IMG/VR virus record: IMGVR_UViG_3300048599_000416 | Span: 2,890 to 66,889 of that record | Reading direction: 5' to 3' (one strand) | From: a virus | Lineage: Duplodnaviria; Caudoviricetes | Length of the DNA: 64,000 nucleotides | Part shown: positions 1 through 64,000 of the stretch, piece by piece | Position numbering within the stretch: the first letter of the stretch is position 1 | Layout: each line of letters starts with the position of its first letter | The notes under the pieces: model-generated | Seen by the model: only the letters and a program-made list of their open reading frames with translations | Database searches by the model: none | What the model was told of the DNA's origin: nothing | Position numbers and translations under genes: made by a program

Positions 1-684
1 AAGATTCCGATAGAGGTATTTCATGTAGCTTGCCCAACCATGATCTTTAAATTTTGAATTGCATACATGGCTTAGCAGACTTTTGATTTGCTCGTCAGTA
101 AAATAATTTGGTAATTCTCTTAACATACTATTCCGTTCATCACTATTGTATGGTAAACCGTCCATTAGCGTATCGAATTCATCAATAAGTTGAGTGACCG
201 TTTTGTTATCATCCTTTGTTATGACAGGCACGCTTTGACTTGTTGAATCTTCTTCGGGTTCGTTGCAAGGCTCAATTGGCTTCTCCTCTGGTTTTGAAAT
301 CTCTTCTATGTTTTGCTCAGGCAAAGAAATTATCTGCTTGTCTTTAGTTCTTAGTTTGAAAATCTCATCATTACTCATCTGGTCATATTTCATGATTTGG
401 TCAAAGTTGATCGAGTAGCGATTCCTTTTTCTTGTTGCTTGCCCTGATTCTTTGTGTATTAGGTTTAGTATTACAAGCTGGTTGATAGCTTTCTGGGCTG
501 TTTTGTCTGTAACGGACAGATTTTTGCAAATGTAGCTGATCGACATCTCAAAAGCCTCATCTTTATTCATTTGCTGGTAGTCTATCATTGTGCCCAAGAG
601 GGCACGCTCAGTTCCTGCCAGTAGTAAGCTTGATTTCTTTGGTAGCTTTATGAATGCGTAATTTTTTTCATTGGTTGATTCCAT
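1..684 (-). CDS. Partial hypothetical protein with a winged-HTH-like N-terminus (runs off the window edge)
   Basis: Manual translation from ATG at 684 gives 228 open codons to base 1 (MESTNEKNYAFIKLPKK...ISYICKNLSVTDKTAQKAINQLVILNLI). It is absent from the ORF track, presumably because no stop codon lies in the window. Confidence 0.6.
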   Translation of the reverse strand, partial: MESTNEKNYAFIKLPKKSSLLLAGTERALLGTMIDYQQMNKDEAFEMSISYICKNLSVTDKTAQKAINQLVILNLIHKESGQATRKRNRYSINFDQIMKYDQMSNDEIFKLRTKDKQIISLPEQNIEEISKPEEKPIEPCNEPEEDSTSQSVPVITKDDNKTVTQLIDEFDTLMDGLPYNSDERNSMLRELPNYFTDEQIKSLLSHVCNSKFKDHGWASYMKYLYRNL

Positions 685-1201
685 TTTGCGGTTATATTAT
701 CCTATTATTTAAGTGGTTATTAATATGATGACTGCACTGGAGCCTAACCACAAAACTCCAGCGCAACTTCAATTATATACATATATTTACAAATATGTAT
801 TCTAAAAGTTATATTGTATTTACAATTACTACAAATGTACTAATATAAATTAATAAAAACAATAATTGTTGAAATTAAAAGTGTGCTGTTTGAGGGATTT
901 GTGTTACTATAGTAAATATTCGTTATTTGGTAATATTCATTGAAATAATTACTTATGGTGTTAAGTAGATATTCCTTTAGTACTGCAGTATAAAATACTA
1001 ACAAATAATAATTATATAATAAATAATATATTAATAAAACATATATAGTAATGACTATATAATTGTTATTTGATAATGTGGTTTTATGTTTATATTACGG
1101 ACGCTTTGTAAGCGTCTGCATAAAGTAATGATTTGGATAACAGGTGAGGGGAGTACGGTGATTGTTCAATGAGAGGGTGACTTAGATTTGCCTCTGCCAT
1201 T

Positions 1202-4054
1202 CTAATTTTTACCAACCCCATTAATGAAAGTATCAACAAAGCCTTTGATTTTCTCCAGAATACGACTTCCTGTCCGTCTTCTCTCAAGCAAAGTGGGTTT
1301 TTCTCCGTTTCTCAACTCAAGTAATTCATCTAAGAGCGGCTCCCGTTCTGAGAAAAGGTAATCTGCTATAACTTTCTCAACTCTTTCAACTGCGAGGTTC
1401 TCTTCCTGACAGATTTTCTTGAAGGCTTCCAATTGCTCCTTGTTCCAGAACTTCTCAAACTCATCTGGGATGTCGTCGGTATCTTCAATGGCTGGTAGGT
1501 TTTCCTGAATGAACTTCTCAATCAGTTCCCGTTTGCTTCTCAGGTGAACTTCTCCAGCGATTATGTCAATGATTTCTTTGCGTCTCCGCTCCTTGTCTTT
1601 CTCATTGCTTTCGTGGAGTTTGGCGAGTAGTCTAAGAATGTATGCTACGTTTATTTCATCCCTACGGATAAGTTCCAACTCAAAATCAACTTCGTCAAGT
1701 ATGGATACCTTTTCTTTCTGTGTATTAGGCTTAACCTTTTCGTATAGGTCAAGGTATTTGCTCTTGTAGTCGTTGAAGAGCTGTTCATTCATGGCCAGAC
1801 TATCAAAGTCGAAGTCGGCAAATGTACTGAGGATGTTTTTGATCCTCATCAATTCCCTGAAAGCCTTAATGTACGCCAGCTCCTCCTCTTCGTCCTTCAA
1901 TTCCGAAACGCTTTCAACGGTCGGGGTGATTTTTAGTAGTTCAATAAAAGCCTGTGTGAATTTCTTGACATACTCTTCGTAGGGTTGCATGATGATTATG
2001 TCCTTGGCTTCCTTATTGCTAAATAAGGCAATAGCATCATCGGTGGCCTGTTTCAGGTTGCGGAACACAACAATGTTTCCCTGGCTTTTTTGCTCGTTTA
2101 GGATGCGATTGGTACGGGAGTAGGCTTGGATTAGTCCGTGATACTTCAGGTTCTTATCAACGTAAAGCGTATTGAGGGTCTTGCTGTCAAAGCCTGTAAG
2201 GAACATATTTACGACCAGCAAAATATCAATCTGGCGTTCCTTTACCTTCTTACTGATGTCGTTGTAGTAGTTGTAGAACGATTCACTGTCTTTTGTCGAA
2301 AAGTTCGTTCCGTACATCCCATTATAATCACCGATGAATTCATCCAGTTTTTCCCGACTATGAACATTCAGTCCATACAAAGCACGAGGTTCTTCCACTA
2401 CCGAGAGCTCCTCTGGTAAGAATCCCGTAGCGTCTTTGTCGTCTTCATTCGAGGCATAACTAAAAATGGTCGCCACACGCAAATTGTGGCTTCCTGAGGC
2501 TTTCTTTTGCTTGAATAGCTCGTAGTACTTGATGAGTGTTTCGACGCTGGATACGCAAAACATAGAGGTATATTCGCCACTGTACGTTTTACGATGGTGG
2601 TTGGTGATGATGAAGTCAACAATCTTATTCAACCGCTTAGGCGACTCCATTAGCTCTTTGGTGTCAATATCCTCTACTTCTATGTCGATGTCGGTTGCAC
2701 TGTCTTTTTTCTTATACCTTCCGACATACTCTACGGCGAATTTTAGAACATTTTCGTCACGGATAGCATCGGTTATTACATACTTGTGCAGACACTCACC
2801 AAAGAGCTCTTTGGTGGTGCGTTTTCCTAATTCGTTTTTAACAGCATTCTCGGCAAAGATAGGTGTTCCCGTAAAGCCGAACATCTGAATATTCTGGAAG
2901 TAGGCTTTGATTCTGGAATGGGTTTCGCCAAACTGGCTGCGGTGGCATTCGTCGAAGATGAAGACAATTCTTTCCTCTTTCAGCTTGTTCATCTTGGCTT
3001 GATGATACTTTTTGCTGATGGCGGTATTTAGCTTCTGAATCGTTGTAACGATCAGTTTCGTGTCATCCGAAAACTGTTTGACGAGGGAGTTAGTATTATC
3101 CGTCCCGTCAATGCTTCCCTTGCTGAAGCTGTTGAATTCTTTGGTAGTTTGATAATCGAGATCCTTTCGATCAACCACAAATACTACCTTCTTCACCTGA
3201 GGCATGTTCGTTAAGATCTGAGCAGCCTTGAATGAGGTGAGGGTTTTACCGCTGCCTGTGGTGTGCCAGACATATCCGTTTTTGGTTGTGTTTCGTACCC
3301 GTTCTACCAATGCTTCTACAGCATAATATTGATACGGACGAAGTACCATAGGTATTTTGTTGGCTTCATTCAAGACGATATACTTACAAATCATCTTGCT
3401 TACATGGCAAGTATCCAGAAAGGTGAAGGCGAATTTTTCCAGTTGAGTGATGGGCTTATTCTGTTCGTCTGTCCAATAGAAAGTCTGTTTGAAGCTCTGG
3501 TTTTTATTGTTGGCGTAGTATTTGGTATTGACTCCGTTACTGATGATAAAAATTTGAATATATTGGAATAACCCAATTGAAGACCCGTATGAGTGACGTT
3601 GATAGCGGTTGATCTGGTTGAATGCTTCTTTCAGCTCGATGCCCCGCCTCTTTAATTCGATTTGTACCAAAGGCAAGCCGTTGATGAGTATAGTGACATC
3701 GTAACGGTTTTTGTAGGTGCCTTCCATTGCTACCTGATGTGTTACCTGAAAGCGGTTTTGGCACCAGTTGTCGATGCTGATGAATTCAAAATAGAGACTC
3801 TCTCCATTGTCTCGAACAATATGCTGCTTTTCCCGTAGCGTCTTAGCTTTATCGAAAACAGATCCCTTACTAAGAATATTCAATATGCGGTCAAATTCCT
3901 TTTCCGAGAGTTGGATGTTGTTGTGTCTCTCTAATTGACTTTTGAGGTTTGTCAAAAGTTCTTGTTCGTTGGAGACGGACACCAAACCATAGCCTAAAAG
4001 TTGCAATTGGGCTATGAGTGAATTTTCGAGAATTTGTTCGGGTTGACTGGTCAT
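1202..4054 (-). CDS. hsdR: Type I restriction enzyme R subunit (EcoR124I-like)
   Basis: Nuclease motif YDV...VQIELK, Walker A GSGKT, DECH box, QAYSRTNR helicase motif; adjacent to hsdS and hsdM. Confidence 0.97.
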   Translation of the reverse strand: MTSQPEQILENSLIAQLQLLGYGLVSVSNEQELLTNLKSQLERHNNIQLSEKEFDRILNILSKGSVFDKAKTLREKQHIVRDNGESLYFEFISIDNWCQNRFQVTHQVAMEGTYKNRYDVTILINGLPLVQIELKRRGIELKEAFNQINRYQRHSYGSSIGLFQYIQIFIISNGVNTKYYANNKNQSFKQTFYWTDEQNKPITQLEKFAFTFLDTCHVSKMICKYIVLNEANKIPMVLRPYQYYAVEALVERVRNTTKNGYVWHTTGSGKTLTSFKAAQILTNMPQVKKVVFVVDRKDLDYQTTKEFNSFSKGSIDGTDNTNSLVKQFSDDTKLIVTTIQKLNTAISKKYHQAKMNKLKEERIVFIFDECHRSQFGETHSRIKAYFQNIQMFGFTGTPIFAENAVKNELGKRTTKELFGECLHKYVITDAIRDENVLKFAVEYVGRYKKKDSATDIDIEVEDIDTKELMESPKRLNKIVDFIITNHHRKTYSGEYTSMFCVSSVETLIKYYELFKQKKASGSHNLRVATIFSYASNEDDKDATGFLPEELSVVEEPRALYGLNVHSREKLDEFIGDYNGMYGTNFSTKDSESFYNYYNDISKKVKERQIDILLVVNMFLTGFDSKTLNTLYVDKNLKYHGLIQAYSRTNRILNEQKSQGNIVVFRNLKQATDDAIALFSNKEAKDIIIMQPYEEYVKKFTQAFIELLKITPTVESVSELKDEEEELAYIKAFRELMRIKNILSTFADFDFDSLAMNEQLFNDYKSKYLDLYEKVKPNTQKEKVSILDEVDFELELIRRDEINVAYILRLLAKLHESNEKDKERRRKEIIDIIAGEVHLRSKRELIEKFIQENLPAIEDTDDIPDEFEKFWNKEQLEAFKKICQEENLAVERVEKVIADYLFSEREPLLDELLELRNGEKPTLLERRRTGSRILEKIKGFVDTFINGVGKN

Positions 4055-4117
4055 CTCTATATTGAATATTAGTTTGTTTTAGTAAAAATGACTCGCCGGT
4101 TTCACCGGCGTTTTTTC

Positions 4118-5332
4118 TCACACAAACATTTGTTGTAATAATCCCTTTTTCCATCGTTCCATGCTTTCTTTCTGCTGTCCGCAATGGCTGATTTTTTCAT
4201 CAATGGCTGATAGAAAATTGGCGATTTTGATTTGTTCGGGAAGAGAAGGATAAGGTAACTGAGTTTCGCTGAAATATTTATAACTAATCATTTTTCCATC
4301 CCTTATTCCTTCCAGTTTGAGGTTCAGCTGCTTTATGTAACTTGTTGTCTTGAGGAAGTACTTATAAAATCGTCTATCAATTTTAGCTTTTGGTCTAAGA
4401 ATAATATATGCTGGGCTACATATTCCTTTGTATTCTGAATATTCAATGCCACCTTGAAAAGAACGAAGGCTGATGATAAAATCACCAATTTGAACAACTT
4501 TATAACTTTCGACACTTTTATCTGTTACTGTGATATTATAGTCGATTAAATCTCTTGGAATTGCACCTTTATCCTGAGTAATTGCAAGTATTGGTAAATC
4601 TGAATTGTGATTTTTATCCGAAATATTTTCAAACAATTCATTTCCATTCTTTTCTTTCCACTCTGGAAAATCCTCTCCATTCTCATCTTTAAACCGAAGT
4701 TGCTGGCTGAAGATTTGCTGCATCACCCCTTTTTTGTGTTGTTCTAGCAGTTCCTTTTTCTTTTTCAATTGGTTGATCCTGTCATCTACAGCTGTCAGGA
4801 AATTGGCGATTTTGGTTTGTTCGGGAAGGGAGGGATATTGAATTTTAAGTTGATTTAAGTCACGACTATAAATAGCAGCAACACTTGTAGTTCCAGTTGC
4901 AAAACTTCTAAGTTGAAGTATTGTTTTTTTTGTATTGAAGAAATAATTCATATAACGGTTGGTGTTGTCTATACGATTATTAAACTTCAATCTTAAAAGA
5001 TTTGAGTTATATAAAGCAAAAGGCAACTCATTTCTCCAAATGGCAACTTTTCCGACCAAATCTAAAGTGTTACGGGTATTAAAGAGCAAATCTCCTTCTA
5101 ACAATACATCTTCAGGATTATATGTTTGGTCATCTGGCAATGATTGAATTTTATCAAGGACAATATTACCTCTACCGATATTCCCCATTTTTATAACAGG
5201 TATTCCTTTATTAGATTCAGAATTATCATAATTTCCACCCAATCTGCCTTCAACTAAAAGCATACTAAGCTTATCACATCTCCATTCCCCCTCAAACTCA
5301 GGAAACCGCAATTTTGGTACGTTATTTTCCAT
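4118..5332 (-). CDS. hsdS: Type I R-M specificity subunit
   Basis: N-terminal VPKLRFPEF, two TRDs, repeated conserved PSLPEQxKIANFL segments, C-terminal KKGLLQQMF. Confidence 0.97.
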   Translation of the reverse strand: MENNVPKLRFPEFEGEWRCDKLSMLLVEGRLGGNYDNSESNKGIPVIKMGNIGRGNIVLDKIQSLPDDQTYNPEDVLLEGDLLFNTRNTLDLVGKVAIWRNELPFALYNSNLLRLKFNNRIDNTNRYMNYFFNTKKTILQLRSFATGTTSVAAIYSRDLNQLKIQYPSLPEQTKIANFLTAVDDRINQLKKKKELLEQHKKGVMQQIFSQQLRFKDENGEDFPEWKEKNGNELFENISDKNHNSDLPILAITQDKGAIPRDLIDYNITVTDKSVESYKVVQIGDFIISLRSFQGGIEYSEYKGICSPAYIILRPKAKIDRRFYKYFLKTTSYIKQLNLKLEGIRDGKMISYKYFSETQLPYPSLPEQIKIANFLSAIDEKISHCGQQKESMERWKKGLLQQMFV

Positions 5333-5335
5333 AAT

Positions 5336-6904
5336 TTAAAACGGGGTTTTAATATCGAGCTCGGCACAAAATCCTGCAATCAGTTTATCGGTTTCGGTCA
5401 TGGATTTTTCCAGCTCCGTCAGTTCGTTTGCCACAGCGTCAATATCAATCTGGTCTTCTGCTTCAAATGTGTCCACATAACGGGGTATATTCAGGTTGTA
5501 GTCGTTTTCGGCTATTTCCTTTAATGTTGCTCGTTTGCTGAATTTCTCTGTTTCGGTACGTTCGCGGTAGGCAGTCACAATACGGTCAATGTCTTCTTCC
5601 CGCAATACGTTTTGGGTTTTTACCTTTTCGTAATACTGACTGGCATCTATAAAGAGAATATCTGCGGGGTTTTCACGGCATTTCTTGAATACTAATATAC
5701 AGGTAGGTATGCTTGTCCCGTAAAAGATATTGGCAGGTAGTCCAATCACTGCATCCAGATAGTTTCGGTCTTCAATAAGGTACTGGCGTATCTGAAGTTC
5801 TGCCCCACCTCTGAACAGTGCCCCGTGGGGCAATACTACAGCCATAGTTCCGTTGTCGGCCAGTTGGTAAATCATGTGTTGCACAAAGGCAAAGTCGGCT
5901 TTGCTGCTTGGTGCCAGTTTTCCGTACTGGCTAAAACGGTCATCGGTAGTAAATAGTGGATTTGCACTCCAGTTGGCAGAAAATGGAGGATTTGCCACCA
6001 CTGCTTCAAATCGGTGTTCGAGGTGTTGTGGATGTTCCAGAGTATCTTCCTGTCGGAGGTCAAATTGTCGGTAATGTACCCCGTGCAGTATCATATTCAT
6101 TCGGGCAAGGTTGTAGGTGGTACGGTTCATTTCTTGCCCGTAAAAATCACTCACCTCTGTTTCCTTCGCTAATCGTAATAATAAGGAAGCAGAGCCACAG
6201 GTAGGGTCATAAGCCGACTTGAGTTTGGTTTTGCCCGTTGTTACGATCTTGGCCAGAATCTTGCTCACTTGTTGAGGCGTGTAAAATTCGCCCGCTTTCT
6301 TGCCCGCACCGCTGGCGAACATCCCGATCAGGTATTCGTAGGCATCGCCCAATACGTCCGAATCCGTTTCGTGAAGCTTGAAGTCAATCTGGTCGAGGTG
6401 GTACAGTACTTTGGCTATCAACTCATTCTTGGCTGATTCAGTTCGCCCCAGTTTAGTACTGGTCAGGTCGAGGTCTTCAAACAGGTTGTCAAAATCATCC
6501 TCACTGGCTGTCCCCATTGTACTTTGCTCAATGTTTGTCAGAATCTTATGCAGGTCTTCCAGAATAAAGTTATCTTCGCCTTCTTTGTCGCTGTTCCCCC
6601 GCTTTGCTATTTCGCTGAATAGTTCTGATGGTTTCAGGAAGTAACCGAGTTTTTCCAAGGCTTCTTCTTTGATGACTTCCAGATATTCCCTGCCTGCTTC
6701 ACTGGATTCATCAATGTCAAGGTATTTAATTTTGTCTTGAGTTAAGATGAAATCTGCATAGGAGTGCATCTTTTCTGATAGGTATTTGTAAAAAATGAAT
6801 CCCAGTATATAGTCCCGAAATTCATCCGCATTCATCTTTCCCCGTAATGTATTTGCAATGTTCCAAAGTTGCTGTTCGAGTTGTCTTTTTTGATCTTCTG
6901 ACAT
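5336..6904 (-). CDS. hsdM: Type I R-M N6-adenine methyltransferase subunit
   Basis: GEFYTP, YDPTCGS motif I, ANPPF motif IV, YNLNIPRYV C-terminus. Confidence 0.97.
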   Translation of the reverse strand: MSEDQKRQLEQQLWNIANTLRGKMNADEFRDYILGFIFYKYLSEKMHSYADFILTQDKIKYLDIDESSEAGREYLEVIKEEALEKLGYFLKPSELFSEIAKRGNSDKEGEDNFILEDLHKILTNIEQSTMGTASEDDFDNLFEDLDLTSTKLGRTESAKNELIAKVLYHLDQIDFKLHETDSDVLGDAYEYLIGMFASGAGKKAGEFYTPQQVSKILAKIVTTGKTKLKSAYDPTCGSASLLLRLAKETEVSDFYGQEMNRTTYNLARMNMILHGVHYRQFDLRQEDTLEHPQHLEHRFEAVVANPPFSANWSANPLFTTDDRFSQYGKLAPSSKADFAFVQHMIYQLADNGTMAVVLPHGALFRGGAELQIRQYLIEDRNYLDAVIGLPANIFYGTSIPTCILVFKKCRENPADILFIDASQYYEKVKTQNVLREEDIDRIVTAYRERTETEKFSKRATLKEIAENDYNLNIPRYVDTFEAEDQIDIDAVANELTELEKSMTETDKLIAGFCAELDIKTPF

Positions 6905-7122
6905 CGTTATATGATATTACTATAGTATTTTTTACAAAAGTAAGAATTTAAATTTGGAATAGGGATCAGTATAAATGTGATTTGTTGGAATGTGTTCAAA
7001 TGGAAGGTGTGTTCAAATAAATCTATGAGGAGTAGAGAATACTATAGTAAAATATATTCATTTATATCTTTGATTTATTTGGATACATGGTAATTTATAC
7101 TTATCTTTGATTTATAAATCAA

Positions 7123-7761
7123 TTGATTATGAAAACATCAGTAATTTTTGCTAGAGTAAGTAGTACTAATGACCGTCAATCAACGGACAGGCAAGTTTCC
7201 GATTTAATGAAGTATGCTGAAAAAAGTGAATTTCAAGTAGTTAAATCTTTTGAAGAAAAAATATCTGGCGCCAAAAAGAACGAAGAAAGAGAAGTCTTAC
7301 AGGAGTGCATTAGTTATTGTATAGAAAATCAGATAGATAGTCTTTTGTGTTCCGAATTATCCCGTATCGGAAGAAACACCTTGCAGGTCTTGAAGACTTT
7401 AGATGTTTTACATACACATAAAGTCAATGTTTATGTACAGAATTTGGGGTTGAATACATTGACTGACACAAAAGAGGTAAATCCAATAGCATCCATTCTA
7501 ACTACGGTAATGTCTGAGCTTTACGCAATCGAAAGAAGCAATATCCAGTATCGGCTAAATTCGGGTCGTGAGAATTACATTGCCAAAGGAGGCAGACTCG
7601 GTCGAAATGTGGGGAGCCTGAAAAGTCAGGAGGCAAAAAAGGCCGAGTATAAAAAAGCTCTAACGCTTCTCAAGCAAGGCAATTCTGTTCGTAATACGGC
7701 GAAACTGGCAGAAATTGGAGTGAGTACGGTTCAAAGACTAAAAAAGGAATTTGCTTTGTAA
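7123..7761 (+). CDS. Serine recombinase (resolvase/invertase family) with C-terminal HTH
   Basis: Catalytic ARVSS, SELSRIGRN, GGRLGR and terminal HTH (SVRNTAKLAEIGVSTVQRLK). Confidence 0.92.
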   Translation: MIMKTSVIFARVSSTNDRQSTDRQVSDLMKYAEKSEFQVVKSFEEKISGAKKNEEREVLQECISYCIENQIDSLLCSELSRIGRNTLQVLKTLDVLHTHKVNVYVQNLGLNTLTDTKEVNPIASILTTVMSELYAIERSNIQYRLNSGRENYIAKGGRLGRNVGSLKSQEAKKAEYKKALTLLKQGNSVRNTAKLAEIGVSTVQRLKKEFAL

Positions 7762-8217
7762 GCCAAAATAAAAACCGACGTTTCATTCGGCTGTCCGTTA
7801 TTTCTCTAATTTTTATGAAGTAATGGGCATTTATATTTATATAAATATCTATAATATAGCACTATGTGTAAAATGGTCAGTTTTCTTTGTTCTATTCCTG
7901 AACGTGTCAAAATTTTCAAAAAAATTTTTTTTTGAAGACGGTTTGGGGAGAAAGTGATTTTTTTGGGGAATTTTTTTCTCACAAGTGACCGTTGGGGCAA
8001 TACAGACAGACGGTAGGACGGGGTGATATAGGGGAGTACCCCGTAAGGGAGGGGTGACGATAAAACACAGACATTCAAATAGATACAATTTATCAATAAT
8101 TTGAATATTTGTCAAAAACGTCGCTAAAACCGATTCAAAACATGGGAAAAAGTATGATAAAAGTATGATAATTAAAAAAGCACCTACAATTTTTATCTTG
8201 TAAGTGCTTGATTTTGA

Positions 8218-8266
8218 GTGGGCCCAACAGGGCTTGAACCTGTGACCCCCTGATTATGAGTCAGGT
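8218..8266. repeat. attL: 49-bp duplication of the tRNA 3' part
   Basis: gtgggcccaacagggcttgaacctgtgaccccctgattatgagtcaggt is identical to 63878-63926. Confidence 0.95.
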
Positions 8267-8322
8267 TATAAAAACAATGTGTATTGATAATCAGTTATTT
8301 AAGAATGTGATATTTTACATTT

Positions 8323-8667
8323 TCAATGGTCATTTTCAATATTTTCGGACTGTTTATTGAAAAAGTATTGAAAAAATTCGAGCTGTTTATTTTGCTGTTC
8401 TATAAGTACGGACAAGTATTTATTTTGTGTTTCCAGGACTTGTACAATTGAAATGTTTTCGTCGGTTGTCTTCAGTTTTTCTTCGAAAAGGGATCCGGGT
8501 GTGACGTGATAGAATTCGGCAAATTTGATAATAACGTCTGAAGGAATTGGTGTGGATCCGCTCAGGTATTTGTATAGAGTTGTGCGGTTGATGCCGAGAA
8601 AGCTGCAAATTTCCGGTTGCTTAGTGTTATTAGAATGAATAAGATATTTCATGTTGTCGTTCAGCAT
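8323..8667 (-). CDS. XRE-family HTH transcriptional regulator
   Basis: QPEICSFLGINRTTLYKYLSGSTPIPSDVIIKFAEFYHV fits an XRE HTH. Confidence 0.8.
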   Translation of the reverse strand: MLNDNMKYLIHSNNTKQPEICSFLGINRTTLYKYLSGSTPIPSDVIIKFAEFYHVTPGSLFEEKLKTTDENISIVQVLETQNKYLSVLIEQQNKQLEFFQYFFNKQSENIENDH

Positions 8668-8749
8668 GAGTATATATTTTTATATTTGATGTTTATTATA
8701 TACCTTTGATTATTATAATAATCAAATGATTAATTAAAGCAACATCACT

Positions 8750-8935
8750 ATGGAAGATTACAGCAACAAATGGTATGTTAGAGAGGATTTTCGCCCTGAA
8801 CCATTCTATAAAAACTGGGATCCTGAATTTTGCAAACAGATGCAACAGATCGGTAATTGCTTTGATACACGGGAAGAAGCGATGAGCATGAGTAATAAGA
8901 TAAGAGAATTATTCGGTGCTCCATCTATTTTTTAA
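8750..8935 (+). CDS. Small hypothetical protein
   Basis: 61-aa ORF preceded by an AT-rich Bacteroidetes-like leader. Confidence 0.45.
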   Translation: MEDYSNKWYVREDFRPEPFYKNWDPEFCKQMQQIGNCFDTREEAMSMSNKIRELFGAPSIF

Positions 8936-9184
8936 TTTGATATAAATATCTCTCATGTACCGGTATCTATCCATGTAGCTTGATACCATCCTGTCTTCAA
9001 AAATTTTCTTCCGGGATTGATTAATATATTCAATCTCCAATTCTTCATTGTTGTCCAATAAGGCAATAACCAGATCTGTGAATCTGTCCAGATCGGATGG
9101 ATGAAAACTTTCCGGAAAATTTGAAATCCACATGCTAAACTTCAAATTGCATTCTTCGTTATTGAAATAATTTACAATATCCAT
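8909..9184 (-). CDS. Hypothetical protein
   Basis: 91-aa ORF at the end of the leftward repressor operon. Confidence 0.55.
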   Translation of the reverse strand: MDIVNYFNNEECNLKFSMWISNFPESFHPSDLDRFTDLVIALLDNNEELEIEYINQSRKKIFEDRMVSSYMDRYRYMRDIYIKLKNRWSTE

Positions 9185-9272
9185 ATTGTAGTGTGTTGTA
9201 TATAATGATTAATAGTTTCATGCTTGGTACCGTTCGAATACATCAGGTATTTCATGTTATCGTGCAGCATGA

Positions 9273-9725
9273 TTACTTGTTATTCAGTATTACACGCCAG
9301 GCTGATTTTCCGTCTTTTTTTAATAATAGAAGACAGGAAATGGAAATAACGAGCGTGAAATTGGAGATAATTTGTTTCTCGATATTATTGAATATAAAAC
9401 TATTATTCATATTCATTATTACATAAACTATTAGATCCTTCAAAAATATCCACACAAAAGTGATCCACACAAAAATGGATTTTTTATAGGCTAATATAGA
9501 AAAAAGACAACCTGCATAAATGATAGCCATTAATGGATACAGATAAATTGGCAAGGAGCCATAATAAACAGACAGCGCATTGCCGGTGTTTGTATTGAGT
9601 GCTAATGACAGGATGGATCCTATTATGAATATAACTTTTATTATGGGGTTAAATTCAGTGTTGTTTTGAGTGTTGTTCATGTATTTTGATTTTAGAGGAA
9701 TAAATTTTATCCATCCATTTGGCAA
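9273..9725 (-). CDS. Multi-pass membrane protein (lysogeny-region accessory)
   Basis: About four hydrophobic segments, AT-rich, co-oriented with the repressor; true start may be the internal MNNTQ. Confidence 0.6.
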   Translation of the reverse strand: MPNGWIKFIPLKSKYMNNTQNNTEFNPIIKVIFIIGSILSLALNTNTGNALSVYYGSLPIYLYPLMAIIYAGCLFSILAYKKSIFVWITFVWIFLKDLIVYVIMNMNNSFIFNNIEKQIISNFTLVISISCLLLLKKDGKSAWRVILNNK

Positions 9726-9951
9726 ATCTTTCTACAAGATATATGCCTCCGTATGTGATGACAAAGAATAATGTTATCATGACAATCCCATCCAGTTTAT
9801 TTGAACTATTTGAATAATAAGATGTGTCAAAAATGGGGACTCCTAATTTTTTGGATGCATAATCGAGTAATAAATACCAAACAATGACAGAAACTATCAG
9901 AATAATAAATATAAACACTTTATAAATGAGATTATATAATTTGGTTTTCAT
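9655..9951 (-). CDS. Two-TM membrane protein
   Basis: Two hydrophobic segments, directly downstream of the repressor. Confidence 0.6.
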   Translation of the reverse strand: MKTKLYNLIYKVFIFIILIVSVIVWYLLLDYASKKLGVPIFDTSYYSNSSNKLDGIVMITLFFVITYGGIYLVERFAKWMDKIYSSKIKIHEQHSKQH

Positions 9952-10014
9952 ATAGAAAGTATCATTATTTTAGTTGAACTTAAATGCTATTTATTTCCAT
10001 CATTATTTTTGCGA

Positions 10015-10377
10015 TCAGGCATCTTTTACATGTAGCGGGTTCTTCTTTACCAGTAGCTCTTCCTGCAATTCTATTATTCTACTTTTAAGTTTCGAAATTT
10101 CTTCCTGTTGTTGTCTGTTTATGGCAAGAAGTTCCATTTGTGATGGGATTTTATAATTAATTGTTGTATTTTCTTCTACGATTGGTGATTGATCTTGTAA
10201 TGCAGACATTCTTCCTTCTTCGTATTGTTGCATAAGTAATTCTGCACTTTTGCTAATACGATTTACCCCTTGTTCCCATTTCTTTACGGTTTCGATGCCA
10301 ACTCCTACTATCAAAGCCAGTTTGGATTGAGTTAATTTATTTTTTTCTCTAAATATTTTAATTTCTAAAGCATTCAT
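10015..10377 (-). CDS. cI-like XRE HTH prophage repressor
   Basis: KLTQSKLALIVGVGIETVKKWEQG HTH; divergent from the early rightward operon. Confidence 0.8.
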   Translation of the reverse strand: MNALEIKIFREKNKLTQSKLALIVGVGIETVKKWEQGVNRISKSAELLMQQYEEGRMSALQDQSPIVEENTTINYKIPSQMELLAINRQQQEEISKLKSRIIELQEELLVKKNPLHVKDA

Positions 10378-10458
10378 AATTACTTTGTTATGTATGCGTT
10401 AATTATTATTAACGCATATTATACTCTAATGTGTATTGCAAGGTGGTATATAATACCC

Positions 10459-10529
10459 TATATTTGCATCCGTAATTCACCCACGGAGAAAGTGAGTGAT
10501 AGATATATTAAACATAGGATGCAAATATA
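10459..10529. promoter_or_regulatory. Face-to-face Bacteroidetes promoter motifs of the genetic switch
   Basis: TATATTTG (TAnnTTTG) on + at 10459-10466 and on - at 10522-10529, within a 13-bp inverted repeat tatatttgcatcc/ggatgcaaatata. Confidence 0.6.
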
Positions 10530-10550
10530 CATCATTTTTTAGAAAAACGT

Positions 10551-10769
10551 ATGGCTAAGAAAACAGAAACACAGGAAATAGTAGTTGAGTCTATTGATTC
10601 GCCTACAAAGACATTGAAAGGAATGCGAATGAAGGATAAATTTTACTTCCCGAACTCGCAACGCATTTCTGTAAGATCTACAATCACAACATTAAAGGAT
10701 AAATCGACAAAGCGATTTTCACTGAAACGGATTAACGACGAATATACGTTGTTGAGACGAACCAAGTGA
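10551..10769 (+). CDS. Small basic protein, Cro-like by position
   Basis: First gene divergent from the repressor; 72 aa, basic. Confidence 0.5.
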   Translation: MAKKTETQEIVVESIDSPTKTLKGMRMKDKFYFPNSQRISVRSTITTLKDKSTKRFSLKRINDEYTLLRRTK

Positions 10770-10812
10770 CATCGCTTTTTTTGTTGAAGAAACAATATTT
10801 AAAACCAATAGC

Positions 10813-11628
10813 ATGAATACAACAGTTCAATTGTTCAACAATCCTCAGTTCGGAGAAGTACGGGTGGTTAGAAGAGAAAACAACGAAGTATTTTTTGTCG
10901 CAAACGACGTTGCTAAAATTCTTGGCTATATCTATCCTGCAAATGCAATTCAGGATCATGTGGATGAATATGATAAAATAATAGTTCAACTATCTGATAT
11001 TCAAGACGTGGACAAAACGCCCCATCTGAAAGGAAGTAGAATTACCATTATCAACGAATCAGGTGTTTATTCATTAGTATTTGGCTCGAAGCTGGATTCG
11101 GCCAAGCAATTCAAAAGATGGATTACGGCTGAGGTGTTACCGGCAATCAGGAGAACTGGAGGCTACATGATGACCCGACCGGAAGAAACGCCGGAGGAGA
11201 TAATGGCAAGGGCTTTGAAGGTGGCAGAAGAGACACTGGAGCGTCACCGGCAGCAAAACCAAATGCTGATGGGCGAAAATCAATCTCTTAACAACGAAGT
11301 GAGAACGCTGGCGCCCAAAGCACAATATTTTGATGAGGTGTTGCAAAGTACGACTACCTACACCATGACACAGGTTGCAAAAGAATTGGGAATGTCGGCT
11401 GCGGCTCTTGAACGATTACTACACCAAAAAGGCATCATTTTCAAACAAAGTACCACATGGCTTCCATACAGCAAATATCAGGGTATGGAATACCACAAAT
11501 TCAGAACGCACCGGTACATCAAAGCAGACGGTACCAACGGAAGCAATACAATACTGGTATGGACTGAAAAGGGAAAGCATTTTATCCATGAGGTATTCAA
11601 CCGTAAACAGAATGTGAATATTAGATAA
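10813..11628 (+). CDS. BRO-N plus ANT/KilAC antirepressor
   Basis: FNNPQFGEVRVV...FVANDVAKILGY...INESGVYSLVFGS...FKRWITAEVLPAIRRTGGY followed by LAPKAQYFDEVL. Confidence 0.9.
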   Translation: MNTTVQLFNNPQFGEVRVVRRENNEVFFVANDVAKILGYIYPANAIQDHVDEYDKIIVQLSDIQDVDKTPHLKGSRITIINESGVYSLVFGSKLDSAKQFKRWITAEVLPAIRRTGGYMMTRPEETPEEIMARALKVAEETLERHRQQNQMLMGENQSLNNEVRTLAPKAQYFDEVLQSTTTYTMTQVAKELGMSAAALERLLHQKGIIFKQSTTWLPYSKYQGMEYHKFRTHRYIKADGTNGSNTILVWTEKGKHFIHEVFNRKQNVNIR

Positions 11629-11762
11629 TCAGTTTTTGATGTTCCACAAAAACGCTGTGAAGCGCAGGAACAAAGGTTTAAGATTACAGTCGTTAATTTC
11701 CTGAGGCGTTGTGAAATGTAGTAGGGTCTTTTTCAGAAAACAAATCTTCTAAACATACGATT

Positions 11763-11966
11763 ATGAAAAAGATTAGAAACTGGCAGAAATTGAATGCTCT
11801 TATCGTAAAACCGCAAATGTACGGTAAGGATGAGGCGGGTAGATATTATCGTAATGTTACCCGTAAGAGAGACGAGCATATACCTCTCATGTCTAAAATG
11901 TTTTTGTATACAATAGTGGTTATGGTCGTCTTTTCGATAGTGAGGCAAATTATGTTGACACAATAA
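11763..11966 (+). CDS. Small membrane protein
   Basis: 67 aa with a C-terminal hydrophobic segment. Confidence 0.5.
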   Translation: MKKIRNWQKLNALIVKPQMYGKDEAGRYYRNVTRKRDEHIPLMSKMFLYTIVVMVVFSIVRQIMLTQ

Positions 11967-12119
11967 AAAATATACTAACCAAAATCTGAAAAAGTCCGGG
12001 CGAGAAGTAGTTAGCTCATGATAGGTTTGAAGTTATAGATGTTTTTGTGTTCCCGCCCGGCAAACTAAACATTTGTATTCATGGCCGAAAAACGTTGTGA
12101 AACGGAGTATCGGCAAATT

Positions 12120-12221
12120 TTCCGATTAGCTCAGTTGGTAGAGCGGTAGGTGCTTTTAACCTAAAAACGAAACGGAGAAGCAAGTATTTACAGGTCGCGG
12201 GTTCGAATCCCGTGTCGGGAG
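12120..12221 (+). ncRNA. tRNA-like RNA (Lys/UUU-like, aberrant anticodon loop, 33-nt variable region)
   Basis: Acceptor ttccgat/gtcggga, D arm GCTC-agttggta-GAGC, stem TAGGT-gctttta-ACCTA, T arm GCGGG-ttcgaat-CCCGT. Confidence 0.65.
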
Positions 12222-12244
12222 CAATCTGATAAACCAAATAAATC

Positions 12245-12409
12245 ATGAAAACATTGAACTCATCAAACTCGTTCTTCATCATTCCGCTACTGGGCGGTGT
12301 CGCATTAATTGCCACAGGCATTGTTTGCAAGGCTTACATCCATGTGTTGTTCGGTGCAGGGGCATTGTTATTGGCTGCCGCCTGGCGCAAAGAATCCAGA
12401 AAGATTTAA
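12245..12409 (+). CDS. Small two-TM membrane peptide (54 aa, not in ORF track)
   Basis: Manual translation: MKTLNSSNSFFIIPLLGGVALIATGIVCKAYIHVLFGAGALLLAAAWRKESRKI. Confidence 0.55.
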   Translation: MKTLNSSNSFFIIPLLGGVALIATGIVCKAYIHVLFGAGALLLAAAWRKESRKI

Positions 12410-12428
12410 TACCAAAAGATAATCAACC

Positions 12429-12668
12429 ATGAGAACATTAAAAGAACGGGCATTCAATTTTAGCGAAGAGATGAAAAAGCCTGCGATGACGCAGGAAGAA
12501 TTGGAAGAGTTAGCCAGTCGGCCGCCTGTATTGGGAATGGCACTATTGATAGTGTTGTTGGTATTGGCAATAGTAGTCACCAGTCTGGTATGTTTCCGTC
12601 CGAATAAAATAGGCGTTAATCAACGCCATCATACTACCTGCATTTCAAATTTCAATAGCAAAGCATGA
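12429..12668 (+). CDS. Small membrane protein
   Basis: One strong TM (LGMALLIVLLVLAIVVTSLV). Confidence 0.55.
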   Translation: MRTLKERAFNFSEEMKKPAMTQEELEELASRPPVLGMALLIVLLVLAIVVTSLVCFRPNKIGVNQRHHTTCISNFNSKA

Positions 12669-12847
12669 AGAGAACTGTGTCTCTGCTTATTGCATCAGTG
12701 ATGTTGCAATCGTGCGTAATCAATGCTATTCGTATCTACGACAATGATAATCCTTGTTACCGGAAAGTGGTGAAATACAAGTTCCGGAAGCAATACAAAG
12801 ACTCTTGCGAAGTGAGGGTTGGATGTAAAGTATACATAATCAGATAA
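12665..12847 (+). CDS. Small putative lipoprotein
   Basis: Signal-like N-terminus ending in a lipobox-like LQSC; ATGA overlap with the upstream gene. Confidence 0.55.
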   Translation: MKRTVSLLIASVMLQSCVINAIRIYDNDNPCYRKVVKYKFRKQYKDSCEVRVGCKVYIIR

Positions 12848-12857
12848 CCAATTTATT

Positions 12858-13019
12858 ATGAAACAGATAATTATTTAAGAAAAAAAGAAACGGCCCGCAT
12901 TGGCTTATGCGTTGATAGTTGCGGGATTGTTGTTGGCGTTGACGGTAGCCATGTGTTCATGTGCATCGAGCCACGGATTGATTAAAGCGAAACGAACATG
13001 TAATTGTATCAATAAATAA
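12858..13019 (+). pseudogene. Small lipoprotein-like ORF interrupted by in-frame TAA
   Basis: MKQIII*EKKKRPALAYALIVAGLLLALTVAMCSCASS..., with TAA at 12876-12878. Confidence 0.4.
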
Positions 13020-13027
13020 CTAATACT

Positions 13028-13249
13028 ATGTACGACACATTTTTTGCAAACCTTGGAATAGAAGGTGCTATTTCGGCAATTACGATCGACTTTAAGAACA
13101 ATGTTGAGGTGATTGCCGATTACGAAACCAAAACAATAAAGAAGCTCATAGGGGGCAACGTGGTAAGCGAATTCAGCATGTTGGGCAAAAGCCCGGAATG
13201 GATGACCGGATACCTGTCCGGAATATCGGAAATAGGAAATGGAAAATAA
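13028..13249 (+). CDS. Hypothetical phage protein
   Basis: 73-aa ORF in the tightly packed early operon. Confidence 0.55.
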   Translation: MYDTFFANLGIEGAISAITIDFKNNVEVIADYETKTIKKLIGGNVVSEFSMLGKSPEWMTGYLSGISEIGNGK

Positions 13250-13442
13250 TGTTCCCCGATTTAAGCAGGTTGAGACCGTAAATGGTTACGGGGTGATTGA
13301 TACGCAACTCCCCAACCTGATGTATTACGCACCGGCAACAGCCGACGTTTGTACGAAAGCCCGGATGGTACATGTGACCATGCTGCTTAACAAAAATCCA
13401 GAGAGCGATGACTTGAAACAATATGAAGAATACAGGGTATGA
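13239..13442 (+). CDS. Hypothetical phage protein
   Basis: 67-aa ORF overlapping the upstream gene. Confidence 0.5.
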   Translation: MENNVPRFKQVETVNGYGVIDTQLPNLMYYAPATADVCTKARMVHVTMLLNKNPESDDLKQYEEYRV

Positions 13443-13596
13443 CAAAAGATGTTGCAATACGGGTTTTGGAAATAGATGCTTCGATAAAAGAGCTTCAACG
13501 GACGGCAGAATGTTGCAGTGGTGAGGGTAGATTATTCATTCGAGGCTATGTAGATGAAAGAGTAAAAGAGTTACACCTTAAAAAGAAGATGATAGC

Positions 13597-13794
13597 ATGG
13601 TAGAAGTAGAACCTGATGTAAAACCGGCAGCGAGATATTCTGTTTCCAAAGCCGCTAAATTGTTAGGTGTAGATGTATCTACAGTATGGAGGTGGAACCA
13701 GAATAAAAAAATAAGAATTCAATACCGGGATGTGGATAGTAACCCATTTATAACCGGATTGGATATATCAAAAGCGTGGAATAAAACTGTTTAA
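13597..13794 (+). CDS. Small HTH DNA-binding protein (excisionase/MerR-like)
   Basis: YSVSKAAKLLGVDVSTVWRW HTH. Confidence 0.7.
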   Translation: MVEVEPDVKPAARYSVSKAAKLLGVDVSTVWRWNQNKKIRIQYRDVDSNPFITGLDISKAWNKTV

Positions 13795-13822
13795 CCGGCT
13801 TCGGCCACAACAACAATAAATT

Positions 13823-14299
13823 ATGCATACATGGTTTGAAACAAAGATCCGGTATGAAAAGACCGGAGATGACGGATTGCCACAAAAAGTGACGGAACCT
13901 TATTTGGTGGATGCACTATCGTTCACGGAAGCAGAAGCGCGGATAATTGAAGAAATACGGCCATTTGTAAAAGGAGATTTTCAGGTGGCGGCTATCAAAC
14001 GCGCAAGAATCGCGGAGTTGTTTGAAAATCCGGCAGGTGACTTGTGGTACCGCTGTAAAGTGAATTTTATCACTCTGGATGAGGAAAAAGGGAAAGAAAA
14101 GAAAACAGGCGTTACCATGATGGTACAGGCTTCCACGCTGGAAGATGCCCGCAAATACCTCACCGAGCAAATGGAGAAAACCTTATCGAGCTACGTGATA
14201 GATACCATCTCCGAAACGAAGATTGTGGATGTGTATCCGTATGCGGGAGAAACCCCTAAATCCCCTGAAGGGGACTTGAAATCTGTAACGGAGGGTTAG
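13823..14299 (+). CDS. DUF4494-like protein with a repeat-derived C-terminal tail
   Basis: WFETKIRYEK...YLVDALSFTEAEARI signature; ends in TPKSPEGDLKSVTEG. Confidence 0.82.
   Translation: MHTWFETKIRYEKTGDDGLPQKVTEPYLVDALSFTEAEARIIEEIRPFVKGDFQVAAIKRARIAELFENPAGDLWYRCKVNFITLDEEKGKEKKTGVTMMVQASTLEDARKYLTEQMEKTLSSYVIDTISETKIVDVYPYAGETPKSPEGDLKSVTEG
14253..14278 (+). repeat. Palindromic 26-bp element, copy 1 (cccctaaatcccctgaaggggacttg)
   Basis: Identical copies at 33398, 34307 and 35117; one-mismatch copy at 33482. Confidence 0.9.
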
Positions 14300-14300
14300 T

Positions 14301-15074
14301 ATGCCAATAAGCGAAGTATTCTGCTGCGACTGCAACGACTACATGCAACAATTGCCGGATAAGAAAATTAGTCTGGCAATTGTTGATCCTCCTTATGGCA
14401 ATGGGATTTCTAAAAAAAGCAGATACGGAAATAAAGTTACCATTTCCAAGCATTCTAAAAATGGAAAATATGTAAGTGTAATAAACAAAACAGAATTTAT
14501 TTCCAAAAATTGGGATTTGAAAACTCCAGATAAGGAATATTTCAATGAATTACTAAGGGTAAGTAAAGAACAAATTATATGGGGAGTAAATTATTACAAT
14601 TACAAATTTGATTCGGGTAGAATTGTTTGGGATAAAGTAAACGGACAAACATCATTTTCGGACTGTGAAATTGCTTATTGCAGTTACCATACATCTGTTA
14701 GATTATTTGCATATATGTGGAATGGTATGATGCAGGGAGAGAGCAGGGAAAACGGTAGAAAGCAGCAAGGTAATAAACAACTGAATGAAGAGAGGATTCA
14801 TCCAACCCAAAAACCTGTTGAGTTGTACAAATGGCTTCTTGAAAAATACGCCAAACCGGGAGATGTAATATTTGATAGTCACATGGGGAGCCAGAGCAGC
14901 CGAATTGCGGCCTACGAAATGGGATTTGATTATTACGGTTGTGAGCTGGATCCGGATTATTTCAGAGAGGGATGCGAGCGGTTTGAGGCATACCGGCAAA
15001 AGAAAGAAGAGATAGCACAGTTTGGATTTGCAAAAAGCGAACTGGGAAAGACTAACCCGATATTATTTGAATAA
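14301..15074 (+). CDS. Orphan amino (N6-A/N4-C) DNA methyltransferase, beta class
   Basis: DPPY, then HPTQKP and FDSHMGS in beta order. Confidence 0.9.
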   Translation: MPISEVFCCDCNDYMQQLPDKKISLAIVDPPYGNGISKKSRYGNKVTISKHSKNGKYVSVINKTEFISKNWDLKTPDKEYFNELLRVSKEQIIWGVNYYNYKFDSGRIVWDKVNGQTSFSDCEIAYCSYHTSVRLFAYMWNGMMQGESRENGRKQQGNKQLNEERIHPTQKPVELYKWLLEKYAKPGDVIFDSHMGSQSSRIAAYEMGFDYYGCELDPDYFREGCERFEAYRQKKEEIAQFGFAKSELGKTNPILFE

Positions 15075-15343
15075 TGGAAAACGCACAACGACAAGCACAA
15101 AACATAAATCTGGTATGCAGCTTCGGCGATATGGCCGAAAGCTGCCTGCTGGAGCTGGAGCAGGAATTTGGACGAAACAATCAGTTTACGCATGAACTGA
15201 AAATGCACGTAAACCAGCTCAAAAAATACGCCGGAGCTTTGCGCCGGGTGGCGGACAGGCTATTGACTTTCGATGAGGCTTGCCAGTTTGGAGATAACTC
15301 AGATGAATTGTTGGAGAAAATAAGGGAGTTTATAAATCAATAG
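15074..15343 (+). CDS. Hypothetical phage protein
   Basis: 89 aa, TAATG coupling to the methyltransferase. Confidence 0.55.
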   Translation: MENAQRQAQNINLVCSFGDMAESCLLELEQEFGRNNQFTHELKMHVNQLKKYAGALRRVADRLLTFDEACQFGDNSDELLEKIREFINQ

Positions 15344-15352
15344 TTACAACCC

Positions 15353-15553
15353 ATGAACGAAAAAGAAAAAGCAGTCGAACTAATACAAAAGTTTGGTGAT
15401 TTAGCATCTGCCGTAGTTGTACAGATAATGTGCTCAAATCCCCACTCAAATCCGTTTCATGGAAATGTTGTTTCAACAATGGAATGGTGGTTTAGAGTCG
15501 GTGAAGAAATAGAAAGATTGGATAAACAGACGGATAACAATAAAATAACCTGA
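15353..15553 (+). CDS. Hypothetical phage protein
   Basis: 66-aa ORF in operon. Confidence 0.55.
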   Translation: MNEKEKAVELIQKFGDLASAVVVQIMCSNPHSNPFHGNVVSTMEWWFRVGEEIERLDKQTDNNKIT

Positions 15554-15555
15554 AC

Positions 15556-15852
15556 ATGCTAAAGTACGAACAAATAATATGCGATATGATCGCTGAGGAG
15601 ATTGAGAGAAAAACCGGCGAAAAGGTGATTGAAATAAGACTGGTACAGTTGATTTCGTTGTGTGTATGCTATAAAGTGCAATACACTTCTGACTGGCTTT
15701 ACAAGCCATTTGATAACATGGGTCAATTGAACTCATTGAGCTTTACGGATAAAACGGCGGAGTTTTATAGAGGCATCCACAACTTTGAGTGTGTGCAGAA
15801 TTTGAATAAAAGAAAGCGGAATGACACAAAAAAAGACACTTTGGAAGGATGA
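15556..15852 (+). CDS. Hypothetical phage protein
   Basis: 98-aa ORF in operon. Confidence 0.5.
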   Translation: MLKYEQIICDMIAEEIERKTGEKVIEIRLVQLISLCVCYKVQYTSDWLYKPFDNMGQLNSLSFTDKTAEFYRGIHNFECVQNLNKRKRNDTKKDTLEG

Positions 15853-16015
15853 ACGCCACGATCATTTCTGGATAAAAGATGGATGGTTGTTTGAATCGTA
15901 TCACACTATACGGGGATTGCGTTTCAGGAAGCGAATGCAAGTGACTGGAATGCCGGACACGGATTGCTGTACGGCAGAAATGATAATTTACATAGAGAAG
16001 GAATATATGAACTAA
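15821..16015 (+). CDS. Hypothetical phage protein
   Basis: 64-aa ORF in operon. Confidence 0.45.
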   Translation: MTQKKTLWKDERHDHFWIKDGWLFESYHTIRGLRFRKRMQVTGMPDTDCCTAEMIIYIEKEYMN

Positions 16016-16026
16016 AAAATAAAACC

Positions 16027-16674
16027 ATGAAAACAGGGACTAAGAGCATATTGTGGGGCGTTCATGCCTTTTGGTGGCATCCGTTGATGGTGGCGATGGC
16101 GTGGGTGAAGCTGTACGGATGGCCGTGGGATCCGAGCGTATGGTTGGCCTTCTTCGTGCATGATTTTGGTTACTGGGGTAAACCGGACATGGACGGAGCG
16201 GAAGGTGAGCGCCACCCGGAACTTGGGGCGAAGATAATGCACGTGTTTGATGGGTATCATACCGAGTACATGAAGTTTAAGACACCCACAAAAGAGGAAT
16301 TTTTGGCATTACTGGATGACGGATGGGAATATGTAATAGGATGGCGCGCCGGTGACGGAGATGTAGTGTATAAACTAAAACGACAAGTGCGTAATACAAA
16401 GTGGCACGATTTTGCGCTGTATCATTCGCGACGCTATGCCAGGATAGATGAGGCGCAAACATCAAAGTTATGTGCTGCCGACAAGTTAGCGGTGTGTTTC
16501 GATCCGTATTGGTTTTACATGCTGAGGGCAACGCTATCGGGAGAGATAAAAGAATATCTGAAGGATTACGGCATGGAGAGCAAATTCGACTGGTTTTACA
16601 TTTACCGGGCCGATGTGGTTTGCTGGGTGAGAGGTGAGATAAACTACAAAAAATCAAAAGGAATTAAGCTATGA
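16027..16674 (+). CDS. HD-domain-like protein
   Basis: H...FFVHDFGYW...HSRRY...LCAADKLA pattern; start set at MKTGTK rather than the upstream ATG at 15964. Confidence 0.55.
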   Translation: MKTGTKSILWGVHAFWWHPLMVAMAWVKLYGWPWDPSVWLAFFVHDFGYWGKPDMDGAEGERHPELGAKIMHVFDGYHTEYMKFKTPTKEEFLALLDDGWEYVIGWRAGDGDVVYKLKRQVRNTKWHDFALYHSRRYARIDEAQTSKLCAADKLAVCFDPYWFYMLRATLSGEIKEYLKDYGMESKFDWFYIYRADVVCWVRGEINYKKSKGIKL

Positions 16675-16913
16675 CAATACTGACGGCTTTGGCAATTGAA
16701 AGCAATTATCCGGATAATATTCGGATTGAAGCGATGCAAAGCAAAGCATCCGGCCGGTGGACTTCGGTAATGGATTTGATGAAAAAAGGGGAATGTAACA
16801 GAACATTGCTTTCGTTTGATGGTTTCCCTTTCGATACGGAGCAGATTGCTATTGAACGGATGAAAGATCAGGCTACAAAAGCCATTGAGTATGTAAAGGC
16901 TATTTCGAATTAA
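16671..16913 (+). CDS. Hypothetical phage protein
   Basis: ATGA overlap, 80 aa. Confidence 0.5.
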   Translation: MTILTALAIESNYPDNIRIEAMQSKASGRWTSVMDLMKKGECNRTLLSFDGFPFDTEQIAIERMKDQATKAIEYVKAISN

Positions 16914-16931
16914 AAATAAAATAGGTGAGGT

Positions 16932-17165
16932 ATGAAAACACCAGAAGAATATTTAGAAGAATTCACCATGGACATATCAACCGAAGGAGATATGTCATCT
17001 CCACACAAAGCTGTTGATATGATTGAGTTGATAAAAAAGGTTCAAAAAGATGCATATAATCAGGCATTGGAAGATGTAGCTGAAAAGCAGGAGCCAATTT
17101 ATAATGATTGTGCTGATGTTGATTATTACGTTCTTGTGGAAACAATCTTAGAACTAAAAAAATAA
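16932..17165 (+). CDS. Hypothetical phage protein
   Basis: 77-aa ORF in operon. Confidence 0.55.
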   Translation: MKTPEEYLEEFTMDISTEGDMSSPHKAVDMIELIKKVQKDAYNQALEDVAEKQEPIYNDCADVDYYVLVETILELKK

Positions 17166-17166
17166 T

Positions 17167-17583
17167 ATGCTGACACTATCTGTAAAACAACCTCATGCAC
17201 TATTGATTTGCGAGGGGATAAAGCCGATCGAGAACCGGTCGTGGAAACTGCCGGAAAAGTATAAAGGCGAAAGGGTATTGATACACGCCTCTATGAAACC
17301 CGATAAGATACGATTTGAAGTTCCGGGAGAGGCTTCGTGTATGAAGATTATGCAATCGGCGGCATTGAACCGGGCAGAAGAGGATAATTTATTCGGATGC
17401 ATTATCGGATCGGTGCGGATAGTGGACTGTGTACAACATCATATTTCGGAATGGGCCATCCCGTTCTATTGGCACTGGATGTTGAAATATGCTATCCTTT
17501 TTCCGAAACCAATACCGGCCAAAGGAAGGTTGGGGTTTTGGGATTTTGATTTGCCGGAAGAATACAAACAATTAATTCCATAA
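17167..17583 (+). CDS. ASCH domain protein
   Basis: LSVKQPHA..ICEGIKPIENRSW...VLIHAS...PIPAKGRLGFW. Confidence 0.88.
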   Translation: MLTLSVKQPHALLICEGIKPIENRSWKLPEKYKGERVLIHASMKPDKIRFEVPGEASCMKIMQSAALNRAEEDNLFGCIIGSVRIVDCVQHHISEWAIPFYWHWMLKYAILFPKPIPAKGRLGFWDFDLPEEYKQLIP

Positions 17584-17585
17584 TT

Positions 17586-17807
17586 ATGTCACAAGAAATT
17601 AAAGTAGAAACTTTCTCAAATGCAGGCAAGTGGGATTACCCAACTATTAATGTAGAATCCAACTCATTTATATATTCATCTCCTTACGAAAATATGTATG
17701 GATTACAGTTGTCTGAAAAATTACAATCTAATAAAGATCAGATAAAGACACTTTGCGATGAAATATCAAAGAACGTTTACGAATTGTTTAAACTGATAAA
17801 TAAGTAA
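17586..17807 (+). CDS. Hypothetical phage protein
   Basis: 73-aa ORF in operon. Confidence 0.5.
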   Translation: MSQEIKVETFSNAGKWDYPTINVESNSFIYSSPYENMYGLQLSEKLQSNKDQIKTLCDEISKNVYELFKLINK

Positions 17808-17851
17808 CCAAGAACGTAACCAACTAACTAACCAAGTAAGTAACTAAGCAT

Positions 17852-18175
17852 ATGTACACAAATTACGATCTGATCAGGTTTGGCAATTTTCTGCTAAATA
17901 AAGCGGGTATTGAACATAAGGAAATAACGCTGGATGTCGTGAAAGAATGGAAGAACCTCACTAAAGTAGGTTTGAAAGCATCAAAGTTGAATGCTTATAT
18001 CGATCACAACATCACCAAGGCAGAGAATGGTGGTTTGCTCTTCTTTGAACACAAAGGAGAGACGTTATCTAAGCCAATAGCATTACTGATATTGAAGTCG
18101 GCCAAAGCCGTCGGATATGTTTTAGTAGCGGATATTCCGGATCAATTTGTGGATGAAATACTGGAGAGGTTATGA
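17852..18175 (+). CDS. Hypothetical phage protein
   Basis: 107-aa ORF in operon. Confidence 0.55.
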   Translation: MYTNYDLIRFGNFLLNKAGIEHKEITLDVVKEWKNLTKVGLKASKLNAYIDHNITKAENGGLLFFEHKGETLSKPIALLILKSAKAVGYVLVADIPDQFVDEILERL

Positions 18176-18474
18176 AACGGGTGAAGGGTGTTTTGTTTAG
18201 CAACGGTAGTGAGCTAATGAGTTGGACCGGAAGAAACTGTGAACAGTGTTGGAAGCATAGCCGGTTTGTTGCGAAAACGGATAGTTATACCCGCTTTCGT
18301 TGTTCAATCGATTTGCAGATTCAGCAACAGGTAGCCGGACTGGATGGATCGGACATGGTATATCCGAAAACAGTTGAGGCGGTATCGATGGCCGATTGTC
18401 CGCAACGCGAAAAGACTCAGAAAAAATACAGCAGGGGTTTGAAGGGAATGAAAAATTTATTTGAAAATGAGTAA
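18172..18474 (+). CDS. Cys-containing hypothetical protein (CxxC)
   Basis: ATGA overlap; CEQC plus additional Cys residues. Confidence 0.55.
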   Translation: MKRVKGVLFSNGSELMSWTGRNCEQCWKHSRFVAKTDSYTRFRCSIDLQIQQQVAGLDGSDMVYPKTVEAVSMADCPQREKTQKKYSRGLKGMKNLFENE

Positions 18475-18892
18475 AGATAGTAAGCAAACAGAACCGGATT
18501 ATTGCGGTCGGATCCTCATAAAATTGAAACGGCAATACGGCAAGGATGAGGTAGTGGCTGCTTTGATGAAGGAAGTAAAAGAGAAGGATGTGGAAATTGG
18601 TCAGCTGAAAGCTGAGGTAGATCATCTAAGCTATGAGAAATCTAAGCTTTATCAAAAAGAAGTAGAACAATTTAAGTTGAATAATGCAATTTCTTTAGGA
18701 AAAGAATTGGCTGGAAAGGCGAGTGGTGTTCCTCCCGAAATAATACGAGAAGCGCGCATTTCGGTAAGAAAAGAGGAGCTATATAAAAATCTGAGGACTG
18801 AAAACGCCAGCCTGAAAGAGCGGATAAAGAAACTCAGAAATGAATTGGGAGAGGTAATTGCCAGGAATAGGCAGTTGATGTTGGAGAAATAA
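18467..18892 (+). CDS. Coiled-coil hypothetical protein
   Basis: Charged heptad-rich ORF; its TAA stop forms part of the TAAC of the attC-like site. Confidence 0.6.
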   Translation: MSKDSKQTEPDYCGRILIKLKRQYGKDEVVAALMKEVKEKDVEIGQLKAEVDHLSYEKSKLYQKEVEQFKLNNAISLGKELAGKASGVPPEIIREARISVRKEELYKNLRTENASLKERIKKLRNELGEVIARNRQLMLEK

Positions 18893-19018
18893 CGGATTGG
18901 CGGTATGATTAGCCGCCCATAGAAATAACAAAACTTTCAAAATACAATAACAATGCAGAACGCAAACACTTCAACCACAGAGCAAAACGGGCGGTTAAAT
19001 ATACCGATTGTTAGCTCC
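18883..19018. other. attC-like long imperfect inverted repeat
   Basis: TAAC(18890)...CGGTAT..TTAGCCGCCC pairs with GGGCGGTTAA..ATACCG...GTTA(19013), with bulged bases and a 70-nt loop. Confidence 0.6.
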
Positions 19019-19636
19019 CAGCCTTTTCGTATTCTCAATTTACAAGCTGGATTGGGTGGTAATAGAGTAAAATGGAGCGGAAATATACACATAACCGCTG
19101 TTGAAATTGATCCAAAGATTGCTGCCATTTATAAAGCCAATTTTCCAAATGATACTGTAATTATTGGAGATGCAATGGATTACTTAAAAAAACACAGGAA
19201 TGAATTTGATTTTATATGGAGTTCTCCCCCTTGCCAAAAACATAGCAAGATGATGAAAGCGACAAGACATGATGTAGCTGATTTTATTGATTTACAGCTT
19301 TATCAAACCATTATATTTTTGAAGCACTTTTATAAAGGGAAATGGATTGTTGAAAATGTAAAACCTTATTATGAACCGCTTATTAAGCCAACAAAAGTTT
19401 TTGGACGACATTTGGTTTGGAGCAACTTAGATTTAACAGACTTTAAAACTGAAAATGTACCAAACTTTATCAAAGGAGATTCACCAACCGAAATAGAAGC
19501 TCTTAAAAAATGGTTAGGGATAAAATACGACGGAAATATCTACTACGGTAAGAATCATTCACCTGGTCAAGTATTGCGAAATTGCGTTAACCCTGATTTA
19601 GGGCTGCACATTTTAAATGCGGTTCTATCTCTTTAA
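18953..19636 (+). CDS. Short C5-cytosine DNA methyltransferase
   Basis: ILNLQAGLGG motif I, WSSPPCQ motif IV, IVENV motif VI. Confidence 0.85.
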   Translation: MQNANTSTTEQNGRLNIPIVSSQPFRILNLQAGLGGNRVKWSGNIHITAVEIDPKIAAIYKANFPNDTVIIGDAMDYLKKHRNEFDFIWSSPPCQKHSKMMKATRHDVADFIDLQLYQTIIFLKHFYKGKWIVENVKPYYEPLIKPTKVFGRHLVWSNLDLTDFKTENVPNFIKGDSPTEIEALKKWLGIKYDGNIYYGKNHSPGQVLRNCVNPDLGLHILNAVLSL

Positions 19637-19701
19637 GGTTGGAGCTAACTATTATCTATCAAAACCATTTATAAAATAATTAATAACCAATACTTTAAGG
19701 C

Positions 19702-20535
19702 ATGAATATCGGAAACTACACCAATCAACTTTCCAGGAGTTTGGAGTACAGAATGTATTCGGAGAATACGGTGAGAGCGTATGTGGAACAGATTCAAAAG
19801 TTTCTGAAATATTTTGAACCGGTGGCCTCAAAGCCTTCCGAAATTTCGGCAAAGCAGATAAAAGAATACCTGTCAAGCCTTGGAAGTTATTCATATCATA
19901 AAGCAGCGTTGTGTGCTATCAAATACTTTTACAAGGAGGTGGGAAAGCAACCGCGTAAACTGGATGACGTGAAGTTTCCACGTAAGCAGCAGAGATTGCC
20001 TCAAGTATTGAGCCAACAGGAGATACAGCGGATGTTTAATGCCTGTACCAATACAAAGCACAAAGTCATACTGTCGCTATTGTATGCCACAGGCTTACGG
20101 GTGTCGGAATTGATAAACCTGAAATGGGAGAATATTGACCGACAAAGAATGGTTATCAATATTATTACAGGAAAGGGTAATAAGGATCGCCAGGTGATGT
20201 TGCCGGAAATGTTGATTCCATTATTCACAAAATACTGGATGGAATACCGGTCGAAAGAATACGTGTTGAACGGGCAGTTTGAACCACAGTATTCGCAAAC
20301 AAGCGTGTTGCAGGTGGTAAAGCAATTAGCGGCAAAGGCCGGGATAAATAAACGGGTATACACACATTTAATGCGGCACTGTTCGTTTACACACATGGTG
20401 GAAAACGGTACGGACATCAACCTTATACAGCGCATTGCAGGGCACAAATCGGCAAAAACTACTGCTATTTATACCCATATTTCGCACAATATCATCAGTA
20501 AAATACAATCGCCTATTGCGATGATTCAATTATAA
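19702..20535 (+). CDS. Tyrosine recombinase (Xer/integron-integrase-like, SAM-like N-domain, no IntI insertion apparent)
   Basis: YATGLRVSE, GKGNKDR, HLMRH, AGHKSAKTTAIY catalytic residues; 277 aa. Confidence 0.92.
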   Translation: MNIGNYTNQLSRSLEYRMYSENTVRAYVEQIQKFLKYFEPVASKPSEISAKQIKEYLSSLGSYSYHKAALCAIKYFYKEVGKQPRKLDDVKFPRKQQRLPQVLSQQEIQRMFNACTNTKHKVILSLLYATGLRVSELINLKWENIDRQRMVINIITGKGNKDRQVMLPEMLIPLFTKYWMEYRSKEYVLNGQFEPQYSQTSVLQVVKQLAAKAGINKRVYTHLMRHCSFTHMVENGTDINLIQRIAGHKSAKTTAIYTHISHNIISKIQSPIAMIQL

Positions 20536-20593
20536 CAACAAAATAAATAGCAGAGATAAGAAATAGTTTTTTATCTTTGCAAACCAGGCTATC

Positions 20594-21571
20594 ATGTTCG
20601 ATTGGATAACGATTCGTGCCCGCGTAAGTGACGATGTGCGCAACCAGTTGGTTGCAAAGCATTCGCTGAGAGAATGTCGCGGAACGAGTGGTGCGGTTGA
20701 GTATGATAGCTCCGGCATATCCAATATTCACGGGCTTTCGGTGAGTATAAAAAAGAATGTAGTTACTCTGCGAACCTCGTTGCACAAGTATTACGACAAT
20801 CGTAATTTCGGCACCGGAGTAGGCAGGGGTTTGAATGTGACGCTGTTTGACCGAGTTAGTGCGGTGGCGGCATTTCACAATTTACTGGCAGAAAACTTCC
20901 TGAGGGAAGATGCTACCAAGGTTTTGAAGTTCGAGATCGGGTTGAATCTTCACATGAAGATGGAACCAGTAGAATATATAAAGCTGATACGCGCTATAGG
21001 TGTACAGACGAAGTGTTATTTTGAAGATGCAAACTACCGGCGCAACCGGCAAAAGACAACGGAGAAGCACAAAGACATACGTAAGTTCTTCAAGATATAC
21101 GATAAGGGCTTTGAGCGATTTGAAAAGGAACGCCGAAAGGAAGTGAAAGAAAGAGGCATTGAAGAGAATCTGTTGCGGATTGAAACGGTGTATAAACGCA
21201 ACTCAACAAAGGCAGATAATTTTCTGAGTGATAGCAATATAAATAGGTTGTTCGATCAATTTTTTGAGGATTGGTCGTCTGCCCTTTTTTTGCGCCGTGT
21301 GCGAGCCGATAAGGGCATACGAAAAAGTGAGCTGGACAGAGCTGAACGCATTTTCAATATCGGACCGGAAGAATACATGCGACAAGCGGCAGAACTATAT
21401 AAACAGGGACATTTGACGGAGAAGCAGTACCGGACCATCCGGGAATTCGTTCGGGATTTCGATAAACTGAAACATAATTTTAAGGTAGAAATATCGCCGC
21501 TGGAAAAAGAGTTTTTCAAAGTATTAAAGTCAACATTTACAAAGTGTTGCGGACGAAATGGCGATCAATAA
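20594..21571 (+). CDS. Putative replication initiator (Rep_trans / phage gene II-X-like)
   Basis: DW at the N-terminus, SLHKYY, FEIGLN, KIYDKG, LLRIE motifs resemble rolling-circle Rep_trans initiators; TATCTTTG promoter motif at 20572-20579. Confidence 0.6.
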   Translation: MFDWITIRARVSDDVRNQLVAKHSLRECRGTSGAVEYDSSGISNIHGLSVSIKKNVVTLRTSLHKYYDNRNFGTGVGRGLNVTLFDRVSAVAAFHNLLAENFLREDATKVLKFEIGLNLHMKMEPVEYIKLIRAIGVQTKCYFEDANYRRNRQKTTEKHKDIRKFFKIYDKGFERFEKERRKEVKERGIEENLLRIETVYKRNSTKADNFLSDSNINRLFDQFFEDWSSALFLRRVRADKGIRKSELDRAERIFNIGPEEYMRQAAELYKQGHLTEKQYRTIREFVRDFDKLKHNFKVEISPLEKEFFKVLKSTFTKCCGRNGDQ

Positions 21572-21882
21572 AAAACTGAATTGATTTTAGGTATTTTTGA
21601 AAAACGTTAAGCGCTGATTATTAAATAGTTATAAAATATAATTTATTGATAATCAGGCACATGCCCATAAGGTCAATTGTATAATTAAAAGTAAATCAAA
21701 AAGATACGGTTTGTAAACCGTTGTAAACTGTTGCAAAATCCGGGTTTTGGCTATATTTAAGGAGCCAGTGCCCGGATATTTTTTTGTCTGTTTGAAATGA
21801 TGTAGTTGTGGTAGCTAGTACTATACTGCCCGAAGGGTAGCGGGTACGAAGTACACGCTAAAGAGGGCAGAAACTTGTCAGA

Positions 21883-21917
21883 TTAATGGTTAATGATTAA
21901 TGGTTAGTGGTTAATTA
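21883..21917. repeat. Degenerate heptamer tandem repeat (TTAATGG)x5
   Basis: ttaatgg ttaatga ttaatgg ttagtgg ttaatta. Confidence 0.75.
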
Positions 21918-22806
21918 TAAATCATAAATGATTGTATGTTAGATTTATAGGCTATTTTGTGGTTGTGGTTGGAATGTTATTTGAATCTAAAGTAGAAAGA
22001 AATAGAAACAAAGAAAAAATGGGACGTTTTAAGCGAGTTTAAGCAATTGAATGTGGAAAGTATCGGTTGAGGTAGGTTGATTTAAACTGAAGCTTATTTC
22101 TGATAAAATAGAATAATATTAGAAGGTGTGATGTAAAGCAAAAAAAAGCACCGGTTAAGGTGCTTCTGTAATCACGTTTTTTGCACGTGTCGAAATATTT
22201 TGATTTTGTAGACATGAAAAATTATACGTTGCTGCTATACTTACCATTTTCCTGATGTCGGGAATATGATAAAGAAATGTGATTTTATTTACACGTTTGT
22301 GCGATATGAAAAAGAAACGCGATTTTCTTTGCATGAAAAAAGCACCGGTTAGAGTGCTTCTGTTATTTTTTGATTACGCTTCCATTTATCGAGCGCAAGA
22401 GCAATTGCCAATTTAATTGTGGGAGATCCTTCGTAAATCCATTTCCCGACATCATCTGTAATTTTAAGAGCCTTCAATGAATTTGCAATGTGATAATCGA
22501 CCTTGTAATCCTCGTATAGTTTCTTTATCACTATAGTTCCGGCCTCATGCCGATATTTATACGAAATTAAAAACTTCAACAGTTTATCAATATATTCCTG
22601 TCGGGGGAAGAGATACTATAAATCATTCAGAGAGTATTTGATTTCGTCTGCGAATGGTTCGTCTATTTTGGATATAGAACCTAATTTACCTGTGTTTTGT
22701 GCCATTGTGTAAAATATTAAAATTGTATTGCAAAGATACTGCATTTACAAAGCAAATCACAACTATTTGTTTCTGTTGTTCAGCATATTTTTGAAATAAC
22801 CAATAC

Positions 22807-22834
22807 AAAAGCCCCACGTTACTGTGAGGCTTTT
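22807..22834 (-). terminator. Intrinsic terminator downstream of the terS-like gene
   Basis: aaaagcc...ggctttt hairpin next to the stop at 22836. Confidence 0.6.
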
Positions 22835-22835
22835 A

Positions 22836-23114
22836 TTATTGAGTGAGATTATCGATTTTCTTCATTGCCTGATTCCAAGATTCGAAGGCTTTTTGATCGA
22901 AATTGACTTCTTCTTTCTTAGGAATGACAAAGCTCATCATCTTTGTAAGAATAGCCCATTGCGTTTCCCGATCGAGTTTGGAGAATGTATAATTCAAACG
23001 TTCCGTATTCGCGGATACGAATTGTAATACCCATTGTTTGAGTTCGGCAGAAGTTTTATTTTTAGTTCCCTTCTTTCTTCCTCCTGTTTTGACTGATCCT
23101 TTTGCGCGCGGCAT
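22836..23114 (-). CDS. Putative terminase small subunit
   Basis: KTGGRKKGTKNK N-terminal motif typical of TerS-like proteins; divergent from the portal gene. Confidence 0.55.
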   Translation of the reverse strand: MPRAKGSVKTGGRKKGTKNKTSAELKQWVLQFVSANTERLNYTFSKLDRETQWAILTKMMSFVIPKKEEVNFDQKAFESWNQAMKKIDNLTQ

Positions 23115-23185
23115 AACTATAAAATTAAAAATATGTCGAAAATAAAGCTTTCTGATTGAACCTTATGCAACTGCAATAAAGAAAA

Positions 23186-23200
23186 TGTCATCGTGGGCAA
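23186..23200 (+). promoter_or_regulatory. Candidate late regulatory motif TGTCATCGTGGGCAA, copy 1
   Basis: Identical 15-mer at 46825-46839; both copies lie in divergent intergenic regions upstream of virion operons. Confidence 0.5.
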
Positions 23201-23244
23201 GGTATGCCGGTTAAAAAGCTTTTTTTTGTTCAAAATATAGGACA

Positions 23245-25275
23245 ATGGCAACATCAATTAATAACGTTTTACGGCAGTACAAAAAATATCATCGGAAACC
23301 CACTCCGAAAAGCGAACCGGTAAAGCAATTTGCCTCCTTCAGGAAAGAACAAAATGTATTGATGGACGGTTATTACTGTTGGATGAGTGGAGCCGATTGG
23401 CGCAAAGACGTACGCCGATCGGAAGAATTTGTATTTGGCGATCAGTGGAAAGATATGGTACGCGATGCCGTGAACCATCGGACCGTAAGCGAACGCTCCC
23501 TGATGATGGAACAAGGCGTAAACCCAAGCCAGTACAACATTATCCGCAACATTATCCGCACCATCTCCGGCGTGTGGGGACAAAACAAAACGCTGCCCGT
23601 CTGCGTATCTCAAACTGAAGACGGAGAAACCGACAGCGAAATACTTACCGCAACCCTTCAGGCACTTTACCGTAAAGACGAAACCTCAAAACTGGATATG
23701 GCCATTATTATTCAGCTGGCCATTGCCGGTGTTGGTCCTATTAGATGCGACTACAACTGGGATCGTGGAGATTTGGATGTACACACCGACTACATAGATC
23801 CATTCACCTTCATAGTAGACAACACGATGAAAGATCCGCGATACAGAGATTGCGGATTGGTGGGCTGCTTCTATGACAAAACGCTGGCGCAGGTAATATC
23901 CAAATTCGGACACGGAGATGCAGCCCGTATCAATGAGCTGAAACGCATCTATGCCAATTCGGATCCGCAAAAACGGTACGAAATGGTTTCGACGTTCACG
24001 GACGAACGCATAGAAAAAGACTTCTTTGTACCAGGAGTAGAAAACCTGAATTCGTGCCGGGTATTCGAAATATGGCGACTGGAAACCAAAGAAGGATTCA
24101 ACATTCACGATCGATTAAACGGAACATTTGAATTCAACTACAAACTATCCGAACAAGATATTGCCGCCATCAACGAGCAACGCATAGCCGAACAATCGGC
24201 TGCCGGAGTAGCAGAAGAAGATATGCTGCTGTTGGAAGCAGAACCAGCATCGCAAGACATTTGGCACTATTACTACCTGACACCTTACGGAGACGTGTTG
24301 CAGGAAGGCGACAATCCATTCTGGCATGGCAACTCACCATTTGTATTCGAAATACATTCCTTCTTTATCGGGAAGATTTACCCGCTGATAAAAGACATCA
24401 TCGATACACAAAAGCAGGTGAACAAACTATCGGCTACAACCGATTTGCTGATGAAGTATGCAGCCAAGAACCTGTTGTTTGTTCCGACACAATCCATATC
24501 AACCGAATACGGAGGCTTAGAAACAATTGAGCGTAAAGCAGCCAGCTACGATGCGGTAATAGCATACGATGCAAAGGCAGGTATTCCGCAACCAAATTTT
24601 GTCAGTTCGATGGACAAAGCGTTTGCCCCGCTTTCAATTGTGAATATGTATCTGGAAATGGGCAAAAACATATCCGGCGTGTTCGGAGCATTGCAGGGTC
24701 AAGCTCCTATGTCGGGAACACCGGCGGCAATGTACGCGCAGCAAACGCAAAACTCGGCAACCAGTTTGGTAGACTTCTTCCAGTCGATGGAGAGTTTACG
24801 ACTTCGACGCGACAAGATGCGGGTGCAGCTAATGCAACAATTCTACACAGAACCCCGCTGGGTATTCTTCAAACAAAAAAACAAACAAATCTTCTGGGAT
24901 GCAGACAAAGTGCGCCGGATAGAATTTGAAACCAACGTGGTAGAAAATACAGACACCCCAGCATTCAGGTTAATGATGAACGATGTATTGTTACAATTAA
25001 AACAATACGACACGCAAAACATGCTTGATTTTAGAGGTTTGATAGAGGCTGGTAACTGGCCGTTCAAAGAACCAATACTGGATTACCTAAACCAACGCGA
25101 AAAAGATATTGCGCAAGGTCGGGCCGCACAACCGATGACACCGGAATTACAGCAACAACTATCGCAAGGATACATGCTGAATCCGGAACTGCAACAGCAA
25201 ATGCAAGCCAATGCCGAAACTGCGCAACCAATGCCCGAACAGCAAGTACAACAACCGGTACCACCACAACAGTAA
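23245..25275 (+). CDS. Portal protein (P22/podovirus-like)
   Basis: 676 aa; W...SEEFVFGDQW and YNIIRNII N-terminal pattern; Q-rich tail; first gene of the structural operon. Confidence 0.8.
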   Translation: MATSINNVLRQYKKYHRKPTPKSEPVKQFASFRKEQNVLMDGYYCWMSGADWRKDVRRSEEFVFGDQWKDMVRDAVNHRTVSERSLMMEQGVNPSQYNIIRNIIRTISGVWGQNKTLPVCVSQTEDGETDSEILTATLQALYRKDETSKLDMAIIIQLAIAGVGPIRCDYNWDRGDLDVHTDYIDPFTFIVDNTMKDPRYRDCGLVGCFYDKTLAQVISKFGHGDAARINELKRIYANSDPQKRYEMVSTFTDERIEKDFFVPGVENLNSCRVFEIWRLETKEGFNIHDRLNGTFEFNYKLSEQDIAAINEQRIAEQSAAGVAEEDMLLLEAEPASQDIWHYYYLTPYGDVLQEGDNPFWHGNSPFVFEIHSFFIGKIYPLIKDIIDTQKQVNKLSATTDLLMKYAAKNLLFVPTQSISTEYGGLETIERKAASYDAVIAYDAKAGIPQPNFVSSMDKAFAPLSIVNMYLEMGKNISGVFGALQGQAPMSGTPAAMYAQQTQNSATSLVDFFQSMESLRLRRDKMRVQLMQQFYTEPRWVFFKQKNKQIFWDADKVRRIEFETNVVENTDTPAFRLMMNDVLLQLKQYDTQNMLDFRGLIEAGNWPFKEPILDYLNQREKDIAQGRAAQPMTPELQQQLSQGYMLNPELQQQMQANAETAQPMPEQQVQQPVPPQQ

Positions 25276-25281
25276 ACAAAC

Positions 25282-25803
25282 ATGTTAAGAATACATACAC
25301 CACATATTTGTTCGCAGATATACATCTACACCTCGGAGAATATATTCAAAGAAGTGAAGAATGAATCGTCGCAACTGGCCGCCAGGAGTTTTGACAAAGA
25401 CGGGAAACCATTGTTTGACAAACTCGTATTCGATGAAGCGTACATGATAAACTTTCGCCGGTTGTTTCTGAATGCACAATCGGAAATAATGCTGCTATTG
25501 CCGGACCGACTGATAAAAACACCCAGTGACGATTGGTTTGACGAAAACAATTTCAACGATGACAAGGATTTCGTATTCTTCTTCCTTGTAAATTCAAACA
25601 CGCACCTGTTCAAGATGCTCGACATCAAAATACAGGAATACATAGACAACAGCATCATGTACCAGTGGTTGCAAACAAAGCATCCGGATATAGCTGTAGT
25701 TTACGCGCAAAACATGGTGCAGTTGAAAGACGACATCAAACGATTTGTAGCCCGGATACAGATAGACGGAAGAGACATTAGACGATACCCAAGTTTTCCC
25801 TGA
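25282..25803 (+). CDS. Putative virion protein (head-tail region)
   Basis: 173 aa between the portal and the tail-stabilisation gene. Confidence 0.55.
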   Translation: MLRIHTPHICSQIYIYTSENIFKEVKNESSQLAARSFDKDGKPLFDKLVFDEAYMINFRRLFLNAQSEIMLLLPDRLIKTPSDDWFDENNFNDDKDFVFFFLVNSNTHLFKMLDIKIQEYIDNSIMYQWLQTKHPDIAVVYAQNMVQLKDDIKRFVARIQIDGRDIRRYPSFP

Positions 25804-25809
25804 TAAACC

Positions 25810-28755
25810 ATGCCAAGACAAATAACCGAACTCAACGGAATGACAAGCACCGGCGTGTACAAAGATGGAGAAATGTCGACGCTGGTGAACATGCGCAAAA
25901 AAGGCGGTGTGATGCGACCGGTATCCCCTATCGGGCGAATGGCGAAATACTACCAGTTGGCGTATGACAACATCATATTTGTACCCGCGTGGAGTGTTGA
26001 GGCAGGGAATAAGGCAATGTCGGACAGGCGCGCATTTGTGGGATTGGTATATACCTCCGACACAACAAAAATCTATTTTGATGAGGCAGAACCATTTGTA
26101 CTGGGAGATAGAATCACGGACATACGGGTACAGGGAATGATAATCACCTTCGTGGGATTGAAAGGCGTATACTACGGCAAGATAACCGCACTGTGGAGTG
26201 ATGTACCGGGAGGATCAGGCACCGGACTTGTCTTTACATTTCTGGGAGCATTGCCGGAATGCCCGGTAATAAAGTTTGCACATGCGAGTAGCACAAAAAA
26301 AGTAAACGATTCTTTGTATGAAAGCGAAAATCAATTTTCGCAGGATGTGGCAAGTCTTGAAAATGATAAGCCATTGTGGGACAAAGCAGAGGAGTTATAC
26401 AATTTATTAATCAATAACTACCGGGAAGAAATAGACGCATTGCCATTGTATGATGCTTATTTTATGAGATATGCGCTAAGATTGTATGATGGAACGGTGG
26501 TAAAGGTAAGCGCGCCGATTTTGATAATGCCTCAAAACAAAATATCCAACGATACATTAGAAACATCCCCCGGGGGATTTAATATTGGCAATTACCTTGA
26601 TGATAAAAAATTAAACAAAGTCTGCGCGGTGCTTTATCCACTAACTACAATCACACAGTTTTGTGTGGAAGTTGCCATGAGATTTTACAATCTTCAGTTA
26701 ACGTATGATTTTAGCGCATTGACGGAATGGAAAGACATCATAAAATCAGTGGATATATTTATGTCATTGCCTCTTAATGTAAGCGGGAGAAATACATATG
26801 GAGGAGATGTTAGTCTGACGTGGGGCTATAATCATAAAGGAGACTGGCAGTTATTCTGTCCTACAAAAGAAATTACAACAGCCGCAAAAGAAAACATTGA
26901 AAATACTTCGGAATTGTTTTTGATTAAATCAATAACAGATTTTGGATCCGGGAATTTCATATTTCCAACATCGAATGACAATATAAAAACGTACGACGTT
27001 CTTGCCACCAAAGAGCTATTAAAAGATGAGGCGGTAACACACACCTACGGAGCAGAAGGAACGTACATGTACAATAAACGGCTGCACCTGTACGGATTGA
27101 CGCAAACATATTATCCCGGCTTCCGTTACGATCAGTTTGCATGGTCGCCGACAGACGCCGCCGGAAACGCATCGACATACAACGGATCAGGCTTTGCCGA
27201 TGCCGCCGAAATATCACCAAGCTATACAGATGGCCATATATACCTGATAGTACACATAAAATCGATACGGACATCGGAAAGCATTGTGAGTGTAATATCG
27301 GTTGAGGAATACAAAAAACTATTCTCGTCAGCTTTTTTGTCGTATCCGGACAACAACGCCTACAAACTGGAAGTAGCATTCAAGGATAGCACCATGCCAG
27401 TTCCGGTGAAGATAGCCGAATTTGATTTGAAACGACATTCGAATCTGAACCTATCCTACTATTACGATCCGAACCTGTTGCCAATTGAAAAGCAAACATA
27501 CGGCAGTACGGCGTCGGAAGTGAAACACACTTCGATAGATTTGAAAGACACGCTGATGGTGTCTGGGCAAAACAATCCGTTTTTGTTCAAAGCGGTAAAC
27601 ATGTACGTTTTTGAGGGCAGCATACTATCAGTAAAAGCCAACAAACTGAATGTAACAGACCGAAATTACGGGCAATATCCGCTATATGTATTCACGACAG
27701 ATGGTCCGTGGATGATGCAGGTGGGAACGGATGAGGTAGTATATTCCACCATTATGAGTCCGACGGCGCATGTATTTCCGTTGTCAACGTTAAGCGAAAA
27801 CACACCTTACGGAATAGCATTCATTGCCAAGCGTGGAGTATATCTGATCAACGGACAACAAACCCTCTTTTTGTCGGAAGTGATTGAAAACAGTCAGACA
27901 ATCAATCTGGAAGCAAACGCACAGATAGATAAGATGGTGAAAAACTACTCGGGTAAAAACTTTGTGGAATATTGCACCGGCGCCACCGGAATGCTGTATA
28001 ACCACCTGCACAACGAACTGGTGATAAACAAAGCGGGAGAAGGTTACATGTACGTGTACAACTTCGACAGCAAAATGTGGTATATAAGTACCGAAATAGT
28101 TGACGGATTTGTGCAGAATGACAGTCATAACGGATACTGCTTTGAAAACTTCCCTGAAGGAATTTTACCGGACGGTTCCACCGGACTGGAAACAACGCCA
28201 AACGTAAAGCAATACCTGAAATCGTACAATCTGACAAAGACAGAAACGGTAATATTGAACACTCCCAACCCTCCGGTGGTAGGTTACAGCTATCCGACAC
28301 CGACCCATATTTCATTTGTGACCCGTCCGATGATGTTTGGAACGCAAGATGCAAAGCGACTTGCAAGGATGGTACTTCGTGGCCTGTTTTACGGATGGAG
28401 AGGAAAAATTATCTCCAAAAAAATAGCGAGAGGATGCGTTGCAATATACGACTCAATAGACGGGGTGAATTTCAGATTGATAAAAGGAATAGTACGATCG
28501 ACAGATGGACAAACCACATTCCTTCCTCCGGCAGAAATAGTAAATGATCCGTTGTATGCAGGACTGGTATGGAAAGATTTTTCGAGCGAAGAATACAAGC
28601 TGGCAAATTTGAAAGATATAGATTCAGGACTATTTACCGGCGTAAAATCGCGCTATATAGTAGTAGTCCTTGGAGCTGTAGTAGATGCTGAAACGCAGAT
28701 ACAGTACATAGACACCGAAATAGCAAAAGAATACGATAACGAGAAAATGGAATAA
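25810..28755 (+). CDS. Putative tail stabilisation/nozzle protein (P22 gp10-like)
   Basis: 981-aa beta-rich protein with YGQYPLYVFTTDG and TPYGIAFIAKRGVYLING segments, in the podoviral position. Confidence 0.6.
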   Translation: MPRQITELNGMTSTGVYKDGEMSTLVNMRKKGGVMRPVSPIGRMAKYYQLAYDNIIFVPAWSVEAGNKAMSDRRAFVGLVYTSDTTKIYFDEAEPFVLGDRITDIRVQGMIITFVGLKGVYYGKITALWSDVPGGSGTGLVFTFLGALPECPVIKFAHASSTKKVNDSLYESENQFSQDVASLENDKPLWDKAEELYNLLINNYREEIDALPLYDAYFMRYALRLYDGTVVKVSAPILIMPQNKISNDTLETSPGGFNIGNYLDDKKLNKVCAVLYPLTTITQFCVEVAMRFYNLQLTYDFSALTEWKDIIKSVDIFMSLPLNVSGRNTYGGDVSLTWGYNHKGDWQLFCPTKEITTAAKENIENTSELFLIKSITDFGSGNFIFPTSNDNIKTYDVLATKELLKDEAVTHTYGAEGTYMYNKRLHLYGLTQTYYPGFRYDQFAWSPTDAAGNASTYNGSGFADAAEISPSYTDGHIYLIVHIKSIRTSESIVSVISVEEYKKLFSSAFLSYPDNNAYKLEVAFKDSTMPVPVKIAEFDLKRHSNLNLSYYYDPNLLPIEKQTYGSTASEVKHTSIDLKDTLMVSGQNNPFLFKAVNMYVFEGSILSVKANKLNVTDRNYGQYPLYVFTTDGPWMMQVGTDEVVYSTIMSPTAHVFPLSTLSENTPYGIAFIAKRGVYLINGQQTLFLSEVIENSQTINLEANAQIDKMVKNYSGKNFVEYCTGATGMLYNHLHNELVINKAGEGYMYVYNFDSKMWYISTEIVDGFVQNDSHNGYCFENFPEGILPDGSTGLETTPNVKQYLKSYNLTKTETVILNTPNPPVVGYSYPTPTHISFVTRPMMFGTQDAKRLARMVLRGLFYGWRGKIISKKIARGCVAIYDSIDGVNFRLIKGIVRSTDGQTTFLPPAEIVNDPLYAGLVWKDFSSEEYKLANLKDIDSGLFTGVKSRYIVVVLGAVVDAETQIQYIDTEIAKEYDNEKME

Positions 28756-28778
28756 TAACAACCAAAAACAACCAAATT

Positions 28779-29183
28779 ATGAAAACTACAAACAGTGCCG
28801 CAATTGAATTTAAAGAATTTGTAAACGAATTGATTTACTCCGTAAAGCAACTTCCATTTCTGTTGATGCAAAGCATACGGATGAGGTTTGCTATTTTGTT
28901 GGCAGATATGCAGCAAAAAGCATTCAACAAACGCTATTTCATTATTCACGTGGTGAAGAAATACAAAGAAGGAAAACCGGTACTTGTGTTACGCTCAATC
29001 AATAATACGCAATTCGATTTGCTGCGAAAAAAAAGATTATTGCCAAAGCAGATGACTTATCTGGAATTGTCGGCAAAATCATTTTATCAAACCGACCTGA
29101 AGCGCAACAACACACAAAAGCTGGAAGAACGTCAGAAAGCGATGAGGCGTTACCGTCAATATTTGGATTACTTAAACAGATAA
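28779..29183 (+). CDS. Hypothetical phage protein
   Basis: 134-aa basic ORF in the structural operon. Confidence 0.6.
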   Translation: MKTTNSAAIEFKEFVNELIYSVKQLPFLLMQSIRMRFAILLADMQQKAFNKRYFIIHVVKKYKEGKPVLVLRSINNTQFDLLRKKRLLPKQMTYLELSAKSFYQTDLKRNNTQKLEERQKAMRRYRQYLDYLNR

Positions 29184-29187
29184 CGAT

Positions 29188-29766
29188 ATGACAACACTAA
29201 TTCAATTTTTATTTGGAGAACACAATGCAATGATGGCTATTGCATTCTTAGCGGCTCTTCCTGCCATAGCCGGAGCAGCCAGTAGTCTATTCGGAGCAGC
29301 CAGTGCAGGGGCGCAACGCCGTAGGATGGATGCAGACCTGAAAGCAAGGCAAGCCAAAAACGATGCCTGGTACAATAATGAAGCCAACAGCGACTATTTG
29401 CAGCGGGCCGACAGTCAGGCTGCCGTACAGCAAGCCCGTGAAACGCTTCGCAAACAAAATGAAGCCGCCGCCAATACAGCCGCCGTAACTGGAGCCACGC
29501 CGGAAGAAGTGGCCGCATCCCGATCGAGAAGTAACGAAGCCATGGGAACGCTATACGGAAACTTGGCAGCGCAGGGAGCAGTACATCGCGATCAGGTACG
29601 GTCGCAATACCTGCAACAAGACAATGCACTCACCAACGCGTTGTCGAACAATCAAAACAACAGTGCATCATCTGGAGAAACCATGATGCAAAACGGAATA
29701 AAAGCCGTAGCAAATACCAACTGGGCCGGAATTTTAGGCAAAACTCCAGCTATAAAAACAGCATAG
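29188..29766 (+). CDS. Putative internal/ejection protein (Ala/Gln-rich)
   Basis: Hydrophobic Ala/Gly N-terminus followed by helical Q/A-rich body, first of three genes of increasing size. Confidence 0.55.
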   Translation: MTTLIQFLFGEHNAMMAIAFLAALPAIAGAASSLFGAASAGAQRRRMDADLKARQAKNDAWYNNEANSDYLQRADSQAAVQQARETLRKQNEAAANTAAVTGATPEEVAASRSRSNEAMGTLYGNLAAQGAVHRDQVRSQYLQQDNALTNALSNNQNNSASSGETMMQNGIKAVANTNWAGILGKTPAIKTA

Positions 29767-29770
29767 TATC

Positions 29771-31111
29771 ATGGCAAAAAAAACAATCGTTCCGGACAAT
29801 TCGGTACCAGCACCAGTTATACCGGAACAACAGCAAAATTACATTGCCGGTGCAGAGCAAAACAACGAACAGGCAAAAGCACAAAGTGCAGGATTGGCCA
29901 TAACACCGACACCCGGAAGTTTGAATGATCCGAATAACAGGGACAGCCCGTATTATGGAATGACGCAGGATCAGATAAATAACCATCTTGCAGCCAACGA
30001 TCCCTATTTTTCGGGGATTAAGCAAAGCGTAGATGCGAATGCACCACTGCAGTCCCCTACTCCCAGCTTAAATGTTCCGGCTGCTAATGATAATCAGGCC
30101 AATCCTGTAGCCGCAACAGAAAAGTTGCAATCGGGAGCCGGAGCACCGTTGTATGATCCGAACAACCCGGTAAATATTTTTGAACGTTACATGCCGCAAC
30201 CTACCCCGGAGATGGATGCACAGCGTGCAGAAGCAATACGTAACGGAGCCGCCATCAGTGACAGTTTTGCAGCACTGGCCGACATGTTCGCGCATGGAAG
30301 CGGAGCGTATGTGAGGCCAAGAGACATGACCGCCTCACAGACAGCAGAAGCACGGGTTGAGGCAGGACAGCAAAAAGACAGAGACAGAAGTGATGCCTAT
30401 AAAAATGCATTGCTCAACATAGCCATGAACGATTTTGACTTCAAACGCAAAGCCGGATTGCAAAACGCACAGTTGGGAGCAAAATTACAAAACGAAAGAG
30501 CTATTCAGGCGGCCAAGAATCAACTTGAAATATGGAAAAAAGACATTGATAAAGGTATTGCTTCAGATAAACTAAAACAGGAGTACGCAAAATTAGATGC
30601 GCAGGTAAAAAATTGGGAGGATCAAAATAAAATAGCCAAACAAAATGCAGATACCGGAAGGATAAATGCCGGCACAAATGCTTATAGGGCGCAAACGGAC
30701 AGAAAAAAGTTTAATCTAAACAAGGATAAATACGATGACAGTAAATCCGTTGATGTGACTGTAGGGCATCAGACATACAAAGACTTTGACAAAAAAGATG
30801 TGGGTCAGGTTGTTGCAAGGGCAATTCAAGACGGAAATGCTAAGATCCAACGCGAAGTGGAAGATCCGATGTCGGGTAAGGTAATAGGTTACGAACAGGT
30901 CAATGTTACACCAACTACTAAATTGACAGCAGAGCAGGTAAATCAAATATTCAATGATGTTTACCCGGCTTACGTGAGTAGGTATTCAAAATCAAACAGA
31001 GAAGCAGGGTATACAATAGAACCGGCTGTTAGTAACCATGATTTTAGGAATAGAGTAACTGCGCATTCAAAACATTCCACATTTTCTTTAGGTGGAGTAT
31101 CATCAAGATAA
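29771..31111 (+). CDS. Putative internal/ejection protein
   Basis: Pro/Gln/Asn-rich N-terminus and coiled-coil; precedes the giant protein. Confidence 0.55.
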   Translation: MAKKTIVPDNSVPAPVIPEQQQNYIAGAEQNNEQAKAQSAGLAITPTPGSLNDPNNRDSPYYGMTQDQINNHLAANDPYFSGIKQSVDANAPLQSPTPSLNVPAANDNQANPVAATEKLQSGAGAPLYDPNNPVNIFERYMPQPTPEMDAQRAEAIRNGAAISDSFAALADMFAHGSGAYVRPRDMTASQTAEARVEAGQQKDRDRSDAYKNALLNIAMNDFDFKRKAGLQNAQLGAKLQNERAIQAAKNQLEIWKKDIDKGIASDKLKQEYAKLDAQVKNWEDQNKIAKQNADTGRINAGTNAYRAQTDRKKFNLNKDKYDDSKSVDVTVGHQTYKDFDKKDVGQVVARAIQDGNAKIQREVEDPMSGKVIGYEQVNVTPTTKLTAEQVNQIFNDVYPAYVSRYSKSNREAGYTIEPAVSNHDFRNRVTAHSKHSTFSLGGVSSR

Positions 31112-31113
31112 AC

Positions 31114-34100
31114 ATGGACAACATAAATAATGTATTACAGCAGTATGCAGCCACGGCAGCAAATCCTAAATATAAAGGCGACTGGAATGTGATTAATTCT
31201 AAATTTCCTGAACTGAAGGGATTTGACACAAAAGTATTACAGCAGTATGCAGCCACGGCAGCAAATCCAACCTATAAGGGAGACTGGAACGTAATTAACT
31301 CTAAATTTCCTGAACTGTTTCCAAAAAACATGAATGGGAAAGGAGTGTTGGCGCCAACGGTTAATACCAATCTTCCGGGAATGACTGTGCCTGTTCAGCA
31401 AAAATCAACGCAACAGATTGTGAAAGAGCATCCGAGTTGGGGGCAAAACAATAACAATGCACCTGATGAAGAATGGACGAATACGGTAGATCCGACATTA
31501 GGACAACAAGTGGTACAAGGTGCAAAAGATTTTGGACATGCAGCCTACACGGGAGTAAATCAGTTAGGAAACAACATTTGGAATGCTGTAAATGAAGGAG
31601 CCATAAAAGTGGCTCAACTGGAAGGAAAATTGTCGGATAATCCTACTTGGCAAGATCACGTTCAAAACGTGATAAAAGGATCGCGTGAAAATCAAAAGTC
31701 AATGTCGGATTGGTCACAAACGCACCAACCAGCGGATAATATTGCCGGTACATTGGGTGGTGTAGTTCCATATTTAGCTAAAGGTGTAATGGATATTACA
31801 ATGCCGGAAACAGCATTGTTCACTACCGGAGCATTGGGCGTGTTGGGAATAGGAGAAGGAATGGCCGCTTATGATGCCAGAAAACAGGCAGAGGGCGTAA
31901 ATCCAAATAATTACAGTGCTATTGATGAATTGAAAAAAGCCGCGTTGGGACTGACTTATGGTTTGGCATATTCAGCGCCGTTGGGAAAATACGGAAAAGC
32001 AATGAGCAAAGTAGTTCCAGAAAGCGTTAGAAAAGGAATTGCCGATCGGTTTTTAGGATCACCGGAAGGCCAACAGGTAATGAATGGTATATACGAGAAG
32101 TTAGTTAGTCAGGTACCTTCAAACGGGAAAATATTGGCTCACAACTTGGTTAAATCAGTTGTTGGCGGAACTGGTGCAATGGCGGCTATGCAAGGAATAA
32201 AAGATTTGGGAGATGTAACGATGACCAATAAAAAATATTCTTTGGCGGACATACAAGATCAGTTAGCCTCTTCGGTAGAACAAGGATTGATATTTTCGGC
32301 CCTTGCTCCACTGTCGGCCCATGCCAATATTGCAAACCGTAAGCAACGGTGGAACGCGCAGAAAGAGGCCACATTTACGTTTGGTAATGACGGAAAACCG
32401 ATTGAGGTAGTGTTTGATCGAAAAGGAAATCCACAAGGATATGATCTGTTTGGAAAAGCCGTAAAGTTATCACCCGAACAGCAAGCTAATACAATCAGTG
32501 TTCCTTCTGATGTTTTGAGTAGTGGAATAGAGCAGTACAAGAAAAGCGGAACATTGCCGACTGATTATGATCGTCAGGTGTACTCCGGTCGTTTGACCAA
32601 TGCGCTTAAAAACATCTCGGATGCGAATGGTAATGTTGCTATTCCATCCGATGAAGGAACGGGAGTAATGGCAATTGTCGGAAAAGGTCAGGATGGTAAC
32701 TATCAGGGCATAGACCATTCAGGTCAGCCGGTGCAGGTAGATGCTAACACACCACTCAAACAAGTGCATGTGTCGGATGTTTACAATGCGCTGATGTCGA
32801 AATACGATGAGGTGAATGGACGAAAAAAAACGGGTTCGGAACAACCTCTTTTAAATAATGAGCCAACACCTGCTCCTGAAGTAACCCCCGAACAGCAAGC
32901 CGTCAACGACATTCACAACAGTTCCAATCCGGATATGAACGCCATAGTACATGCCAACATAGCCGGAACGGATGCGCCGGTGCGAATTGTAAAAGGAAAT
33001 ATTGCCACCAAAGAAGATGGGACAATAGACCGTGGCGCGTCGGATGAGGCAGTATATTATCAGGATGCGGATGGAAAAACAAAGATAGCACCTATCGACA
33101 ATGTGACAGAACTGGCAAGTAATGTGCCGGTAGATGCAGCAATAGGACAAATCCAGCAAAAGATGGCAGCTGCCAATCTTGCATCGCAATTACAGGTTGG
33201 AGATACCGGTGCCATGCCTGATGGTACCACGTCGACTATAGAACAAATAAATCCTGATGGTACCTTTCAACTAGAGGTTGAAATGCCGGACGGGTCAGTA
33301 CGTCGGGCAATTGCTCAATCGGAAGAAATGGCGGGATTGGGATTTACCACTCAAACTTCTAATGAAAGCATACCGACACCTGTTGCCGAATCGTCTTCCC
33401 CTAAATCCCCTGAAGGGGACTTGCAAGCCGCGACCTCTCCTCAACCCCTCTCCCAAGGTGAGGGGCAAACGGAAATGCCTACCCCTCAATCCCCTGAAGG
33501 GGACTTGAAATCGGTAGCTTCACCTGCATCAATTCCCACGGATGAAAAGGGGAAACGACTTTTTGAGCAAGCTCCTGTAGAAGCAACCATAGGCGCGTTC
33601 AAAGAAGCGTACGACACACCGGAGAAATTATCCGGAGCGGTAGATGCCGTGATCAATCGTTTATCAACTCAGATGAAAAAAGCCGGTAAGCCGAAACTAA
33701 CCGGTGATCCTGATGTGGATATGCAAAATGAATTGGCAGCCAAACAGCAGATAAAAGATATTCAGACAAAGCTTGATTATTGGAAATCGGTGAACGACGC
33801 ATTATCTGCTGAGGCGATGCAGGGTGCAGACTCGCACGAAGCAGTATGGCAAAATACAGCAGACAACAGTACCGATCCTAACGAAATAGCCAACGCTTAC
33901 AACCAGGCAAAAGAAGCCGGAGGATTTGATGCGGTAGAACCATGGCAGCAACAGCTGGTAGGCATGAAAGTCCATCCCGAAAGTTGGAACCGATTTGGCG
34001 ATCGCAACAAAGCCGGGGATATTAAAGCATGGCTTTCGCCTAAGAAAGAAGCGCTGACGCCAGATAACTCAATAGATACCATTGCACAGGCATTGTCGGA

Positions 34101-37100
34101 TACATACGGAGTTGAGGTAACTCCACAGGCAATCGTTGATTTTATCGATAATAACCCAAAGAATAAAATAGAACCATCGAACGTCTATATGCGCGATTTG
34201 GATAAACGCTTTTCGGAAGTAGCAACAAGCATATCCGGCCATAAGGTAGGAGGAGTGGAAAGTCCGTCGGGAAAGCTATTTTTGTCGATGTTTGGAAAGC
34301 AGACTGCCCCTAAATCCCCTGAAGGGGACTTGGAATCTGCGACCTCACCCCAACCCCTCTCCCAAGGCGATTGGCAATCTGCGGAGGAAATATTGAATGA
34401 TCCGTTTGCGGATATGGCAGATAGGGTGAAGGCGGCAAATGAGTTGATCGCGAAATATGAGGAGAATTTTCCTCATGCAGTAAAAACGACAGTTTGTGCC
34501 ACGTCGGAAGAGTTTGTACAACAATTCGGAAAACAAGCTAACTTTGTATCGGAAGAGTTGAAACAAAAAAAGATAACTGGCGCTTATAACGAAGGCAATG
34601 TATTCATCCATTTGCCGGATGTGCTCGATACGCCGGAGCTGGAAAAGACATGGAAGCATGAACAGCAACACGCTGTAAATGCAGAAAAAGATTTGACACC
34701 ATTGTACGATGCGCTGGGAGACGGGGAAATGTCGAAGACAATACCCGGATACCGGAATATGAGCATCAATGAAATTGTTGATGAACATATAGCCTATAGC
34801 GCCGAAACATACAATCCGGATAAAAGTCGTGGATTGGTAGACGATTTAATCAAAGAAAATCTAAACATACTTACAAATGGAACAACAGATGGAATCGATC
34901 AGTATCCCGATGCGGGACGAGGAGGGGAACAACGTGGGCTGGTTGCGGTCGGCAGTGACACCGGAACAGAAGAAAGAAATAACGCGCCTGACCAACGAGG
35001 AGGGGATGACGCTGGACGAAGCGATGGACAAGGTGGTGCCGAAAAGAGCCAAGAACAAGGAGTAAAGAGCCAAGAGGCTACCTCTAACCCATCCCAAGAA
35101 GGGAAACAAACATCTACCCCTAAATCCCCTGAAGGGGACTTGGAATCTGAACCCACTGCCCAATTTAAGGCATCGGACATTAAAGAGGGGGAAGGAATAC
35201 CGCAATATGTGGATCGTGTAGTGCAGGAAAAGCAGATACACGACGAACTTCAACGCGTCAATACAGAACCTACAGAGGCACAAAAAGAAGCCGGAAACTA
35301 TCAGAAAGGACATATAACCGTGCAGGGAATGGACATTTCCATTGAAAACCCTGTGGGATCGGTGCGCCGTGGAGTGGACGAAGACGGGAAAGCATGGGAA
35401 AACACCATGCAGACCAGTTACGGATACTTTAAGCGCACGGAAGGAAAAGACGGCGACCATATCGATGTGTTTGTCGGTCCGGATGTTTCCAGTGAAAAAG
35501 TATTTGTGGTAGACCAGAACAACCCCACCACCGGCGCATTCGACGAAAGCAAGGTGATGTTAGGATTTGATACGCCGCAAGTTGCAAAAGAAGCCTACCT
35601 GTCGAACTACGAACCCGATTGGAAAGGATTTGGAGCTATTACAGAAGTATCGGTAGAAGACTTCAAAAAATGGTTGTATGACGGTGCCAAACAGCGGAAA
35701 CCGTTTAGCGAGTATGTAGATACACCGGAAGCGGTTCGTTTACGTACAGACAGAAGCGGAAATGAAATTGGAGATGGTGGCTGGAATGTGGAGCCGGAGA
35801 TTATGGATTTTAAAGAGTATCCACAGATTACAAGTAATGTAAACAAAAGCCAGACAACAGAAAGTACATATGTAACTTATACTAACAAAGACAATAGCAA
35901 ATCAATTACGGTACGCTTCTCGAACCATGAAAACAATGCCGTAAAATTTGGCGATCAGTTGAATGGTTATACAGCAACAGCCAATCAAATATTGTACAAA
36001 TTAGGACTTAAAACAAGAGATTTTATTCCTGAAAAATATTTATCAATTTGGGCAACGCAAGTAAAACGAAAAGATGTAGGTAATTATGAAATGGCAGATA
36101 AAACCATGCCAGAATTATATGCGCTTGGGAAAGATGCTGACCTGTCAGATTACAAAGGAAAGGTAGCTAAAAACAGCAATTGGCTAATTTTAGGAGACAA
36201 GGTTTCAGAACTAGACAAAACAACCAGAGACGCTTTTGGAAACAGCGTAAGACTTGGTAAATACGAATACCACGACATTACTCCAGAGGAATATGCCAAA
36301 CAAAATTCGGAAAGTAAAATTCGTTTTCGCAGAGAAGAACAAAGTGAAATAATACAAAATGCAAAACAATATGCAGATGTAGAAGACTTCATATCGGCAT
36401 ACAAAGATGCAGATTTCAGGGATGCACATTCATCTCCCGGATTTGATGACACTCCAAGTGAACAGAAAATAGAAGACGGAGGTGATTTTTCGTTAGTAGA
36501 AGTAGCTAATGGATTCCATAATCAACCAGACGACTATTTTGCTCCAAGAATAGGTGCAAGATATTACGGATATGACGATAAAGAAGGAATGCAAAGTTAT
36601 TATGCAATAAAGAAGGCTATTGACGAAATAAAATCAGGAAAGAAAAATGTAAAAATAACGGCTTACAGAGCTATACCGAAAGAAGTAGAACAAAAAAAAC
36701 TTATAGATAGAGATTGGATAACATTCTCACGTGAATATGCTGTATCACACGGAGAATATCGTTTTGGAGAAAAACAATACCGGATTATTAAGCAAAACGT
36801 ACCAGTTGAACATGTTTGGTGGGACGGTAACGACATAAACGAATGGGGTTACGACACAGGCCAAACAACTACATTTGGACGATCTGATTTAAAAACAATT
36901 TGGGAACAAGCACAGGCTCCAAAGTTCCGCATCATAGGCGAACGTGGTGCAGCCAGAATGGAAGATGCTGAAAATATCATCGATAATCTGAAAGTAGCAA
37001 AGGAGATGGAAGCAGCCGGAAAACAACCGAAAGAGATACGTCTTGCTACCGGATGGGAAAAAGGAATGGATGGATTGTGGCGGTATGAGGTGCCGGATGC

Positions 37101-40100
37101 CGAAATAGATGTAGATGTATTAAATGAACTGAAAAATAATAGTGAACTGGCAAATAAAAATGTAAATATCGACCTTGTTACTTACAGAAAACAAGAAAAC
37201 GGTTTGTATACATTAAGCCTTAAAAAGAAGGGGGCAACGAATACAAATGAATTTGCAGATTATAAGAATTTGTCTGTAAATGAATTAATCGGAATAATTG
37301 ACAATAAAGAAGTTTCAGATAAAATTTTGAATGGAGAAGGTAATGAATCTTTTATGGGTAAAAATTGGGATGAAGCAAAAGAAATCAAAACAAACTTTAC
37401 CACATTTATAACCGGAGGAGAACTGTTACCAAGAGTAATTCAAGATAAAGCCCTTTTCGAAGTATATCCTGAACTTAAAGATGTGGTAGTAGTGTTTGAT
37501 AAAGCCCAAGGATTAAACGCTTCTTATGAAACTGGAGACAATCAAATAATAATCAGAATAGGGGCGGTTTGGAAACAAACAAAATCAACCCTTATCCATG
37601 AAATCCAACACGCCATTCAGGATATTGAGGGATTTGCAAAGGGTGGATCAGCTGAGGCTATGAATGATTACAGCCTGAAAGAAAGCAAAAAAATAATTGA
37701 GGATAAATATTCCCATTTACCCAGTTACAAAACAGCAAAAGAAAATGGTACGCTGGATGAATGGGTAAAGAAGATGGTTAATGCCACTGGAGAAGGAATA
37801 ACGCCACTTGAAGCTTACCGCCGTCTTGCCGGAGAGGTAGAAGCCCGTAACGCATCAGCACGAATGCAGATGACGCCGGAAGAGCGGCGAAATACACTAC
37901 TGAGTGAAACGGCAGATGTGGCACCGGAGGATCAGATTGTATTGATGGATCAGATAGACAGGGCCAATTCAGAGATTGATGCTAAGGATTACGAAGCTAA
38001 ACTAAAAGAAATTAAAGACAAAGCCATTGCCGACGGTACGTTTATGAAAGCCCCGAACGGAAAAGATACCAATTTGAATGAGCGACAATGGTTGCAGGTA
38101 CGTACACCGGAGTTCAAGAAATGGTTTGGAGATTGGGAAAACGACCCTGAAAATGCATCAAAAGTGGTGGATAAAAATGGGGAGCCAATGGTGGTGTATC
38201 ATGGAACGGGAGATAAATTCTTCAAGTTTGATAAATCTAAATTAGGTTCGAGAGAAGATGCATTTTTCTTTACCTCAAACGAAAAAATGGCAAAAGATTA
38301 CGGCAAACCAATGTCGGTATTTCTATCTTCAAAAAGATTTATTGACTTAGATGAGGATTATAGAGATGTAAACGGAGTACAATATCATCCCGGAAACAAA
38401 GATTTCACAAAATATTTTGATGGTTACAGTACAGATAAGGATACTGATTACAATGAATATGCAGTCTACAATCCTAACCAAATTAAATCGGCCACGGCCA
38501 ACACCGGCGCATTTGATGAGGGGAATGCGGATATCCGTTTCAGGACGGCGGGTGAAAGGTTGAACAAGCAGGACAGAATATCGGCAATTGTTGATAGTAA
38601 ACCGCTGGAGATAACCGGAGAGGAGTACAAAGGCAATTATGAGTTGAACCGGAACAGTGCCAAATCGTTTATCAAAGATAACCTGAGAGGCGAATATGTC
38701 AACTCTGAAAGCGGTGATGTAATACAGATCAGAAAAGACGGCGCTCAAAAGATAACTTCGCACAGCATGACTAACGAAGATTATCTGAAAACAATTTCCG
38801 TTCTTCCGGAGCTGATAAAAAATGCCGTATACATAGATGAATTGCCCAATCTGAAGGATAAACCAAAATACACAGGATACCGGTATTATGTAAGCGGATT
38901 AAAAATAGGAGAGAAAGACTATACGGTGAAGTTGACTGTAGGAGTGGATGCGAGCGGATATAAACTGTATGATTGTTCGCTGACAAACATAGAAAAGGGT
39001 AAACTCATAAAAGAAGTTGGCGCTTTAACTACCACGTTACCCTCCAATGAGTCTACCCTTTCCGGGGTCAAAGATACGAAATTAATTCACCTTTTGCAAG
39101 AAAGTGATGCAAAATCTGAAAATAGTGATTCGGGTAATGGTAATGAAGTCAATAAAATACCGGTTAAACCTGAATACACTCCAGAAAAATCATTGGAGCA
39201 GTTTGTTAACGAGGTGGTAGATTATAATAAGAGCCAAGAGCCAAGAGCCAAGAGCCAAGAGATTGAAGACATCCGTTTTCGGTCGATGCCAACTCCTCCG
39301 GTATTTGCGGCCAATACTCCTGCAGGCGATGTTGCGCAGCAAGTGACAGCATTTGCACAGGAAACAAAAGAAATATTTAAGGATGCAGACGCACAAATGC
39401 AGAAAATACACCGTTTGCATACAATGTTTCTGGATCGTGCGCGGCCATTGGAGGAATACCAGCGTTTGATGGTTGAAAAAGGAGCATCGTTGAGTGATGC
39501 GAATAACGCTTATTACGATTTTATTGCCACAACATCATGGAGTACCAATCAGGTTGCAAAATTTACCGAAAGTAAAATAGAGCCACTTCAGGAACGATTG
39601 GCTACACTGGTAAAAAGTAAAAAGCTCGATACCCTTCCGATGTACAACTGGAATATGGCGAAGGATGATACCGGAAAAGTAATTGCAAATGGTAAAATAT
39701 CGAATTACGATCGGATCAGTCTCTATATTCAGGCAAAAGACATCCTGGAACAGATAGAGCAGAATGGAATGGGCCGCGGAGAAGAAGGATTTGCCAACGA
39801 TGTGAAAAGGCACGACGTGAAAGATGTTAATCCGGAATTGAAAATAACACTTCAGGACGGTACTGTTTTGAGTAAAGAGGAGTTTGAAAAGAAAGAAGGG
39901 ATAATCAGTATTACAAAAGATACTGTAAAGTATCGTCCCGCGAATTCAAATACAATCGAGAGCTTGCCGACACGTGAATATATTCGTCGTCAAAAAATTG
40001 AACCGGATCCGAAAAGTGTAGCTGCTATTGATGAGGAAAGTGTGCTCCGGTTAGCTGATGGTAAAGAGCTGACGTCTCACGAATACATACAGCAATATGT

Positions 40101-43100
40101 CAATGAGTTTGAAAATGCTGTTGGAGCCGATGAGGTGGCAAAAATATGGAGTGATGTGAATGCTGTCAACAAATATTCTCTTGATATGCAGTTGAAATAC
40201 GGACTTATTTCTCAAAGCACATATGATAGCTACAACATACCTGTTAGTCGTGAAGAATACCTGAACGATAAAAATCTGATCGGAAACATTAAAACAAACT
40301 TACTGGAGAAGGGAAATAAAACCATTAATGTGAATGATGAGGTACGGGATTTTATTGATATGAATAAACGTTTGGATTGGGCAAAAAGACGTTTGACCGA
40401 GCTTAAAACCAATAGCATCCCGGAAGCGGATTTGAAGAAAGAAATTGAAAACTTTCTTTCTAAACAAAAAGCTACTACCAATAAAACAGAGAAGTACGAT
40501 CCTGAAAAGAAAAGCTATTACATTGAGAACATCATCAAGATACGCAATTCTGAAATACAACATCTGGAGAAACAAATTATTGAAAAAGAAAATGAGTTTC
40601 CTCAGAAAATACGGTTATCGAACAGAACTTCGGAAGTGTCGCTGAATGATTATTTGAAAGAAATAGCCGGTTATCAAAGTGAGATCGGGAGAAAATATTA
40701 CGTGCCACAGCGCGGATGGCGTTCGCGCGACATGGATACGGAAGAGCATTATTACGAACGGTTATCGAGAAGTGAAGATTACAAAAATCCGTACAATGCG
40801 GCATTGGTAAAAGCAAAAGGCCGCCGGACACTGGCAGGTGATCCGCTGGCATACATGCAAAGTATAGGTGAAAGTACCATATCCTCCATTGCAAAAAACA
40901 AAACCAAACAGAAATTTTTGGAGTTTGCGTTGGAAAATTCAGACTTTGCCCGTACACACGATTTCTTCGCCATTAAAAAAGCCTATTACGTGGCTACCGG
41001 CAATTTGGATGAAAACGGATACATGACGTACGAACGGACCTACACGCGTCCGGATAAGTCGCTGTTTGATGCCGACAAGAAAACAAGTGAAGAGTTGGCC
41101 GCTTTGATGATGGAGAAAAGAGATGTTGCGATATCGCATCAAAATAAGGAGCTGTCGAATTCTGAATTTATAAAGAAATTGACGGATATTTCCGATCGCG
41201 AAAAAGCTCTGAAAAACAGCATCCATGTAAAGCATGAAGGATACGAAAGCACTACATTGCAACAGCGGACCAGTGAAGAAAAGAAGCAACACACCGTGGT
41301 GGCATTGAAAAACGGTATTGAATACGAAATACAGTTCTCCAAAAATTACACCGGCGAACGGGTTGCTAATATCCTGAATCGCGCATTCAGTTCGAATGAA
41401 GTAGGAAGAATGGGGCGGGGATGGCGCAAGGCAACCGGGTATATGTCGAGCATGATGACGCAATACAATCCTGGATTTGCGGCGGCAAATGCCGTGAGGG
41501 ATATGCAGCTGGCGCTGGTAAGCAACGGAGTGGAATTCGGAATGCAATACAACATGCAATTTTTGGCCAATTACGCCAAATGTCAGCGCGCGGTATGGCA
41601 ATACGTGGTAAATGATCAGTTTGATGGAGATAACCGTTATTCGCCGGGCAAATACGGCAAATACATGGAAGAGTTCTTTGAAGATGGCGCCGCAACCGGA
41701 TGGAGTTTTTTGAAAGATGTAGAACAATTACGTAAAGACATGAAACTTGCTATCGATCCGACAATTAAACAAACCATCATAAAAGGAAAATACGGCGTAG
41801 TGAATTTTGGCGGGATCCGGCAAATGTTCGGATTATTGGGAGAAGGTAGTGAGTTATCCACCCGATTTGCCGAATATGTGACCAGTAGAGAGATGAAAAA
41901 CCCTGATGGTAGTAACAAGTACACCCGGGAACAAGCAACGCAACACGCCAAGGATGTGACGGTAAACTTCGACCGGAAAGGAACCAGCAGAACCATATCG
42001 TTGTTCTTCTCTTTCTTCAATGCTTCGGTACAGGGAACCAATAAACTGTTGCGAATGATGCGCGACAGACGCGTGGCTCAAAAGCTGGCCGGAGTCTTTG
42101 CAACATACGCAGCATACGGGTTCCTGATGGGATTGATGGACGATGATGATGAAAAAGACAGACGCGGGTTTACAGACTGGGAAAAAATGATCAATCTTAC
42201 ATTCGGTAATTTCAAAATACCATTGCCGCAAGGATTTTTAAGAGGATTTTACGGGTCGTTCTTCCAGTTGGGAAAAGCAGTCTCCGGAAAATCACCGTGG
42301 AATGAATCGTTATTAACAGCTTCGCAATTCTTTGCCGGAGAGGTGGTGCCTGAGCAGATCATATTCTGGTCGAATGGGTTGATGTATGACGACAAAACCG
42401 GTACTGTGATATTGAACCCATTGTCGGAAAAAACGTGGAAACGAACATTCAGAGGTGTAGCTCCTACAGCATTGCAGCCTGTTGTGGATATGGCCATGAA
42501 CACCAATTTTATGGGGGGAAATATTTATAGGACTGAATTCACCAACAAACAAATGGATACACAAGCCGAACGGGTAATGGGTAAGAAAAATACCAGCCCA
42601 TTGGCGCAAGATATTAGTAACTGGCTATGGGATTTGGGGGGCGGAGATACCTCTCCCAATAACAAGAGTTTGATGCGGAAAGATATGAACGGAACGGTAA
42701 ACAGCGCGTTTAATATCAATCCGGCGGTAATAGAATTTTTGGTAAGAGGATACTTTGCCGGTACCGGTAAATTTGTTCTCGATACCTACCAAACCATTTA
42801 TCAGATGGTAACTCCGGGGCAACATCTGGATGTAAGTAATGTTGCAGTGGCCAATGTATTCTACAAGCAATATAAAGAGCAGGACGACTTCAAAAAAAAC
42901 TATTACGACTTGCAGAATAAACTCGATTATCAGTTATCGCAATGGAGCGGACTATCTCCGGAAATGAAGCTGAAGCAGCGGGAAAGTTATCAAAAAGCGG
43001 TAGATAGTAACTGGAAGGATCCTGACAATGCAGCCATGATATATAAATGGAGAACTGAAACCAGCGCGTTGATGAAAAATATTGGAACAACGCAAAAGTA

Positions 43101-43248
43101 TTTGTCGAAGATAGATGAGGAAGAGGCATCCGGAAAATTGACCCCGGAACAGGCAGAAGCCGCAAAAGTGCAGCGCGGATTCGATTATGGTGCCGCTGTG
43201 AAACTGTTGAGTAACAGGTTAAGTGAATGGCAAAAATTCAACAAGTAG
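31114..43248 (+). CDS. Giant polyvalent virion/ejection protein (4044 aa)
   Basis: Recognisable modules: zincin KHEQQH; polyvalent inorganic-pyrophosphatase-like (EAGNYQKGHI...KDGDHIDVFVG); LPD23-like (ATGWEKGMDGLWRYE) with IHEIQH; ART-PolyVal-like (FKKWFGDW...VVYHGT); LPD3-like; C-terminal LPD38-like (VNFDRKG...FFNASVQG). Confidence 0.85.
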   Translation: MDNINNVLQQYAATAANPKYKGDWNVINSKFPELKGFDTKVLQQYAATAANPTYKGDWNVINSKFPELFPKNMNGKGVLAPTVNTNLPGMTVPVQQKSTQQIVKEHPSWGQNNNNAPDEEWTNTVDPTLGQQVVQGAKDFGHAAYTGVNQLGNNIWNAVNEGAIKVAQLEGKLSDNPTWQDHVQNVIKGSRENQKSMSDWSQTHQPADNIAGTLGGVVPYLAKGVMDITMPETALFTTGALGVLGIGEGMAAYDARKQAEGVNPNNYSAIDELKKAALGLTYGLAYSAPLGKYGKAMSKVVPESVRKGIADRFLGSPEGQQVMNGIYEKLVSQVPSNGKILAHNLVKSVVGGTGAMAAMQGIKDLGDVTMTNKKYSLADIQDQLASSVEQGLIFSALAPLSAHANIANRKQRWNAQKEATFTFGNDGKPIEVVFDRKGNPQGYDLFGKAVKLSPEQQANTISVPSDVLSSGIEQYKKSGTLPTDYDRQVYSGRLTNALKNISDANGNVAIPSDEGTGVMAIVGKGQDGNYQGIDHSGQPVQVDANTPLKQVHVSDVYNALMSKYDEVNGRKKTGSEQPLLNNEPTPAPEVTPEQQAVNDIHNSSNPDMNAIVHANIAGTDAPVRIVKGNIATKEDGTIDRGASDEAVYYQDADGKTKIAPIDNVTELASNVPVDAAIGQIQQKMAAANLASQLQVGDTGAMPDGTTSTIEQINPDGTFQLEVEMPDGSVRRAIAQSEEMAGLGFTTQTSNESIPTPVAESSSPKSPEGDLQAATSPQPLSQGEGQTEMPTPQSPEGDLKSVASPASIPTDEKGKRLFEQAPVEATIGAFKEAYDTPEKLSGAVDAVINRLSTQMKKAGKPKLTGDPDVDMQNELAAKQQIKDIQTKLDYWKSVNDALSAEAMQGADSHEAVWQNTADNSTDPNEIANAYNQAKEAGGFDAVEPWQQQLVGMKVHPESWNRFGDRNKAGDIKAWLSPKKEALTPDNSIDTIAQALSDTYGVEVTPQAIVDFIDNNPKNKIEPSNVYMRDLDKRFSEVATSISGHKVGGVESPSGKLFLSMFGKQTAPKSPEGDLESATSPQPLSQGDWQSAEEILNDPFADMADRVKAANELIAKYEENFPHAVKTTVCATSEEFVQQFGKQANFVSEELKQKKITGAYNEGNVFIHLPDVLDTPELEKTWKHEQQHAVNAEKDLTPLYDALGDGEMSKTIPGYRNMSINEIVDEHIAYSAETYNPDKSRGLVDDLIKENLNILTNGTTDGIDQYPDAGRGGEQRGLVAVGSDTGTEERNNAPDQRGGDDAGRSDGQGGAEKSQEQGVKSQEATSNPSQEGKQTSTPKSPEGDLESEPTAQFKASDIKEGEGIPQYVDRVVQEKQIHDELQRVNTEPTEAQKEAGNYQKGHITVQGMDISIENPVGSVRRGVDEDGKAWENTMQTSYGYFKRTEGKDGDHIDVFVGPDVSSEKVFVVDQNNPTTGAFDESKVMLGFDTPQVAKEAYLSNYEPDWKGFGAITEVSVEDFKKWLYDGAKQRKPFSEYVDTPEAVRLRTDRSGNEIGDGGWNVEPEIMDFKEYPQITSNVNKSQTTESTYVTYTNKDNSKSITVRFSNHENNAVKFGDQLNGYTATANQILYKLGLKTRDFIPEKYLSIWATQVKRKDVGNYEMADKTMPELYALGKDADLSDYKGKVAKNSNWLILGDKVSELDKTTRDAFGNSVRLGKYEYHDITPEEYAKQNSESKIRFRREEQSEIIQNAKQYADVEDFISAYKDADFRDAHSSPGFDDTPSEQKIEDGGDFSLVEVANGFHNQPDDYFAPRIGARYYGYDDKEGMQSYYAIKKAIDEIKSGKKNVKITAYRAIPKEVEQKKLIDRDWITFSREYAVSHGEYRFGEKQYRIIKQNVPVEHVWWDGNDINEWGYDTGQTTTFGRSDLKTIWEQAQAPKFRIIGERGAARMEDAENIIDNLKVAKEMEAAGKQPKEIRLATGWEKGMDGLWRYEVPDAEIDVDVLNELKNNSELANKNVNIDLVTYRKQENGLYTLSLKKKGATNTNEFADYKNLSVNELIGIIDNKEVSDKILNGEGNESFMGKNWDEAKEIKTNFTTFITGGELLPRVIQDKALFEVYPELKDVVVVFDKAQGLNASYETGDNQIIIRIGAVWKQTKSTLIHEIQHAIQDIEGFAKGGSAEAMNDYSLKESKKIIEDKYSHLPSYKTAKENGTLDEWVKKMVNATGEGITPLEAYRRLAGEVEARNASARMQMTPEERRNTLLSETADVAPEDQIVLMDQIDRANSEIDAKDYEAKLKEIKDKAIADGTFMKAPNGKDTNLNERQWLQVRTPEFKKWFGDWENDPENASKVVDKNGEPMVVYHGTGDKFFKFDKSKLGSREDAFFFTSNEKMAKDYGKPMSVFLSSKRFIDLDEDYRDVNGVQYHPGNKDFTKYFDGYSTDKDTDYNEYAVYNPNQIKSATANTGAFDEGNADIRFRTAGERLNKQDRISAIVDSKPLEITGEEYKGNYELNRNSAKSFIKDNLRGEYVNSESGDVIQIRKDGAQKITSHSMTNEDYLKTISVLPELIKNAVYIDELPNLKDKPKYTGYRYYVSGLKIGEKDYTVKLTVGVDASGYKLYDCSLTNIEKGKLIKEVGALTTTLPSNESTLSGVKDTKLIHLLQESDAKSENSDSGNGNEVNKIPVKPEYTPEKSLEQFVNEVVDYNKSQEPRAKSQEIEDIRFRSMPTPPVFAANTPAGDVAQQVTAFAQETKEIFKDADAQMQKIHRLHTMFLDRARPLEEYQRLMVEKGASLSDANNAYYDFIATTSWSTNQVAKFTESKIEPLQERLATLVKSKKLDTLPMYNWNMAKDDTGKVIANGKISNYDRISLYIQAKDILEQIEQNGMGRGEEGFANDVKRHDVKDVNPELKITLQDGTVLSKEEFEKKEGIISITKDTVKYRPANSNTIESLPTREYIRRQKIEPDPKSVAAIDEESVLRLADGKELTSHEYIQQYVNEFENAVGADEVAKIWSDVNAVNKYSLDMQLKYGLISQSTYDSYNIPVSREEYLNDKNLIGNIKTNLLEKGNKTINVNDEVRDFIDMNKRLDWAKRRLTELKTNSIPEADLKKEIENFLSKQKATTNKTEKYDPEKKSYYIENIIKIRNSEIQHLEKQIIEKENEFPQKIRLSNRTSEVSLNDYLKEIAGYQSEIGRKYYVPQRGWRSRDMDTEEHYYERLSRSEDYKNPYNAALVKAKGRRTLAGDPLAYMQSIGESTISSIAKNKTKQKFLEFALENSDFARTHDFFAIKKAYYVATGNLDENGYMTYERTYTRPDKSLFDADKKTSEELAALMMEKRDVAISHQNKELSNSEFIKKLTDISDREKALKNSIHVKHEGYESTTLQQRTSEEKKQHTVVALKNGIEYEIQFSKNYTGERVANILNRAFSSNEVGRMGRGWRKATGYMSSMMTQYNPGFAAANAVRDMQLALVSNGVEFGMQYNMQFLANYAKCQRAVWQYVVNDQFDGDNRYSPGKYGKYMEEFFEDGAATGWSFLKDVEQLRKDMKLAIDPTIKQTIIKGKYGVVNFGGIRQMFGLLGEGSELSTRFAEYVTSREMKNPDGSNKYTREQATQHAKDVTVNFDRKGTSRTISLFFSFFNASVQGTNKLLRMMRDRRVAQKLAGVFATYAAYGFLMGLMDDDDEKDRRGFTDWEKMINLTFGNFKIPLPQGFLRGFYGSFFQLGKAVSGKSPWNESLLTASQFFAGEVVPEQIIFWSNGLMYDDKTGTVILNPLSEKTWKRTFRGVAPTALQPVVDMAMNTNFMGGNIYRTEFTNKQMDTQAERVMGKKNTSPLAQDISNWLWDLGGGDTSPNNKSLMRKDMNGTVNSAFNINPAVIEFLVRGYFAGTGKFVLDTYQTIYQMVTPGQHLDVSNVAVANVFYKQYKEQDDFKKNYYDLQNKLDYQLSQWSGLSPEMKLKQRESYQKAVDSNWKDPDNAAMIYKWRTETSALMKNIGTTQKYLSKIDEEEASGKLTPEQAEAAKVQRGFDYGAAVKLLSNRLSEWQKFNK
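31132..31317 (+). repeat. Tandem intragenic repeat (84-bp core, 102-bp period)
   Basis: VLQQYAATAANPxYKGDWNVINSKFPEL encoded twice. Confidence 0.9.
33398..33507 (+). repeat. Cluster of in-frame palindromic elements (A-B-A)
   Basis: 26-bp element at 33398 and 33482 flanking a CCCCTC-TCCCAAGGT-GAGGGG hairpin at 33445-33465. Confidence 0.9.
34307..34370 (+). repeat. In-frame palindromic elements (A plus truncated B)
   Basis: 26-bp element followed by gcgacctcaccccaacccctctcccaagg. Confidence 0.88.
35044..35142 (+). repeat. AAGAGCC-derived units plus 26-bp palindromic element
   Basis: aagagccaaga at 35044 and 35065; element A at 35117-35142. Confidence 0.85.
39229..39261 (+). repeat. Perfect heptamer tandem repeat (AAGAGCC)x4 plus AAGAG inside the CDS
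   Basis: Read directly from the sequence. Confidence 0.92.
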
Positions 43249-43260
43249 TTTTAACAACAA

Positions 43261-43293
43261 AAAATGCAGGGCTGTGAGGCTCTGCATTTTTTT
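43261..43293. terminator. Bidirectional intrinsic terminator
   Basis: aaaatgcag...ctgcatttt between convergent genes. Confidence 0.75.
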
Positions 43294-43320
43294 ATATGTT
43301 GGATTATATTAAGTGGTTAC

Positions 43321-44259
43321 TTATTTAGAAAACAATGATTTTAATGTTGAAATTCTAAATTGTAACGATGGGTGAGAATCATATAGAGAAATTGTATTAG
43401 GATATAAATTACCAAATACAGAATTGTAAAAATTAAAAATTTTACTGAGACCTTGAATGTGTGATTCTGGATTTTTTCCTGTCCATTTCAAAAATAAGCA
43501 AGCCACAATGTCGGCTTCCATTTCTTGTTCTCTACTATATTTGTATTTATGCAAAATAGTATTATCTGTAAATCCGTTATCTATAGCTGAAATTGTATTG
43601 TTTGTAAGTTGATTAAAAGAATTTCCAACCTCTTCGGTATATGATCCATTTTTAGCGACAGCAATTTGGCTTCCCACAATAGCAACTCCTGCAAATGCTG
43701 CGGTTATTGCTGCTGCTGTATTATCTTTTTTTTCTTGTTTTTTATAGTTAAAATAACTGACTTCTGTGTGTTTTAACATTACATGGGCTATTTCATGAGC
43801 TATAACTCCAGTTATTTCATCCGTATTTAATAAATCCATCAATGAGTTTGAAAGATATATTTCTCCATTTGGAAGGGCATAAGCATTTAGATCATTTGAG
43901 GAGTAAAATGCAATATTTTTAAGGTAATTGGCATATGTAGAACCGCATAAATTTTTCATTATACTTAATGCGGTAGTATTTGTGGTGATTGAATGTAGAG
44001 AAAGATTAAATGTTTCGATTCCGAAATTCTTTTTGCATTTACGGGCAAATCTTGAATTGTCATTCTCATAATTATTTAACGCTGCGTTTTTAATGATGAT
44101 ATACTGCCAAAAAACAGAATAATCATCAGAATACTCTGGCAAATCAGAATAAGAATTAGTTGTATTGATAATATGATCTTTGCTTACATTATAAGTTGTA
44201 GTGCAGCTAAATAATATTATTGCAATACTTGACAACCAAATTAATCTTATTTTTCTCAT
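43321..44259 (-). CDS. M48-family zinc metallopeptidase lipoprotein (moron)
   Basis: LNAYALPNGEIY, VIAHEIAH, YSREQEMEAD, HPS motifs; signal MRKIRLIWLSSIAIILFSC; AT-rich. Confidence 0.88.
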   Translation of the reverse strand: MRKIRLIWLSSIAIILFSCTTTYNVSKDHIINTTNSYSDLPEYSDDYSVFWQYIIIKNAALNNYENDNSRFARKCKKNFGIETFNLSLHSITTNTTALSIMKNLCGSTYANYLKNIAFYSSNDLNAYALPNGEIYLSNSLMDLLNTDEITGVIAHEIAHVMLKHTEVSYFNYKKQEKKDNTAAAITAAFAGVAIVGSQIAVAKNGSYTEEVGNSFNQLTNNTISAIDNGFTDNTILHKYKYSREQEMEADIVACLFLKWTGKNPESHIQGLSKIFNFYNSVFGNLYPNTISLYDSHPSLQFRISTLKSLFSK

Positions 44260-44286
44260 AGTAAATGATTTATTTTTGTTTGTCCG

Positions 44287-44345
44287 CAAAAGTACAAAAA
44301 TTTTCCGCTACCTATTGCATAATGCAAAAAATCACATTATCTTTG
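44287..44345. promoter_or_regulatory. Divergent-gene TAnnTTTG promoter motifs
   Basis: TACTTTTG on - (44287-44294) and TATCTTTG on + (44338-44345). Confidence 0.55.
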
Positions 44346-44413
44346 CCCCCGACTGGTATCTATATTCTTCTTGGGCAAAACAATCCTGATTCGATTTTTT
44401 GACAAGATAAAAG

Positions 44414-44504
44414 GCAACGCCCTTTATGGTGGTTGGAGAGGAAACGACCCAACGACTTACACGCCCAGCGTATAGGTGCCAGTCACACCTACGATGGGCG
44501 TTGC
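44414..44504 (+). ncRNA. Structured leader upstream of the Rha antirepressor (candidate cis-regulatory RNA)
   Basis: Outer stem GCAACGCCC/GGGCGTTGC encloses GTTGG/CCAAC and TAGGTG/CACCTA hairpins. Confidence 0.45.
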
Positions 44505-44527
44505 TGTTTTATCACAATTCTTTTACT

Positions 44528-45322
44528 ATGACTGGCGAAGAGAATTTTAGTGAAACATTGCCTGAAACAGGCATGGGTTTTAGTGGGCAAACAATGAGCA
44601 GCCGGGAAATTGCCGTGCTAACAAGTAAACAACACAAAAATGTACTGGCTGATTGTGATTCTTTGAATGAGAATTACAGCAAAATGGGCATGGCTGAAAT
44701 TTCAGCCATGAATTACAAAGCCGACAACGGCCAAGTGTATCGGGAATACCAACTCACCCGTATTCAGACCTTCGATTTGATGACAGGTTACAACATTGAG
44801 TTGCGAATTAAAGTAAACCGCCGCTGGGAGGAATTAGAAAAGAAACAAGCAACTCTTGACTTTAGCAATCCGCAGACAATACTACAGCTTGCACAAAACT
44901 GGGCAGAGGAACAGCAAAAACGTTTAGCCGCCGAGCAACGGGCACAAATGCTGGATGGCGAGAACCAGTCGCTAAACCACGAAGTGAAAACACTTGCACC
45001 CAAAGCACAGTACTTCGATGAGGTACTACAGAGCACCACCACCTACACCATGACGCAGGTAGCCAAAGAATTGGGAATGTCGGCCACGGCATTAGAAAGA
45101 TTCCTGCATCAGAAAGGAGTTATTTTCAGACAAAGCACATCATGGCTACCCTACAGCAAGTATCAGGATGCGGGTTACCATAAGTTCAGAACCCACAGGT
45201 ATATTAAAGCAGACGGCACCAACGGAAGCAATACGATACTGGTATGGACTGAGAAAGGAAAGCATTTCATTCATGAATTGCACAGTGCTTCAGAGAAAAA
45301 GGAAATGACTGCTAACCGATAA
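44528..45322 (+). CDS. Rha-family N-domain plus ANT/KilAC antirepressor
   Basis: MSSREIAVLTSKQHKNVLAD...YQLTR (Rha-like) followed by LAPKAQYFDEVL. Confidence 0.88.
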   Translation: MTGEENFSETLPETGMGFSGQTMSSREIAVLTSKQHKNVLADCDSLNENYSKMGMAEISAMNYKADNGQVYREYQLTRIQTFDLMTGYNIELRIKVNRRWEELEKKQATLDFSNPQTILQLAQNWAEEQQKRLAAEQRAQMLDGENQSLNHEVKTLAPKAQYFDEVLQSTTTYTMTQVAKELGMSATALERFLHQKGVIFRQSTSWLPYSKYQDAGYHKFRTHRYIKADGTNGSNTILVWTEKGKHFIHELHSASEKKEMTANR

Positions 45323-45332
45323 TACTAATGCC

Positions 45333-45569
45333 ATGAAAGAAGTAGATACAGACATATTAGTGAAAAAAATAAAATCGTTTTTTGATAGCACATCATCAGA
45401 AGAAGTAACGAGTGATTTAAGACAGATGCTATGCAGTTACGTTGAATGTATAAACGATGAATTGACGTGGAATATAGGAGAAATGGAGAAAGAAATATCC
45501 GGTAAAGTTACGATGGTAATGGAACTGGTAAATTTATTGAACCGGATAGAATCATTGGTTAAACAATAA
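45333..45569 (+). CDS. Hypothetical protein
   Basis: 78-aa ORF downstream of the antirepressor. Confidence 0.6.
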   Translation: MKEVDTDILVKKIKSFFDSTSSEEVTSDLRQMLCSYVECINDELTWNIGEMEKEISGKVTMVMELVNLLNRIESLVKQ

Positions 45570-45590
45570 TCATTTACCGTTTTAACAACG

Positions 45591-45626
45591 AAAACCCCGC
45601 TTCCGAGAGATCAGGAGCGGGGTTTT
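45591..45626. terminator. Bidirectional intrinsic terminator
   Basis: aaaaccccgct...agcggggtttt between convergent genes. Confidence 0.75.
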
Positions 45627-45736
45627 ATTTTGCGTTTATTTTTTCGTTATTAATTTTTGAAACGGGTGTAATAGATTGGACTTTACAAAGCCTGTCATGG
45701 GCTGGTTCTATATGCTTTTAGTTATGTTTAGCCAAT

Positions 45737-46237
45737 TTAGTCATCTTTTTTAGTCATGTTTAGTCGTCTGATACCACCACCTGCCAATCCTATCACAAAA
45801 GCCGTGAGGTGAAGCAGAAAAGCGGAGTGAGGATTGATGGCGCTTACGATGAGGGAAATAAACAGACACACTTCCCATGTGATGAGTTGCTTTTTGGTGA
45901 TGCGAATTTCATTGGTGTTGGCCATTACCAGATAGAGGCCGATCATGGCATAAACCATGGCACTGGCGCCCACGGTAGGCTTGGCGTAATGCACGGCAAA
46001 CGAAGCTGCAAAAGCGGCGCTGAGGATAAACACAGCCAGTTTGTAAGCGTTGATTTTCAGTTCGAGAATGCGGAATAACGAAAAGAAAGCAATGCTGTTG
46101 AGGATGAGGTGCACGAGGTTAGCATGTTGAAAATTATAGGTGAGATGTTTCCAAATTGGAAAATACCCAACAAAGCCCAGGTTAAGCCCAAAAAGGCAAA
46201 AAACAATCAGAAATGAAAGAAGAAAAAGATATTTCAT
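45737..46237 (-). CDS. Rhomboid-family intramembrane serine protease (minimal)
   Basis: FQHANLVHLILN, GASA catalytic Ser motif, late His (LLHLTAF); about six TM segments. Confidence 0.82.
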   Translation of the reverse strand: MKYLFLLSFLIVFCLFGLNLGFVGYFPIWKHLTYNFQHANLVHLILNSIAFFSLFRILELKINAYKLAVFILSAAFAASFAVHYAKPTVGASAMVYAMIGLYLVMANTNEIRITKKQLITWEVCLFISLIVSAINPHSAFLLHLTAFVIGLAGGGIRRLNMTKKDD

Positions 46238-46245
46238 GAGTACTA

Positions 46246-46458
46246 TTATAAGTATTTACTGCACAATTTGTTATTTAGTTTAATGATTAAGAACATAAAC
46301 AATAGATGTAGAGGTATGATAAAAATTTGTTGCCAGTAAATATGTTTTGATGTTAAAAAGATACCAATGCCACATGAAATACAAAGTGCCATTATTTGTA
46401 ATAGTGTTGTTACGATTGCGATTTTTTCAATATCAAGCCAAACTGATTTATACTTCAT
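46246..46458 (-). CDS. Two-TM small membrane protein
   Basis: 70 aa, coupled between 46455 and the rhomboid gene. Confidence 0.5.
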   Translation of the reverse strand: MKYKSVWLDIEKIAIVTTLLQIMALCISCGIGIFLTSKHIYWQQIFIIPLHLLFMFLIIKLNNKLCSKYL

Positions 46459-46763
46459 TGTTTTTTGATTTTTAGTATTCTCCGGATGCTTCTTTTGGAG
46501 TATAAACGTTCGGGTTGGTTATTGTAAGTGTAGAGGATAGCTTTTTGGACATCCTGAAATTGAAGAAACTTTTCGGTAAACAATTTCTTTACCTGCCGTT
46601 CAAAATCGTTTTTAAGATCCGTTTTACGCCGGTAAACAATGTTACTGATCCGTTTGTACGAGACGTTGCATTGCCATTTCATTTGGGCAATATCATCTAT
46701 TGTTTTGTTGGTTTCTCTCCACTCCCGATGAATTTGAGAGATTGTGATAGAATTGTCTTTCAT
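46455..46763 (-). CDS. Putative DNA-binding regulator
   Basis: Basic 102 aa with two HTH-like ends (SYKRISNIVY; SKRSIRRIL). Confidence 0.45.
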   Translation of the reverse strand: MKDNSITISQIHREWRETNKTIDDIAQMKWQCNVSYKRISNIVYRRKTDLKNDFERQVKKLFTEKFLQFQDVQKAILYTYNNQPERLYSKRSIRRILKIKKQ

Positions 46764-46824
46764 ACGCGTAAAAACATCAAATGATTAATAAACGCAACAA
46801 ATGTAGTAATAAATCAACATAAAG

Positions 46825-46839
46825 TGTCATCGTGGGCAA
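46825..46839 (+). promoter_or_regulatory. Candidate late regulatory motif TGTCATCGTGGGCAA, copy 2
   Basis: Identical to 23186-23200. Confidence 0.5.
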
Positions 46840-46913
46840 ATAAAATGAGTGTAAAGTTGTTTCTTTGAGTTCATTTTAATGCGAAAAGCAAAATCAACAA
46901 ACTCATTTTTATT

Positions 46914-47666
46914 ATGGAAGATGAAGAAATGAAAACAGGTCGTGATGCAATCGTAGATGATTGGAAAGCCAAGAATCCGGATGCAGAAGGCGAACCCACT
47001 GATGAACAGTTGTGGCAACACGTAGCCGATCGTCATCAGATAATGACCGATCAACACAATGAACTCTCCGGCAGATACGATGCTTTGAACGGATCCAACG
47101 CAAAGTTGGCCGAACTTGTCAAAGAAAATCCGCAGTTTGCACAATTCTTCCAGCATATTTTAGCCGGTAAGTCGCCCATGTACGCATGGGGCACCGCATT
47201 TGGTGAAATGCCGATGGGACTGACAGAGGACCAAATGGCAGAACACGAAGAAGGATACAAGCAATATGCCTCCGATCAGAAAACCCGCACCGACAAAGCC
47301 GCCGAAATTGAAACAAACTTCAAAGACTACTTCAAGAATCTGGATCAGTATAAAACCGATAACAACCTCACCGATGACGAAGTACAGCGCATTGACGATA
47401 CCATTATGAGTATGGTTGAGGCAATGTCAGTAGGCAAAATCCCTATGGAGTTGATAGACGCTATCTGGAAAGGCGCCGACGACAATATTGACGCGGCCAC
47501 CCAAGCAGCAGAGCTTGCAGGCCGTAATGCCGCCATTGAAGAAGGGAAAACCAAGCAGATCAACAAAACCGAATTGCCGAACATGGCCGGAGGTAATGGT
47601 GGTGTGAAGAGAGCAAAACCTGTGATTGAAAAAAGGATAGCTAAAAGAGCATCTTTTCCTCAGTAA
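46914..47666 (+). CDS. Putative scaffolding protein
   Basis: Acidic, helical 250 aa with basic C-terminus, immediately upstream of the capsid-like gene. Confidence 0.55.
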   Translation: MEDEEMKTGRDAIVDDWKAKNPDAEGEPTDEQLWQHVADRHQIMTDQHNELSGRYDALNGSNAKLAELVKENPQFAQFFQHILAGKSPMYAWGTAFGEMPMGLTEDQMAEHEEGYKQYASDQKTRTDKAAEIETNFKDYFKNLDQYKTDNNLTDDEVQRIDDTIMSMVEAMSVGKIPMELIDAIWKGADDNIDAATQAAELAGRNAAIEEGKTKQINKTELPNMAGGNGGVKRAKPVIEKRIAKRASFPQ

Positions 47667-47696
47667 TTAAATAAGTGAAATCAAAACAGTTGAATT

Positions 47697-49010
47697 ATGA
47701 AAAAGTTGTTTTTTAAATTGAAAGGAAGCGGTTTGCTAATGTTCGCATTACTGCTTTTATGTGCTGTGTTTGGCATTACCGGTGCAGAGGCGATGACCGC
47801 TGATATAACCGGAGTTCCGGAGGATACCCCTCTGACTCATCAAGAAATCAATGAGGATACTAATTTGCTCGAAATTGATTACGGCAAAGAAGCGATTGAC
47901 ATTGGTAGGGATGTTTTCTTGCTCACTACCATGACGGATGAAATTGGGAACCGGCATACATGTACCAATGTAGAAACCGGTGTTTTTGAATATGGAGAGC
48001 AAGATGGTGAAGATACAGTAGTGGATCAGGTTGCAGGAGCAAATCTTGTAGGCGGTAATTTGCCGAATACATTCAAGCTGGCAAACCCCTCTAACTGGAA
48101 AAAAGGCGACACCTTAATTGTTCCGAGTGTAGTTTCAACAGATGGTAAACCATTGTTTTTACGTATTGAATCATCTACCAGTACAACGGTTGCATGCAAG
48201 GTGATGAATCCAATTGTTACAGGTGCTGTCGAATCGTTCAATACCATTCCGGCTAATGCTTCTGTAATTAAGTTAGGAAAGGCAATGGACGAATTGACTG
48301 GAAAGGTTGACAGTAAATTATTGTTGCCAAGCCCTCATACCAATTATTGTCAAACCTTCATGGAGACAATTATTGCATCGCATCGCCAGCTTAATGTCCG
48401 CAAAAAAGTACAGATTCCATTTTCGGTATATCTGGAACAAAAAATGCGCGATTACAAACAAAAACGCGAATTGGCGCGCCTAATTGGTGTAAAATCACTC
48501 AGATATGACGCTGACAATCGTGAAATTTATACCTCTGACGGAGTATTCCACATGGCAAAAAACACCTTTGGAATGACAGCCTGGAACAATGATAACTACA
48601 CCGCAATGTGTCGTGATATTTTTGAAACAGGTTATGCCAATGGCTCAGGATCGAAAATACTGTTGTGCGGTGCCTCATTTATGGCTGGATTAACACATGT
48701 TGAAGCATACAGTAAAGTATTCCAGTCGGCAGAAACAGAAGCCGTATTTGGTGTTAAGTGTAAAGCAATTGATACCGGTTTTGGTATTCTGTATCCAAAA
48801 TATCACCGATTATTGACAGGTGCATACAGCAATAAAGCCATCGCGCTTGATATTCCTTATGTACGTATTGATACATTACAGGGTGAAGAGTTCCAAACCT
48901 CTCCGTTGACTGATAATGACGATCAACGCGTAAAAGGGGTTAGTATCTGGGAATCGAGTTGTGTTGTGTTGGAGAATGAAATGTCGCACTGTGTAGTTAC
49001 CGGTGCATAA
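47697..49010 (+). CDS. Putative major capsid protein with N-terminal hydrophobic leader
   Basis: 437 aa after the scaffold-like gene; NYCQTF...KMRDYKQKRELARLIG resembles SU10/DUF5309-type capsids; followed by a strong hairpin. Confidence 0.68.
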   Translation: MKKLFFKLKGSGLLMFALLLLCAVFGITGAEAMTADITGVPEDTPLTHQEINEDTNLLEIDYGKEAIDIGRDVFLLTTMTDEIGNRHTCTNVETGVFEYGEQDGEDTVVDQVAGANLVGGNLPNTFKLANPSNWKKGDTLIVPSVVSTDGKPLFLRIESSTSTTVACKVMNPIVTGAVESFNTIPANASVIKLGKAMDELTGKVDSKLLLPSPHTNYCQTFMETIIASHRQLNVRKKVQIPFSVYLEQKMRDYKQKRELARLIGVKSLRYDADNREIYTSDGVFHMAKNTFGMTAWNNDNYTAMCRDIFETGYANGSGSKILLCGASFMAGLTHVEAYSKVFQSAETEAVFGVKCKAIDTGFGILYPKYHRLLTGAYSNKAIALDIPYVRIDTLQGEEFQTSPLTDNDDQRVKGVSIWESSCVVLENEMSHCVVTGA

Positions 49011-49015
49011 TATAT

Positions 49016-49048
49016 AATGCGGGATGCTAATCTATAGCATTCCGCATT
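49016..49048 (+). terminator. Stable hairpin after the capsid gene
   Basis: aatgcgggatgcta...tagcattccgcatt. Confidence 0.55.
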
Positions 49049-49063
49049 AATAACAATATCATT

Positions 49064-49489
49064 ATGACAAAGAAATATTCATTGCTGTACGGTGGTAAAT
49101 ACGGCACCATTATAACAACCACTACCGGATTTGAGCATATTCGGTTTACCTCTTCCACAAAAGAATCTCCGGCTGCATACATTACAGATAACGAGGAAAT
49201 TCAAAAAGCACTTGAAGCTGCAAAAAATTTCAATGTAATCTATAAAGTTGAAGTGTTAGGCGAACAGGAAGAAAAACCGGCGCCTAAAAAAGCCAATCCG
49301 GAACCGGAGAAAACTCCAGGTAAGGAAATTGAAGCTGCCGAATTTCCTGATGTAACCACTCTTCAGGAAGCAAAAGAAATATTGAGTGGAGATCCCTATA
49401 ACATTAAGTTTAAAAAAACTCCGACGCCGGACAATATTTTGTCTGCCGCAACCGAAGTGGGAGCTTCCTTCCCGAATATAAAAAAATAG
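49064..49489 (+). CDS. Hypothetical virion-associated protein
   Basis: 141 aa with a K/E/P-rich linker, after the capsid gene. Confidence 0.6.
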   Translation: MTKKYSLLYGGKYGTIITTTTGFEHIRFTSSTKESPAAYITDNEEIQKALEAAKNFNVIYKVEVLGEQEEKPAPKKANPEPEKTPGKEIEAAEFPDVTTLQEAKEILSGDPYNIKFKKTPTPDNILSAATEVGASFPNIKK

Positions 49490-49523
49490 CATTTTTGGTT
49501 TGTTAGATTATTATTTTCTTACG

Positions 49524-49558
49524 AAAACCCTGCCCTCTAATGCGGGGCAGGGTTTTTT
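49524..49558 (+). terminator. Intrinsic terminator
   Basis: aaaaccctgccc...gggcagggtttttt. Confidence 0.75.
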
Positions 49559-49569
49559 AATTTAAAGAA

Positions 49570-50229
49570 TTGATGACATTGCAGGAATTGACAAACATGG
49601 TACTGGCCCGGATGAACGAATTTCCTGGCGATAGCGGAATAAGCTTCATTGGTAGTGAGCGGGTAATGACCGAAGCGCTGGTAAAAAACCTGCTGACGGA
49701 AACCTTCAGGGTGATAGCCAAAATAGTACCAAGAGAGTGGCTGCCTGAAAAGCAGCTTCCGATCAATTCGACTACTCTCATTCAGGACACGGTACATGGC
49801 ACCGGTTACGTGATATTACCCGATGATTTCCTGTTGCTGTTGAAATTCATGGTGAAAGGTTGGCTGAATCCGGTAACAGACGTACACATGGAAGGATCCG
49901 AAGTGGCCAATCAGCAAAAAAACGAATACGTAAGAGGAAATGTCGTCAGACCGGTATGTATTCAAACCAAAAAAACAATTGCCAAAGCAGTAAAACAGGT
50001 GATGCATTACTACTCGTTGCCCGATGGAGTAAAAAGTCACGAAGTAGAAGAAGCACTGTACATACCGCTGGTAGATTTATCGGCGATGACCGACAGTACG
50101 AATGTGGGATTAGATGCCAGAGTAATACCGGCATTATCGTACATGGCAGCATCGTTGGCCTACGGCGTACTTGAAAAAACCGATGCATCGAAATATTGCG
50201 AAGGCAGAGTACAATTGTTTATTAACTAA
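49570..50229 (+). CDS. Putative head-tail adaptor
   Basis: 219 aa, MMTLQELTNMV N-terminus and ALSYMAASLAY C-terminal helix, in adaptor position. Confidence 0.5.
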   Translation: MMTLQELTNMVLARMNEFPGDSGISFIGSERVMTEALVKNLLTETFRVIAKIVPREWLPEKQLPINSTTLIQDTVHGTGYVILPDDFLLLLKFMVKGWLNPVTDVHMEGSEVANQQKNEYVRGNVVRPVCIQTKKTIAKAVKQVMHYYSLPDGVKSHEVEEALYIPLVDLSAMTDSTNVGLDARVIPALSYMAASLAYGVLEKTDASKYCEGRVQLFIN

Positions 50230-50240
50230 CACGTAAAATC

Positions 50241-51554
50241 ATGCACGATCACGACATATTAGATGCCAATTGGAAAGGGCGGGTAAGATACCTGAATGAT
50301 TTGTATGTGAAGTTTCCTGACGGTGGCGAGACACACTGGTATGCCTATGTGACCACCGAGAAAGACTTTGCCGAATGGGACACGCCAACCCGTCAATGGG
50401 TACTTCGAGGCACTAGCAAGACAAACGGCTATGTGAAATATTCCGAAAAACAATCGTTGAGCGAAGCAGAACAAAAGCAAGCCAGGGAAAACATTGATGC
50501 CGCATCTTCCGGAGAATTTGAAAGCGCTGAAGAAGAAATAACAGCACTCAACAATCGAATCACAGAACTGACAAGCATTGTAAATGCCTATTCGGGAAAA
50601 GGTGGCGGCGTAGGGCACAGTGATTTTGGAGCAACACCCACGCAGGAACAATTGACAAAATGCGCGGTAGGAGTAATCTGGACCGGTTACACCGACTGGG
50701 TTTGGAATGCAACAGACCCGGCATCCTCTACCTTCAAAGACGCAGATGGAGAAGATCATACCGTTGAGGAAGTATTCAACGGAACATTCGTAATTAATGA
50801 TTACGACAACCACAAATGGGTATTGTGCAATACTCCATCCACCACGCCACCGGTATATCAGTGGATAGATATGGGGGTGGACTCGGTAGGGACGGCCACC
50901 AACACCAAACTGGGGATTGTAAAAGGTAGCACGAAAGAAGGAGAAGTAAGTATCAATCCGGACGGCACGATGACCGTGAACGGATATTCGACCGAAATGC
51001 CCATAGGGATTCCGTTTTATTCGTTACGTTACAAAATACCCGACAATTGCCGGGATATGACTCTGGACAATCGTTTGAGCATGGATGCATTTGCAAAATG
51101 CTACGAAGAATTAGGCGGCGACGATATGCTATGGGAAAAAGATTTCACGACCCGCACCTTCAAATTGCCGAAAATACCGGCAGGAGGATCGTTGATTGCT
51201 GCCGGAACAGCAGCTACAAGAACCGTATTTGAATTTGGCACAACTGTGGGAAGTGATATGCATACAAACACATCAGAGGAAATGTTTCCTCACGATCATT
51301 ATGTAGCATCCGATGGAGATGACGGAGGATGGGCAACAGACAACAAAGACAAACCAATCTCTTCTTTCAACAACAACACATCCGGGACAAATGAATACAT
51401 GTATCATCTCAGAGCAGTGAATGGTGATCAGGTAGCCAATACCGGAAAATCCAGTAATGAAGGAGGTATTCTTCAAAATAATGCGAAAGTATCAAAACCG
51501 TATTCGATTATGAATCCGGGATTAGTGTGCAGAATATTAATACGAGTAAGCTAA
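50241..51554 (+). CDS. Tail fibre-like protein
   Basis: QSLSEAEQKQARENI fibre motif; ATNTKLGIVKG...INPDGTMTV; C-terminal collar/tip-like region. Confidence 0.65.
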   Translation: MHDHDILDANWKGRVRYLNDLYVKFPDGGETHWYAYVTTEKDFAEWDTPTRQWVLRGTSKTNGYVKYSEKQSLSEAEQKQARENIDAASSGEFESAEEEITALNNRITELTSIVNAYSGKGGGVGHSDFGATPTQEQLTKCAVGVIWTGYTDWVWNATDPASSTFKDADGEDHTVEEVFNGTFVINDYDNHKWVLCNTPSTTPPVYQWIDMGVDSVGTATNTKLGIVKGSTKEGEVSINPDGTMTVNGYSTEMPIGIPFYSLRYKIPDNCRDMTLDNRLSMDAFAKCYEELGGDDMLWEKDFTTRTFKLPKIPAGGSLIAAGTAATRTVFEFGTTVGSDMHTNTSEEMFPHDHYVASDGDDGGWATDNKDKPISSFNNNTSGTNEYMYHLRAVNGDQVANTGKSSNEGGILQNNAKVSKPYSIMNPGLVCRILIRVS

Positions 51555-52948
51555 TGGACGGAAAAATTAAACCTAAATGCGGGCATTGTGCTCCGGAACC
51601 AATACCGGACATAGATGGAGACGGCCATTTGATATTTACATATCTGGACGGTACGAGTGTAGATGTTGGTCCGCTGACAAAATTTGAAGTAAACAGTGTA
51701 AAATACATTGTACAGCTACTTACAAAGGAACAGCAAGCGCAAGCCAGAGACAATATAGGAGCAATATCCGCAGAAGAATTACGTGCTGAGGCAAAAGTAC
51801 GTACTGATGCACTTGAAAACGTACTGACAAAATTAAAACAAGAGCTTACCACAGAGGAACAAGCACAGGTACAGGAAAATATAGGCTTGTTTGAAACGAC
51901 TACACCATCAGTCGTTACCCCACCGGTAATAGGTTTAGAATACTGCGGAGGAATAGCAGTACATGTAATAGCTCCGGGAGAGGCGCTTTATGATGCAACC
52001 AAAATGCAGGTTATTATAGCTGCAAAAAATGATATTGTAGGATCGTACTACTGGGATAGTGGTCTTGGAGTAGTTACCGGAGCAACATCTACCGGATGGG
52101 GATTTGGAAAACAGAATACAGAAAAGATTGTATCCGCTTTGGGTACAGGAATAATATATGCAGCCAGAGTATGTCATGAACTTTCGTTAGACGGATACTC
52201 AGACTGGTATTTGCCGGAAGAATATGAGCTGACTCAGATAGCAGGAATGGGGCTGCTTGATCCGGGAAAGGATTACTGGACCTCTACAGAAGTAGATTCA
52301 TTCAAAGCTAAGAAATTTTTATCTTCAGAATCAACGGCAGTTTCAAAGCTATCACCATTCTTTCTTCGTCCATTTCGGATTGAAACAGTTCCGATAAGTA
52401 CAACTACGGAAAAAAAATACGCATACATTCCGTGCATGGAAAGTAGCGGGATAATCATTACACGAAATTCATGGATAGGCGCCGGCCCATTTTTAGTTGA
52501 TATAAACGACCCGGATGTGACGGCAGCAGATATAATTCTGGCCGTGTTTGAAAACTCGCAAAACGATATTGTATGCTCCGCTGAAATACTTCCAAGAATA
52601 ACCGTTTATGATGGTGGATTCAAAATTGAAAGCATCAACCAACCAAGTGCGGATTTGACATTAGCATATAAGGTATTACCCGAAATAGGGAAAGGATTTG
52701 GTATTATTTCCCTTCCGGTAAGGAAAAGAGTATACAAAGAGTCGGTTTTGGGAACAAAGGACGGAATAAACAAAACATTTATCATTCCGGGAAACGTGGT
52801 AGCTTATTCGGAAGAAGTGTTTGTAAACGGACTGTTGCAATCTTCCGGATCGGATTATCTGATAACCTTAGGCGATCCAAGTATCATAACATTTACTTTG
52901 GCGCCATTTTCCTACGATGTTATTTGCATCAACTACAATAATAAGTAA
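51554..52948 (+). CDS. Tail fibre-like protein with DUF1566/Lcl-like lectin module
   Basis: QQAQARDNIG repeats; CHELSLDGYSDWYLP..EL..YWTSTE motif; TAATG coupling to the upstream gene. Confidence 0.62.
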   Translation: MDGKIKPKCGHCAPEPIPDIDGDGHLIFTYLDGTSVDVGPLTKFEVNSVKYIVQLLTKEQQAQARDNIGAISAEELRAEAKVRTDALENVLTKLKQELTTEEQAQVQENIGLFETTTPSVVTPPVIGLEYCGGIAVHVIAPGEALYDATKMQVIIAAKNDIVGSYYWDSGLGVVTGATSTGWGFGKQNTEKIVSALGTGIIYAARVCHELSLDGYSDWYLPEEYELTQIAGMGLLDPGKDYWTSTEVDSFKAKKFLSSESTAVSKLSPFFLRPFRIETVPISTTTEKKYAYIPCMESSGIIITRNSWIGAGPFLVDINDPDVTAADIILAVFENSQNDIVCSAEILPRITVYDGGFKIESINQPSADLTLAYKVLPEIGKGFGIISLPVRKRVYKESVLGTKDGINKTFIIPGNVVAYSEEVFVNGLLQSSGSDYLITLGDPSIITFTLAPFSYDVICINYNNK

Positions 52949-52950
52949 TT

Positions 52951-54330
52951 ATGTCACAAATAAATATACGAGACGTAAGAGGGCTTGAAGACGAATTGAA
53001 AGGTCTAAATTCCTCATCGGATACCAAGGTATTATCGTTGGTCACTTCCGGCTGGCAGCAGGTAAATGAATTTTATCAATATGCTGTTTCCGATGCGGAC
53101 GTGAAAGCAACCTCATGGATTTCGTCGGTGTTCAAAAATTCGGACAGTGCCGTTGTGACAACAGCCGGCATCAAATCGAAATTAACTATTTCGGAAGGCA
53201 GTTTCGTGGTAGAAGCCGATAAGGTACCGACGGCCAATCTTGAATTGAGTTACCGAATTTTCAGCGGAGGATCGGCAGGATCCGGTACGGTATCTGTTTC
53301 TTCATCTGATATAGTAGAGATACCGGACAGTATGCTGAACGACATAAATCAGCGGGTAAATATTATTTCGAAACAAATAGCAGAGTTGCCATTTTTTACT
53401 GCCACACTATATTGCTTTGACAACACGATAGCAAATTTGAAAATAAAAGGAGAAATTGAAATTGTCGACAATATAGCTCCTGATGCTCCCGTGGTGACAC
53501 AAACGATATATGATAATACAACCAGTGTTACTGGTAGTGCGGAGGCCGGATCAACTATTACTATTACCTCTTAGAAAGGCTGGTCAGTTTCTTCTACCAC
53601 AGACCAAAATGGGCAATTCACAACCAGTCTGAATGGAAACACAATTGTAAAAGGAGATGTACTTTCTATAACGGCTACTGATGCTTCGGGAAATAAAAGT
53701 GCTGCGCTGAATGTAGTAGCTAAAGCTTTTGGAGATAATACTACAATTGAATTTAGCACCGGAGATGGAAGATCTTTAGTTATATCCGACACGCAAAATA
53801 ATCAGTTAATTAGTTTTTATGCAAGCGAATACAACAAACCAGTTTCAACTACTTCCCATTTAAATGCATTTTCAGGAACATTGGTTATTTATGCATTAAA
53901 CTTTACAAATACATTAGTAACAGCCGGAAACAGAAGATTTGCAATGTATAAAAACGGCCAACTATATAAATCAGAACCATTTGATTCAGATACTTTGTCA
54001 GTAGTTTGGCCTAACATTATATGGGAAGATACAGACGAATTAAAATTTGCTATAGAATTTATTACTCCATTGGCTGCAATGTTAATAAAAGGGTCTGATA
54101 ATACATATACTTATCCTAACGAAGTATATGCTTACTTGTACTATGGAGGTTCTCCGGTGGTAAAAATTGAAAATGTAAATATTCCAAACTGGCTTACACT
54201 TTCAATAATAAGTTGTGATTCTATACATTTAAATGGTTATCCACCAGCACCGGGTTCTTATCCAATTTCATTTGACGCAGTTAACAATTACGGCACCACG
54301 CATTATTCAGATACAATTGTTGTAAATTAA
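52951..54330 (+). pseudogene. Ig-like-domain tail protein interrupted by one in-frame TAG (pseudogene or readthrough gene)
   Basis: The frame is open from 52951 to TAA at 54330 except TAG at 53572-53574, inside APDAPVV...VTGSAEAGSTITITS*KG...SITATDASGNKS. Confidence 0.7.
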
Positions 54331-54341
54331 ATTTTCACAAT

Positions 54342-56351
54342 ATGGCTAAACATTTAATAAAAAAGATAGAGATACCGGCAGGTACAGACATATTTATTCT
54401 GGATTTAGAGGCCGAATCAGTTGCTAGACAACAGGCTGATGAAGCGTTACAGTCAGGTAAAGAAAATGTAGGTGTAGCTGCGGGACTGGTCGCAACCGAA
54501 GCAACTGCTCGACAAACTGCTGATAATACTCTTGCGCAGACTGTAAGCGATCTATCATCGGCATTAACGGTAGTGCAGAACTGGAAGTCGGCAATGACGG
54601 ATGCTGATTCTGATAGCGTAATCAATACGCTGACCGAACTTCTTGACTTAGCCAAGAATGTGCCGGAAGGTGCTGATTTGGCCGCACTGCTTGCCGAAAA
54701 AGTGAGCAAGTCTGACATCGTTAATAATCTTACAAGCGTATTGACAAATGTTCCTTTGTCCGCCTATCAGGGCAATGTGCTGAAAGGGCTGATTGACACG
54801 CTAACGACTAATCTGTCGAATCATACAGGAGACACTGCGATTCATATTACGGCAGAAGAGAGAACCTCGTGGAATGCGAAACAAGCGGCATTAAATTTTA
54901 CACCTGAAAATTCAGCAAATAAAAGCATTCCTTCCGGATATGCCGCTCTTGATGCAAATGGAAAGGTGCCGGAAGCTCAACTACCGGCTTCCGCCTTGGG
55001 GGTTACAAAAACGCAGATTATTGCAGCTTTAGGATATGTTCCTGAAGATGAAGCAAAAAAATATGCACCCGGAGGCTATCCGGGTCTTGATATAAATCAA
55101 AAAATATCACTTGCCAATATACCTGATGGCATACTTGAGCAGTATTATGCCTATGGAGTGACCAAGCAATTTAACGAAGAAACATATACGCTTGATCGAA
55201 TCGGCAATCTAAGCCTTCATCAATCGCTTCCAATTCAGAGCAAGATGAAGGGGTGTCTGCTAGATGAATACGGAAATGTTATTGAGTATCTTCCTCCGGA
55301 TTCGTGGGTTGGGCAGACTCTTGATGGCTCAAAAGGGCAGGTGATGGTAGAAATACCAGAGTATTACTGCAAGTTCACAACGACGGATACCTCTATGACA
55401 ATGATGATTTCTGAACTTCCTTTACCCGGTTATACGCGGAACAAAAAGAGATACATATCTGCATACGAGGCGTCAATCAATAGAGGATCTGGAGTTCTTA
55501 GCTCCGTTGTTAATGGTTCTGCGAATTACAGGGGAGGAGACAATACGAGTGCATGGGATGGTACTTATAGGAGCTTGCTGGGAATGCCGGTTACAAATAT
55601 GTCACGCACTGAATTTAGAAACGCAGCACGGCTTAGAGGGTCTACACAGGAGAATTCTTGCGCATGGAACTGCCTTGATTATTCGTTATATAAGGATATT
55701 TGTTGGCTCTTTTACATAGAGTACTCAACGCTGAATAGTCAGCTTCCTTTTTCTTCAAAAATCAACGGATATTCTTATGGTGGATTGGGTGACGGAGTTA
55801 CCACTATGGTGGATTGGGGAACGTACAATAATTACAATCCTATTGTGCCTTGTGGGGCTACGAATTTTGTTGGCGCTACCTCCGGGGAGGTAGCATGTCA
55901 GGTTGGCAATACAACTCAATATGTCAAGGCAAATAGGTACAGAGGTATTGAAAATCCATTTGGACACGTATGGAAATGGACTGACGGTGTTAATATTCAG
56001 GTGAGTGGTGGCGTTGCAAAAGCCTATATATCTGAGACGCCTGCTACTTATTCTGATTCTCTTTATGAAGGTTATACAAATGTAGGAACGATAGCCAGTA
56101 CAGAAGGCTATGTTAAAAGAATTCTCGATAACGCCAAAGGGTGTATATTGCCAAAAGAGGTAGGTGGTAGCAGTTCGAGCTATTGGTGTGACTATCATTG
56201 GGGAAATACTGCCCCTGATGGGCTTAGAGGCCTCTTGGTCGGTGGTGGTGCGGATGATGGCGTGGCTGCGGGGCTCGCTTGCTCGAAGTCGAATGATGCG
56301 CCTTCGGTTGCGGGTGCGCTTGTCGGCTCTCGCCTTTGCTTTATACCGTAA
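54342..56351 (+). CDS. DGR target: tail fibre/adhesin with C-terminal CLec-like variable domain
   Basis: YRGIENPFGHVWKWTDG and terminal GSRLCFIP; the 3' end is the VR. Confidence 0.88.
   Translation: MAKHLIKKIEIPAGTDIFILDLEAESVARQQADEALQSGKENVGVAAGLVATEATARQTADNTLAQTVSDLSSALTVVQNWKSAMTDADSDSVINTLTELLDLAKNVPEGADLAALLAEKVSKSDIVNNLTSVLTNVPLSAYQGNVLKGLIDTLTTNLSNHTGDTAIHITAEERTSWNAKQAALNFTPENSANKSIPSGYAALDANGKVPEAQLPASALGVTKTQIIAALGYVPEDEAKKYAPGGYPGLDINQKISLANIPDGILEQYYAYGVTKQFNEETYTLDRIGNLSLHQSLPIQSKMKGCLLDEYGNVIEYLPPDSWVGQTLDGSKGQVMVEIPEYYCKFTTTDTSMTMMISELPLPGYTRNKKRYISAYEASINRGSGVLSSVVNGSANYRGGDNTSAWDGTYRSLLGMPVTNMSRTEFRNAARLRGSTQENSCAWNCLDYSLYKDICWLFYIEYSTLNSQLPFSSKINGYSYGGLGDGVTTMVDWGTYNNYNPIVPCGATNFVGATSGEVACQVGNTTQYVKANRYRGIENPFGHVWKWTDGVNIQVSGGVAKAYISETPATYSDSLYEGYTNVGTIASTEGYVKRILDNAKGCILPKEVGGSSSSYWCDYHWGNTAPDGLRGLLVGGGADDGVAAGLACSKSNDAPSVAGALVGSRLCFIP
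56238..56345 (+). repeat. DGR variable repeat (VR)
   Basis: 108 bp aligned to TR without gaps; 21 mismatches, 20 at TR adenines. Confidence 0.95.
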
Positions 56352-56398
56352 AGCGATAAGCGAAGCACGCGGCAAAATATACAGGTTGGTTGCTATAC

Positions 56399-56506
56399 GT
56401 CAGTGGTAATGCGAATAATGGCGTGAATGCAGGGCTCACTTACTCGAATTCGAATAATGCGCCTTCGGATGCGGATGCGAATATCGGCTCTCACCTATGC
56501 TTAAAA
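56399..56506 (+). ncRNA. DGR template repeat (TR)
   Basis: AAT-rich non-coding copy of VR lying between the target gene and RT. Confidence 0.95.
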
Positions 56507-56599
56507 ATAGAGCAACGACCTTGCCACTTGGCAAAAAATATCATCAATAAAAGGAGTTGGTAGGCATTAGCCGAAAGCCCCGGACATTAAAGCAAAGCA

Positions 56600-57577
56600 A
56601 TGAAGCGTTACGGAAATCTGTACGAACAAATAATATCAATAGAAAATCTGCAATTGGCTGACGAAAAGGCCAGAAAAGGAAAATTGAGATCGTACGGAGT
56701 AATGCGCCATGATGCAAATAGAGAGCAAAATATTATCAATTTGCATGAGCAACTTAAAAACAAGACTTTCAGAACATCCAAATACGAAACGTTCACCATC
56801 TTCGAACCGAAAGAACGATTAATATTTCGTTTGCCTTATTATCCTGACCGTATCGTGCATCATGCTGTGATGAATATTCTGGAGCCTATTTGGGTAAAAA
56901 CATTCACGACAGACACCTATGCATGTGTAAAACATAGAGGCATTCACGGGGCAATGGTAAAGGTAAAAGAAGCTTTGAAGGATATTGACAATACGCAGTA
57001 CTGCCTGAAGCTTGACATAAAAAAGTATTACCCGTCTATAGACCATGATATACTCAAGCAAATAGTTAGAAAGAAGATTAAATGCAATGACACGTTGCAA
57101 TTGCTCGATAGAGTCATTGATAGTGCCGAGGGAGTGCCCATAGGCAACTATTTGAGTCAGTATTTTGCGAACCTTTACTTAACCTATTTTGACCATTATA
57201 TCAAGGAACAGCTTAAGATAAAGTATTATTTTCGCTATGCTGATGACATGGTGTTTCTACACAAGGATAAAGCTTTTCTTCACGGGCTTCTGGTAAATAT
57301 TAACCAGTATTTAACCGAGAATCTCAACCTGACAATCAAAGAAAATTATCAGGTGTTCCCGGTAGATGCCAGAGGAATAGATTACGTTGGATTTGTATTT
57401 TATCATAGCCATACTGCAATAAGAAAGAACATAAAAAAGAACTTTTGCAAAGCGGTGGCACGTCTGAATAAACGTTCAAATATATCAGATAAGGAATACA
57501 ATCAGCGTCTTTGCAGTTGGTTTGGATGGGCAAAATATAGCAATTCAAAACATTTACTTAAAACGATATTGAGATGA
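56600..57577 (+). CDS. DGR reverse transcriptase
   Basis: KERLI...DRIVHHA, LKLDIKKYYPSI, GVPIGNYLSQYFAN, YFRYADD, GIDYVG; adjacent to TR. Confidence 0.96.
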   Translation: MKRYGNLYEQIISIENLQLADEKARKGKLRSYGVMRHDANREQNIINLHEQLKNKTFRTSKYETFTIFEPKERLIFRLPYYPDRIVHHAVMNILEPIWVKTFTTDTYACVKHRGIHGAMVKVKEALKDIDNTQYCLKLDIKKYYPSIDHDILKQIVRKKIKCNDTLQLLDRVIDSAEGVPIGNYLSQYFANLYLTYFDHYIKEQLKIKYYFRYADDMVFLHKDKAFLHGLLVNINQYLTENLNLTIKENYQVFPVDARGIDYVGFVFYHSHTAIRKNIKKNFCKAVARLNKRSNISDKEYNQRLCSWFGWAKYSNSKHLLKTILR

Positions 57578-57939
57578 AGATAACAGGATTTTCGACCAAG
57601 CCCGATGTATTGCAGTCAGTTGGTCAGCAGATGACAGCATATAGGTGGAATATAAAGGAAACAACTACTGAACACAACGGTGTAACAACGCGCGGTTTCT
57701 CTGCTTATGAAGTAATGATAGATGGCACGGTCACTGTTGCAAAAATAAAACAGGCGGTGCTTAACGCGATGTGGGGAAAAGATCAGGAAGCTAAGTATAT
57801 CAACGACTTTAATGCCGCAAATGCAGGCATATTGGATGCTTCGTACATTGATGTGTATAAAACATTTCTCACTGAGCGAAAAGCCTTAAAAGATAAAATT
57901 GATGCGGATTGTAAATTGTTAAATGTGCCTGCGGAGTGA
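57574..57939 (+). CDS. Hypothetical protein coupled to DGR RT
   Basis: ATGA overlap with the RT stop. Confidence 0.7.
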   Translation: MKITGFSTKPDVLQSVGQQMTAYRWNIKETTTEHNGVTTRGFSAYEVMIDGTVTVAKIKQAVLNAMWGKDQEAKYINDFNAANAGILDASYIDVYKTFLTERKALKDKIDADCKLLNVPAE

Positions 57940-58247
57940 AAAAATTTAGTGATTTAGGAATTAAACCGAACGAAAATAAAAAGATTTTTAATTGCCCTCA
58001 GGTATCAATTTCCGACGTTGTCAATACGGAGATAGAAGTGATTGATTTTATCCCGGACATTAAAACCAAATTTGGAGACAGCCGGTATTTGGTAAAGATT
58101 CAACAAGATGGAGTTTTAGAAAAGTTTTTTACCAACTCTACAAGTATCAAATCCGTTCTTGACAAAATACCAAAAGAAGATTTTCCATTTGTAACTACCA
58201 TCAAAGCTACGAAGTGTGGTAGTGGAAAGATTTATCAATTTACGTAA
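57936..58247 (+). CDS. Hypothetical protein in the DGR operon
   Basis: GTGA overlap; 103 aa. Confidence 0.7.
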   Translation: MKKFSDLGIKPNENKKIFNCPQVSISDVVNTEIEVIDFIPDIKTKFGDSRYLVKIQQDGVLEKFFTNSTSIKSVLDKIPKEDFPFVTTIKATKCGSGKIYQFT

Positions 58248-58331
58248 TCGTAACATAAAAAAAGTGGTGGGCAAAACAATGAAAATGCCCCGGCTACGAT
58301 ATTCAAATATTAACGTTCAAAATAATAAAGA

Positions 58332-58793
58332 ATGGATCAACTGCTTCACTCGTTAAGTAATTGTATACGCTCAATTATACATTTTATTATCACCGGAATA
58401 GTCAGTGCATTTATACCAATGCAGGATGCGTTGTTTGTGCTACTATTGGGATTTACTATCAACTTTATAACCGGATATGTGACTGATAAGCGGGCAAATG
58501 GACGGGATTTTTCAATAAACAAAGCCTTTAATGCCATATCTCAATTGGGATATTTTTTCGGGCTGATATTCTTCATATCGGCTGTTGGGCACAACTACAG
58601 AGACTCTGCCTTTTCGCAGCTTGGTGTGAAATGGACTACCGTCATAGTAGCCTATTTCTACGTGACGAATATTTTAAAAAATGGTAAGCAGTTATGGCCA
58701 GGTAATGTAGCGATCTGTTTTCTATACGATTTTATGTCGCTTCAGGGGCTTAATAATATTCGTAAAATGTTCAACATGAAAAATACTAAGTAA
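58332..58793 (+). CDS. Putative holin
   Basis: Three to four TM segments directly upstream of the endolysin. Confidence 0.7.
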   Translation: MDQLLHSLSNCIRSIIHFIITGIVSAFIPMQDALFVLLLGFTINFITGYVTDKRANGRDFSINKAFNAISQLGYFFGLIFFISAVGHNYRDSAFSQLGVKWTTVIVAYFYVTNILKNGKQLWPGNVAICFLYDFMSLQGLNNIRKMFNMKNTK

Positions 58794-58794
58794 C

Positions 58795-59322
58795 ATGGCA
58801 AAAATTGAATTATTAGCCCCTTTTACATTTAAATGGGAGGGAGGATACCAATGCGATCCTGTAGATAAGGGTAATTATAATAGCAAGAAGGAGTTGGTAG
58901 GTACAAAATACGGTGTCTCTGCGCTTGCGTATGAGAGTCATTACGGGAAAGTACCTACAAAAGAAATTATGGAGAATCTTACTCCAGAGGAAGGTGCTTT
59001 TGTATTGCAAACCTATTGGAATAACTGTAAAGGCGATCAACTAAAAAATCAAAGCATTGCTAATGTTCTTGTCGATTGGCATTATAATGCAGGCTTTGCA
59101 GCTATAAAATCGGCACAAAAAGCACTTGGATTGTTAGATGATGGGGATGTAGGACCAAAAACATTAGCGGTATTAAATTCCGGAGATGGATCTGATGTAT
59201 TTTTAAAATTGTGGAAAGCCCGTAAAAGCTACTATCAAAATGTAGCTGAGGCAAATACCAGACTATCCAAATACCTTAATGGATGGCTGAATCGGTTAAA
59301 CGATTTCAAATTTAAAGCATAA
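58795..59322 (+). CDS. Endolysin, glycoside hydrolase family 108-like
   Basis: KWEGGY..DPVDKG...TKYGVS N-domain; YLNGWLNRL C-terminal PG-binding motif. Confidence 0.88.
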   Translation: MAKIELLAPFTFKWEGGYQCDPVDKGNYNSKKELVGTKYGVSALAYESHYGKVPTKEIMENLTPEEGAFVLQTYWNNCKGDQLKNQSIANVLVDWHYNAGFAAIKSAQKALGLLDDGDVGPKTLAVLNSGDGSDVFLKLWKARKSYYQNVAEANTRLSKYLNGWLNRLNDFKFKA

Positions 59323-59412
59323 ACATACAATTATAAGAGCATTCCTTATTCTAAAAATCATCTTAAAATTAGAATTACGAGATTCTATGAGAATCTCTCA
59401 AAATTTACAAGT

Positions 59413-59682
59413 ATGAAAAAATTCATTCAAAAAGTAAAGTATAAAATTAAAAAAGAGTTGGCTCTTTTGAAATCACAAACACCGAAGCTCTGGAACTGGA
59501 TCGCCGGTATTGCGGCCGGTGTACCGACGCTGATAACTGTCATAAATTCGGCAACTGCCGGAACTATGATGCCGGACTGGTACACAAAATATCAATTCTA
59601 TATATTAGCCGTTGCCGGTGTAATCGCGTATTTAGCAAAACGTAAAACAGTCAAAATAAATCAAGATGGAACGACAAATTAA
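59413..59682 (+). CDS. Two-TM membrane protein (second holin-like)
   Basis: Two hydrophobic segments in the lysis cassette. Confidence 0.55.
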   Translation: MKKFIQKVKYKIKKELALLKSQTPKLWNWIAGIAAGVPTLITVINSATAGTMMPDWYTKYQFYILAVAGVIAYLAKRKTVKINQDGTTN

Positions 59683-60247
59683 AATCATCGGTTATGTCTT
59701 TGCTGCTATTATTGCAGTAGTTGTTGCGGTATTTGTATTTTCCAAATGTGATCGAAAGCCGATTAAAGTGGTTCCTGATCCTAAATCAACCCGGGCCGAC
59801 AGCACTACAACCGCCAATCAGCGCCGGAAAATTGCGACACTGGATAGTTTGTTGAACGTGAAAAACGATCAGATCGCTACTTGTTCGGCAAATCTGGCAA
59901 TCTCCCGGCAGAAAAACAGCAATTTACGATCGGCCAATGATTCTTTGTCTGCTTACTATTCCAATCATCATACGCTGCAGAATTGCGATAGTTTAGTTAT
60001 TACTAAACAACGGTACATAGTAGGGCTCCAGTCGGAGAATGATAGTCTGTATCGGCTTAATGGCGCATTGTGCGAAACAATTGATTTAAGCAAAAAGAAA
60101 ATTGCCCGGATGGACACTATCGTAAATAGTAAAGAAACGGTGATTGAAGCCTATGCACGACAAATGGAGCGAATAAACTGTATGAGTGAATGGGCTATAA
60201 AACATCGTTTTTTAGCGTGGCTGTTACGGATAAAATGTAATAAATGA
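59666..60247 (+). CDS. Putative spanin-like protein
   Basis: N-terminal TM anchor plus periplasmic coiled-coil. Confidence 0.55.
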   Translation: MERQIKIIGYVFAAIIAVVVAVFVFSKCDRKPIKVVPDPKSTRADSTTTANQRRKIATLDSLLNVKNDQIATCSANLAISRQKNSNLRSANDSLSAYYSNHHTLQNCDSLVITKQRYIVGLQSENDSLYRLNGALCETIDLSKKKIARMDTIVNSKETVIEAYARQMERINCMSEWAIKHRFLAWLLRIKCNK

Positions 60248-60357
60248 ACCACTGCATACTGTACACTTGTCCGCGATGCGGGCGGGTGTATTGTTTACGC
60301 TGCGAGCTGGGCATTTGTCCACAATGCGGTAAAGAATATATTAGCGGCACCAAATGA
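60244..60357 (+). CDS. 37-aa Cys-rich (zinc-finger-like) microprotein, not in ORF track
   Basis: MNHCILYTCPRCGRVYCLRCELGICPQCGKEYISGTK; ATG overlaps the upstream TAA and TGA overlaps the terminase ATG. Confidence 0.55.
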   Translation: MNHCILYTCPRCGRVYCLRCELGICPQCGKEYISGTK

Positions 60358-62444
60358 ACCATGAGCAGATCATCAAAGAAAACAATAAAAGGATCGTTGC
60401 AAAAAACCAACCTTACAACCCCGTCACCGGACTGGGATGTTACGGCGAGCGTTTTTGCATTGAGCTGAAAGAATATGGCGGTCCGCTATACCTTCCCATT
60501 GAAATGCTGGAGAGCGCCTTTGTACGGCAACTCCGAAACTACACCAGCATATCGGCCTATCTGAAAGACAAGCTCAAAGAAAGCAATGAAATGCTTATCA
60601 AAGCATTCAAGCTGAAGATAGCCGAAAAACGTTACGACTACGACTACGAATTCTTCGCGGTGATGTGCGAAACCATTACCGACAAACTCACCGCAGAGCA
60701 AATACCCTTCCGATTAAACAGAGGCCAGCGGCGATTGCTTGCCCGGATGGAGCAACAGCGTCGCGCCGGTTTACCAATACGCATTCAGGTGCTAAAATCG
60801 CGCCAGTGGGGATGCTCCACCCTGATACAAATGTACATGAAGTGGATACAGATCGTCCATAAGAAAAACTGGAATAGCGTGGTGTGTGCGCATGTAAAAG
60901 ATGCAGCCATTAACGTACGCGCCATGTACGAAAATTCTATCGATCAGATGCCGCCAGTGCAGGGTATAAAATATTCAATTCGCAATTTCAAGCAAACCCA
61001 AAATATCAAATACATACCCGAAAGTAACTGCCGTATAACGGTGGGTACCGCCGAAGAGCCGGATTCCATCAAATCACAGGATATAAAAATGGTACAATTC
61101 TCAGAAGAGGCAATGTATCCGGATACGCCGGGGAAGAGTCCGGAGGCATTGGAAGCAGCCATTATTCCATCCATCCCGAATATACCATACACGATGATAG
61201 TGCGTGAAAGTACGGCTAACGGTATGGGAGATTATTTTTACGAGCAATGGTTGAAAGCCAAAGCAGAAGAAACCCTATTCGAAGCCGTATTTGTAGAATG
61301 GTTCCTGATGGATATCTACAGTTGTCCGTTTGACGGCTACTACAACCTGCCCAACGGAAAGCGTAAAAAAGGATCGGCGATGGATTTTCTGTTAACGATG
61401 AATGATTATGAAATGAACCTGTTCAATAATCATTCAGAATTGACTTTGGAAAATTTGAACTGGCGTCGGCAGATGCGGGCACAGATGCCATCGGAAACAA
61501 AAATGAAACAAGACTTTCCGAGTGATGACATAGAAGCATTCCAGGACAGCGGATCGTTGATATTGGAATCGGAACATGTAGAGCGCCAACGAAAACATTG
61601 CAAGAAGCCTGTAATGATAGGAACGCTGGAGTCGGATGCAGACCCGCGCAAAGCAATACTGGATTTCAGCAAGCGCAAAGACATACTGAAAAACATCCGC
61701 TTTATTCCTGATGAGGAAGCGTATGATCATCTGATTAATTCGGACCGGAAGCTTTCGTTCATGAAGGCCATGAACAAGTTGCACGTATTTGAATATCCGG
61801 ATACTGAAACGAAAGTAAAAGACCGGTACGTGGTGGTATTTGACCCTCAAAAGGGAATAAGCGACAAAGCCGACTTCGGGTTCATTAAAGTGATAGACAG
61901 GTACTGGATGATGTACGGAGGCAAGCCCGAAGTGGTGGCGTTGTTCTACGGCCACATCGACAAAGACGTCACTATTTGGATAGCGGCACAGATAGCCAAG
62001 TGGTACAATGATGCCCTGCTGGTGGTTGAAAGCAATACCTACGAAACATCGAACGGCGAGAAATTAGACGACGACAGCGAATTTATATTCGATACCATAG
62101 CCGAATATTACGGGAATCTTTACAGTAGGACACCGGCCGATAAAATAGCTGAGGGGGCACCGGTAAAATACGGGTTCAATACCAATAGGACCACAAAGCC
62201 GATGATCATCAACAACTACATAGCTATACTGCGTGAAGATGGCTACATAGAACGCGATGACGAAACGCTGAATGAAGCCCGTGTATATGAGAAAAAGAAA
62301 AACGGATCCTATGGTGCCAAAGAGGGCAAACACGATGACCGGATTATGGCAACCATGATCGGGCTGTACGTCTGCTACGAACTTCCGATTCCACATATAA
62401 TAAAGCCTTACAAGGAAACAAAAAAGCAGGTGACGGTTTGGTAA
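60354..62444 (+). CDS. Terminase large subunit
   Basis: LKSRQWGCST Walker A region, FSEEA Walker B, ESTANG coupling motif, C-terminal nuclease with HDDRIMA. Confidence 0.9.
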   Translation: MNHEQIIKENNKRIVAKNQPYNPVTGLGCYGERFCIELKEYGGPLYLPIEMLESAFVRQLRNYTSISAYLKDKLKESNEMLIKAFKLKIAEKRYDYDYEFFAVMCETITDKLTAEQIPFRLNRGQRRLLARMEQQRRAGLPIRIQVLKSRQWGCSTLIQMYMKWIQIVHKKNWNSVVCAHVKDAAINVRAMYENSIDQMPPVQGIKYSIRNFKQTQNIKYIPESNCRITVGTAEEPDSIKSQDIKMVQFSEEAMYPDTPGKSPEALEAAIIPSIPNIPYTMIVRESTANGMGDYFYEQWLKAKAEETLFEAVFVEWFLMDIYSCPFDGYYNLPNGKRKKGSAMDFLLTMNDYEMNLFNNHSELTLENLNWRRQMRAQMPSETKMKQDFPSDDIEAFQDSGSLILESEHVERQRKHCKKPVMIGTLESDADPRKAILDFSKRKDILKNIRFIPDEEAYDHLINSDRKLSFMKAMNKLHVFEYPDTETKVKDRYVVVFDPQKGISDKADFGFIKVIDRYWMMYGGKPEVVALFYGHIDKDVTIWIAAQIAKWYNDALLVVESNTYETSNGEKLDDDSEFIFDTIAEYYGNLYSRTPADKIAEGAPVKYGFNTNRTTKPMIINNYIAILREDGYIERDDETLNEARVYEKKKNGSYGAKEGKHDDRIMATMIGLYVCYELPIPHIIKPYKETKKQVTVW

Positions 62445-62457
62445 AAAAAGCAATGAT

Positions 62458-63693
62458 TTACGTTGCTTTTTTTCGTTTATGTGGAAATACTATTCTGGTT
62501 TGTCGTTTGAATGCCAAATCAATCACTTTGCGGTTAGCGGCTGAAACCTTTTTGATGTTTCGTTTAATATATACCGCCGACATACCAGTGAGTTTGTGGC
62601 CCATGGCAATGTCGATGATCGGATCGGGAATATCCAGTTCGGCGGCCATAGTAGCCCAGGTATGTCGAGCCCAATAAATACTGAGAAATGGGAATATCTT
62701 TTTGAGGTACTTATTTGTCTTTCGTTCGAAAGTACGGTAATCGTCCGTTTGATACGAATCAAGCCACGAAAGAAGGTATTTTTCACCCTGATAGCGATCG
62801 ATTATTGTTTGCGCTTCGGGTTCTATTTTGATACGAATAGGAACACCGGTTTTATCGCGAAGAATATTGATATTCTGGTTGTGAATGTCTTCTTTTTTTA
62901 GAAATAGAATATCTTTCACGTTGAGCCCGCACAGATAAAAAGAAAGTAGAAAGACATCGATGTATTTCTGAAGATGAGGCGTATCGGTACAATTATAATA
63001 AATAAGCGAACGAATGTCTTTAAGGTCAAGGTTACGGTGTTTGGTATCCGCTTTTTTGATTTTGAAACGCCGGAACGGATAGAGATCCAGTCCGATGATA
63101 CCGCGGTCGATAGCATCGTTGTAAATAGCGCGAAGATAACGCATGTAAACACCCACTCCATTGGTAGTCATTCCGGTAGTCAGGCAATAACTTTCAAAAT
63201 CTTTGAGCCACGCAACATCGATTTGAGGAAGATACAAATCATCTACAGAACCATAAGAATTACAGAATGCCGAAATTTTGTTGATAGCTTGCGTATAACG
63301 TATTTTTGCTTCTTCGGAGGATTGTTTGTCTGCAAAACCAAAAGCATATGTTTTGAAGTGCTGAGGAGATTGCCTTTTTGCTTCAGAGTCGTCGGCTATT
63401 TTCCCGGATTCAATAAACTTCTTCAGTGCAGATCCATTTTTGAATTCTGAAAGTTTGTTTTGTTTACGAAGGAGTGAAAGTGTCGTGGTGGTGGTAGTAA
63501 TTTTATCGGTGATGATATTGTTATACATCGCCGCTTTTTTTACGCCTGTTATTTTTCCATCAATAAAATTTTCCTCCAAAGTGAATATTCCGGTGGGGAT
63601 ATAATACGCCTTATTGAGGTGATAGAAACGAACCTTAACGGCCCGGAGTCCGTCGGCGTTTACGTATTTTTCCAACACGGCAGAAACTTTCAT
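62458..63693 (-). CDS. Prophage tyrosine integrase (Bacteroidetes arm-binding plus SAM-like domains)
   Basis: GLNVKD, YWARHTWAT, AMGH...VY catalytic motifs; adjacent to the tRNA att. Start chosen at MKVSAVL; the ORF track extends to 63819. Confidence 0.92.
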   Translation of the reverse strand: MKVSAVLEKYVNADGLRAVKVRFYHLNKAYYIPTGIFTLEENFIDGKITGVKKAAMYNNIITDKITTTTTTLSLLRKQNKLSEFKNGSALKKFIESGKIADDSEAKRQSPQHFKTYAFGFADKQSSEEAKIRYTQAINKISAFCNSYGSVDDLYLPQIDVAWLKDFESYCLTTGMTTNGVGVYMRYLRAIYNDAIDRGIIGLDLYPFRRFKIKKADTKHRNLDLKDIRSLIYYNCTDTPHLQKYIDVFLLSFYLCGLNVKDILFLKKEDIHNQNINILRDKTGVPIRIKIEPEAQTIIDRYQGEKYLLSWLDSYQTDDYRTFERKTNKYLKKIFPFLSIYWARHTWATMAAELDIPDPIIDIAMGHKLTGMSAVYIKRNIKKVSAANRKVIDLAFKRQTRIVFPHKRKKAT

Positions 63694-63877
63694 GGTATGT
63701 GGTGTTTCTTGAAAATTTTTCAATAATTCTGCAACGGTTTGCAATGCATTGCAACGGTTTACACTTTGAGATATTGAAAAATTATTGAGAATTTGAGTCT
63801 TAAGAGACATAAAAAACAAAGATTTTCAGAATTTATAAATATATAAACAACTGAAAATCTTTGCTTTTACATTAGGG

Positions 63878-63926
63878 GTGGGCCCAACAGGGCTTGAACC
63901 TGTGACCCCCTGATTATGAGTCAGGT
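63878..63926. repeat. attR (within the intact tRNA)
   Basis: Identical to 8218-8266. Confidence 0.95.
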
Positions 63927-63953
63927 GCTACTAACCAACTGAGCTATAGGCCC
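63879..63953 (-). tRNA. tRNA with CAT anticodon (Ile2 or Met)
   Basis: GGGCCTA acceptor, CCTGA-CTCATAA-TCAGG anticodon arm, ACAGG-TTCAAGC-CCTGT T arm; no encoded CCA. Confidence 0.93.
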
Positions 63954-64000
63954 GTGTTTTGCGAAAGTTTTGTTACCTTTGCAAAGCGGATGCAAAGATA

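Follow-up and report, generated by a model that had tools for sequence, protein, structure and literature searches.

The locus analysed here raises the question of what is moved by a short tyrosine recombinase whose gene lies deep inside a prophage, next to a small DNA methyltransferase gene. The preliminary description of this stretch of DNA (64,000 nucleotides, hereafter the window) proposed an integron-like cassette with the recombinase gene sitting inside its own recombination site. The four strings underlying this proposal, GTTAGCTCC (19010–19018), GGAGCTAAC (19641–19649), AACTATTATCTATC (19647–19660), and GATAAGAAATAGTT (20555–20568), are indeed present at these positions, and its general outline holds: an integron-like cassette lies beside a short recombinase, and accessory genes are shuffled in Bacteroidota phages, where related arrays differ. 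The extent of the mobile unit, the crossover points, and the place of the recombinase gene had to be revised. We estimate a probability of about 0.8 that the region 18890–20535 is a one-cassette integron-like platform within a prophage integrated at tRNA-Met (Table 1).

The cassette spans 756 bp (18894–19649), carries the methyltransferase as its sole gene, and is bordered on both sides by TAAC (18890–18893 and 19646–19649). Its 3′ end, GGAGCTAAC, is complementary to the R box GTTAGCTCC. Taken alone, this 9-bp inverted repeat (12 nt at 92%) is statistically unremarkable, ranking 22nd among the 60 inverted pairs in 2.6 kb; it is the comparison with related loci, the own-end rule outlined below, and the shared offset that establish it as the R′/R″ pair of a cassette, as originally suggested. 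An orthologous methyltransferase cassette from a related locus (L125; 84.6% nucleotide identity) loses homology exactly at position 19649, and its R boxes, GGCGTTAAC and GTTAACGCC, show two compensatory double changes relative to those of the window. The hairpin is real, and the circle-junction fold of the window cassette has a predicted energy of −18.6 kcal/mol; no Rfam family matches the site. Search of the window with a covariance model of the folded sites (see below) yielded a single match (18882–19021, 76.9 bits, E = 3.7e-13). Neither this model, nor TAACG patterns, nor a partner box for the upstream gene revealed further cassettes in the window, so the array consists of one cassette. Because no upstream partner box was found for the end of the 143-aa gene, this gene belongs to the backbone rather than to a cassette.

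The hairpin and the gene overlap: residues 1 to 19–22 of the methyltransferase are encoded by the 3′ arm and the R box, and the homologues of this protein align over just 87–90% of its length, the N-terminus missing from them. The same methyltransferase is a plain operon gene in two other loci (L126 and L127) and a cassette gene in the window. Ordinary genes of phages may turn into cassettes by gaining a 5′ hairpin that contributes the start codon together with the first ~20 codons, an origin open to testing now that one gene is known in both forms.

Table 1. Features of the one-cassette platform and of the surrounding prophage (window coordinates).
Feature	Position	Strand	Evidence or remark
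Left prophage end, 49-bp perfect direct repeat of the tRNA-Met 3′ part	8218–8266	+	genome 11107–11155
Backbone gene, 143-aa coiled-coil protein; stop codon TAA within left junction TAAC	18461–18892	+	
Left junction TAAC, backbone half of the original attI-like site	18890–18893	+	junction of the type shared by 50 curated cassettes
attC-like folded site, ~125 nt, 5′ end of cassette	18894–19018	+	fold, covariance model match, covariation in 25 aligned sites
Folded site, 5′ arm	~18894–18918	+	
Folded site, terminal loop, ~70 nt, with ATG (18953) inside	~18919–18988	+	
Folded site, 3′ arm	~18989–19009	+	
R box GTTAGCTCC, foot of the hairpin	19010–19018	+	
Cassette gene, small C5 cytosine DNA methyltransferase, 227 aa	18953–19636	+	PF00145, 4.4e-12
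Cassette right end GTTGGAGCTAAC	19638–19649	+	homology with the orthologous cassette of L125 stops exactly at 19649; R boxes covary
attI-like insertion site TAAC↓TATTATCTATCAAAAC, 37–56 nt upstream of the recombinase start codon	19646–19665	+	motif conserved upstream of every homologue
Xer/IntI-like tyrosine recombinase, 277 aa, catalytic residues intact, without the IntI insertion	19702–20535	+	PF00589, 2.6e-37
Integrase of the prophage, 453 aa, adjoining tRNA-Met (63877–63953)	62458–63819	−	
Right prophage end, other copy of the 49-bp tRNA-Met repeat	63878–63926		genome 66767–66815

The cassettes of this family obey an own-end rule whereby the 9 nt preceding the right-hand AAC match the GTT box located within the first 40–136 nt of the same cassette. 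In the window, the pair is found at offset 116, and the family cassettes likewise pair the 3′ end with a box ~116 nt inside the 5′ end. Across 50 unique curated cassettes, with junctions chosen by eye from the junction motif, the own-end match averaged 6.78 of 9 positions, compared to 4.28 for the end of the neighbour and 4.08 for other cassettes, and the observed mean was reached in none of the 2000 permutations (p < 5e-4). Among 83 independent sites defined by the covariance model (34 other loci), a downstream partner was present with at most one mismatch in 37 and with at most two in 69, against 1 and 9 of 71, respectively, in the upstream control, and 0.7% and 7.5% for targets from other loci.

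The covariation follows the topology of a circle. The 25 circle junctions share one fold, with 92% canonical cells, and their R-stem positions are paired in 25 of 25 cases, with 3–5 pair types at each position, whereas, within arrays, pairing at these variable positions drops to 40–52% of the cells. The inner helix, in the array context, shows compensatory changes in all 13 pairs. The covariation score was 0.438 vs 0.176 in shuffled alignments (0 of 500 reaching it), with slid controls at or below 0.153. The covariance model identified 149 sites in 1.08 Mb, and all but two marginal matches map either to the recombinase strand upstream of the gene or to the opposite strand downstream of it, so that, in both orientations, the recombinase occupies the same end of the array relative to the polarity of the sites. 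The fold of the + strand is the more stable one at 21 of the 25 sites, and the paired columns contain 63 G·T vs 6 A·C combinations; because the folded strand has the mRNA sense, this bias and the inner stems could partly reflect RNA structure around the start codon.

Because the window holds a single cassette, reshuffling is evident in the related loci only. Arrays upstream of homologous recombinases vary in which cassettes they carry and how these are arranged; the breakpoints fall precisely on TAAC, in an interval of 5 nt, and the junctions share a consensus of ~20 nt. In phages with ~99% identical recombinase regions, the DNA rightwards of TAAC is the same and that leftwards is unrelated. 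The order of the 290–350-bp modules upstream of the recombinase differs between L018/L021 and L020/L022, at 97.7–100% identity, and each module boundary in these arrays is TAAC↓G(G/T)TT (the arrow marks the boundary) followed by a hairpin. The entire hairpin travels with the gene downstream of it, the ATG lies within the hairpin loop in most cassettes, and the recombinase, which in the phage loci points the same way as the cassettes, remains in place next to a changing set of them. The cultured Polaribacter phages Freya_1 and Freya_10 are 99.9–100% identical save for one 4.9-kb block of 12 small genes that is inserted at AAC↓ just upstream of the homologous recombinase gene. Thus, cassettes are reshuffled, gained, and lost among near-identical phages. 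For the locus in the window itself, blastn of 17000–23200 against phage records gave no match, and a search of viral contigs for relatives of the downstream 325-aa gene, aimed at a sister phage with the empty site, found none.

The recombinase family is invariant at R133, K158, H222, R225, H248, and Y257. The phmmer alignment with VchIntIA (2a3v) falls into two pieces, residues 13–175 corresponding to IntI 12–177 and residues 198–273 to IntI 243–318; IntI residues 178–242 are skipped, and ~43 of the IntI residues, including helix I2, have no counterpart, which confirms the previously noted lack of the IntI-specific insertion. The integron-integrase HMM TIGR02249 yields 178.1 bits in two stretches, below its cut-off of 265. 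All other NCBIfam scores are below the cut-offs as well: 204.6 vs 220 for XerA_Arch, the best-scoring profile, 180.2 vs 329.6 for XerD, 161.1 vs 335 for XerC, and 118 vs 435 for PRK15417. The lack of the I2 helix, with which integron integrases read extrahelical bases, counts against recognition of a folded site by the recombinase. Recombination at a folded site is nonetheless possible without I2, the precedent being the CTX phage with XerCD.

The recombinase gene lies outside the cassette, adjoining the attI-like site, the core of which is TAAC↓TATTATCTATC (19646–19660); hence, contrary to the preliminary description, it is not contained within its own recombination site, and the cassette is not self-mobile. 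All homologues of the recombinase (39–80% identity) are preceded, 40–60 nt upstream, by TAAC and a T/A-rich motif, with no obvious dif-type dyad (two inverted 11-bp arms with a 6–8-bp spacer). The flanks of the homologues contain the variable upstream cassettes that had been predicted but not the inverted end beyond the recombinase. The recombinase gene is located 11 kb inside the prophage, not at an end flanked by att repeats, and the direct repeats of tRNA-Met at the prophage ends imply integration by another system. We also considered the 277-aa protein as the prophage integrase and rejected this assignment given the att repeats and the separate 453-aa integrase.

Under the proposed scheme, the cassette would be excised as a circle, the two ends being joined at TAA↓C, which predicts a circle junction of the form ...GGAGCTAAC↓GGATTGGCGG... 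and an empty site of the form ...GGAGAAATAAC↓TATTATCTATC.... The full stem would then form on the coding-sense strand; the 277-aa recombinase, as the likely catalyst, would recognise this folded, presumably single-stranded, substrate, cut it at a phosphate within TAAC, and recombine it with the attI-like site or a second folded site, in the manner of IntI with attC and attI. In this way, phages and Bacteroidota chromosomes would trade small accessory genes, often orphan DNA methyltransferases protecting against restriction.

The Xer-like HMM profile of the recombinase and the consensus common to the junctions would also fit an ordinary phage function, either that of a second integrase or that of an Xer-like resolvase of dimers with its target site upstream of the gene, combined with reshuffling of the modules by homologous or illegitimate recombination at short conserved junctions, as proposed for the promoter-stem-loop cassettes of T4-like phages. 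We consider this explanation unlikely: homologous exchange neither needs nor maintains the covarying, cassette-specific complementarity to the own end, and the narrow breakpoints, the constant side and polarity of the array with respect to the recombinase, whichever of the two orientations the gene has, and the availability of a dedicated integrase with tRNA-Met att repeats also argue against it. Still another possibility, that the long hairpins are mainly RNA elements for 5′-UTR translation control of each small gene, the role in recombination being secondary or absent, could draw on the mRNA sense of the folded strand, the ATG in the loop of most cassettes, and the tolerance of G·T pairs along with the avoidance of A·C. 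It appears very improbable, however, because the outer stem adjoins the inner helix only with the distal end of the same cassette, that is, in circular topology, the modules are delimited at the foot of the stem, and the site matches no Rfam family.

The self-mobile 1556-bp circle of the preliminary description (19011–20566), which would contain the recombinase and cross over at G↓TT (19010/19011 and 20566), is barely credible, even though inverted repeats are present at these coordinates. The downstream 11/14 repeat (20555–20568) is at the level of chance (10 matches in the window vs 8.9 expected) and is conserved in no homologous locus. The homology blocks of the relatives break at TAAC, 5′ of the hairpin, and not at the GTT box, so that the mobile unit includes the whole hairpin, and neither the end of homology with the orthologous cassette nor the constancy of the recombinase next to varying cassettes is compatible with such a circle.

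With the integron-like platform as the preferred reading, the locus in the window is a minimal example of a gene-shuffling system that is common in Bacteroidota and their phages; no account of it turned up in the literature that could be searched. The broader claim, that recombinases of an I2-less lineage operate a full integron-type system with folded single-stranded sites as substrates, both on Bacteroidota chromosomes and in their phages, we hold to be somewhat better than an even bet. Helix I2 is considered necessary for single-strand recombination in integrons (PMC7790495), and almost no integrons have been found in Bacteroidota by standard tools (PMC9024848); if an integron-like system is indeed widespread and relies on a simpler enzyme, both views would need revision. 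Phages would also possess a dedicated means of exchanging counter-defence genes, orphan methyltransferases among them, and a second natural recombination system that is structure-specific would become available for comparison and engineering. The cultured Polaribacter phages Freya_1 to Freya_10, which differ only by cassettes, offer a ready laboratory model.

Several known systems share parts of this design. Small modules bounded by short recombination sites or stem-loops are reshuffled between replicons in the case of the pdif modules of Acinetobacter plasmids and the promoter-stem-loop cassettes of T4-like phages. In the pdif modules, XerC/XerD act on double-stranded sites of 28 bp that are arranged as inverted pairs; to our knowledge, the T4-type cassettes have no dedicated recombinase, and we know of no own-end covariation in either. 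Among the Xer enzymes, the closest solved relatives of the recombinase are archaeal XerA (5hxy, 4a8e), and XerCD, acting on the CTX phage attP, recombines a folded single strand; the functions of the Xer enzymes are dimer resolution at one dif site and the integration of whole phages, and cassette arrays are not known for them. Unlike them, the recombinase described here misses all Xer equivalog cut-offs.

Integrons and attC clusters (CALINs) have been reported in phages (Qi et al. 2023, PMC9892861), with cassette-type sites in phage genomes and methyltransferases among the cargo, as in the present case; however, those sites are canonical attC recognised by IntI1, mostly without any integrase. 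In Polaribacter phage P12002L, for which that study reports a CALIN, we detected no recombinase homologue in the annotation and no match to the covariance model.

Integrons themselves, such as those of class 1 and the chromosomal integron of Vibrio cholerae, share the general layout: a single recombinase gene adjoins an insertion site that does not change and a series of cassettes with one gene apiece. In both systems, each cassette has an imperfect palindrome conserved in structure and variable in sequence, with termini ..AAC and GTT... The complementarity of the own end to the own inverse box, classically taken to indicate a circular intermediate and an AAC/GTT crossover, is likewise common to both, as are strand-biased folding and methyltransferase cargo. 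The two differ in several respects: the recombinase lacks the ~43-residue insertion and falls under the IntI HMM cut-offs; the site sits at the 5′ end of the gene, its loop enclosing the start codon, and many sites are ~125–140 nt long; in phages, recombinase and cassettes are read in the same direction; and the hosts are Bacteroidota and their phages. The I2-less system would either be related to the integron, as its sister or its ancestor, or have arisen independently.

The window carries a real integron-like platform with a single cassette, in which a methyltransferase cassette and an attI-like TAAC site lie next to a tyrosine recombinase gene. The platform is located 11 kb inside a prophage and is flanked by early genes and packaging genes. 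The tRNA-Met repeats and the abutting integrase delimit this prophage of ~55.6 kb, which was integrated by that conventional enzyme and encodes a P22-like portal, an SU10-type capsid protein, a diversity-generating retroelement and antirepressors. In the 66.9-kb source record (IMG/VR virus; the window is its bases 2890-66889), a third copy of the tRNA-Met 3′ segment (55 bp, 94.5% identity) is present at bases 119-173, just left of the window; given the three copies, two elements are inserted in tandem at tRNA-Met, the prophage being preceded by an island of ~11 kb that carries a type I restriction-modification system and a serine recombinase (window positions 1-8266 and the record to the left).

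Features of the window discussed in the text
Feature	Position	Strand	Details
tRNA-Met 3′-part direct repeat	8218-8266 and 63878-63926		49 bp, perfect
Prophage	8266-63878		~55.6 kb
tRNA-like element	12120-12221		above Rfam tRNA gathering score (39.7 bits), no ARAGORN call
Intergenic repeats	17808-17851		repeated TAAC/AAC units (GTAACCAAGAACGTAACCAACTAACTAACCAAGTAAGTAAC), no site-model match
Site-model match	18882-19021		only one in window
Cassette	18894-19649
Small C5 DNA methyltransferase ORF	18953-19636		PF00145, 4.4e-12
Box in cassette 5′ part	19010-19018		GTTAGCTCC, offset 116
Cassette own end	19641-19649		GGAGCTAAC
Tyrosine recombinase, 277 aa	19702-20535		PF00589, 2.6e-37
325-aa protein	20594-21571		directly after recombinase; no Pfam or PHROG match
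Initiator-like gene to portal gene	21572-23244		~1.7 kb, no plus-strand ORF of at least 90 aa
4044-aa ORF	31114-43248		structural region of prophage
Diversity-generating retroelement	56517-57577		RT-17 RNA (Rfam, 49.8 bits) directly upstream of reverse transcriptase gene
453-aa integrase	62458-63819	minus	abuts tRNA-Met

The insertion site was delineated by comparison with 28 viral loci and several metagenome contigs, none of which shares the neighboring genes of the window. A motif at a distance of 40-60 nt ahead of the recombinase gene is conserved in all loci: TAAC and then a T/A-rich run (GCTAAC and TATTATCTATC in the window). Loci whose recombinase regions are ~99% identical have the same sequence to the right of TAAC and unrelated DNA to its left. 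The upstream DNA in the relatives is an array of modules, each bounded by TAAC and, across the boundary, G(G/T)TT and a hairpin. The same modules of 290-350 bp (97.7-100% identity) occur in different orders in L018/L021 and L020/L022, and L021 and L017 share the end of the backbone but continue with different first modules. These features would be expected if cassettes were inserted site-specifically at a single position next to the recombinase. Two cultured Polaribacter phages, Freya_1 and Freya_10 (MT732463, MT732472; L121-L124), are 99.9-100% identical outside a single block of 4.9 kb, comprising 12 small genes, which is inserted at AAC directly upstream of a 271-aa recombinase homolog; genome lengths across the ten Freya isolates are 43,978-48,920 bp. 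In the paper on these phages, the homolog is termed an integrase and there is no mention of cassettes (PMC8776804). Many metagenome contigs (L117, L118, L002-L004, L012, L025) have one of their ends 50-850 nt ahead of the recombinase gene, as would be expected if within-population variation of the arrays interrupts assembly at the insertion site.

The right end of a cassette has its complement inside that cassette. In a set of 54 cassettes from 11 loci, curated by the junction motif alone (50 unique, 165-1358 bp), the 9 nt preceding the right-hand AAC match a box in reverse complement (GTT and the complementary bases) that belongs to the same cassette and lies in its first 40-136 nt, on average at 6.78 of 9 positions, compared to 4.28 for the array neighbor and 4.08 for other cassettes (0 of 2000 permutations reached the observed value); in about half of the cassettes, the box is 115-122 nt from the start. 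This rule was replicated with 83 covariance-model sites from 34 loci outside the curation. The downstream partner in the same cassette matched with at most one mismatch in 37 of the 83 cases and with at most two in 69, against 1 and 9 of the 71 upstream controls, and 0.7% and 7.5% of the targets from other loci.

The own end of the window cassette matches its box at offset 116, which identifies the 9-bp inverted repeat noted in the preliminary description as the R-box pair of this cassette. All four strings quoted there are in place and the pairing is real, but the geometry derived from the repeat did not hold. Taken alone, the repeat ranks 22nd among 60 inverted pairs in 2.6 kb, which is chance level, as is the proposed 11/14 match beyond the recombinase (10 matches, 8.9 expected), and no site downstream of the recombinase is conserved in the related loci. 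The crossover, previously assigned to the GTT box, is placed instead at the TAAC that precedes the hairpin on its 5′ side; hairpins travel whole with the downstream gene. The recombinase, considered there to be cargo of a 1556-bp circle, is a fixed backbone component.

When each cassette's own end was joined to its own start, the resulting 25 circle junctions of the long class adopted one common fold: an 11-bp outer stem, in which nine positions form canonical pairs in 25/25 junctions with 3-5 pair types each, a one-sided 4-nt internal loop after AAC, inner stems of ~15 bp with bulges, and an A-rich terminal loop of 60-70 nt containing the ATG of the cassette gene. When the sites are read within the array, with the neighbor supplying the outer 5′ strand, the three variable outer positions are paired in only 40-52% of cells, and the inner helix retains 13/13 pairs with compensatory changes; the covariation score was 0.438, compared to 0.176 in shuffles (0/500) and at most 0.153 in slid controls. 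Another 14, shorter sites resemble classical attC sites. The excess of G.T over A.C pairs (63 vs 6) and the greater stability of the plus strand in 21 of the 25 sites point to the coding-sense strand as the one predicted to fold. This strand is also the mRNA sense, and an RNA structure may contribute to the signal. We infer a single-stranded DNA substrate, with the 277-aa recombinase as the presumed catalyst. The adjacent 325-aa protein, with ESM-Atlas look-alikes in Phage_CRI/replication-initiation-factor clusters (feature score 0.97; structure TM 0.77-0.86), is probably a rolling-circle initiator and could supply single-stranded DNA; its gene is not conserved beside the recombinase in other loci.

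The covariance model yielded 149 matches in 1.08 Mb (window and loci), all but two, marginal ones, in two layouts. In the phage-type layout, the sites lie upstream and share the strand of the recombinase gene; in the bacterial-genome type (for example, Lutibacter holmesii, Algoriphagus, Subsaximicrobium and uncultured Flavobacteriaceae; recombinases 33-40% identical), they are on the opposite strand, downstream. In both, the recombinase occupies the same array end relative to site polarity. Metagenomes contain thousands of 277-aa homologs of the recombinase, many on contigs of 30-55 kb.

The cassettes encode one sense-strand ORF each (mean length 114 aa; 37 aa for the opposite strand). DNA methyltransferases account for 8-9 of the 48 cassette proteins; nearly all others lack a Pfam family, with one weak match. 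A bacterial contig (L125) carries an orthologous methyltransferase cassette (84.6% nucleotide identity), in which the homology stops exactly at window position 19649, followed by another cassette; its R boxes, GGCGTTAAC/GTTAACGCC, differ from those of the window by two compensatory double changes that alter two codons. The first ~22 residues of the window methyltransferase, encoded by the hairpin arm, are absent from most homologs. The same methyltransferase is also found as an ordinary overlapping operon gene (L126:1074-1697, L127:3208-3882; 75-78% nucleotide identity), with neither hairpin nor TAAC ends; the plain gene and the cassette may offer a view of how cassettes arise.

Literature searches retrieved no published description of this cassette system. 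Canonical integrons and CALINs have been reported in 21 phages (PMC9892861); Polaribacter phage P12002L, named in that work, does not match the site model. IntegronFinder surveys detected almost no integrons in Bacteroidetes (PMC9024848). The recombinase, with catalytic residues invariant across 16 homologs, scores below all curated HMM cut-offs (XerA, 204.6 against 220; XerD, 180 against 330; integron integrase, 178 against 265, the latter match being split in two stretches). Its nearest solved structures are XerA (5hxy, 4a8e), followed by VchIntIA, and the alignment with VchIntIA skips IntI residues 178-242, the IntI-specific insertion; the I2 helix in this insertion is considered the novelty that made single-strand recombination possible (PMC7790495).

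Follow-up and report, generated by a model that had tools for sequence, protein, structure and literature searches.

Can a gene begin inside the recombination site that moves it, and if so, does that site belong to the gene or to its neighbour? The question is raised by a short gene for a C5 DNA methyltransferase in a stretch of viral DNA of 64,000 nt (the window). An earlier note had read this gene as a cassette without a start codon of its own, borrowing the ATG from the attC-like hairpin of the cassette upstream. The features of the locus are as follows, a slash marking a crossover point or junction wherever one is written in the text.

18890..18893, + strand: TAAC, left core of the site (block boundaries fall at TAAC in relatives)
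18894..18900, + strand: 5' unpaired spacer GGATTGG, its first G opposite the T before GTTA (G:T)
18901..18918, + strand: left arm of the hairpin (inverted repeat and folding)
18919..18988, + strand: A-rich loop of 70 nt, with an AT-rich stretch before the start (AAAATACAATAACA), the ATG at 18953 and codons 1-12
18953..19636, + strand: short C5 DNA methyltransferase, 227 aa, with residues 1-24 as a putatively site-encoded leader
18989..19006, + strand: right arm of the hairpin, codons G13-P18
19007..19016, + strand: 3' spacer ATT and GTTAGCT (R'-like core), translated I-V-S
19643..19649, + strand: AGCTAAC (R''-like), exact reverse complement of GTTAGCT; the cassette would end at A 19648
19649..19660, + strand: C-TATTATCTATC, attI-like site, conserved before the recombinase gene in about 20 relatives
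19702..20535, + strand: Xer/IntI-related tyrosine recombinase, 277 aa, candidate cognate enzyme

The first three letters of the left core (18890-18892) are the stop codon of an upstream phage gene at 18461-18892. The arms of the inverted repeat (18901-18918 and 18989-19006) form 15 Watson-Crick pairs and 2 G:T pairs with 1 mismatch over 18 positions, enclosing the 70-nt loop. The description in the earlier note holds in full at this level. The ATG at 18953, nucleotide 35 of the loop, is the sole ATG, GTG or TTG before motif I in a stop-bounded frame open from 18929, and the methylase frame runs from it through the right arm as G-R-L-N-I-P, over ATT GTT AGC as I-V-S, and then into SQPFRILNLQAGLGG and motif I.

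The protein has the motifs of its class, namely motif I (FxGxGG), motif IV (PCQ) and motif VI (ENV), and G33, G35, G36, PPCQ at 92-95 and ENV at 134-136 are invariant in 40 homologues. It matches PF00145 with 46.5 bits against a gathering threshold of 22, and the match begins at residue 25. In the predicted structure, the first strand is formed by residues 25-30 and pLDDT is below 50 for residues 1-19; the leader is thus predicted to be disordered and to lie outside the fold. The window encodes a second DNA methyltransferase at 14301-15074, and the left end of the record (window 1-6904, minus strand) carries a complete Type I restriction-modification set of HsdR, HsdS and HsdM.

A hairpin element shared by many loci

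The hairpin is real and more than a chance inverted repeat, and the decisive evidence for this is comparative, drawn from the sequences of related loci (cited below by L numbers where they need to be told apart). Homologues of the methylase occur in two forms, one starting with MKILNL and lacking the repeat, the other with an N-terminal extension of 13-46 aa and a repeat at the same place. Homologues lacking the hairpin also lack the leader, as the reading in the earlier note requires. Where the extension is 20-45 aa long, 13 of 31 loci have a strong repeat, and where it is no longer than 8 aa, 1 of 77 does. At about 20 homologous methylase loci, the arrangement TAAC(G)-spacer-stem-loop-stem-spacer-(T)GTTA occupies an equal place, with arms that differ from locus to locus and covary.

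Over all fetched loci, 98 distinct elements were found; the coding strand accounts for 133 and the opposite strand for 6. Among 83 non-redundant elements, the arms form on average 12.8 Watson-Crick and 1.8 G:T pairs per 16 positions, compared with 4.5 when arms are taken from different elements, and every stem position shows all four Watson-Crick pair types across the elements. These covariation counts were made by script; RNAalifold on a MAFFT alignment of 24 elements, in which the arms are out of register, predicts no pairs. Stems are of 16-22 bp and loops of 4-90 nt; the unpaired spacers measure about 5 nt on the 5' side and about 2 nt on the 3' side. Positions 13-14 of the stem are rich in non-Watson-Crick pairs, in an ungapped analysis that is blind to bulges. 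The elements therefore show the features by which attC sites are recognized: an imperfect single-strand hairpin of 57-141 nt, an unpaired spacer, a variable centre and covariation.

The asymmetry of the element indicates which strand folds. Of 87 elements, 82 have the longer spacer on the 5' side, and 70 have TAAC-G and T-GTTA as their ends. When detection is made strand-symmetric, G:T oppositions outnumber A:C by 121 to 52 (p 1.6e-7), and the coding (+) strand is therefore the folding strand. Folding of the relatives as single-stranded DNA gives the long stem as the minimum free energy (MFE) structure in 14 of 14 elements tested. The copy in the window behaves differently with the two sets of parameters. 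As RNA, its long stem is the MFE structure (-28.6 kcal/mol, z -3.9, with none of 200 shuffles as good), whereas as DNA it is not (z -1.3), and the fold of 18880-19050 lacks it. The window copy, weak as single-stranded DNA, may be degenerating; alternatively, more weight may lie with the RNA form.

Within the window the element stands alone. A scan of all 64 kb found one real hairpin element, upstream of the methylase, and none downstream of it; the one extra match, an AT-rich hairpin at 999-1068, scores at a level also reached by shuffled sequence. No family of related sites emerged from a repeat search over 10-24 kb of the window, and neither Rfam (E up to 1, at the hairpin) nor blastn of the region against GenBank phages produced a match. 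An unrelated observation from the same region is a 31-nt direct repeat, 90% identical (22142-22172 and 22336-22366), which lies in mostly non-coding DNA and holds a GCACC-ggtta-GGTGC hairpin after an A-run.

Complementary ends, arrays and a probable recombinase platform

The identification of the hairpin as an attC-like site with an AAC...GTT core, made in the earlier note, gains support from covariation, from the ends of the cassettes and from their arrays. In 78 of 92 elements, GTTAnnn is followed downstream by its exact reverse complement, nnnTAAC, and the 7-mers differ between cassettes. The window has GTTAGCT (19010-19016) and AGCTAAC (19643-19649); pairs found at other loci are

GTTAACG and CGTTAAC
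GTTATAT and ATATAAC
GTTATGG and CCATAAC
GTTAGCG and CGCTAAC
GTTACCT and AGGTAAC

AAC and GTT are invariant in the elements, and the flanking positions deviate from the strict purine/pyrimidine pattern (RYYYAAC and GTTRRRY). Judged by sequence, complementary end 7-mers of this kind are the core and inverse-core hallmark of integron cassettes.

The far end of the window cassette, AGCTAA/C, abuts a site that is conserved in relatives of the recombinase. Each recombinase homologue has the sequence nnnTAAC-TAYTATATGTA at a distance of 55-60 nt upstream of its start, at 19646-19660 in the window and likewise in twenty relatives on viral contigs (L177-L204), and the sequences upstream of the recombinase genes diverge exactly 5' of TAAC. 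TAAC-TAYTATATGTA thus looks like the attI-like insertion site of a recombinase platform. Upstream of it, the relatives carry same-strand arrays of 2-8 hairpin elements, in which the 7-mers chain cassette to cassette and finally to the attI-like site (TGCTAAC-attI-recombinase), so that an array ends as (hairpin-body)n-TAAC-attI. Cassette length has a median of 559 nt. In 69 of 73 cassettes, the hairpin lies 5' of the open reading frame (ORF) and on its coding strand. This is not the layout of classical attC sites, where the site is 3' of an ORF carried on the non-folding strand. Arrays of this size also set the relatives apart from the window, which, with its one element, falls short of the minimum of two attC sites in a few kilobases by which a CALIN is defined.

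The recombinase is related to the integron integrases without being one of them by the usual measures. Its profile scores lie below the cutoffs (178 bits against 265 for TIGR02249, in two stretches, and 204.6 against 220 for NF040815), the match to IntI4 (2a3v) is split, and the IntI-specific insert is lacking. A recombinase 56% identical to it was found in a Bacteroidota genome bin. Most hairpin-bearing methylase loci have no recombinase homologue within 2-4 kb; the window and L012 are the only ones that do. Several recombinase genes themselves end in TAAC. An inverted repeat brackets the gene in the window (19647-19660 and 20556-20569, 11 of 14 positions matching), and no conserved counterpart is present downstream of the gene in 20 relatives, which do not bear out a reading that would place the recombinase gene within the site.

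Might the hairpin act in the mRNA only, as a structured 5' leader by which the start site is exposed or controlled, or as a signal for processing or insulation, with no role in DNA recombination? The folding of the window copy under RNA parameters alone is what such an element would show, a G:T bias suits a sense strand, and the start region does lie in the loop. Nothing in this proposal, however, would explain why opposite ends of a cassette carry complementary 7-mers, why shuffled cassettes break at TAAC (see below) or why arrays end at a conserved TAAC site beside a recombinase gene. Rfam has no matching RNA family, and sites of phage PH101 with the same TAACG...TGTTA ends recombined with IntI1 (PMC9892861). 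We regard a purely RNA-level role as improbable.

Start codons in the loops

The position of the methylase ATG is part of a wider pattern. Loop lengths are bimodal, one class being shorter than 40 nt and the other peaking sharply at 70-80 nt, and the two differ in where their ORFs begin:

62 long-loop cassettes: main ORF starts in the loop in 26 (and 2 further short ORFs do so), in the right arm or spacer in about 5, after GTTA in 25-28
30 short-loop cassettes: main ORF starts in the loop in 0, after GTTA in 25

When the frame of a long-loop element is open past GTT, the loop contains an in-frame ATG in 26 of 37 cases; the figure for the two control frames is 9 of 74 (p 1e-9). The in-frame loop ATGs sit 42-63 nt before GTT. 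Cassettes of this kind encode unrelated proteins of 58-464 aa with similar leaders, as the earlier note had suggested might be found: a start rich in N, Q, K and E is followed by ..TQSCxTxV.. GTTA is translated in all three frames in the loop-start cassettes (17:3:6). The three frames together with the likeness of the leaders place the constraint at the nucleotide level, and they support the view that the first 20 or so codons of the methylase are set by the site and not by the enzyme. Past GTTAnnn, at a distance of 3-10 nt, many cassettes also have a G-Y-N-G-TTTTT run; in the window, 19019-19030 reads CCTTTTCG and codes for P-F-R just before motif I. A short coupling ORF in those long loops that lack the main ATG was considered and dropped, as a loop ATG was present in only 14 of 25 and no common pattern emerged.

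A cultured phage provides further examples. Flavobacterium phage vB_FspS_stinky9-1 (L208, MN812238, 1340-4060) carries three consecutive methylase cassettes, gp007, gp006 and gp005, and the GenBank ATG of each is in the loop of its own hairpin. gp005 is followed by an attI-like remnant, TGGTAAC-TACAATATTACATG, that has no recombinase in its vicinity. The loop starts in 26 of the 62 long-loop cassettes would fit a site that doubles as a portable translation-start module.

The alternative is that the loop ATG goes unused and that the leader is untranslated, translation starting instead at a near-cognate codon after GTTA such as the ATT at 19031, a codon aligned to the initial Met in homologues starting MLNL. 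In favour of this are the predicted disorder of the leader and the many homologues that require nothing before (K)ILNL. The context of ATT 19031 is, however, neither A-rich nor unpaired, whereas that of ATG 18953 is A-rich and free of structure, as at the other loop starts; the frame is open from the loop ATG far oftener than control frames are, and there is no canonical start downstream. A near-cognate start seems to us about as doubtful as a role confined to the mRNA.

Boundaries of the mobile unit

Whose hairpin it is can be judged from blocks that have moved, of which there are two independent comparisons. In the first, the arrays L189 and L190 have three cassettes in common, 99-100% identical and in different order, and every block runs from the TAACG of one hairpin to the next TAACG; one of these cassettes is mid-array in L189 and adjoins the attI-like site in L190. 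In the second, L001 and L209 share one block of 760 nt at 86% identity, consisting exactly of TAAC, hairpin, loop ATG, methylase and TAAC, with unrelated flanks on both sides. Window 18890-19649 is likewise 760 nt. Since common blocks run from TAAC to TAAC, the hairpin is the cassette's own site and lies 5' of its ORF. This makes C-hairpin-GTTAnnn-ORF-nnnTAA the mobile unit and places the crossover at TAA/C, which in the window would fall between 18892 and 18893 on the + strand; the ATG travels with the ORF.

Several claims of the earlier note give way at this point. It had assigned the site to the cassette upstream and placed the crossover at G/TT, between leader and enzyme; the blocks in both comparisons begin at the TAAC of the hairpin instead, and the window has no hairpin downstream. 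It had held the cassettes to be start-less; the unit common to L001 and L209 includes both hairpin and ATG, and the start codon is not borrowed, because it lies in the cassette's own site. The proposed on/off switch by position and frame is left without a basis, as hairpin and ORF move together.

The expectation that similarity between homologous methylases would begin only after GTT was borne out in part. The similarity of L096 and L209 to the window begins close to that point, about 10 nt before GTT, and that of L001 to L209 covers the whole hairpin. When the window or L096 is compared with L209, the bodies are 85-89% identical, and of the hairpin only the base of the stem (GGTAT and ATACC), TAACG and TGTTA are recognizable as shared; no alignment could be made of the distal stem, the loop or the leader. 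By these alignments, the central part of the hairpin either evolves very fast under a constraint on structure only or is exchanged, and some exchange near the GTTA side is possible. L209 (JGI Ga0613702_005211) is the closest methylase cassette, with 91% aa identity; this cassette lies beside an efflux-pump gene (ACR_tran, OEP) and has another hairpin after it, and its context looks bacterial rather than phage.

A G/TT boundary that splits a site-encoded leader from a methylase expressed only when a leader-bearing site precedes it in the correct frame would suit the lack of a start codon between GTT and motif I, the onset of similarity in L096 and L209, the leaders on unrelated proteins and the precedents of ORF-11 in attI1 and of aacA4 with upstream starts (PMC8876359), but it is the least probable of the readings considered and can be set aside in view of where the common blocks begin, of the single hairpin upstream of the methylase with none downstream, of arrays that end (hairpin-body)n-TAAC-attI, of a right-hand 7-mer that is kept by each hairpin while the left trinucleotide varies with the neighbour, and of a hairpin type that tracks the methylase clade (the GGTAT type is found in the window, L001, L209, L096, L134, L013, L005 and L100).

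The upstream gene itself (143 aa), which has no relatives among viral contigs, was considered as a further cassette and rejected, because the left 7-mer of the site, AAATAAC, has no partner GTTATTT upstream in 12-19 kb.

A model of the cassette

We consider it likely, chiefly on comparative grounds, that window 18893-19648 is one integron-type cassette whose ORF starts in its own 5' hairpin and which was inserted at TAA/C before the gene for an Xer/IntI-like recombinase. The cassette would be located in a prophage operon, with the insertion directly upstream of the recombinase gene. If the minus strand is taken as the 'top' strand, the geometry would become that of a classical integron, with the attI-like site by the recombinase, then the cassette body, then its own attC-like hairpin. 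With the ORF on the folding or 'bottom-like' strand, the hairpin would come first in the orientation of the gene, and the translation-start region, the ATG at 18953 and the first 20 or so codons would be embedded in the loop and right arm of that hairpin. We infer that translation starts at ATG 18953 and that the folded + strand is the substrate of the recombinase. Excision would then leave an empty site with the junction GAGAAATAA/CTATTATC, 756 bp shorter, and a circle with the junction ...GGAGCTAA/CGGATTGG... The methylase would most likely be made with a disordered, site-encoded N-terminal leader and be transcribed by read-through from the phage operon. As the ORF moves together with its hairpin, its expression would be independent of the cassette upstream.

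A more general proposal is put forward tentatively, as one that falls a little short of an even balance in our judgement. It is that these elements form a phage-borne family of integron analogues with a short Xer-like recombinase, in which each folded site may also be a portable expression module, comprising an AT-rich stretch for ribosome loading, an ATG and a short disordered leader, so that a captured ORF would be expressed wherever its cassette lands. One structure would then act both as single-stranded DNA in recombination and as the 5' end of an mRNA in translation.

Relationship to known systems

In classical integrons, the site lies behind the gene and the promoter is outside the cassette; for some cassettes the translation signals are outside as well, which makes their expression dependent on position. 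The likeness to the present elements is extensive. Cassettes of about 300-1100 nt with an imperfect hairpin of 50-130 nt and an invariant AAC...GTT are common to both, as are complementary end 7-mers, an unpaired spacer, a variable central loop and one strand that folds better. Both also form arrays by a tyrosine recombinase gene with a proximal attI-like site. The differences are that here the ORFs are on the folding strand with the site 5' of the ORF and often containing its start codon, that the ORFs read towards attI and the recombinase rather than away from a Pc promoter, and that the core is nnnTAAC and GTTAnnn in a phage host. The recombinase, with its 277 aa, falls below the integron-integrase cutoff and is without the IntI insert.

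PeSL cassettes of T4-type phages are small ORFs flanked by repeated promoter/stem-loop modules that mediate shuffling, which probably proceeds by homologous recombination between the repeats. They resemble the present cassettes in that small phage ORFs are shuffled by way of repeated stem-loop expression modules. They are not known to have an AAC/GTT core, end 7-mers that are complementary or a recombinase of their own.

The nearest published observations are those of Qi et al. 2023 (PMC9892861), who described clusters of phage attC sites without an integrase (CALINs), several of them by DNA methyltransferase genes, including one in Polaribacter phage P12002L. In that work, P12002L_attC1 gave no IntI1 recombinants and the attCs of PH101 did recombine; sites were divergent in P12002L and cassettes pointed the same way in TJE1 and PH101, and the orientation of ORFs was not related to that of the site (PMC9892861). 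P12002L_attC1 is of exactly the same class as the present elements, and the PH101 attCs have the same TAACG...TGTTA ends. On the minus strand of P12002L (L176, NC_028924), the same elements were found at 38936-38035 and 30077-29974 around gp54, gp53, gp36 and gp35, all in gene orientation and with P12002L_attC1 among them; the phage has no close match to the window methylase, though its sites are of the same class. The difference is that a cognate platform with an Xer-like recombinase is not mentioned by Qi et al., nor does the phrase 'start codon' occur in the paper, so that ORFs starting inside a site are not discussed there.

The use of recombination-site DNA for starting translation has precedents. 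Cassettes without a translation start of their own use outside signals, as with ORF-11 and ORF-18 in attI1 and in fusions to aacA4 (PMC8876359). As here, the start signals lie in the DNA of a recombination site and the frames cross the crossover point. In those cases, however, the start is outside the cassette and dependent on position, whereas here it is in the cassette's own site and moves along with it. Neither the recombinase platform nor an ORF that starts in its own attC came up in our literature search. Phage attC sites beside methylases have thus been known since 2023; what is new is a variant of the integron cassette architecture, with the site before the gene on the coding strand.

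The reversed arrangement, with the site ahead of the gene and often bearing its start codon, means that each cassette supplies its own start. If this is true, the annotation rule for these phage genes changes: their N-termini would be encoded by the site, and starts inside hairpins would be genuine. Simple Xer-like recombinases of this kind would provide a natural system in which to study how a folded-DNA site and a coding sequence can overlap, and as the same elements are present in cultured Flavobacterium and Polaribacter phages, the idea is open to test. It would also account for the exchange of anti-restriction methylases and small accessory genes by phages as self-sufficient units.

Follow-up and report, generated by a model that had tools for sequence, protein, structure and literature searches.

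A Mini-Rhomboid Protease Gene and the Signal-Like Leader of a Major Capsid Protein with Shared History in a Podovirus-Like Phage

Genes of the Locus

The window, a stretch of 64,000 nucleotides taken from a viral record that is 96% complete, belongs to a temperate, podovirus-like phage of the gut type with a Bacteroidales-type host. Its gene set comprises a P22-like portal, a scaffold, a major capsid protein (MCP) with the HK97 fold of the SU10/VP1 type, a terminase and a lysis cassette; the integrase gene adjoins a gene of tRNA-Met. The features considered here, with the evidence used for those around the MCP gene, are as follows.

45737–46237, minus strand: mini-rhomboid intramembrane serine protease, 166 aa, six predicted helices (PF01694, homologue alignment, AF2/Foldseek)
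46246–46458, minus strand: 70-aa protein with two predicted hydrophobic helices (open reading frame list, hydrophobicity scan)
46455–46763, minus strand: 102-aa basic soluble protein, first gene of the rhomboid operon (BLASTP to the related locus L087)
46914–47666, plus strand: scaffold-like protein, 250 aa, acidic, directly before the MCP gene (phrog_22323, E = 5e-16)
47697–47792, plus strand: MCP leader, residues 1–32 (sequence, AF2, family-wide conservation)
47793–49010, plus strand: mature part of the MCP, HK97 fold, SU10/VP1 type (PF17236, PDB profile, Foldseek)
43321–44289: M48 lipoprotein peptidase
58.3–60.2 kb: holin, endolysin and anchor protein of the lysis cassette
29188–29766: hydrophobic virion protein, 192 aa

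The gene of the rhomboid (45737–46237, minus strand) is divergent from the scaffold and capsid genes (46914–47666 and 47697–49010, plus strand), as was stated in the initial annotation. It lies inside the morphogenesis module, and in six relatives the small-protein gene, the rhomboid gene and the large-terminase gene follow one another in this order. The 102-aa protein is homologous to a 135-aa protein preceding the rhomboid in L087 (BLASTP E = 1.5e-8), and its position is occupied by a phrog_27246 protein in L001, L003, L089, L094 and L095. Between the 102-aa gene and the rhomboid gene lies the gene of the 70-aa protein, for which there was no Pfam match and only a weak PHROG match; no counterpart of this gene was found at that position among the relatives examined. 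A gene encoding 235–281 aa is present at the scaffold position in every related locus. Outside this region, the protein encoded at 29188–29766 has an uncharged N-terminus and a Gly/Ala/Pro-rich helix followed by four arginines.

Mini-Rhomboid

The rhomboid matched PF01694 with E = 7e-16 and 59.1 bits (cut-off 22.6 bits). Residues H38, H43, G90, S92, H143 and G150 are invariant in the alignment of 28 homologues, and N47 is nearly invariant in it, being conserved in at least 90%. The catalytic pair is represented by Ser92, located in the G-x-S-x motif on TM4, and His143 on TM6; H38, H43 and N47 make up the TM2 motif H-x4-H-x3-N. Profile alignment placed S92 and H143 at the blocks of the catalytic Ser and His of E. 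coli GlpG, with the Asn block aligned as well. The catalytic and TM2 residues are kept in all 12 phage rhomboids retrieved. In the AF2 model (pLDDT 86.8, pTM 0.84) the six-helix core fold is present, and Foldseek ranks 1–34 are all GlpG, with TM-scores of approximately 0.64–0.76. The Trp-Arg motif of the L1 loop, typical for the family and non-catalytic, is missing: the loop is short, and the residue after W29 is Lys in the window and Thr in most homologues. The minimal rhomboid recognized at the outset was thus confirmed by the PF01694 match, the conserved residues and the GlpG-like predicted fold, and the enzyme appears to be catalytically intact.

Other proteases were also considered. No match to S78, ClpP or S49 (PF04586, PF00574, PF01343) was detected at E ≤ 0.1 in the 96%-complete record, and Pfam and PHROG scans of the genes revealed no conventional prohead protease; the earlier statement that no such protease was recognized in the window holds for these three families and these scans. 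The search for S77 (PF03420) was performed without a working positive control. The M48 lipoprotein peptidase (43321–44289) is unlikely to be the leader protease, no M48 domain being recorded in the related loci retrieved. Membership of the rhomboid in the lysis cassette was rejected as well, the lysis genes being located 12 kb away.

Major Capsid Protein and Its Leader

The product of the gene at 47697–49010 (plus strand), 437 aa in length, matched PF17236 with E = 1e-22 and 81 bits (cut-off 24.1 bits) and the PDB profile of 9in6 with E = 1.9e-24. For its AF2 model (pLDDT 87.6), the best Foldseek match was the capsid protein of Vibrio phage VP1, 9in6 (E = 2.6e-24), followed by the capsids of crAss001, SU10 and HK97. 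The context is that of head genes, with the scaffold gene upstream and the portal and terminase genes in the window. Structure prediction and the PF17236 match therefore agree with the initial assignment of this gene to an HK97-fold capsid protein.

The leader consists of a basic N-region with four Lys within residues 2–9, a hydrophobic stretch at residues 12–26, and small residues ending in Ala-Glu-Ala before Met33. By inspection, this is the layout of a Sec-type signal peptide, with an n-region, an h-region and Ala30 and Ala32 at positions −3 and −1 before Met33; the pattern [A/G/S/T]-x-[A/S] before the Met33 position is kept in most close leader homologues. In the AF2 model the leader helix (residues 11–25) is detached from the MCP fold, and the linker 28–46 is disordered. 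A lipoprotein signal was considered and rejected: Cys22 is conserved, but position −1 of the would-be lipobox is occupied by Leu or Val, both in the window and in the majority of its close relatives.

The leader is not an artefact of the choice of start codon. In an MCP homologue with 90% identity, the open frame and the hydrophobicity of the leader are preserved, with the leader visibly less conserved than the remaining part of the protein. Most of approximately 150 MCP representatives with 19–47% identity have a short basic start followed by about 20 hydrophobic residues. The codon of L087 equivalent to Met33 is GTT, so an alternative start there is impossible, and an A-rich context is found upstream of the first ATG in both L087 and the window. 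The family-wide character of the leader and the GTT codon exclude an internal start at Met33, and the basic-plus-hydrophobic leader noticed initially is therefore a translated part of the MCP.

The charge of the leader is +4 ahead of the helix, and an acidic stretch is located behind it; according to the positive-inside rule, an N-in/C-out topology is predicted. Such a topology would place the capsid body outside the cytoplasm instead of tethering it inside, which argues against the initial proposal of procapsids tethered to the inner membrane.

Two possible cleavage sites can be seen in the leader. Rhomboid substrates are described by a rule that places the site close to the outer helix end, with a small residue at P1, a large hydrophobic residue at P4 and a hydrophobic residue at P2' (PMC2941825). 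Residues Leu20–Phe25 of the leader, with Ala23 as P1 and Phe25 as P2', fit this Strisovsky motif, and the pattern Cys-x-x-[Phe/Leu]-Gly in the same region is kept in 7 of the 11 rhomboid-associated leaders. The rule is loose, chance fits being possible in any hydrophobic helix, and motif matching was for this reason discarded as evidence of cleavage. The Ala-x-Ala before Met33 reads equally as a textbook site of signal peptidase I, and the host signal peptidase is a candidate for leader removal on a par with the rhomboid.

Distribution of the Rhomboid and the Leader

Eleven loci in which both a rhomboid gene and an MCP gene are visible were compared, namely, the window, L001, L002, L003, L005, L087, L089, L090, L092, L094 and L095. 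In all of them the rhomboid gene lies on the upstream side of a leader-bearing MCP gene, at a distance of 0.9–1.5 kb, and is divergent from it, and the MCPs are mutually just 24–45% identical. Two leaderless relatives, L093 and L096, have no rhomboid. Searches with a single MCP sequence retrieved no related loci, and the phage collection yielded no tblastn match to the rhomboid, though rhomboids are found by Pfam in the same phages.

The leader is far more widespread. Only one of the 30 viral records with a leader-bearing MCP contains a rhomboid, and none was detected by a rhomboid HMM in five complete terminal-repeat genomes with a leader-bearing MCP (best score 7 bits, compared with 30 bits for a divergent rhomboid unseen by the model); the PF01694 control matched in 14/14 genomes, including that of B. 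thetaiotaomicron. These counts refute a strict equivalence of leader and rhomboid: the rhomboid is not the general leader protease, and the leader needs no phage rhomboid. The pairing suggested in the initial annotation accordingly stands in one direction, since the rhomboid occurs only beside leader-bearing MCP genes (11/11), and fails in the other, since the leader mostly occurs without it.

Leader architecture tends to differ with the presence of the rhomboid gene, with short one-helix leaders in the presence of the rhomboid and longer two-segment leaders in its absence, although leader length measured by the uncharged span separates the groups only partly (Mann–Whitney p = 0.002, rows not independent). 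Within the clade of the window itself, a one-helix leader is found together with a rhomboid in P0004, whereas P0003 has a two-segment leader and no rhomboid at that site. The tree implies only about three independent events of gain or loss, and this small number counts against the role proposed below for the rhomboid.

Mosaic Ancestry of the Capsid Gene

The leader (residues 1–45), scaffold and rhomboid of the window are closest to the group L003, L087, L089 and L090, with identities of 42–60% for the leader, 39–42% for the rhomboid and 29–38% for the scaffold. For the MCP body the nearest relatives are L092 (45%) and L005 (39%). In the comparison with L087, the leaders are 60% identical and the MCP bodies just 25%. 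According to sliding-window identities, affinity switches at MCP residues ~35–45 (~47800–47831), that is, at the leader/body boundary, and a recombination joint there is indicated by these comparisons. In Mantel tests of the 11 loci, leader identity correlated with that of the rhomboid (r = 0.68, p = 0.0002) and of the scaffold (r = 0.56), and with that of the MCP body at r = 0.27. The leader thus shares its inheritance with the rhomboid and scaffold, and not with the rest of the MCP. The three elements are contiguous on the DNA, and for this reason their shared history could be the result of linkage alone.

Possible Role of the Rhomboid

The inheritance of the leader with the rhomboid hints at an undescribed membrane step in the building of tailed-phage heads. 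We propose, with a probability of about 0.4, that the leader would direct the MCP, once synthesized, to the cytoplasmic membrane and be removed there, and that in the lineage with the short one-helix leader the phage mini-rhomboid would perform or assist this removal. The cut would be made in or just past the leader helix, at its periplasm-facing end, where the active site of rhomboids is located, and the freed MCP would then enter scaffold-guided assembly. In favour of this scheme are the intact and conserved catalytic residues of the rhomboid, its place among the head genes beside leader-bearing MCP genes, the tendency in leader architecture, the mosaic history and the lack of S78, ClpP and S49 matches. 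Insertion into the membrane, removal of the leader, the position of the cut and the part of the rhomboid as the enzyme are what we infer. The predicted topology is a difficulty for this scheme: established rhomboid substrates are N-out/C-in proteins of type I or III (PMC2941825), and the N-in/C-out leader would be their reverse and would export the capsid body. Somewhat more is claimed by the broader proposition that in one lineage of tailed phages the HK97-fold MCP reaches assembly via the membrane, by means of its signal-like leader, and is matured by a phage rhomboid replacing the prohead protease, the leader and the protease forming a module that may be grafted onto different capsid bodies; this we regard as possible but rather doubtful.

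Most leader-bearing phages, complete genomes included, have no rhomboid, host rhomboids are near-universal (PF01694 in 14/14 genomes), and the small-x-small stretch before Met33, kept in most close leader homologues, fits signal peptidase I. All this would be expected if the leader were stripped family-wide by host signal peptidase I or a host rhomboid, and the phage rhomboid were an accessory enzyme clearing the leader peptides left over from a burst, tens of thousands in number, or membrane-stuck MCP molecules; a quality-control role of bacterial rhomboids has been described (PMC7232013). Signal peptidase, however, cuts on the periplasmic face, so that the problem of capsid-body export persists, and neither the shorter one-helix leader of rhomboid-bearing phages nor the tracking of leader sequence with the rhomboid is explained by host enzymes; we consider this explanation unlikely, although not strongly so. 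Even with a purely accessory rhomboid, the family-wide signal-like leader on an HK97-fold MCP stays unexplained. A lower likelihood is given to action of the rhomboid on some other membrane protein, its tie to the leader being genetic linkage in a mobile block of head genes. The window has genes for several further membrane proteins, and the candidates include the 70-aa two-helix protein, the holin, the lysis anchor protein, the 29188–29766 virion protein, in which the N-out/C-in pattern preferred by rhomboids is found, and a host protein; the contiguity of rhomboid, scaffold and leader could by itself yield their shared history. Yet the rhomboid was never found away from a leader-bearing MCP gene (11/11) and does not occur in the leaderless L093 and L096, the recombination joint lies exactly at the leader/body boundary, the lysis genes are distant, and the 70-aa gene is without a counterpart at its position in the relatives examined.

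The uselessness of exporting a capsid body would be avoided if the leader were a hydrophobic assembly element, buried in the procapsid or bound to the scaffold and either retained or otherwise removed, in which case it would not be a membrane signal and the rhomboid would be irrelevant to it. Leader history is shared with the scaffold too, and many relatives have another hydrophobic segment, rich in Gly/Ala, that might be packed as an N-arm. This alternative is nevertheless quite improbable: the basic–hydrophobic–small layout is what the targeting machinery of the cell recognizes, the AF2 helix is detached from the fold and followed by a disordered linker, and VP1, a relative with a solved structure, forms its capsid without such a leader.

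Comparison with Known Systems

Capsid assembly in tailed phages is regarded as cytoplasmic, and cleavage of precursors is ascribed to soluble proteases packed in the prohead. To our knowledge, few natural substrates of bacterial-type rhomboids have been described, and our literature search revealed no paper tying a phage rhomboid to capsid assembly. New here is the split ancestry of the leader, scaffold and rhomboid on one side and the MCP body on the other, with the joint at the leader/body boundary. Should an intramembrane protease indeed process a membrane-targeted HK97 precursor, this would represent a new route of virus morphogenesis, and bacterial-type rhomboids would gain a clear and abundant natural substrate; the system is amenable to direct test in cultivable relatives, namely, the Bacteroides phages BKO1-TP3, BF1-TP2 and BS-TP4.

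The prohead proteases of HK97 (S78) and T4 (S77) remove N-terminal propeptides of the MCP; they are soluble, packed in the prohead and cut after assembly. The present locus resembles these systems in having an N-terminal piece of the MCP outside the mature fold and a phage protease among the head genes, but the candidate enzyme is an integral membrane protease. The procoat of M13 has a signal-type leader cleaved by the host leader peptidase, and the coat protein, a 50-residue helix, passes the inner membrane before assembly, in which it is extruded there. Common to both cases is a major phage coat protein synthesized with a signal-type leader; here, however, it is a 400-residue HK97-fold MCP of a DNA-packaging tailed phage, accompanied by a phage-encoded intramembrane protease. 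Rhombosortase is a dedicated cellular enzyme of the rhomboid family paired with the C-terminal sorting helix GlyGly-CTERM. A dedicated rhomboid-family enzyme and a recognizable helix would be the shared elements, with the helix N-terminal and the pair viral in our case.

Some MCPs of Porphyromonas gingivalis phages carry predicted signal peptides, the removal of which was ascribed to a prohead protease, and the word rhomboid does not occur in that paper (PMC10367356); the likeness is limited to a predicted signal peptide on the MCP of a Bacteroidota phage. The system of Providencia stuartii, in which the rhomboid AarA removes a short N-terminal extension of the single-helix TatA and thereby makes it functional (PMC2941825, PMC3712462), is similar in the bacterial type of the rhomboid and in the N-terminal extension, and Leu20–Phe25 of the MCP leader fits the loose site rule. 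TatA is N-out/C-in, with positive charges after the helix, whereas in the MCP leader this arrangement of charges is reversed; furthermore, in the window the putative substrate is a capsid protein, and the enzyme, 166 aa in length, is phage-encoded and has no Arg in the L1 ‘WR’ motif.

Genome organization

The viral record comprises 66,889 bases and is estimated to be 96% complete; the window corresponds to its bases 2890–66889. The phage is temperate and podovirus-like, and the closest isolated phages have Bacteroides hosts. Its main features are as follows.

Features of the phage genome
1–6904 (−): at the record's left end, a type I restriction-modification system comprising R, S and M subunits
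23245–25275: P22-like portal
31114–43248 (+): polyvalent protein (4044 aa); its domains are a pyrophosphatase, an ADP-ribosyltransferase and several of the LPD type
43321–44289 (−): M48 zinc peptidase carrying a signal of lipoprotein type, flanked by the polyvalent protein on one side and the anti-repressor on the other
Beyond the M48 peptidase from the polyvalent protein: Ant-type anti-repressor
46763–45737 (−): leftward operon of three genes, whose products are a protein of 102 aa, a two-helix protein of 70 aa and the 166-aa rhomboid
Rightward from 46914 (+): scaffold-like protein, major capsid protein (MCP; 47697–49010, 437 aa) and tail genes
54342–57577: diversity-generating retroelement
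56238–56341: its variable repeat, in the 3'-terminal part of the tail-fibre gene (54342–56351)
56399–56502: its template repeat
56600–57577: its reverse transcriptase
58332–60247 (+): lysis cassette, about 12 kb from the rhomboid
60354–62444: large terminase
Within the window: integrase and tRNA-Met

The restriction-modification system could be phage-carried or belong to the host flank. Counterparts of the polyvalent protein in related phages have 3300–4660 aa and occupy a similar position. No M48 domain was recorded among the genes of the retrieved related loci, so the M48 peptidase may be the product of an accessory gene and not a head protease. In the retroelement, template adenines underlie 18 of the 19 mismatches between the template and variable repeats. 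The lysis cassette encodes a holin-like protein of three helices, a GH108 endolysin that also has the PG_binding_3 domain, and a spanin-like protein of 193 aa whose N-terminus forms an anchor helix.

Rhomboid protease and capsid protein

The initial annotation of a rhomboid was borne out by a match to PF01694 (E = 7e-16) and by an AF2 model (pLDDT 86.8), for which Foldseek hits 1–34 were GlpG structures with TM-scores of about 0.64–0.76. An alignment of 28 homologues (34–48% identity) shows no variation at H38, H43, G90, S92, H143 and G150 and almost none at N47; in a profile of these sequences the conserved residues line up with the blocks of E. coli GlpG that hold its Ser, His and Asn. Assemblies labelled Tannerella are the source of some rhomboid homologues. 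The loop charges agree with the usual N-in/C-in arrangement, in which the active site faces the periplasm.

The MCP matches PF17236, and a solved relative is the capsid protein of Vibrio phage VP1 (9in6, E = 1.9e-24). The HK97 fold, for which structure prediction had been proposed as a check, was recovered in the AF2 model (pLDDT 87.6), with the capsids of VP1, crAss001, SU10 and HK97 returned by Foldseek; residues 11–25 form a detached helix and residues 28–46 are disordered.

Exhaustive HMMER search yielded 340 MCP relatives, and in the best 150 of these almost all full-length proteins open with a short basic stretch followed by about 20 hydrophobic residues. In a homologue 90% identical to the window MCP, the frame, start and hydrophobic character of this leader (residues 1–32) are all kept, although sequence conservation is visibly lower there than in the remainder of the protein. 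Translation from the internal Met33, which had been raised as an alternative, is ruled out by this family-wide retention and by the equivalent codon in the related locus L087, which is GTT; the upstream ATG lies in an A-rich context in both the window phage and L087. These comparisons show the leader to be real and common to the family. Two viral contigs nearly identical to another related locus (L046 and L047, related to L042) carry an Arg/Gly-rich N-terminus in place of the leader, which may be a frameshift or assembly error in this region.

Distribution of the rhomboid and the leader

Co-occurrence of the two genes, which the initial annotation proposed as a check, holds in one direction. 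In 11 of 11 loci, representing every rhomboid homologue with sufficient flanking DNA, the rhomboid lies 0.9–1.5 kb upstream of the scaffold and leader-bearing MCP genes and is divergent from them; a twelfth locus, L088, ends at the contig end and was left out of the count. Besides the window itself, these loci come from the Bacteroides phages BKO1-TP3 and BF1-TP2, one assembled genome contig, one soil metagenome contig, four further contigs, the IMG/VR locus L005 and the locus of the MCP homologue P0004. Six of these phages have the gene order small phrog_27246 protein, rhomboid, large terminase, which places the rhomboid in the morphogenesis module and not among the lysogeny or lysis genes. 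The phrog_27246 product, a soluble protein of 122–160 aa, always precedes the rhomboid in L001, L002, L003, L005, L089, L094 and L095 and, if weak HMM matches in L056 and L057 are set aside, is absent from rhomboid-free loci; hence it and the rhomboid gene seem to have been inserted together as a pair. Judged from where its gene lies, the phrog_27246 protein could be a small terminase subunit.

In the reverse direction the association fails, since a leader-bearing MCP does not imply a phage rhomboid. This test drew on 60 IMG/VR loci that contain MCP homologues; nearly all of their MCPs carry the leader. An HMM built from the phage rhomboids found a rhomboid in L005 only, and so did a search of the surrounding 10 kb for ORFs with several predicted helices. 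Across whole viral records PF01694 was detected in 1 of 30 (L005) and in none of the seven with completeness of 90% or more. When the HMM was run unfiltered against five complete terminal-repeat genomes, no rhomboid was found (top score 7 bits). These negatives are credible because the same HMM scores three previously unseen rhomboids at 30–100 bits. Rhomboid-free loci have the same module without the pair of small protein and rhomboid genes, the terminase gene directly facing the scaffold and MCP genes. Only two changes of rhomboid state are needed on the MCP tree, and a third contrast is found in the window's own clade, where P0004 has a rhomboid and P0003 has none.

Two informative contigs of a leaderless subclade lack a rhomboid at the corresponding position, but they also lack the scaffold/terminase arrangement and adjoin housekeeping genes, and so represent another kind of element. 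In L093, L096 and L097 the PF17236 capsid gene has no leader and is accompanied by a short portal gene, without scaffold or terminase nearby; L093 and L096 also have a 72–89-aa gene upstream and adjoin housekeeping genes. These three may be capsid-forming elements that have been reduced or domesticated.

Mosaic structure of the capsid gene

Amino acid identity to the window differs between two groups of rhomboid-bearing loci.

Identity to the window proteins (L003/L087/L089/L090 group; L092 and L005)
Rhomboid: 39–42%; 27–28%
Scaffold: 29–38%; 24–26%
Leader (residues 1–40): 42–55%; 21–31%
MCP body: 25–26%; 45% (L092) and 39% (L005)

In sliding windows the switch point falls at MCP residues 35–45, identity to L087 being 60–62% before it and 10–24% after it. 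Over 11 loci, leader identity tracks that of the rhomboid (Mantel r = 0.68, p = 0.0002) and of the scaffold (r = 0.56) above that of the MCP body (r = 0.27), so that the leader behaves as a module moving together with the rhomboid and scaffold. As leader, rhomboid and scaffold lie side by side on the DNA, linkage by itself could produce this shared history. The position of the joint is what one would expect for a separable targeting or pro-peptide.

Leader architecture also differs. Rhomboid-associated leaders have a single hydrophobic segment followed directly by a small-residue stretch, which in the window ends in Ala-Glu-Ala before Met-Thr-Ala-Asp, whereas most rhomboid-free leaders continue through a linker into another hydrophobic segment, rich in Gly/Ala. 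The median uncharged span is about 22 versus about 38 residues (p = 0.002), by a crude measure in which the groups are only partly separated and the rows are not independent.

Possible role of the rhomboid

The leader would direct the MCP to the membrane and be taken off there, the phage rhomboid performing or assisting this removal in the window's lineage; this reading as a whole is tentative, with a probability of about 0.4. Three main points weigh against it. One is that the leader is far commoner than the rhomboid. Another is that the stretch before Met33 suits signal peptidase I just as well. The third is the charge pattern of the leader, which predicts an N-in/C-out orientation that would export the capsid body and is opposite to that of the substrates from which rhomboid specificity was defined. 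Among rival readings, a host enzyme might remove the leader, with the phage rhomboid serving as a clearing protease, or the leader might never enter the membrane. The rhomboid might also act on another substrate, a candidate being the 192-aa protein encoded at 29188–29766 (+) in the portal-side gene block. Its uncharged N-terminus, Gly/Ala/Pro-rich hydrophobic helix and four following arginines give a predicted N-out/C-in pattern like that of TatA, which makes it an alternative candidate.

The literature search found no paper tying a phage rhomboid to capsid assembly, and the words 'phage' and 'viral' are absent from a 2025 review of the rhomboid superfamily. Signal peptides have been remarked on in MCPs of P. 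gingivalis phages, where prohead proteases were assumed to remove them (PMC10367356). The substrates that defined rhomboid specificity are N-out/C-in, the reverse of the orientation predicted for the window leader, and a looping-back model has been put forward to account for one type II case (PMC2941825).
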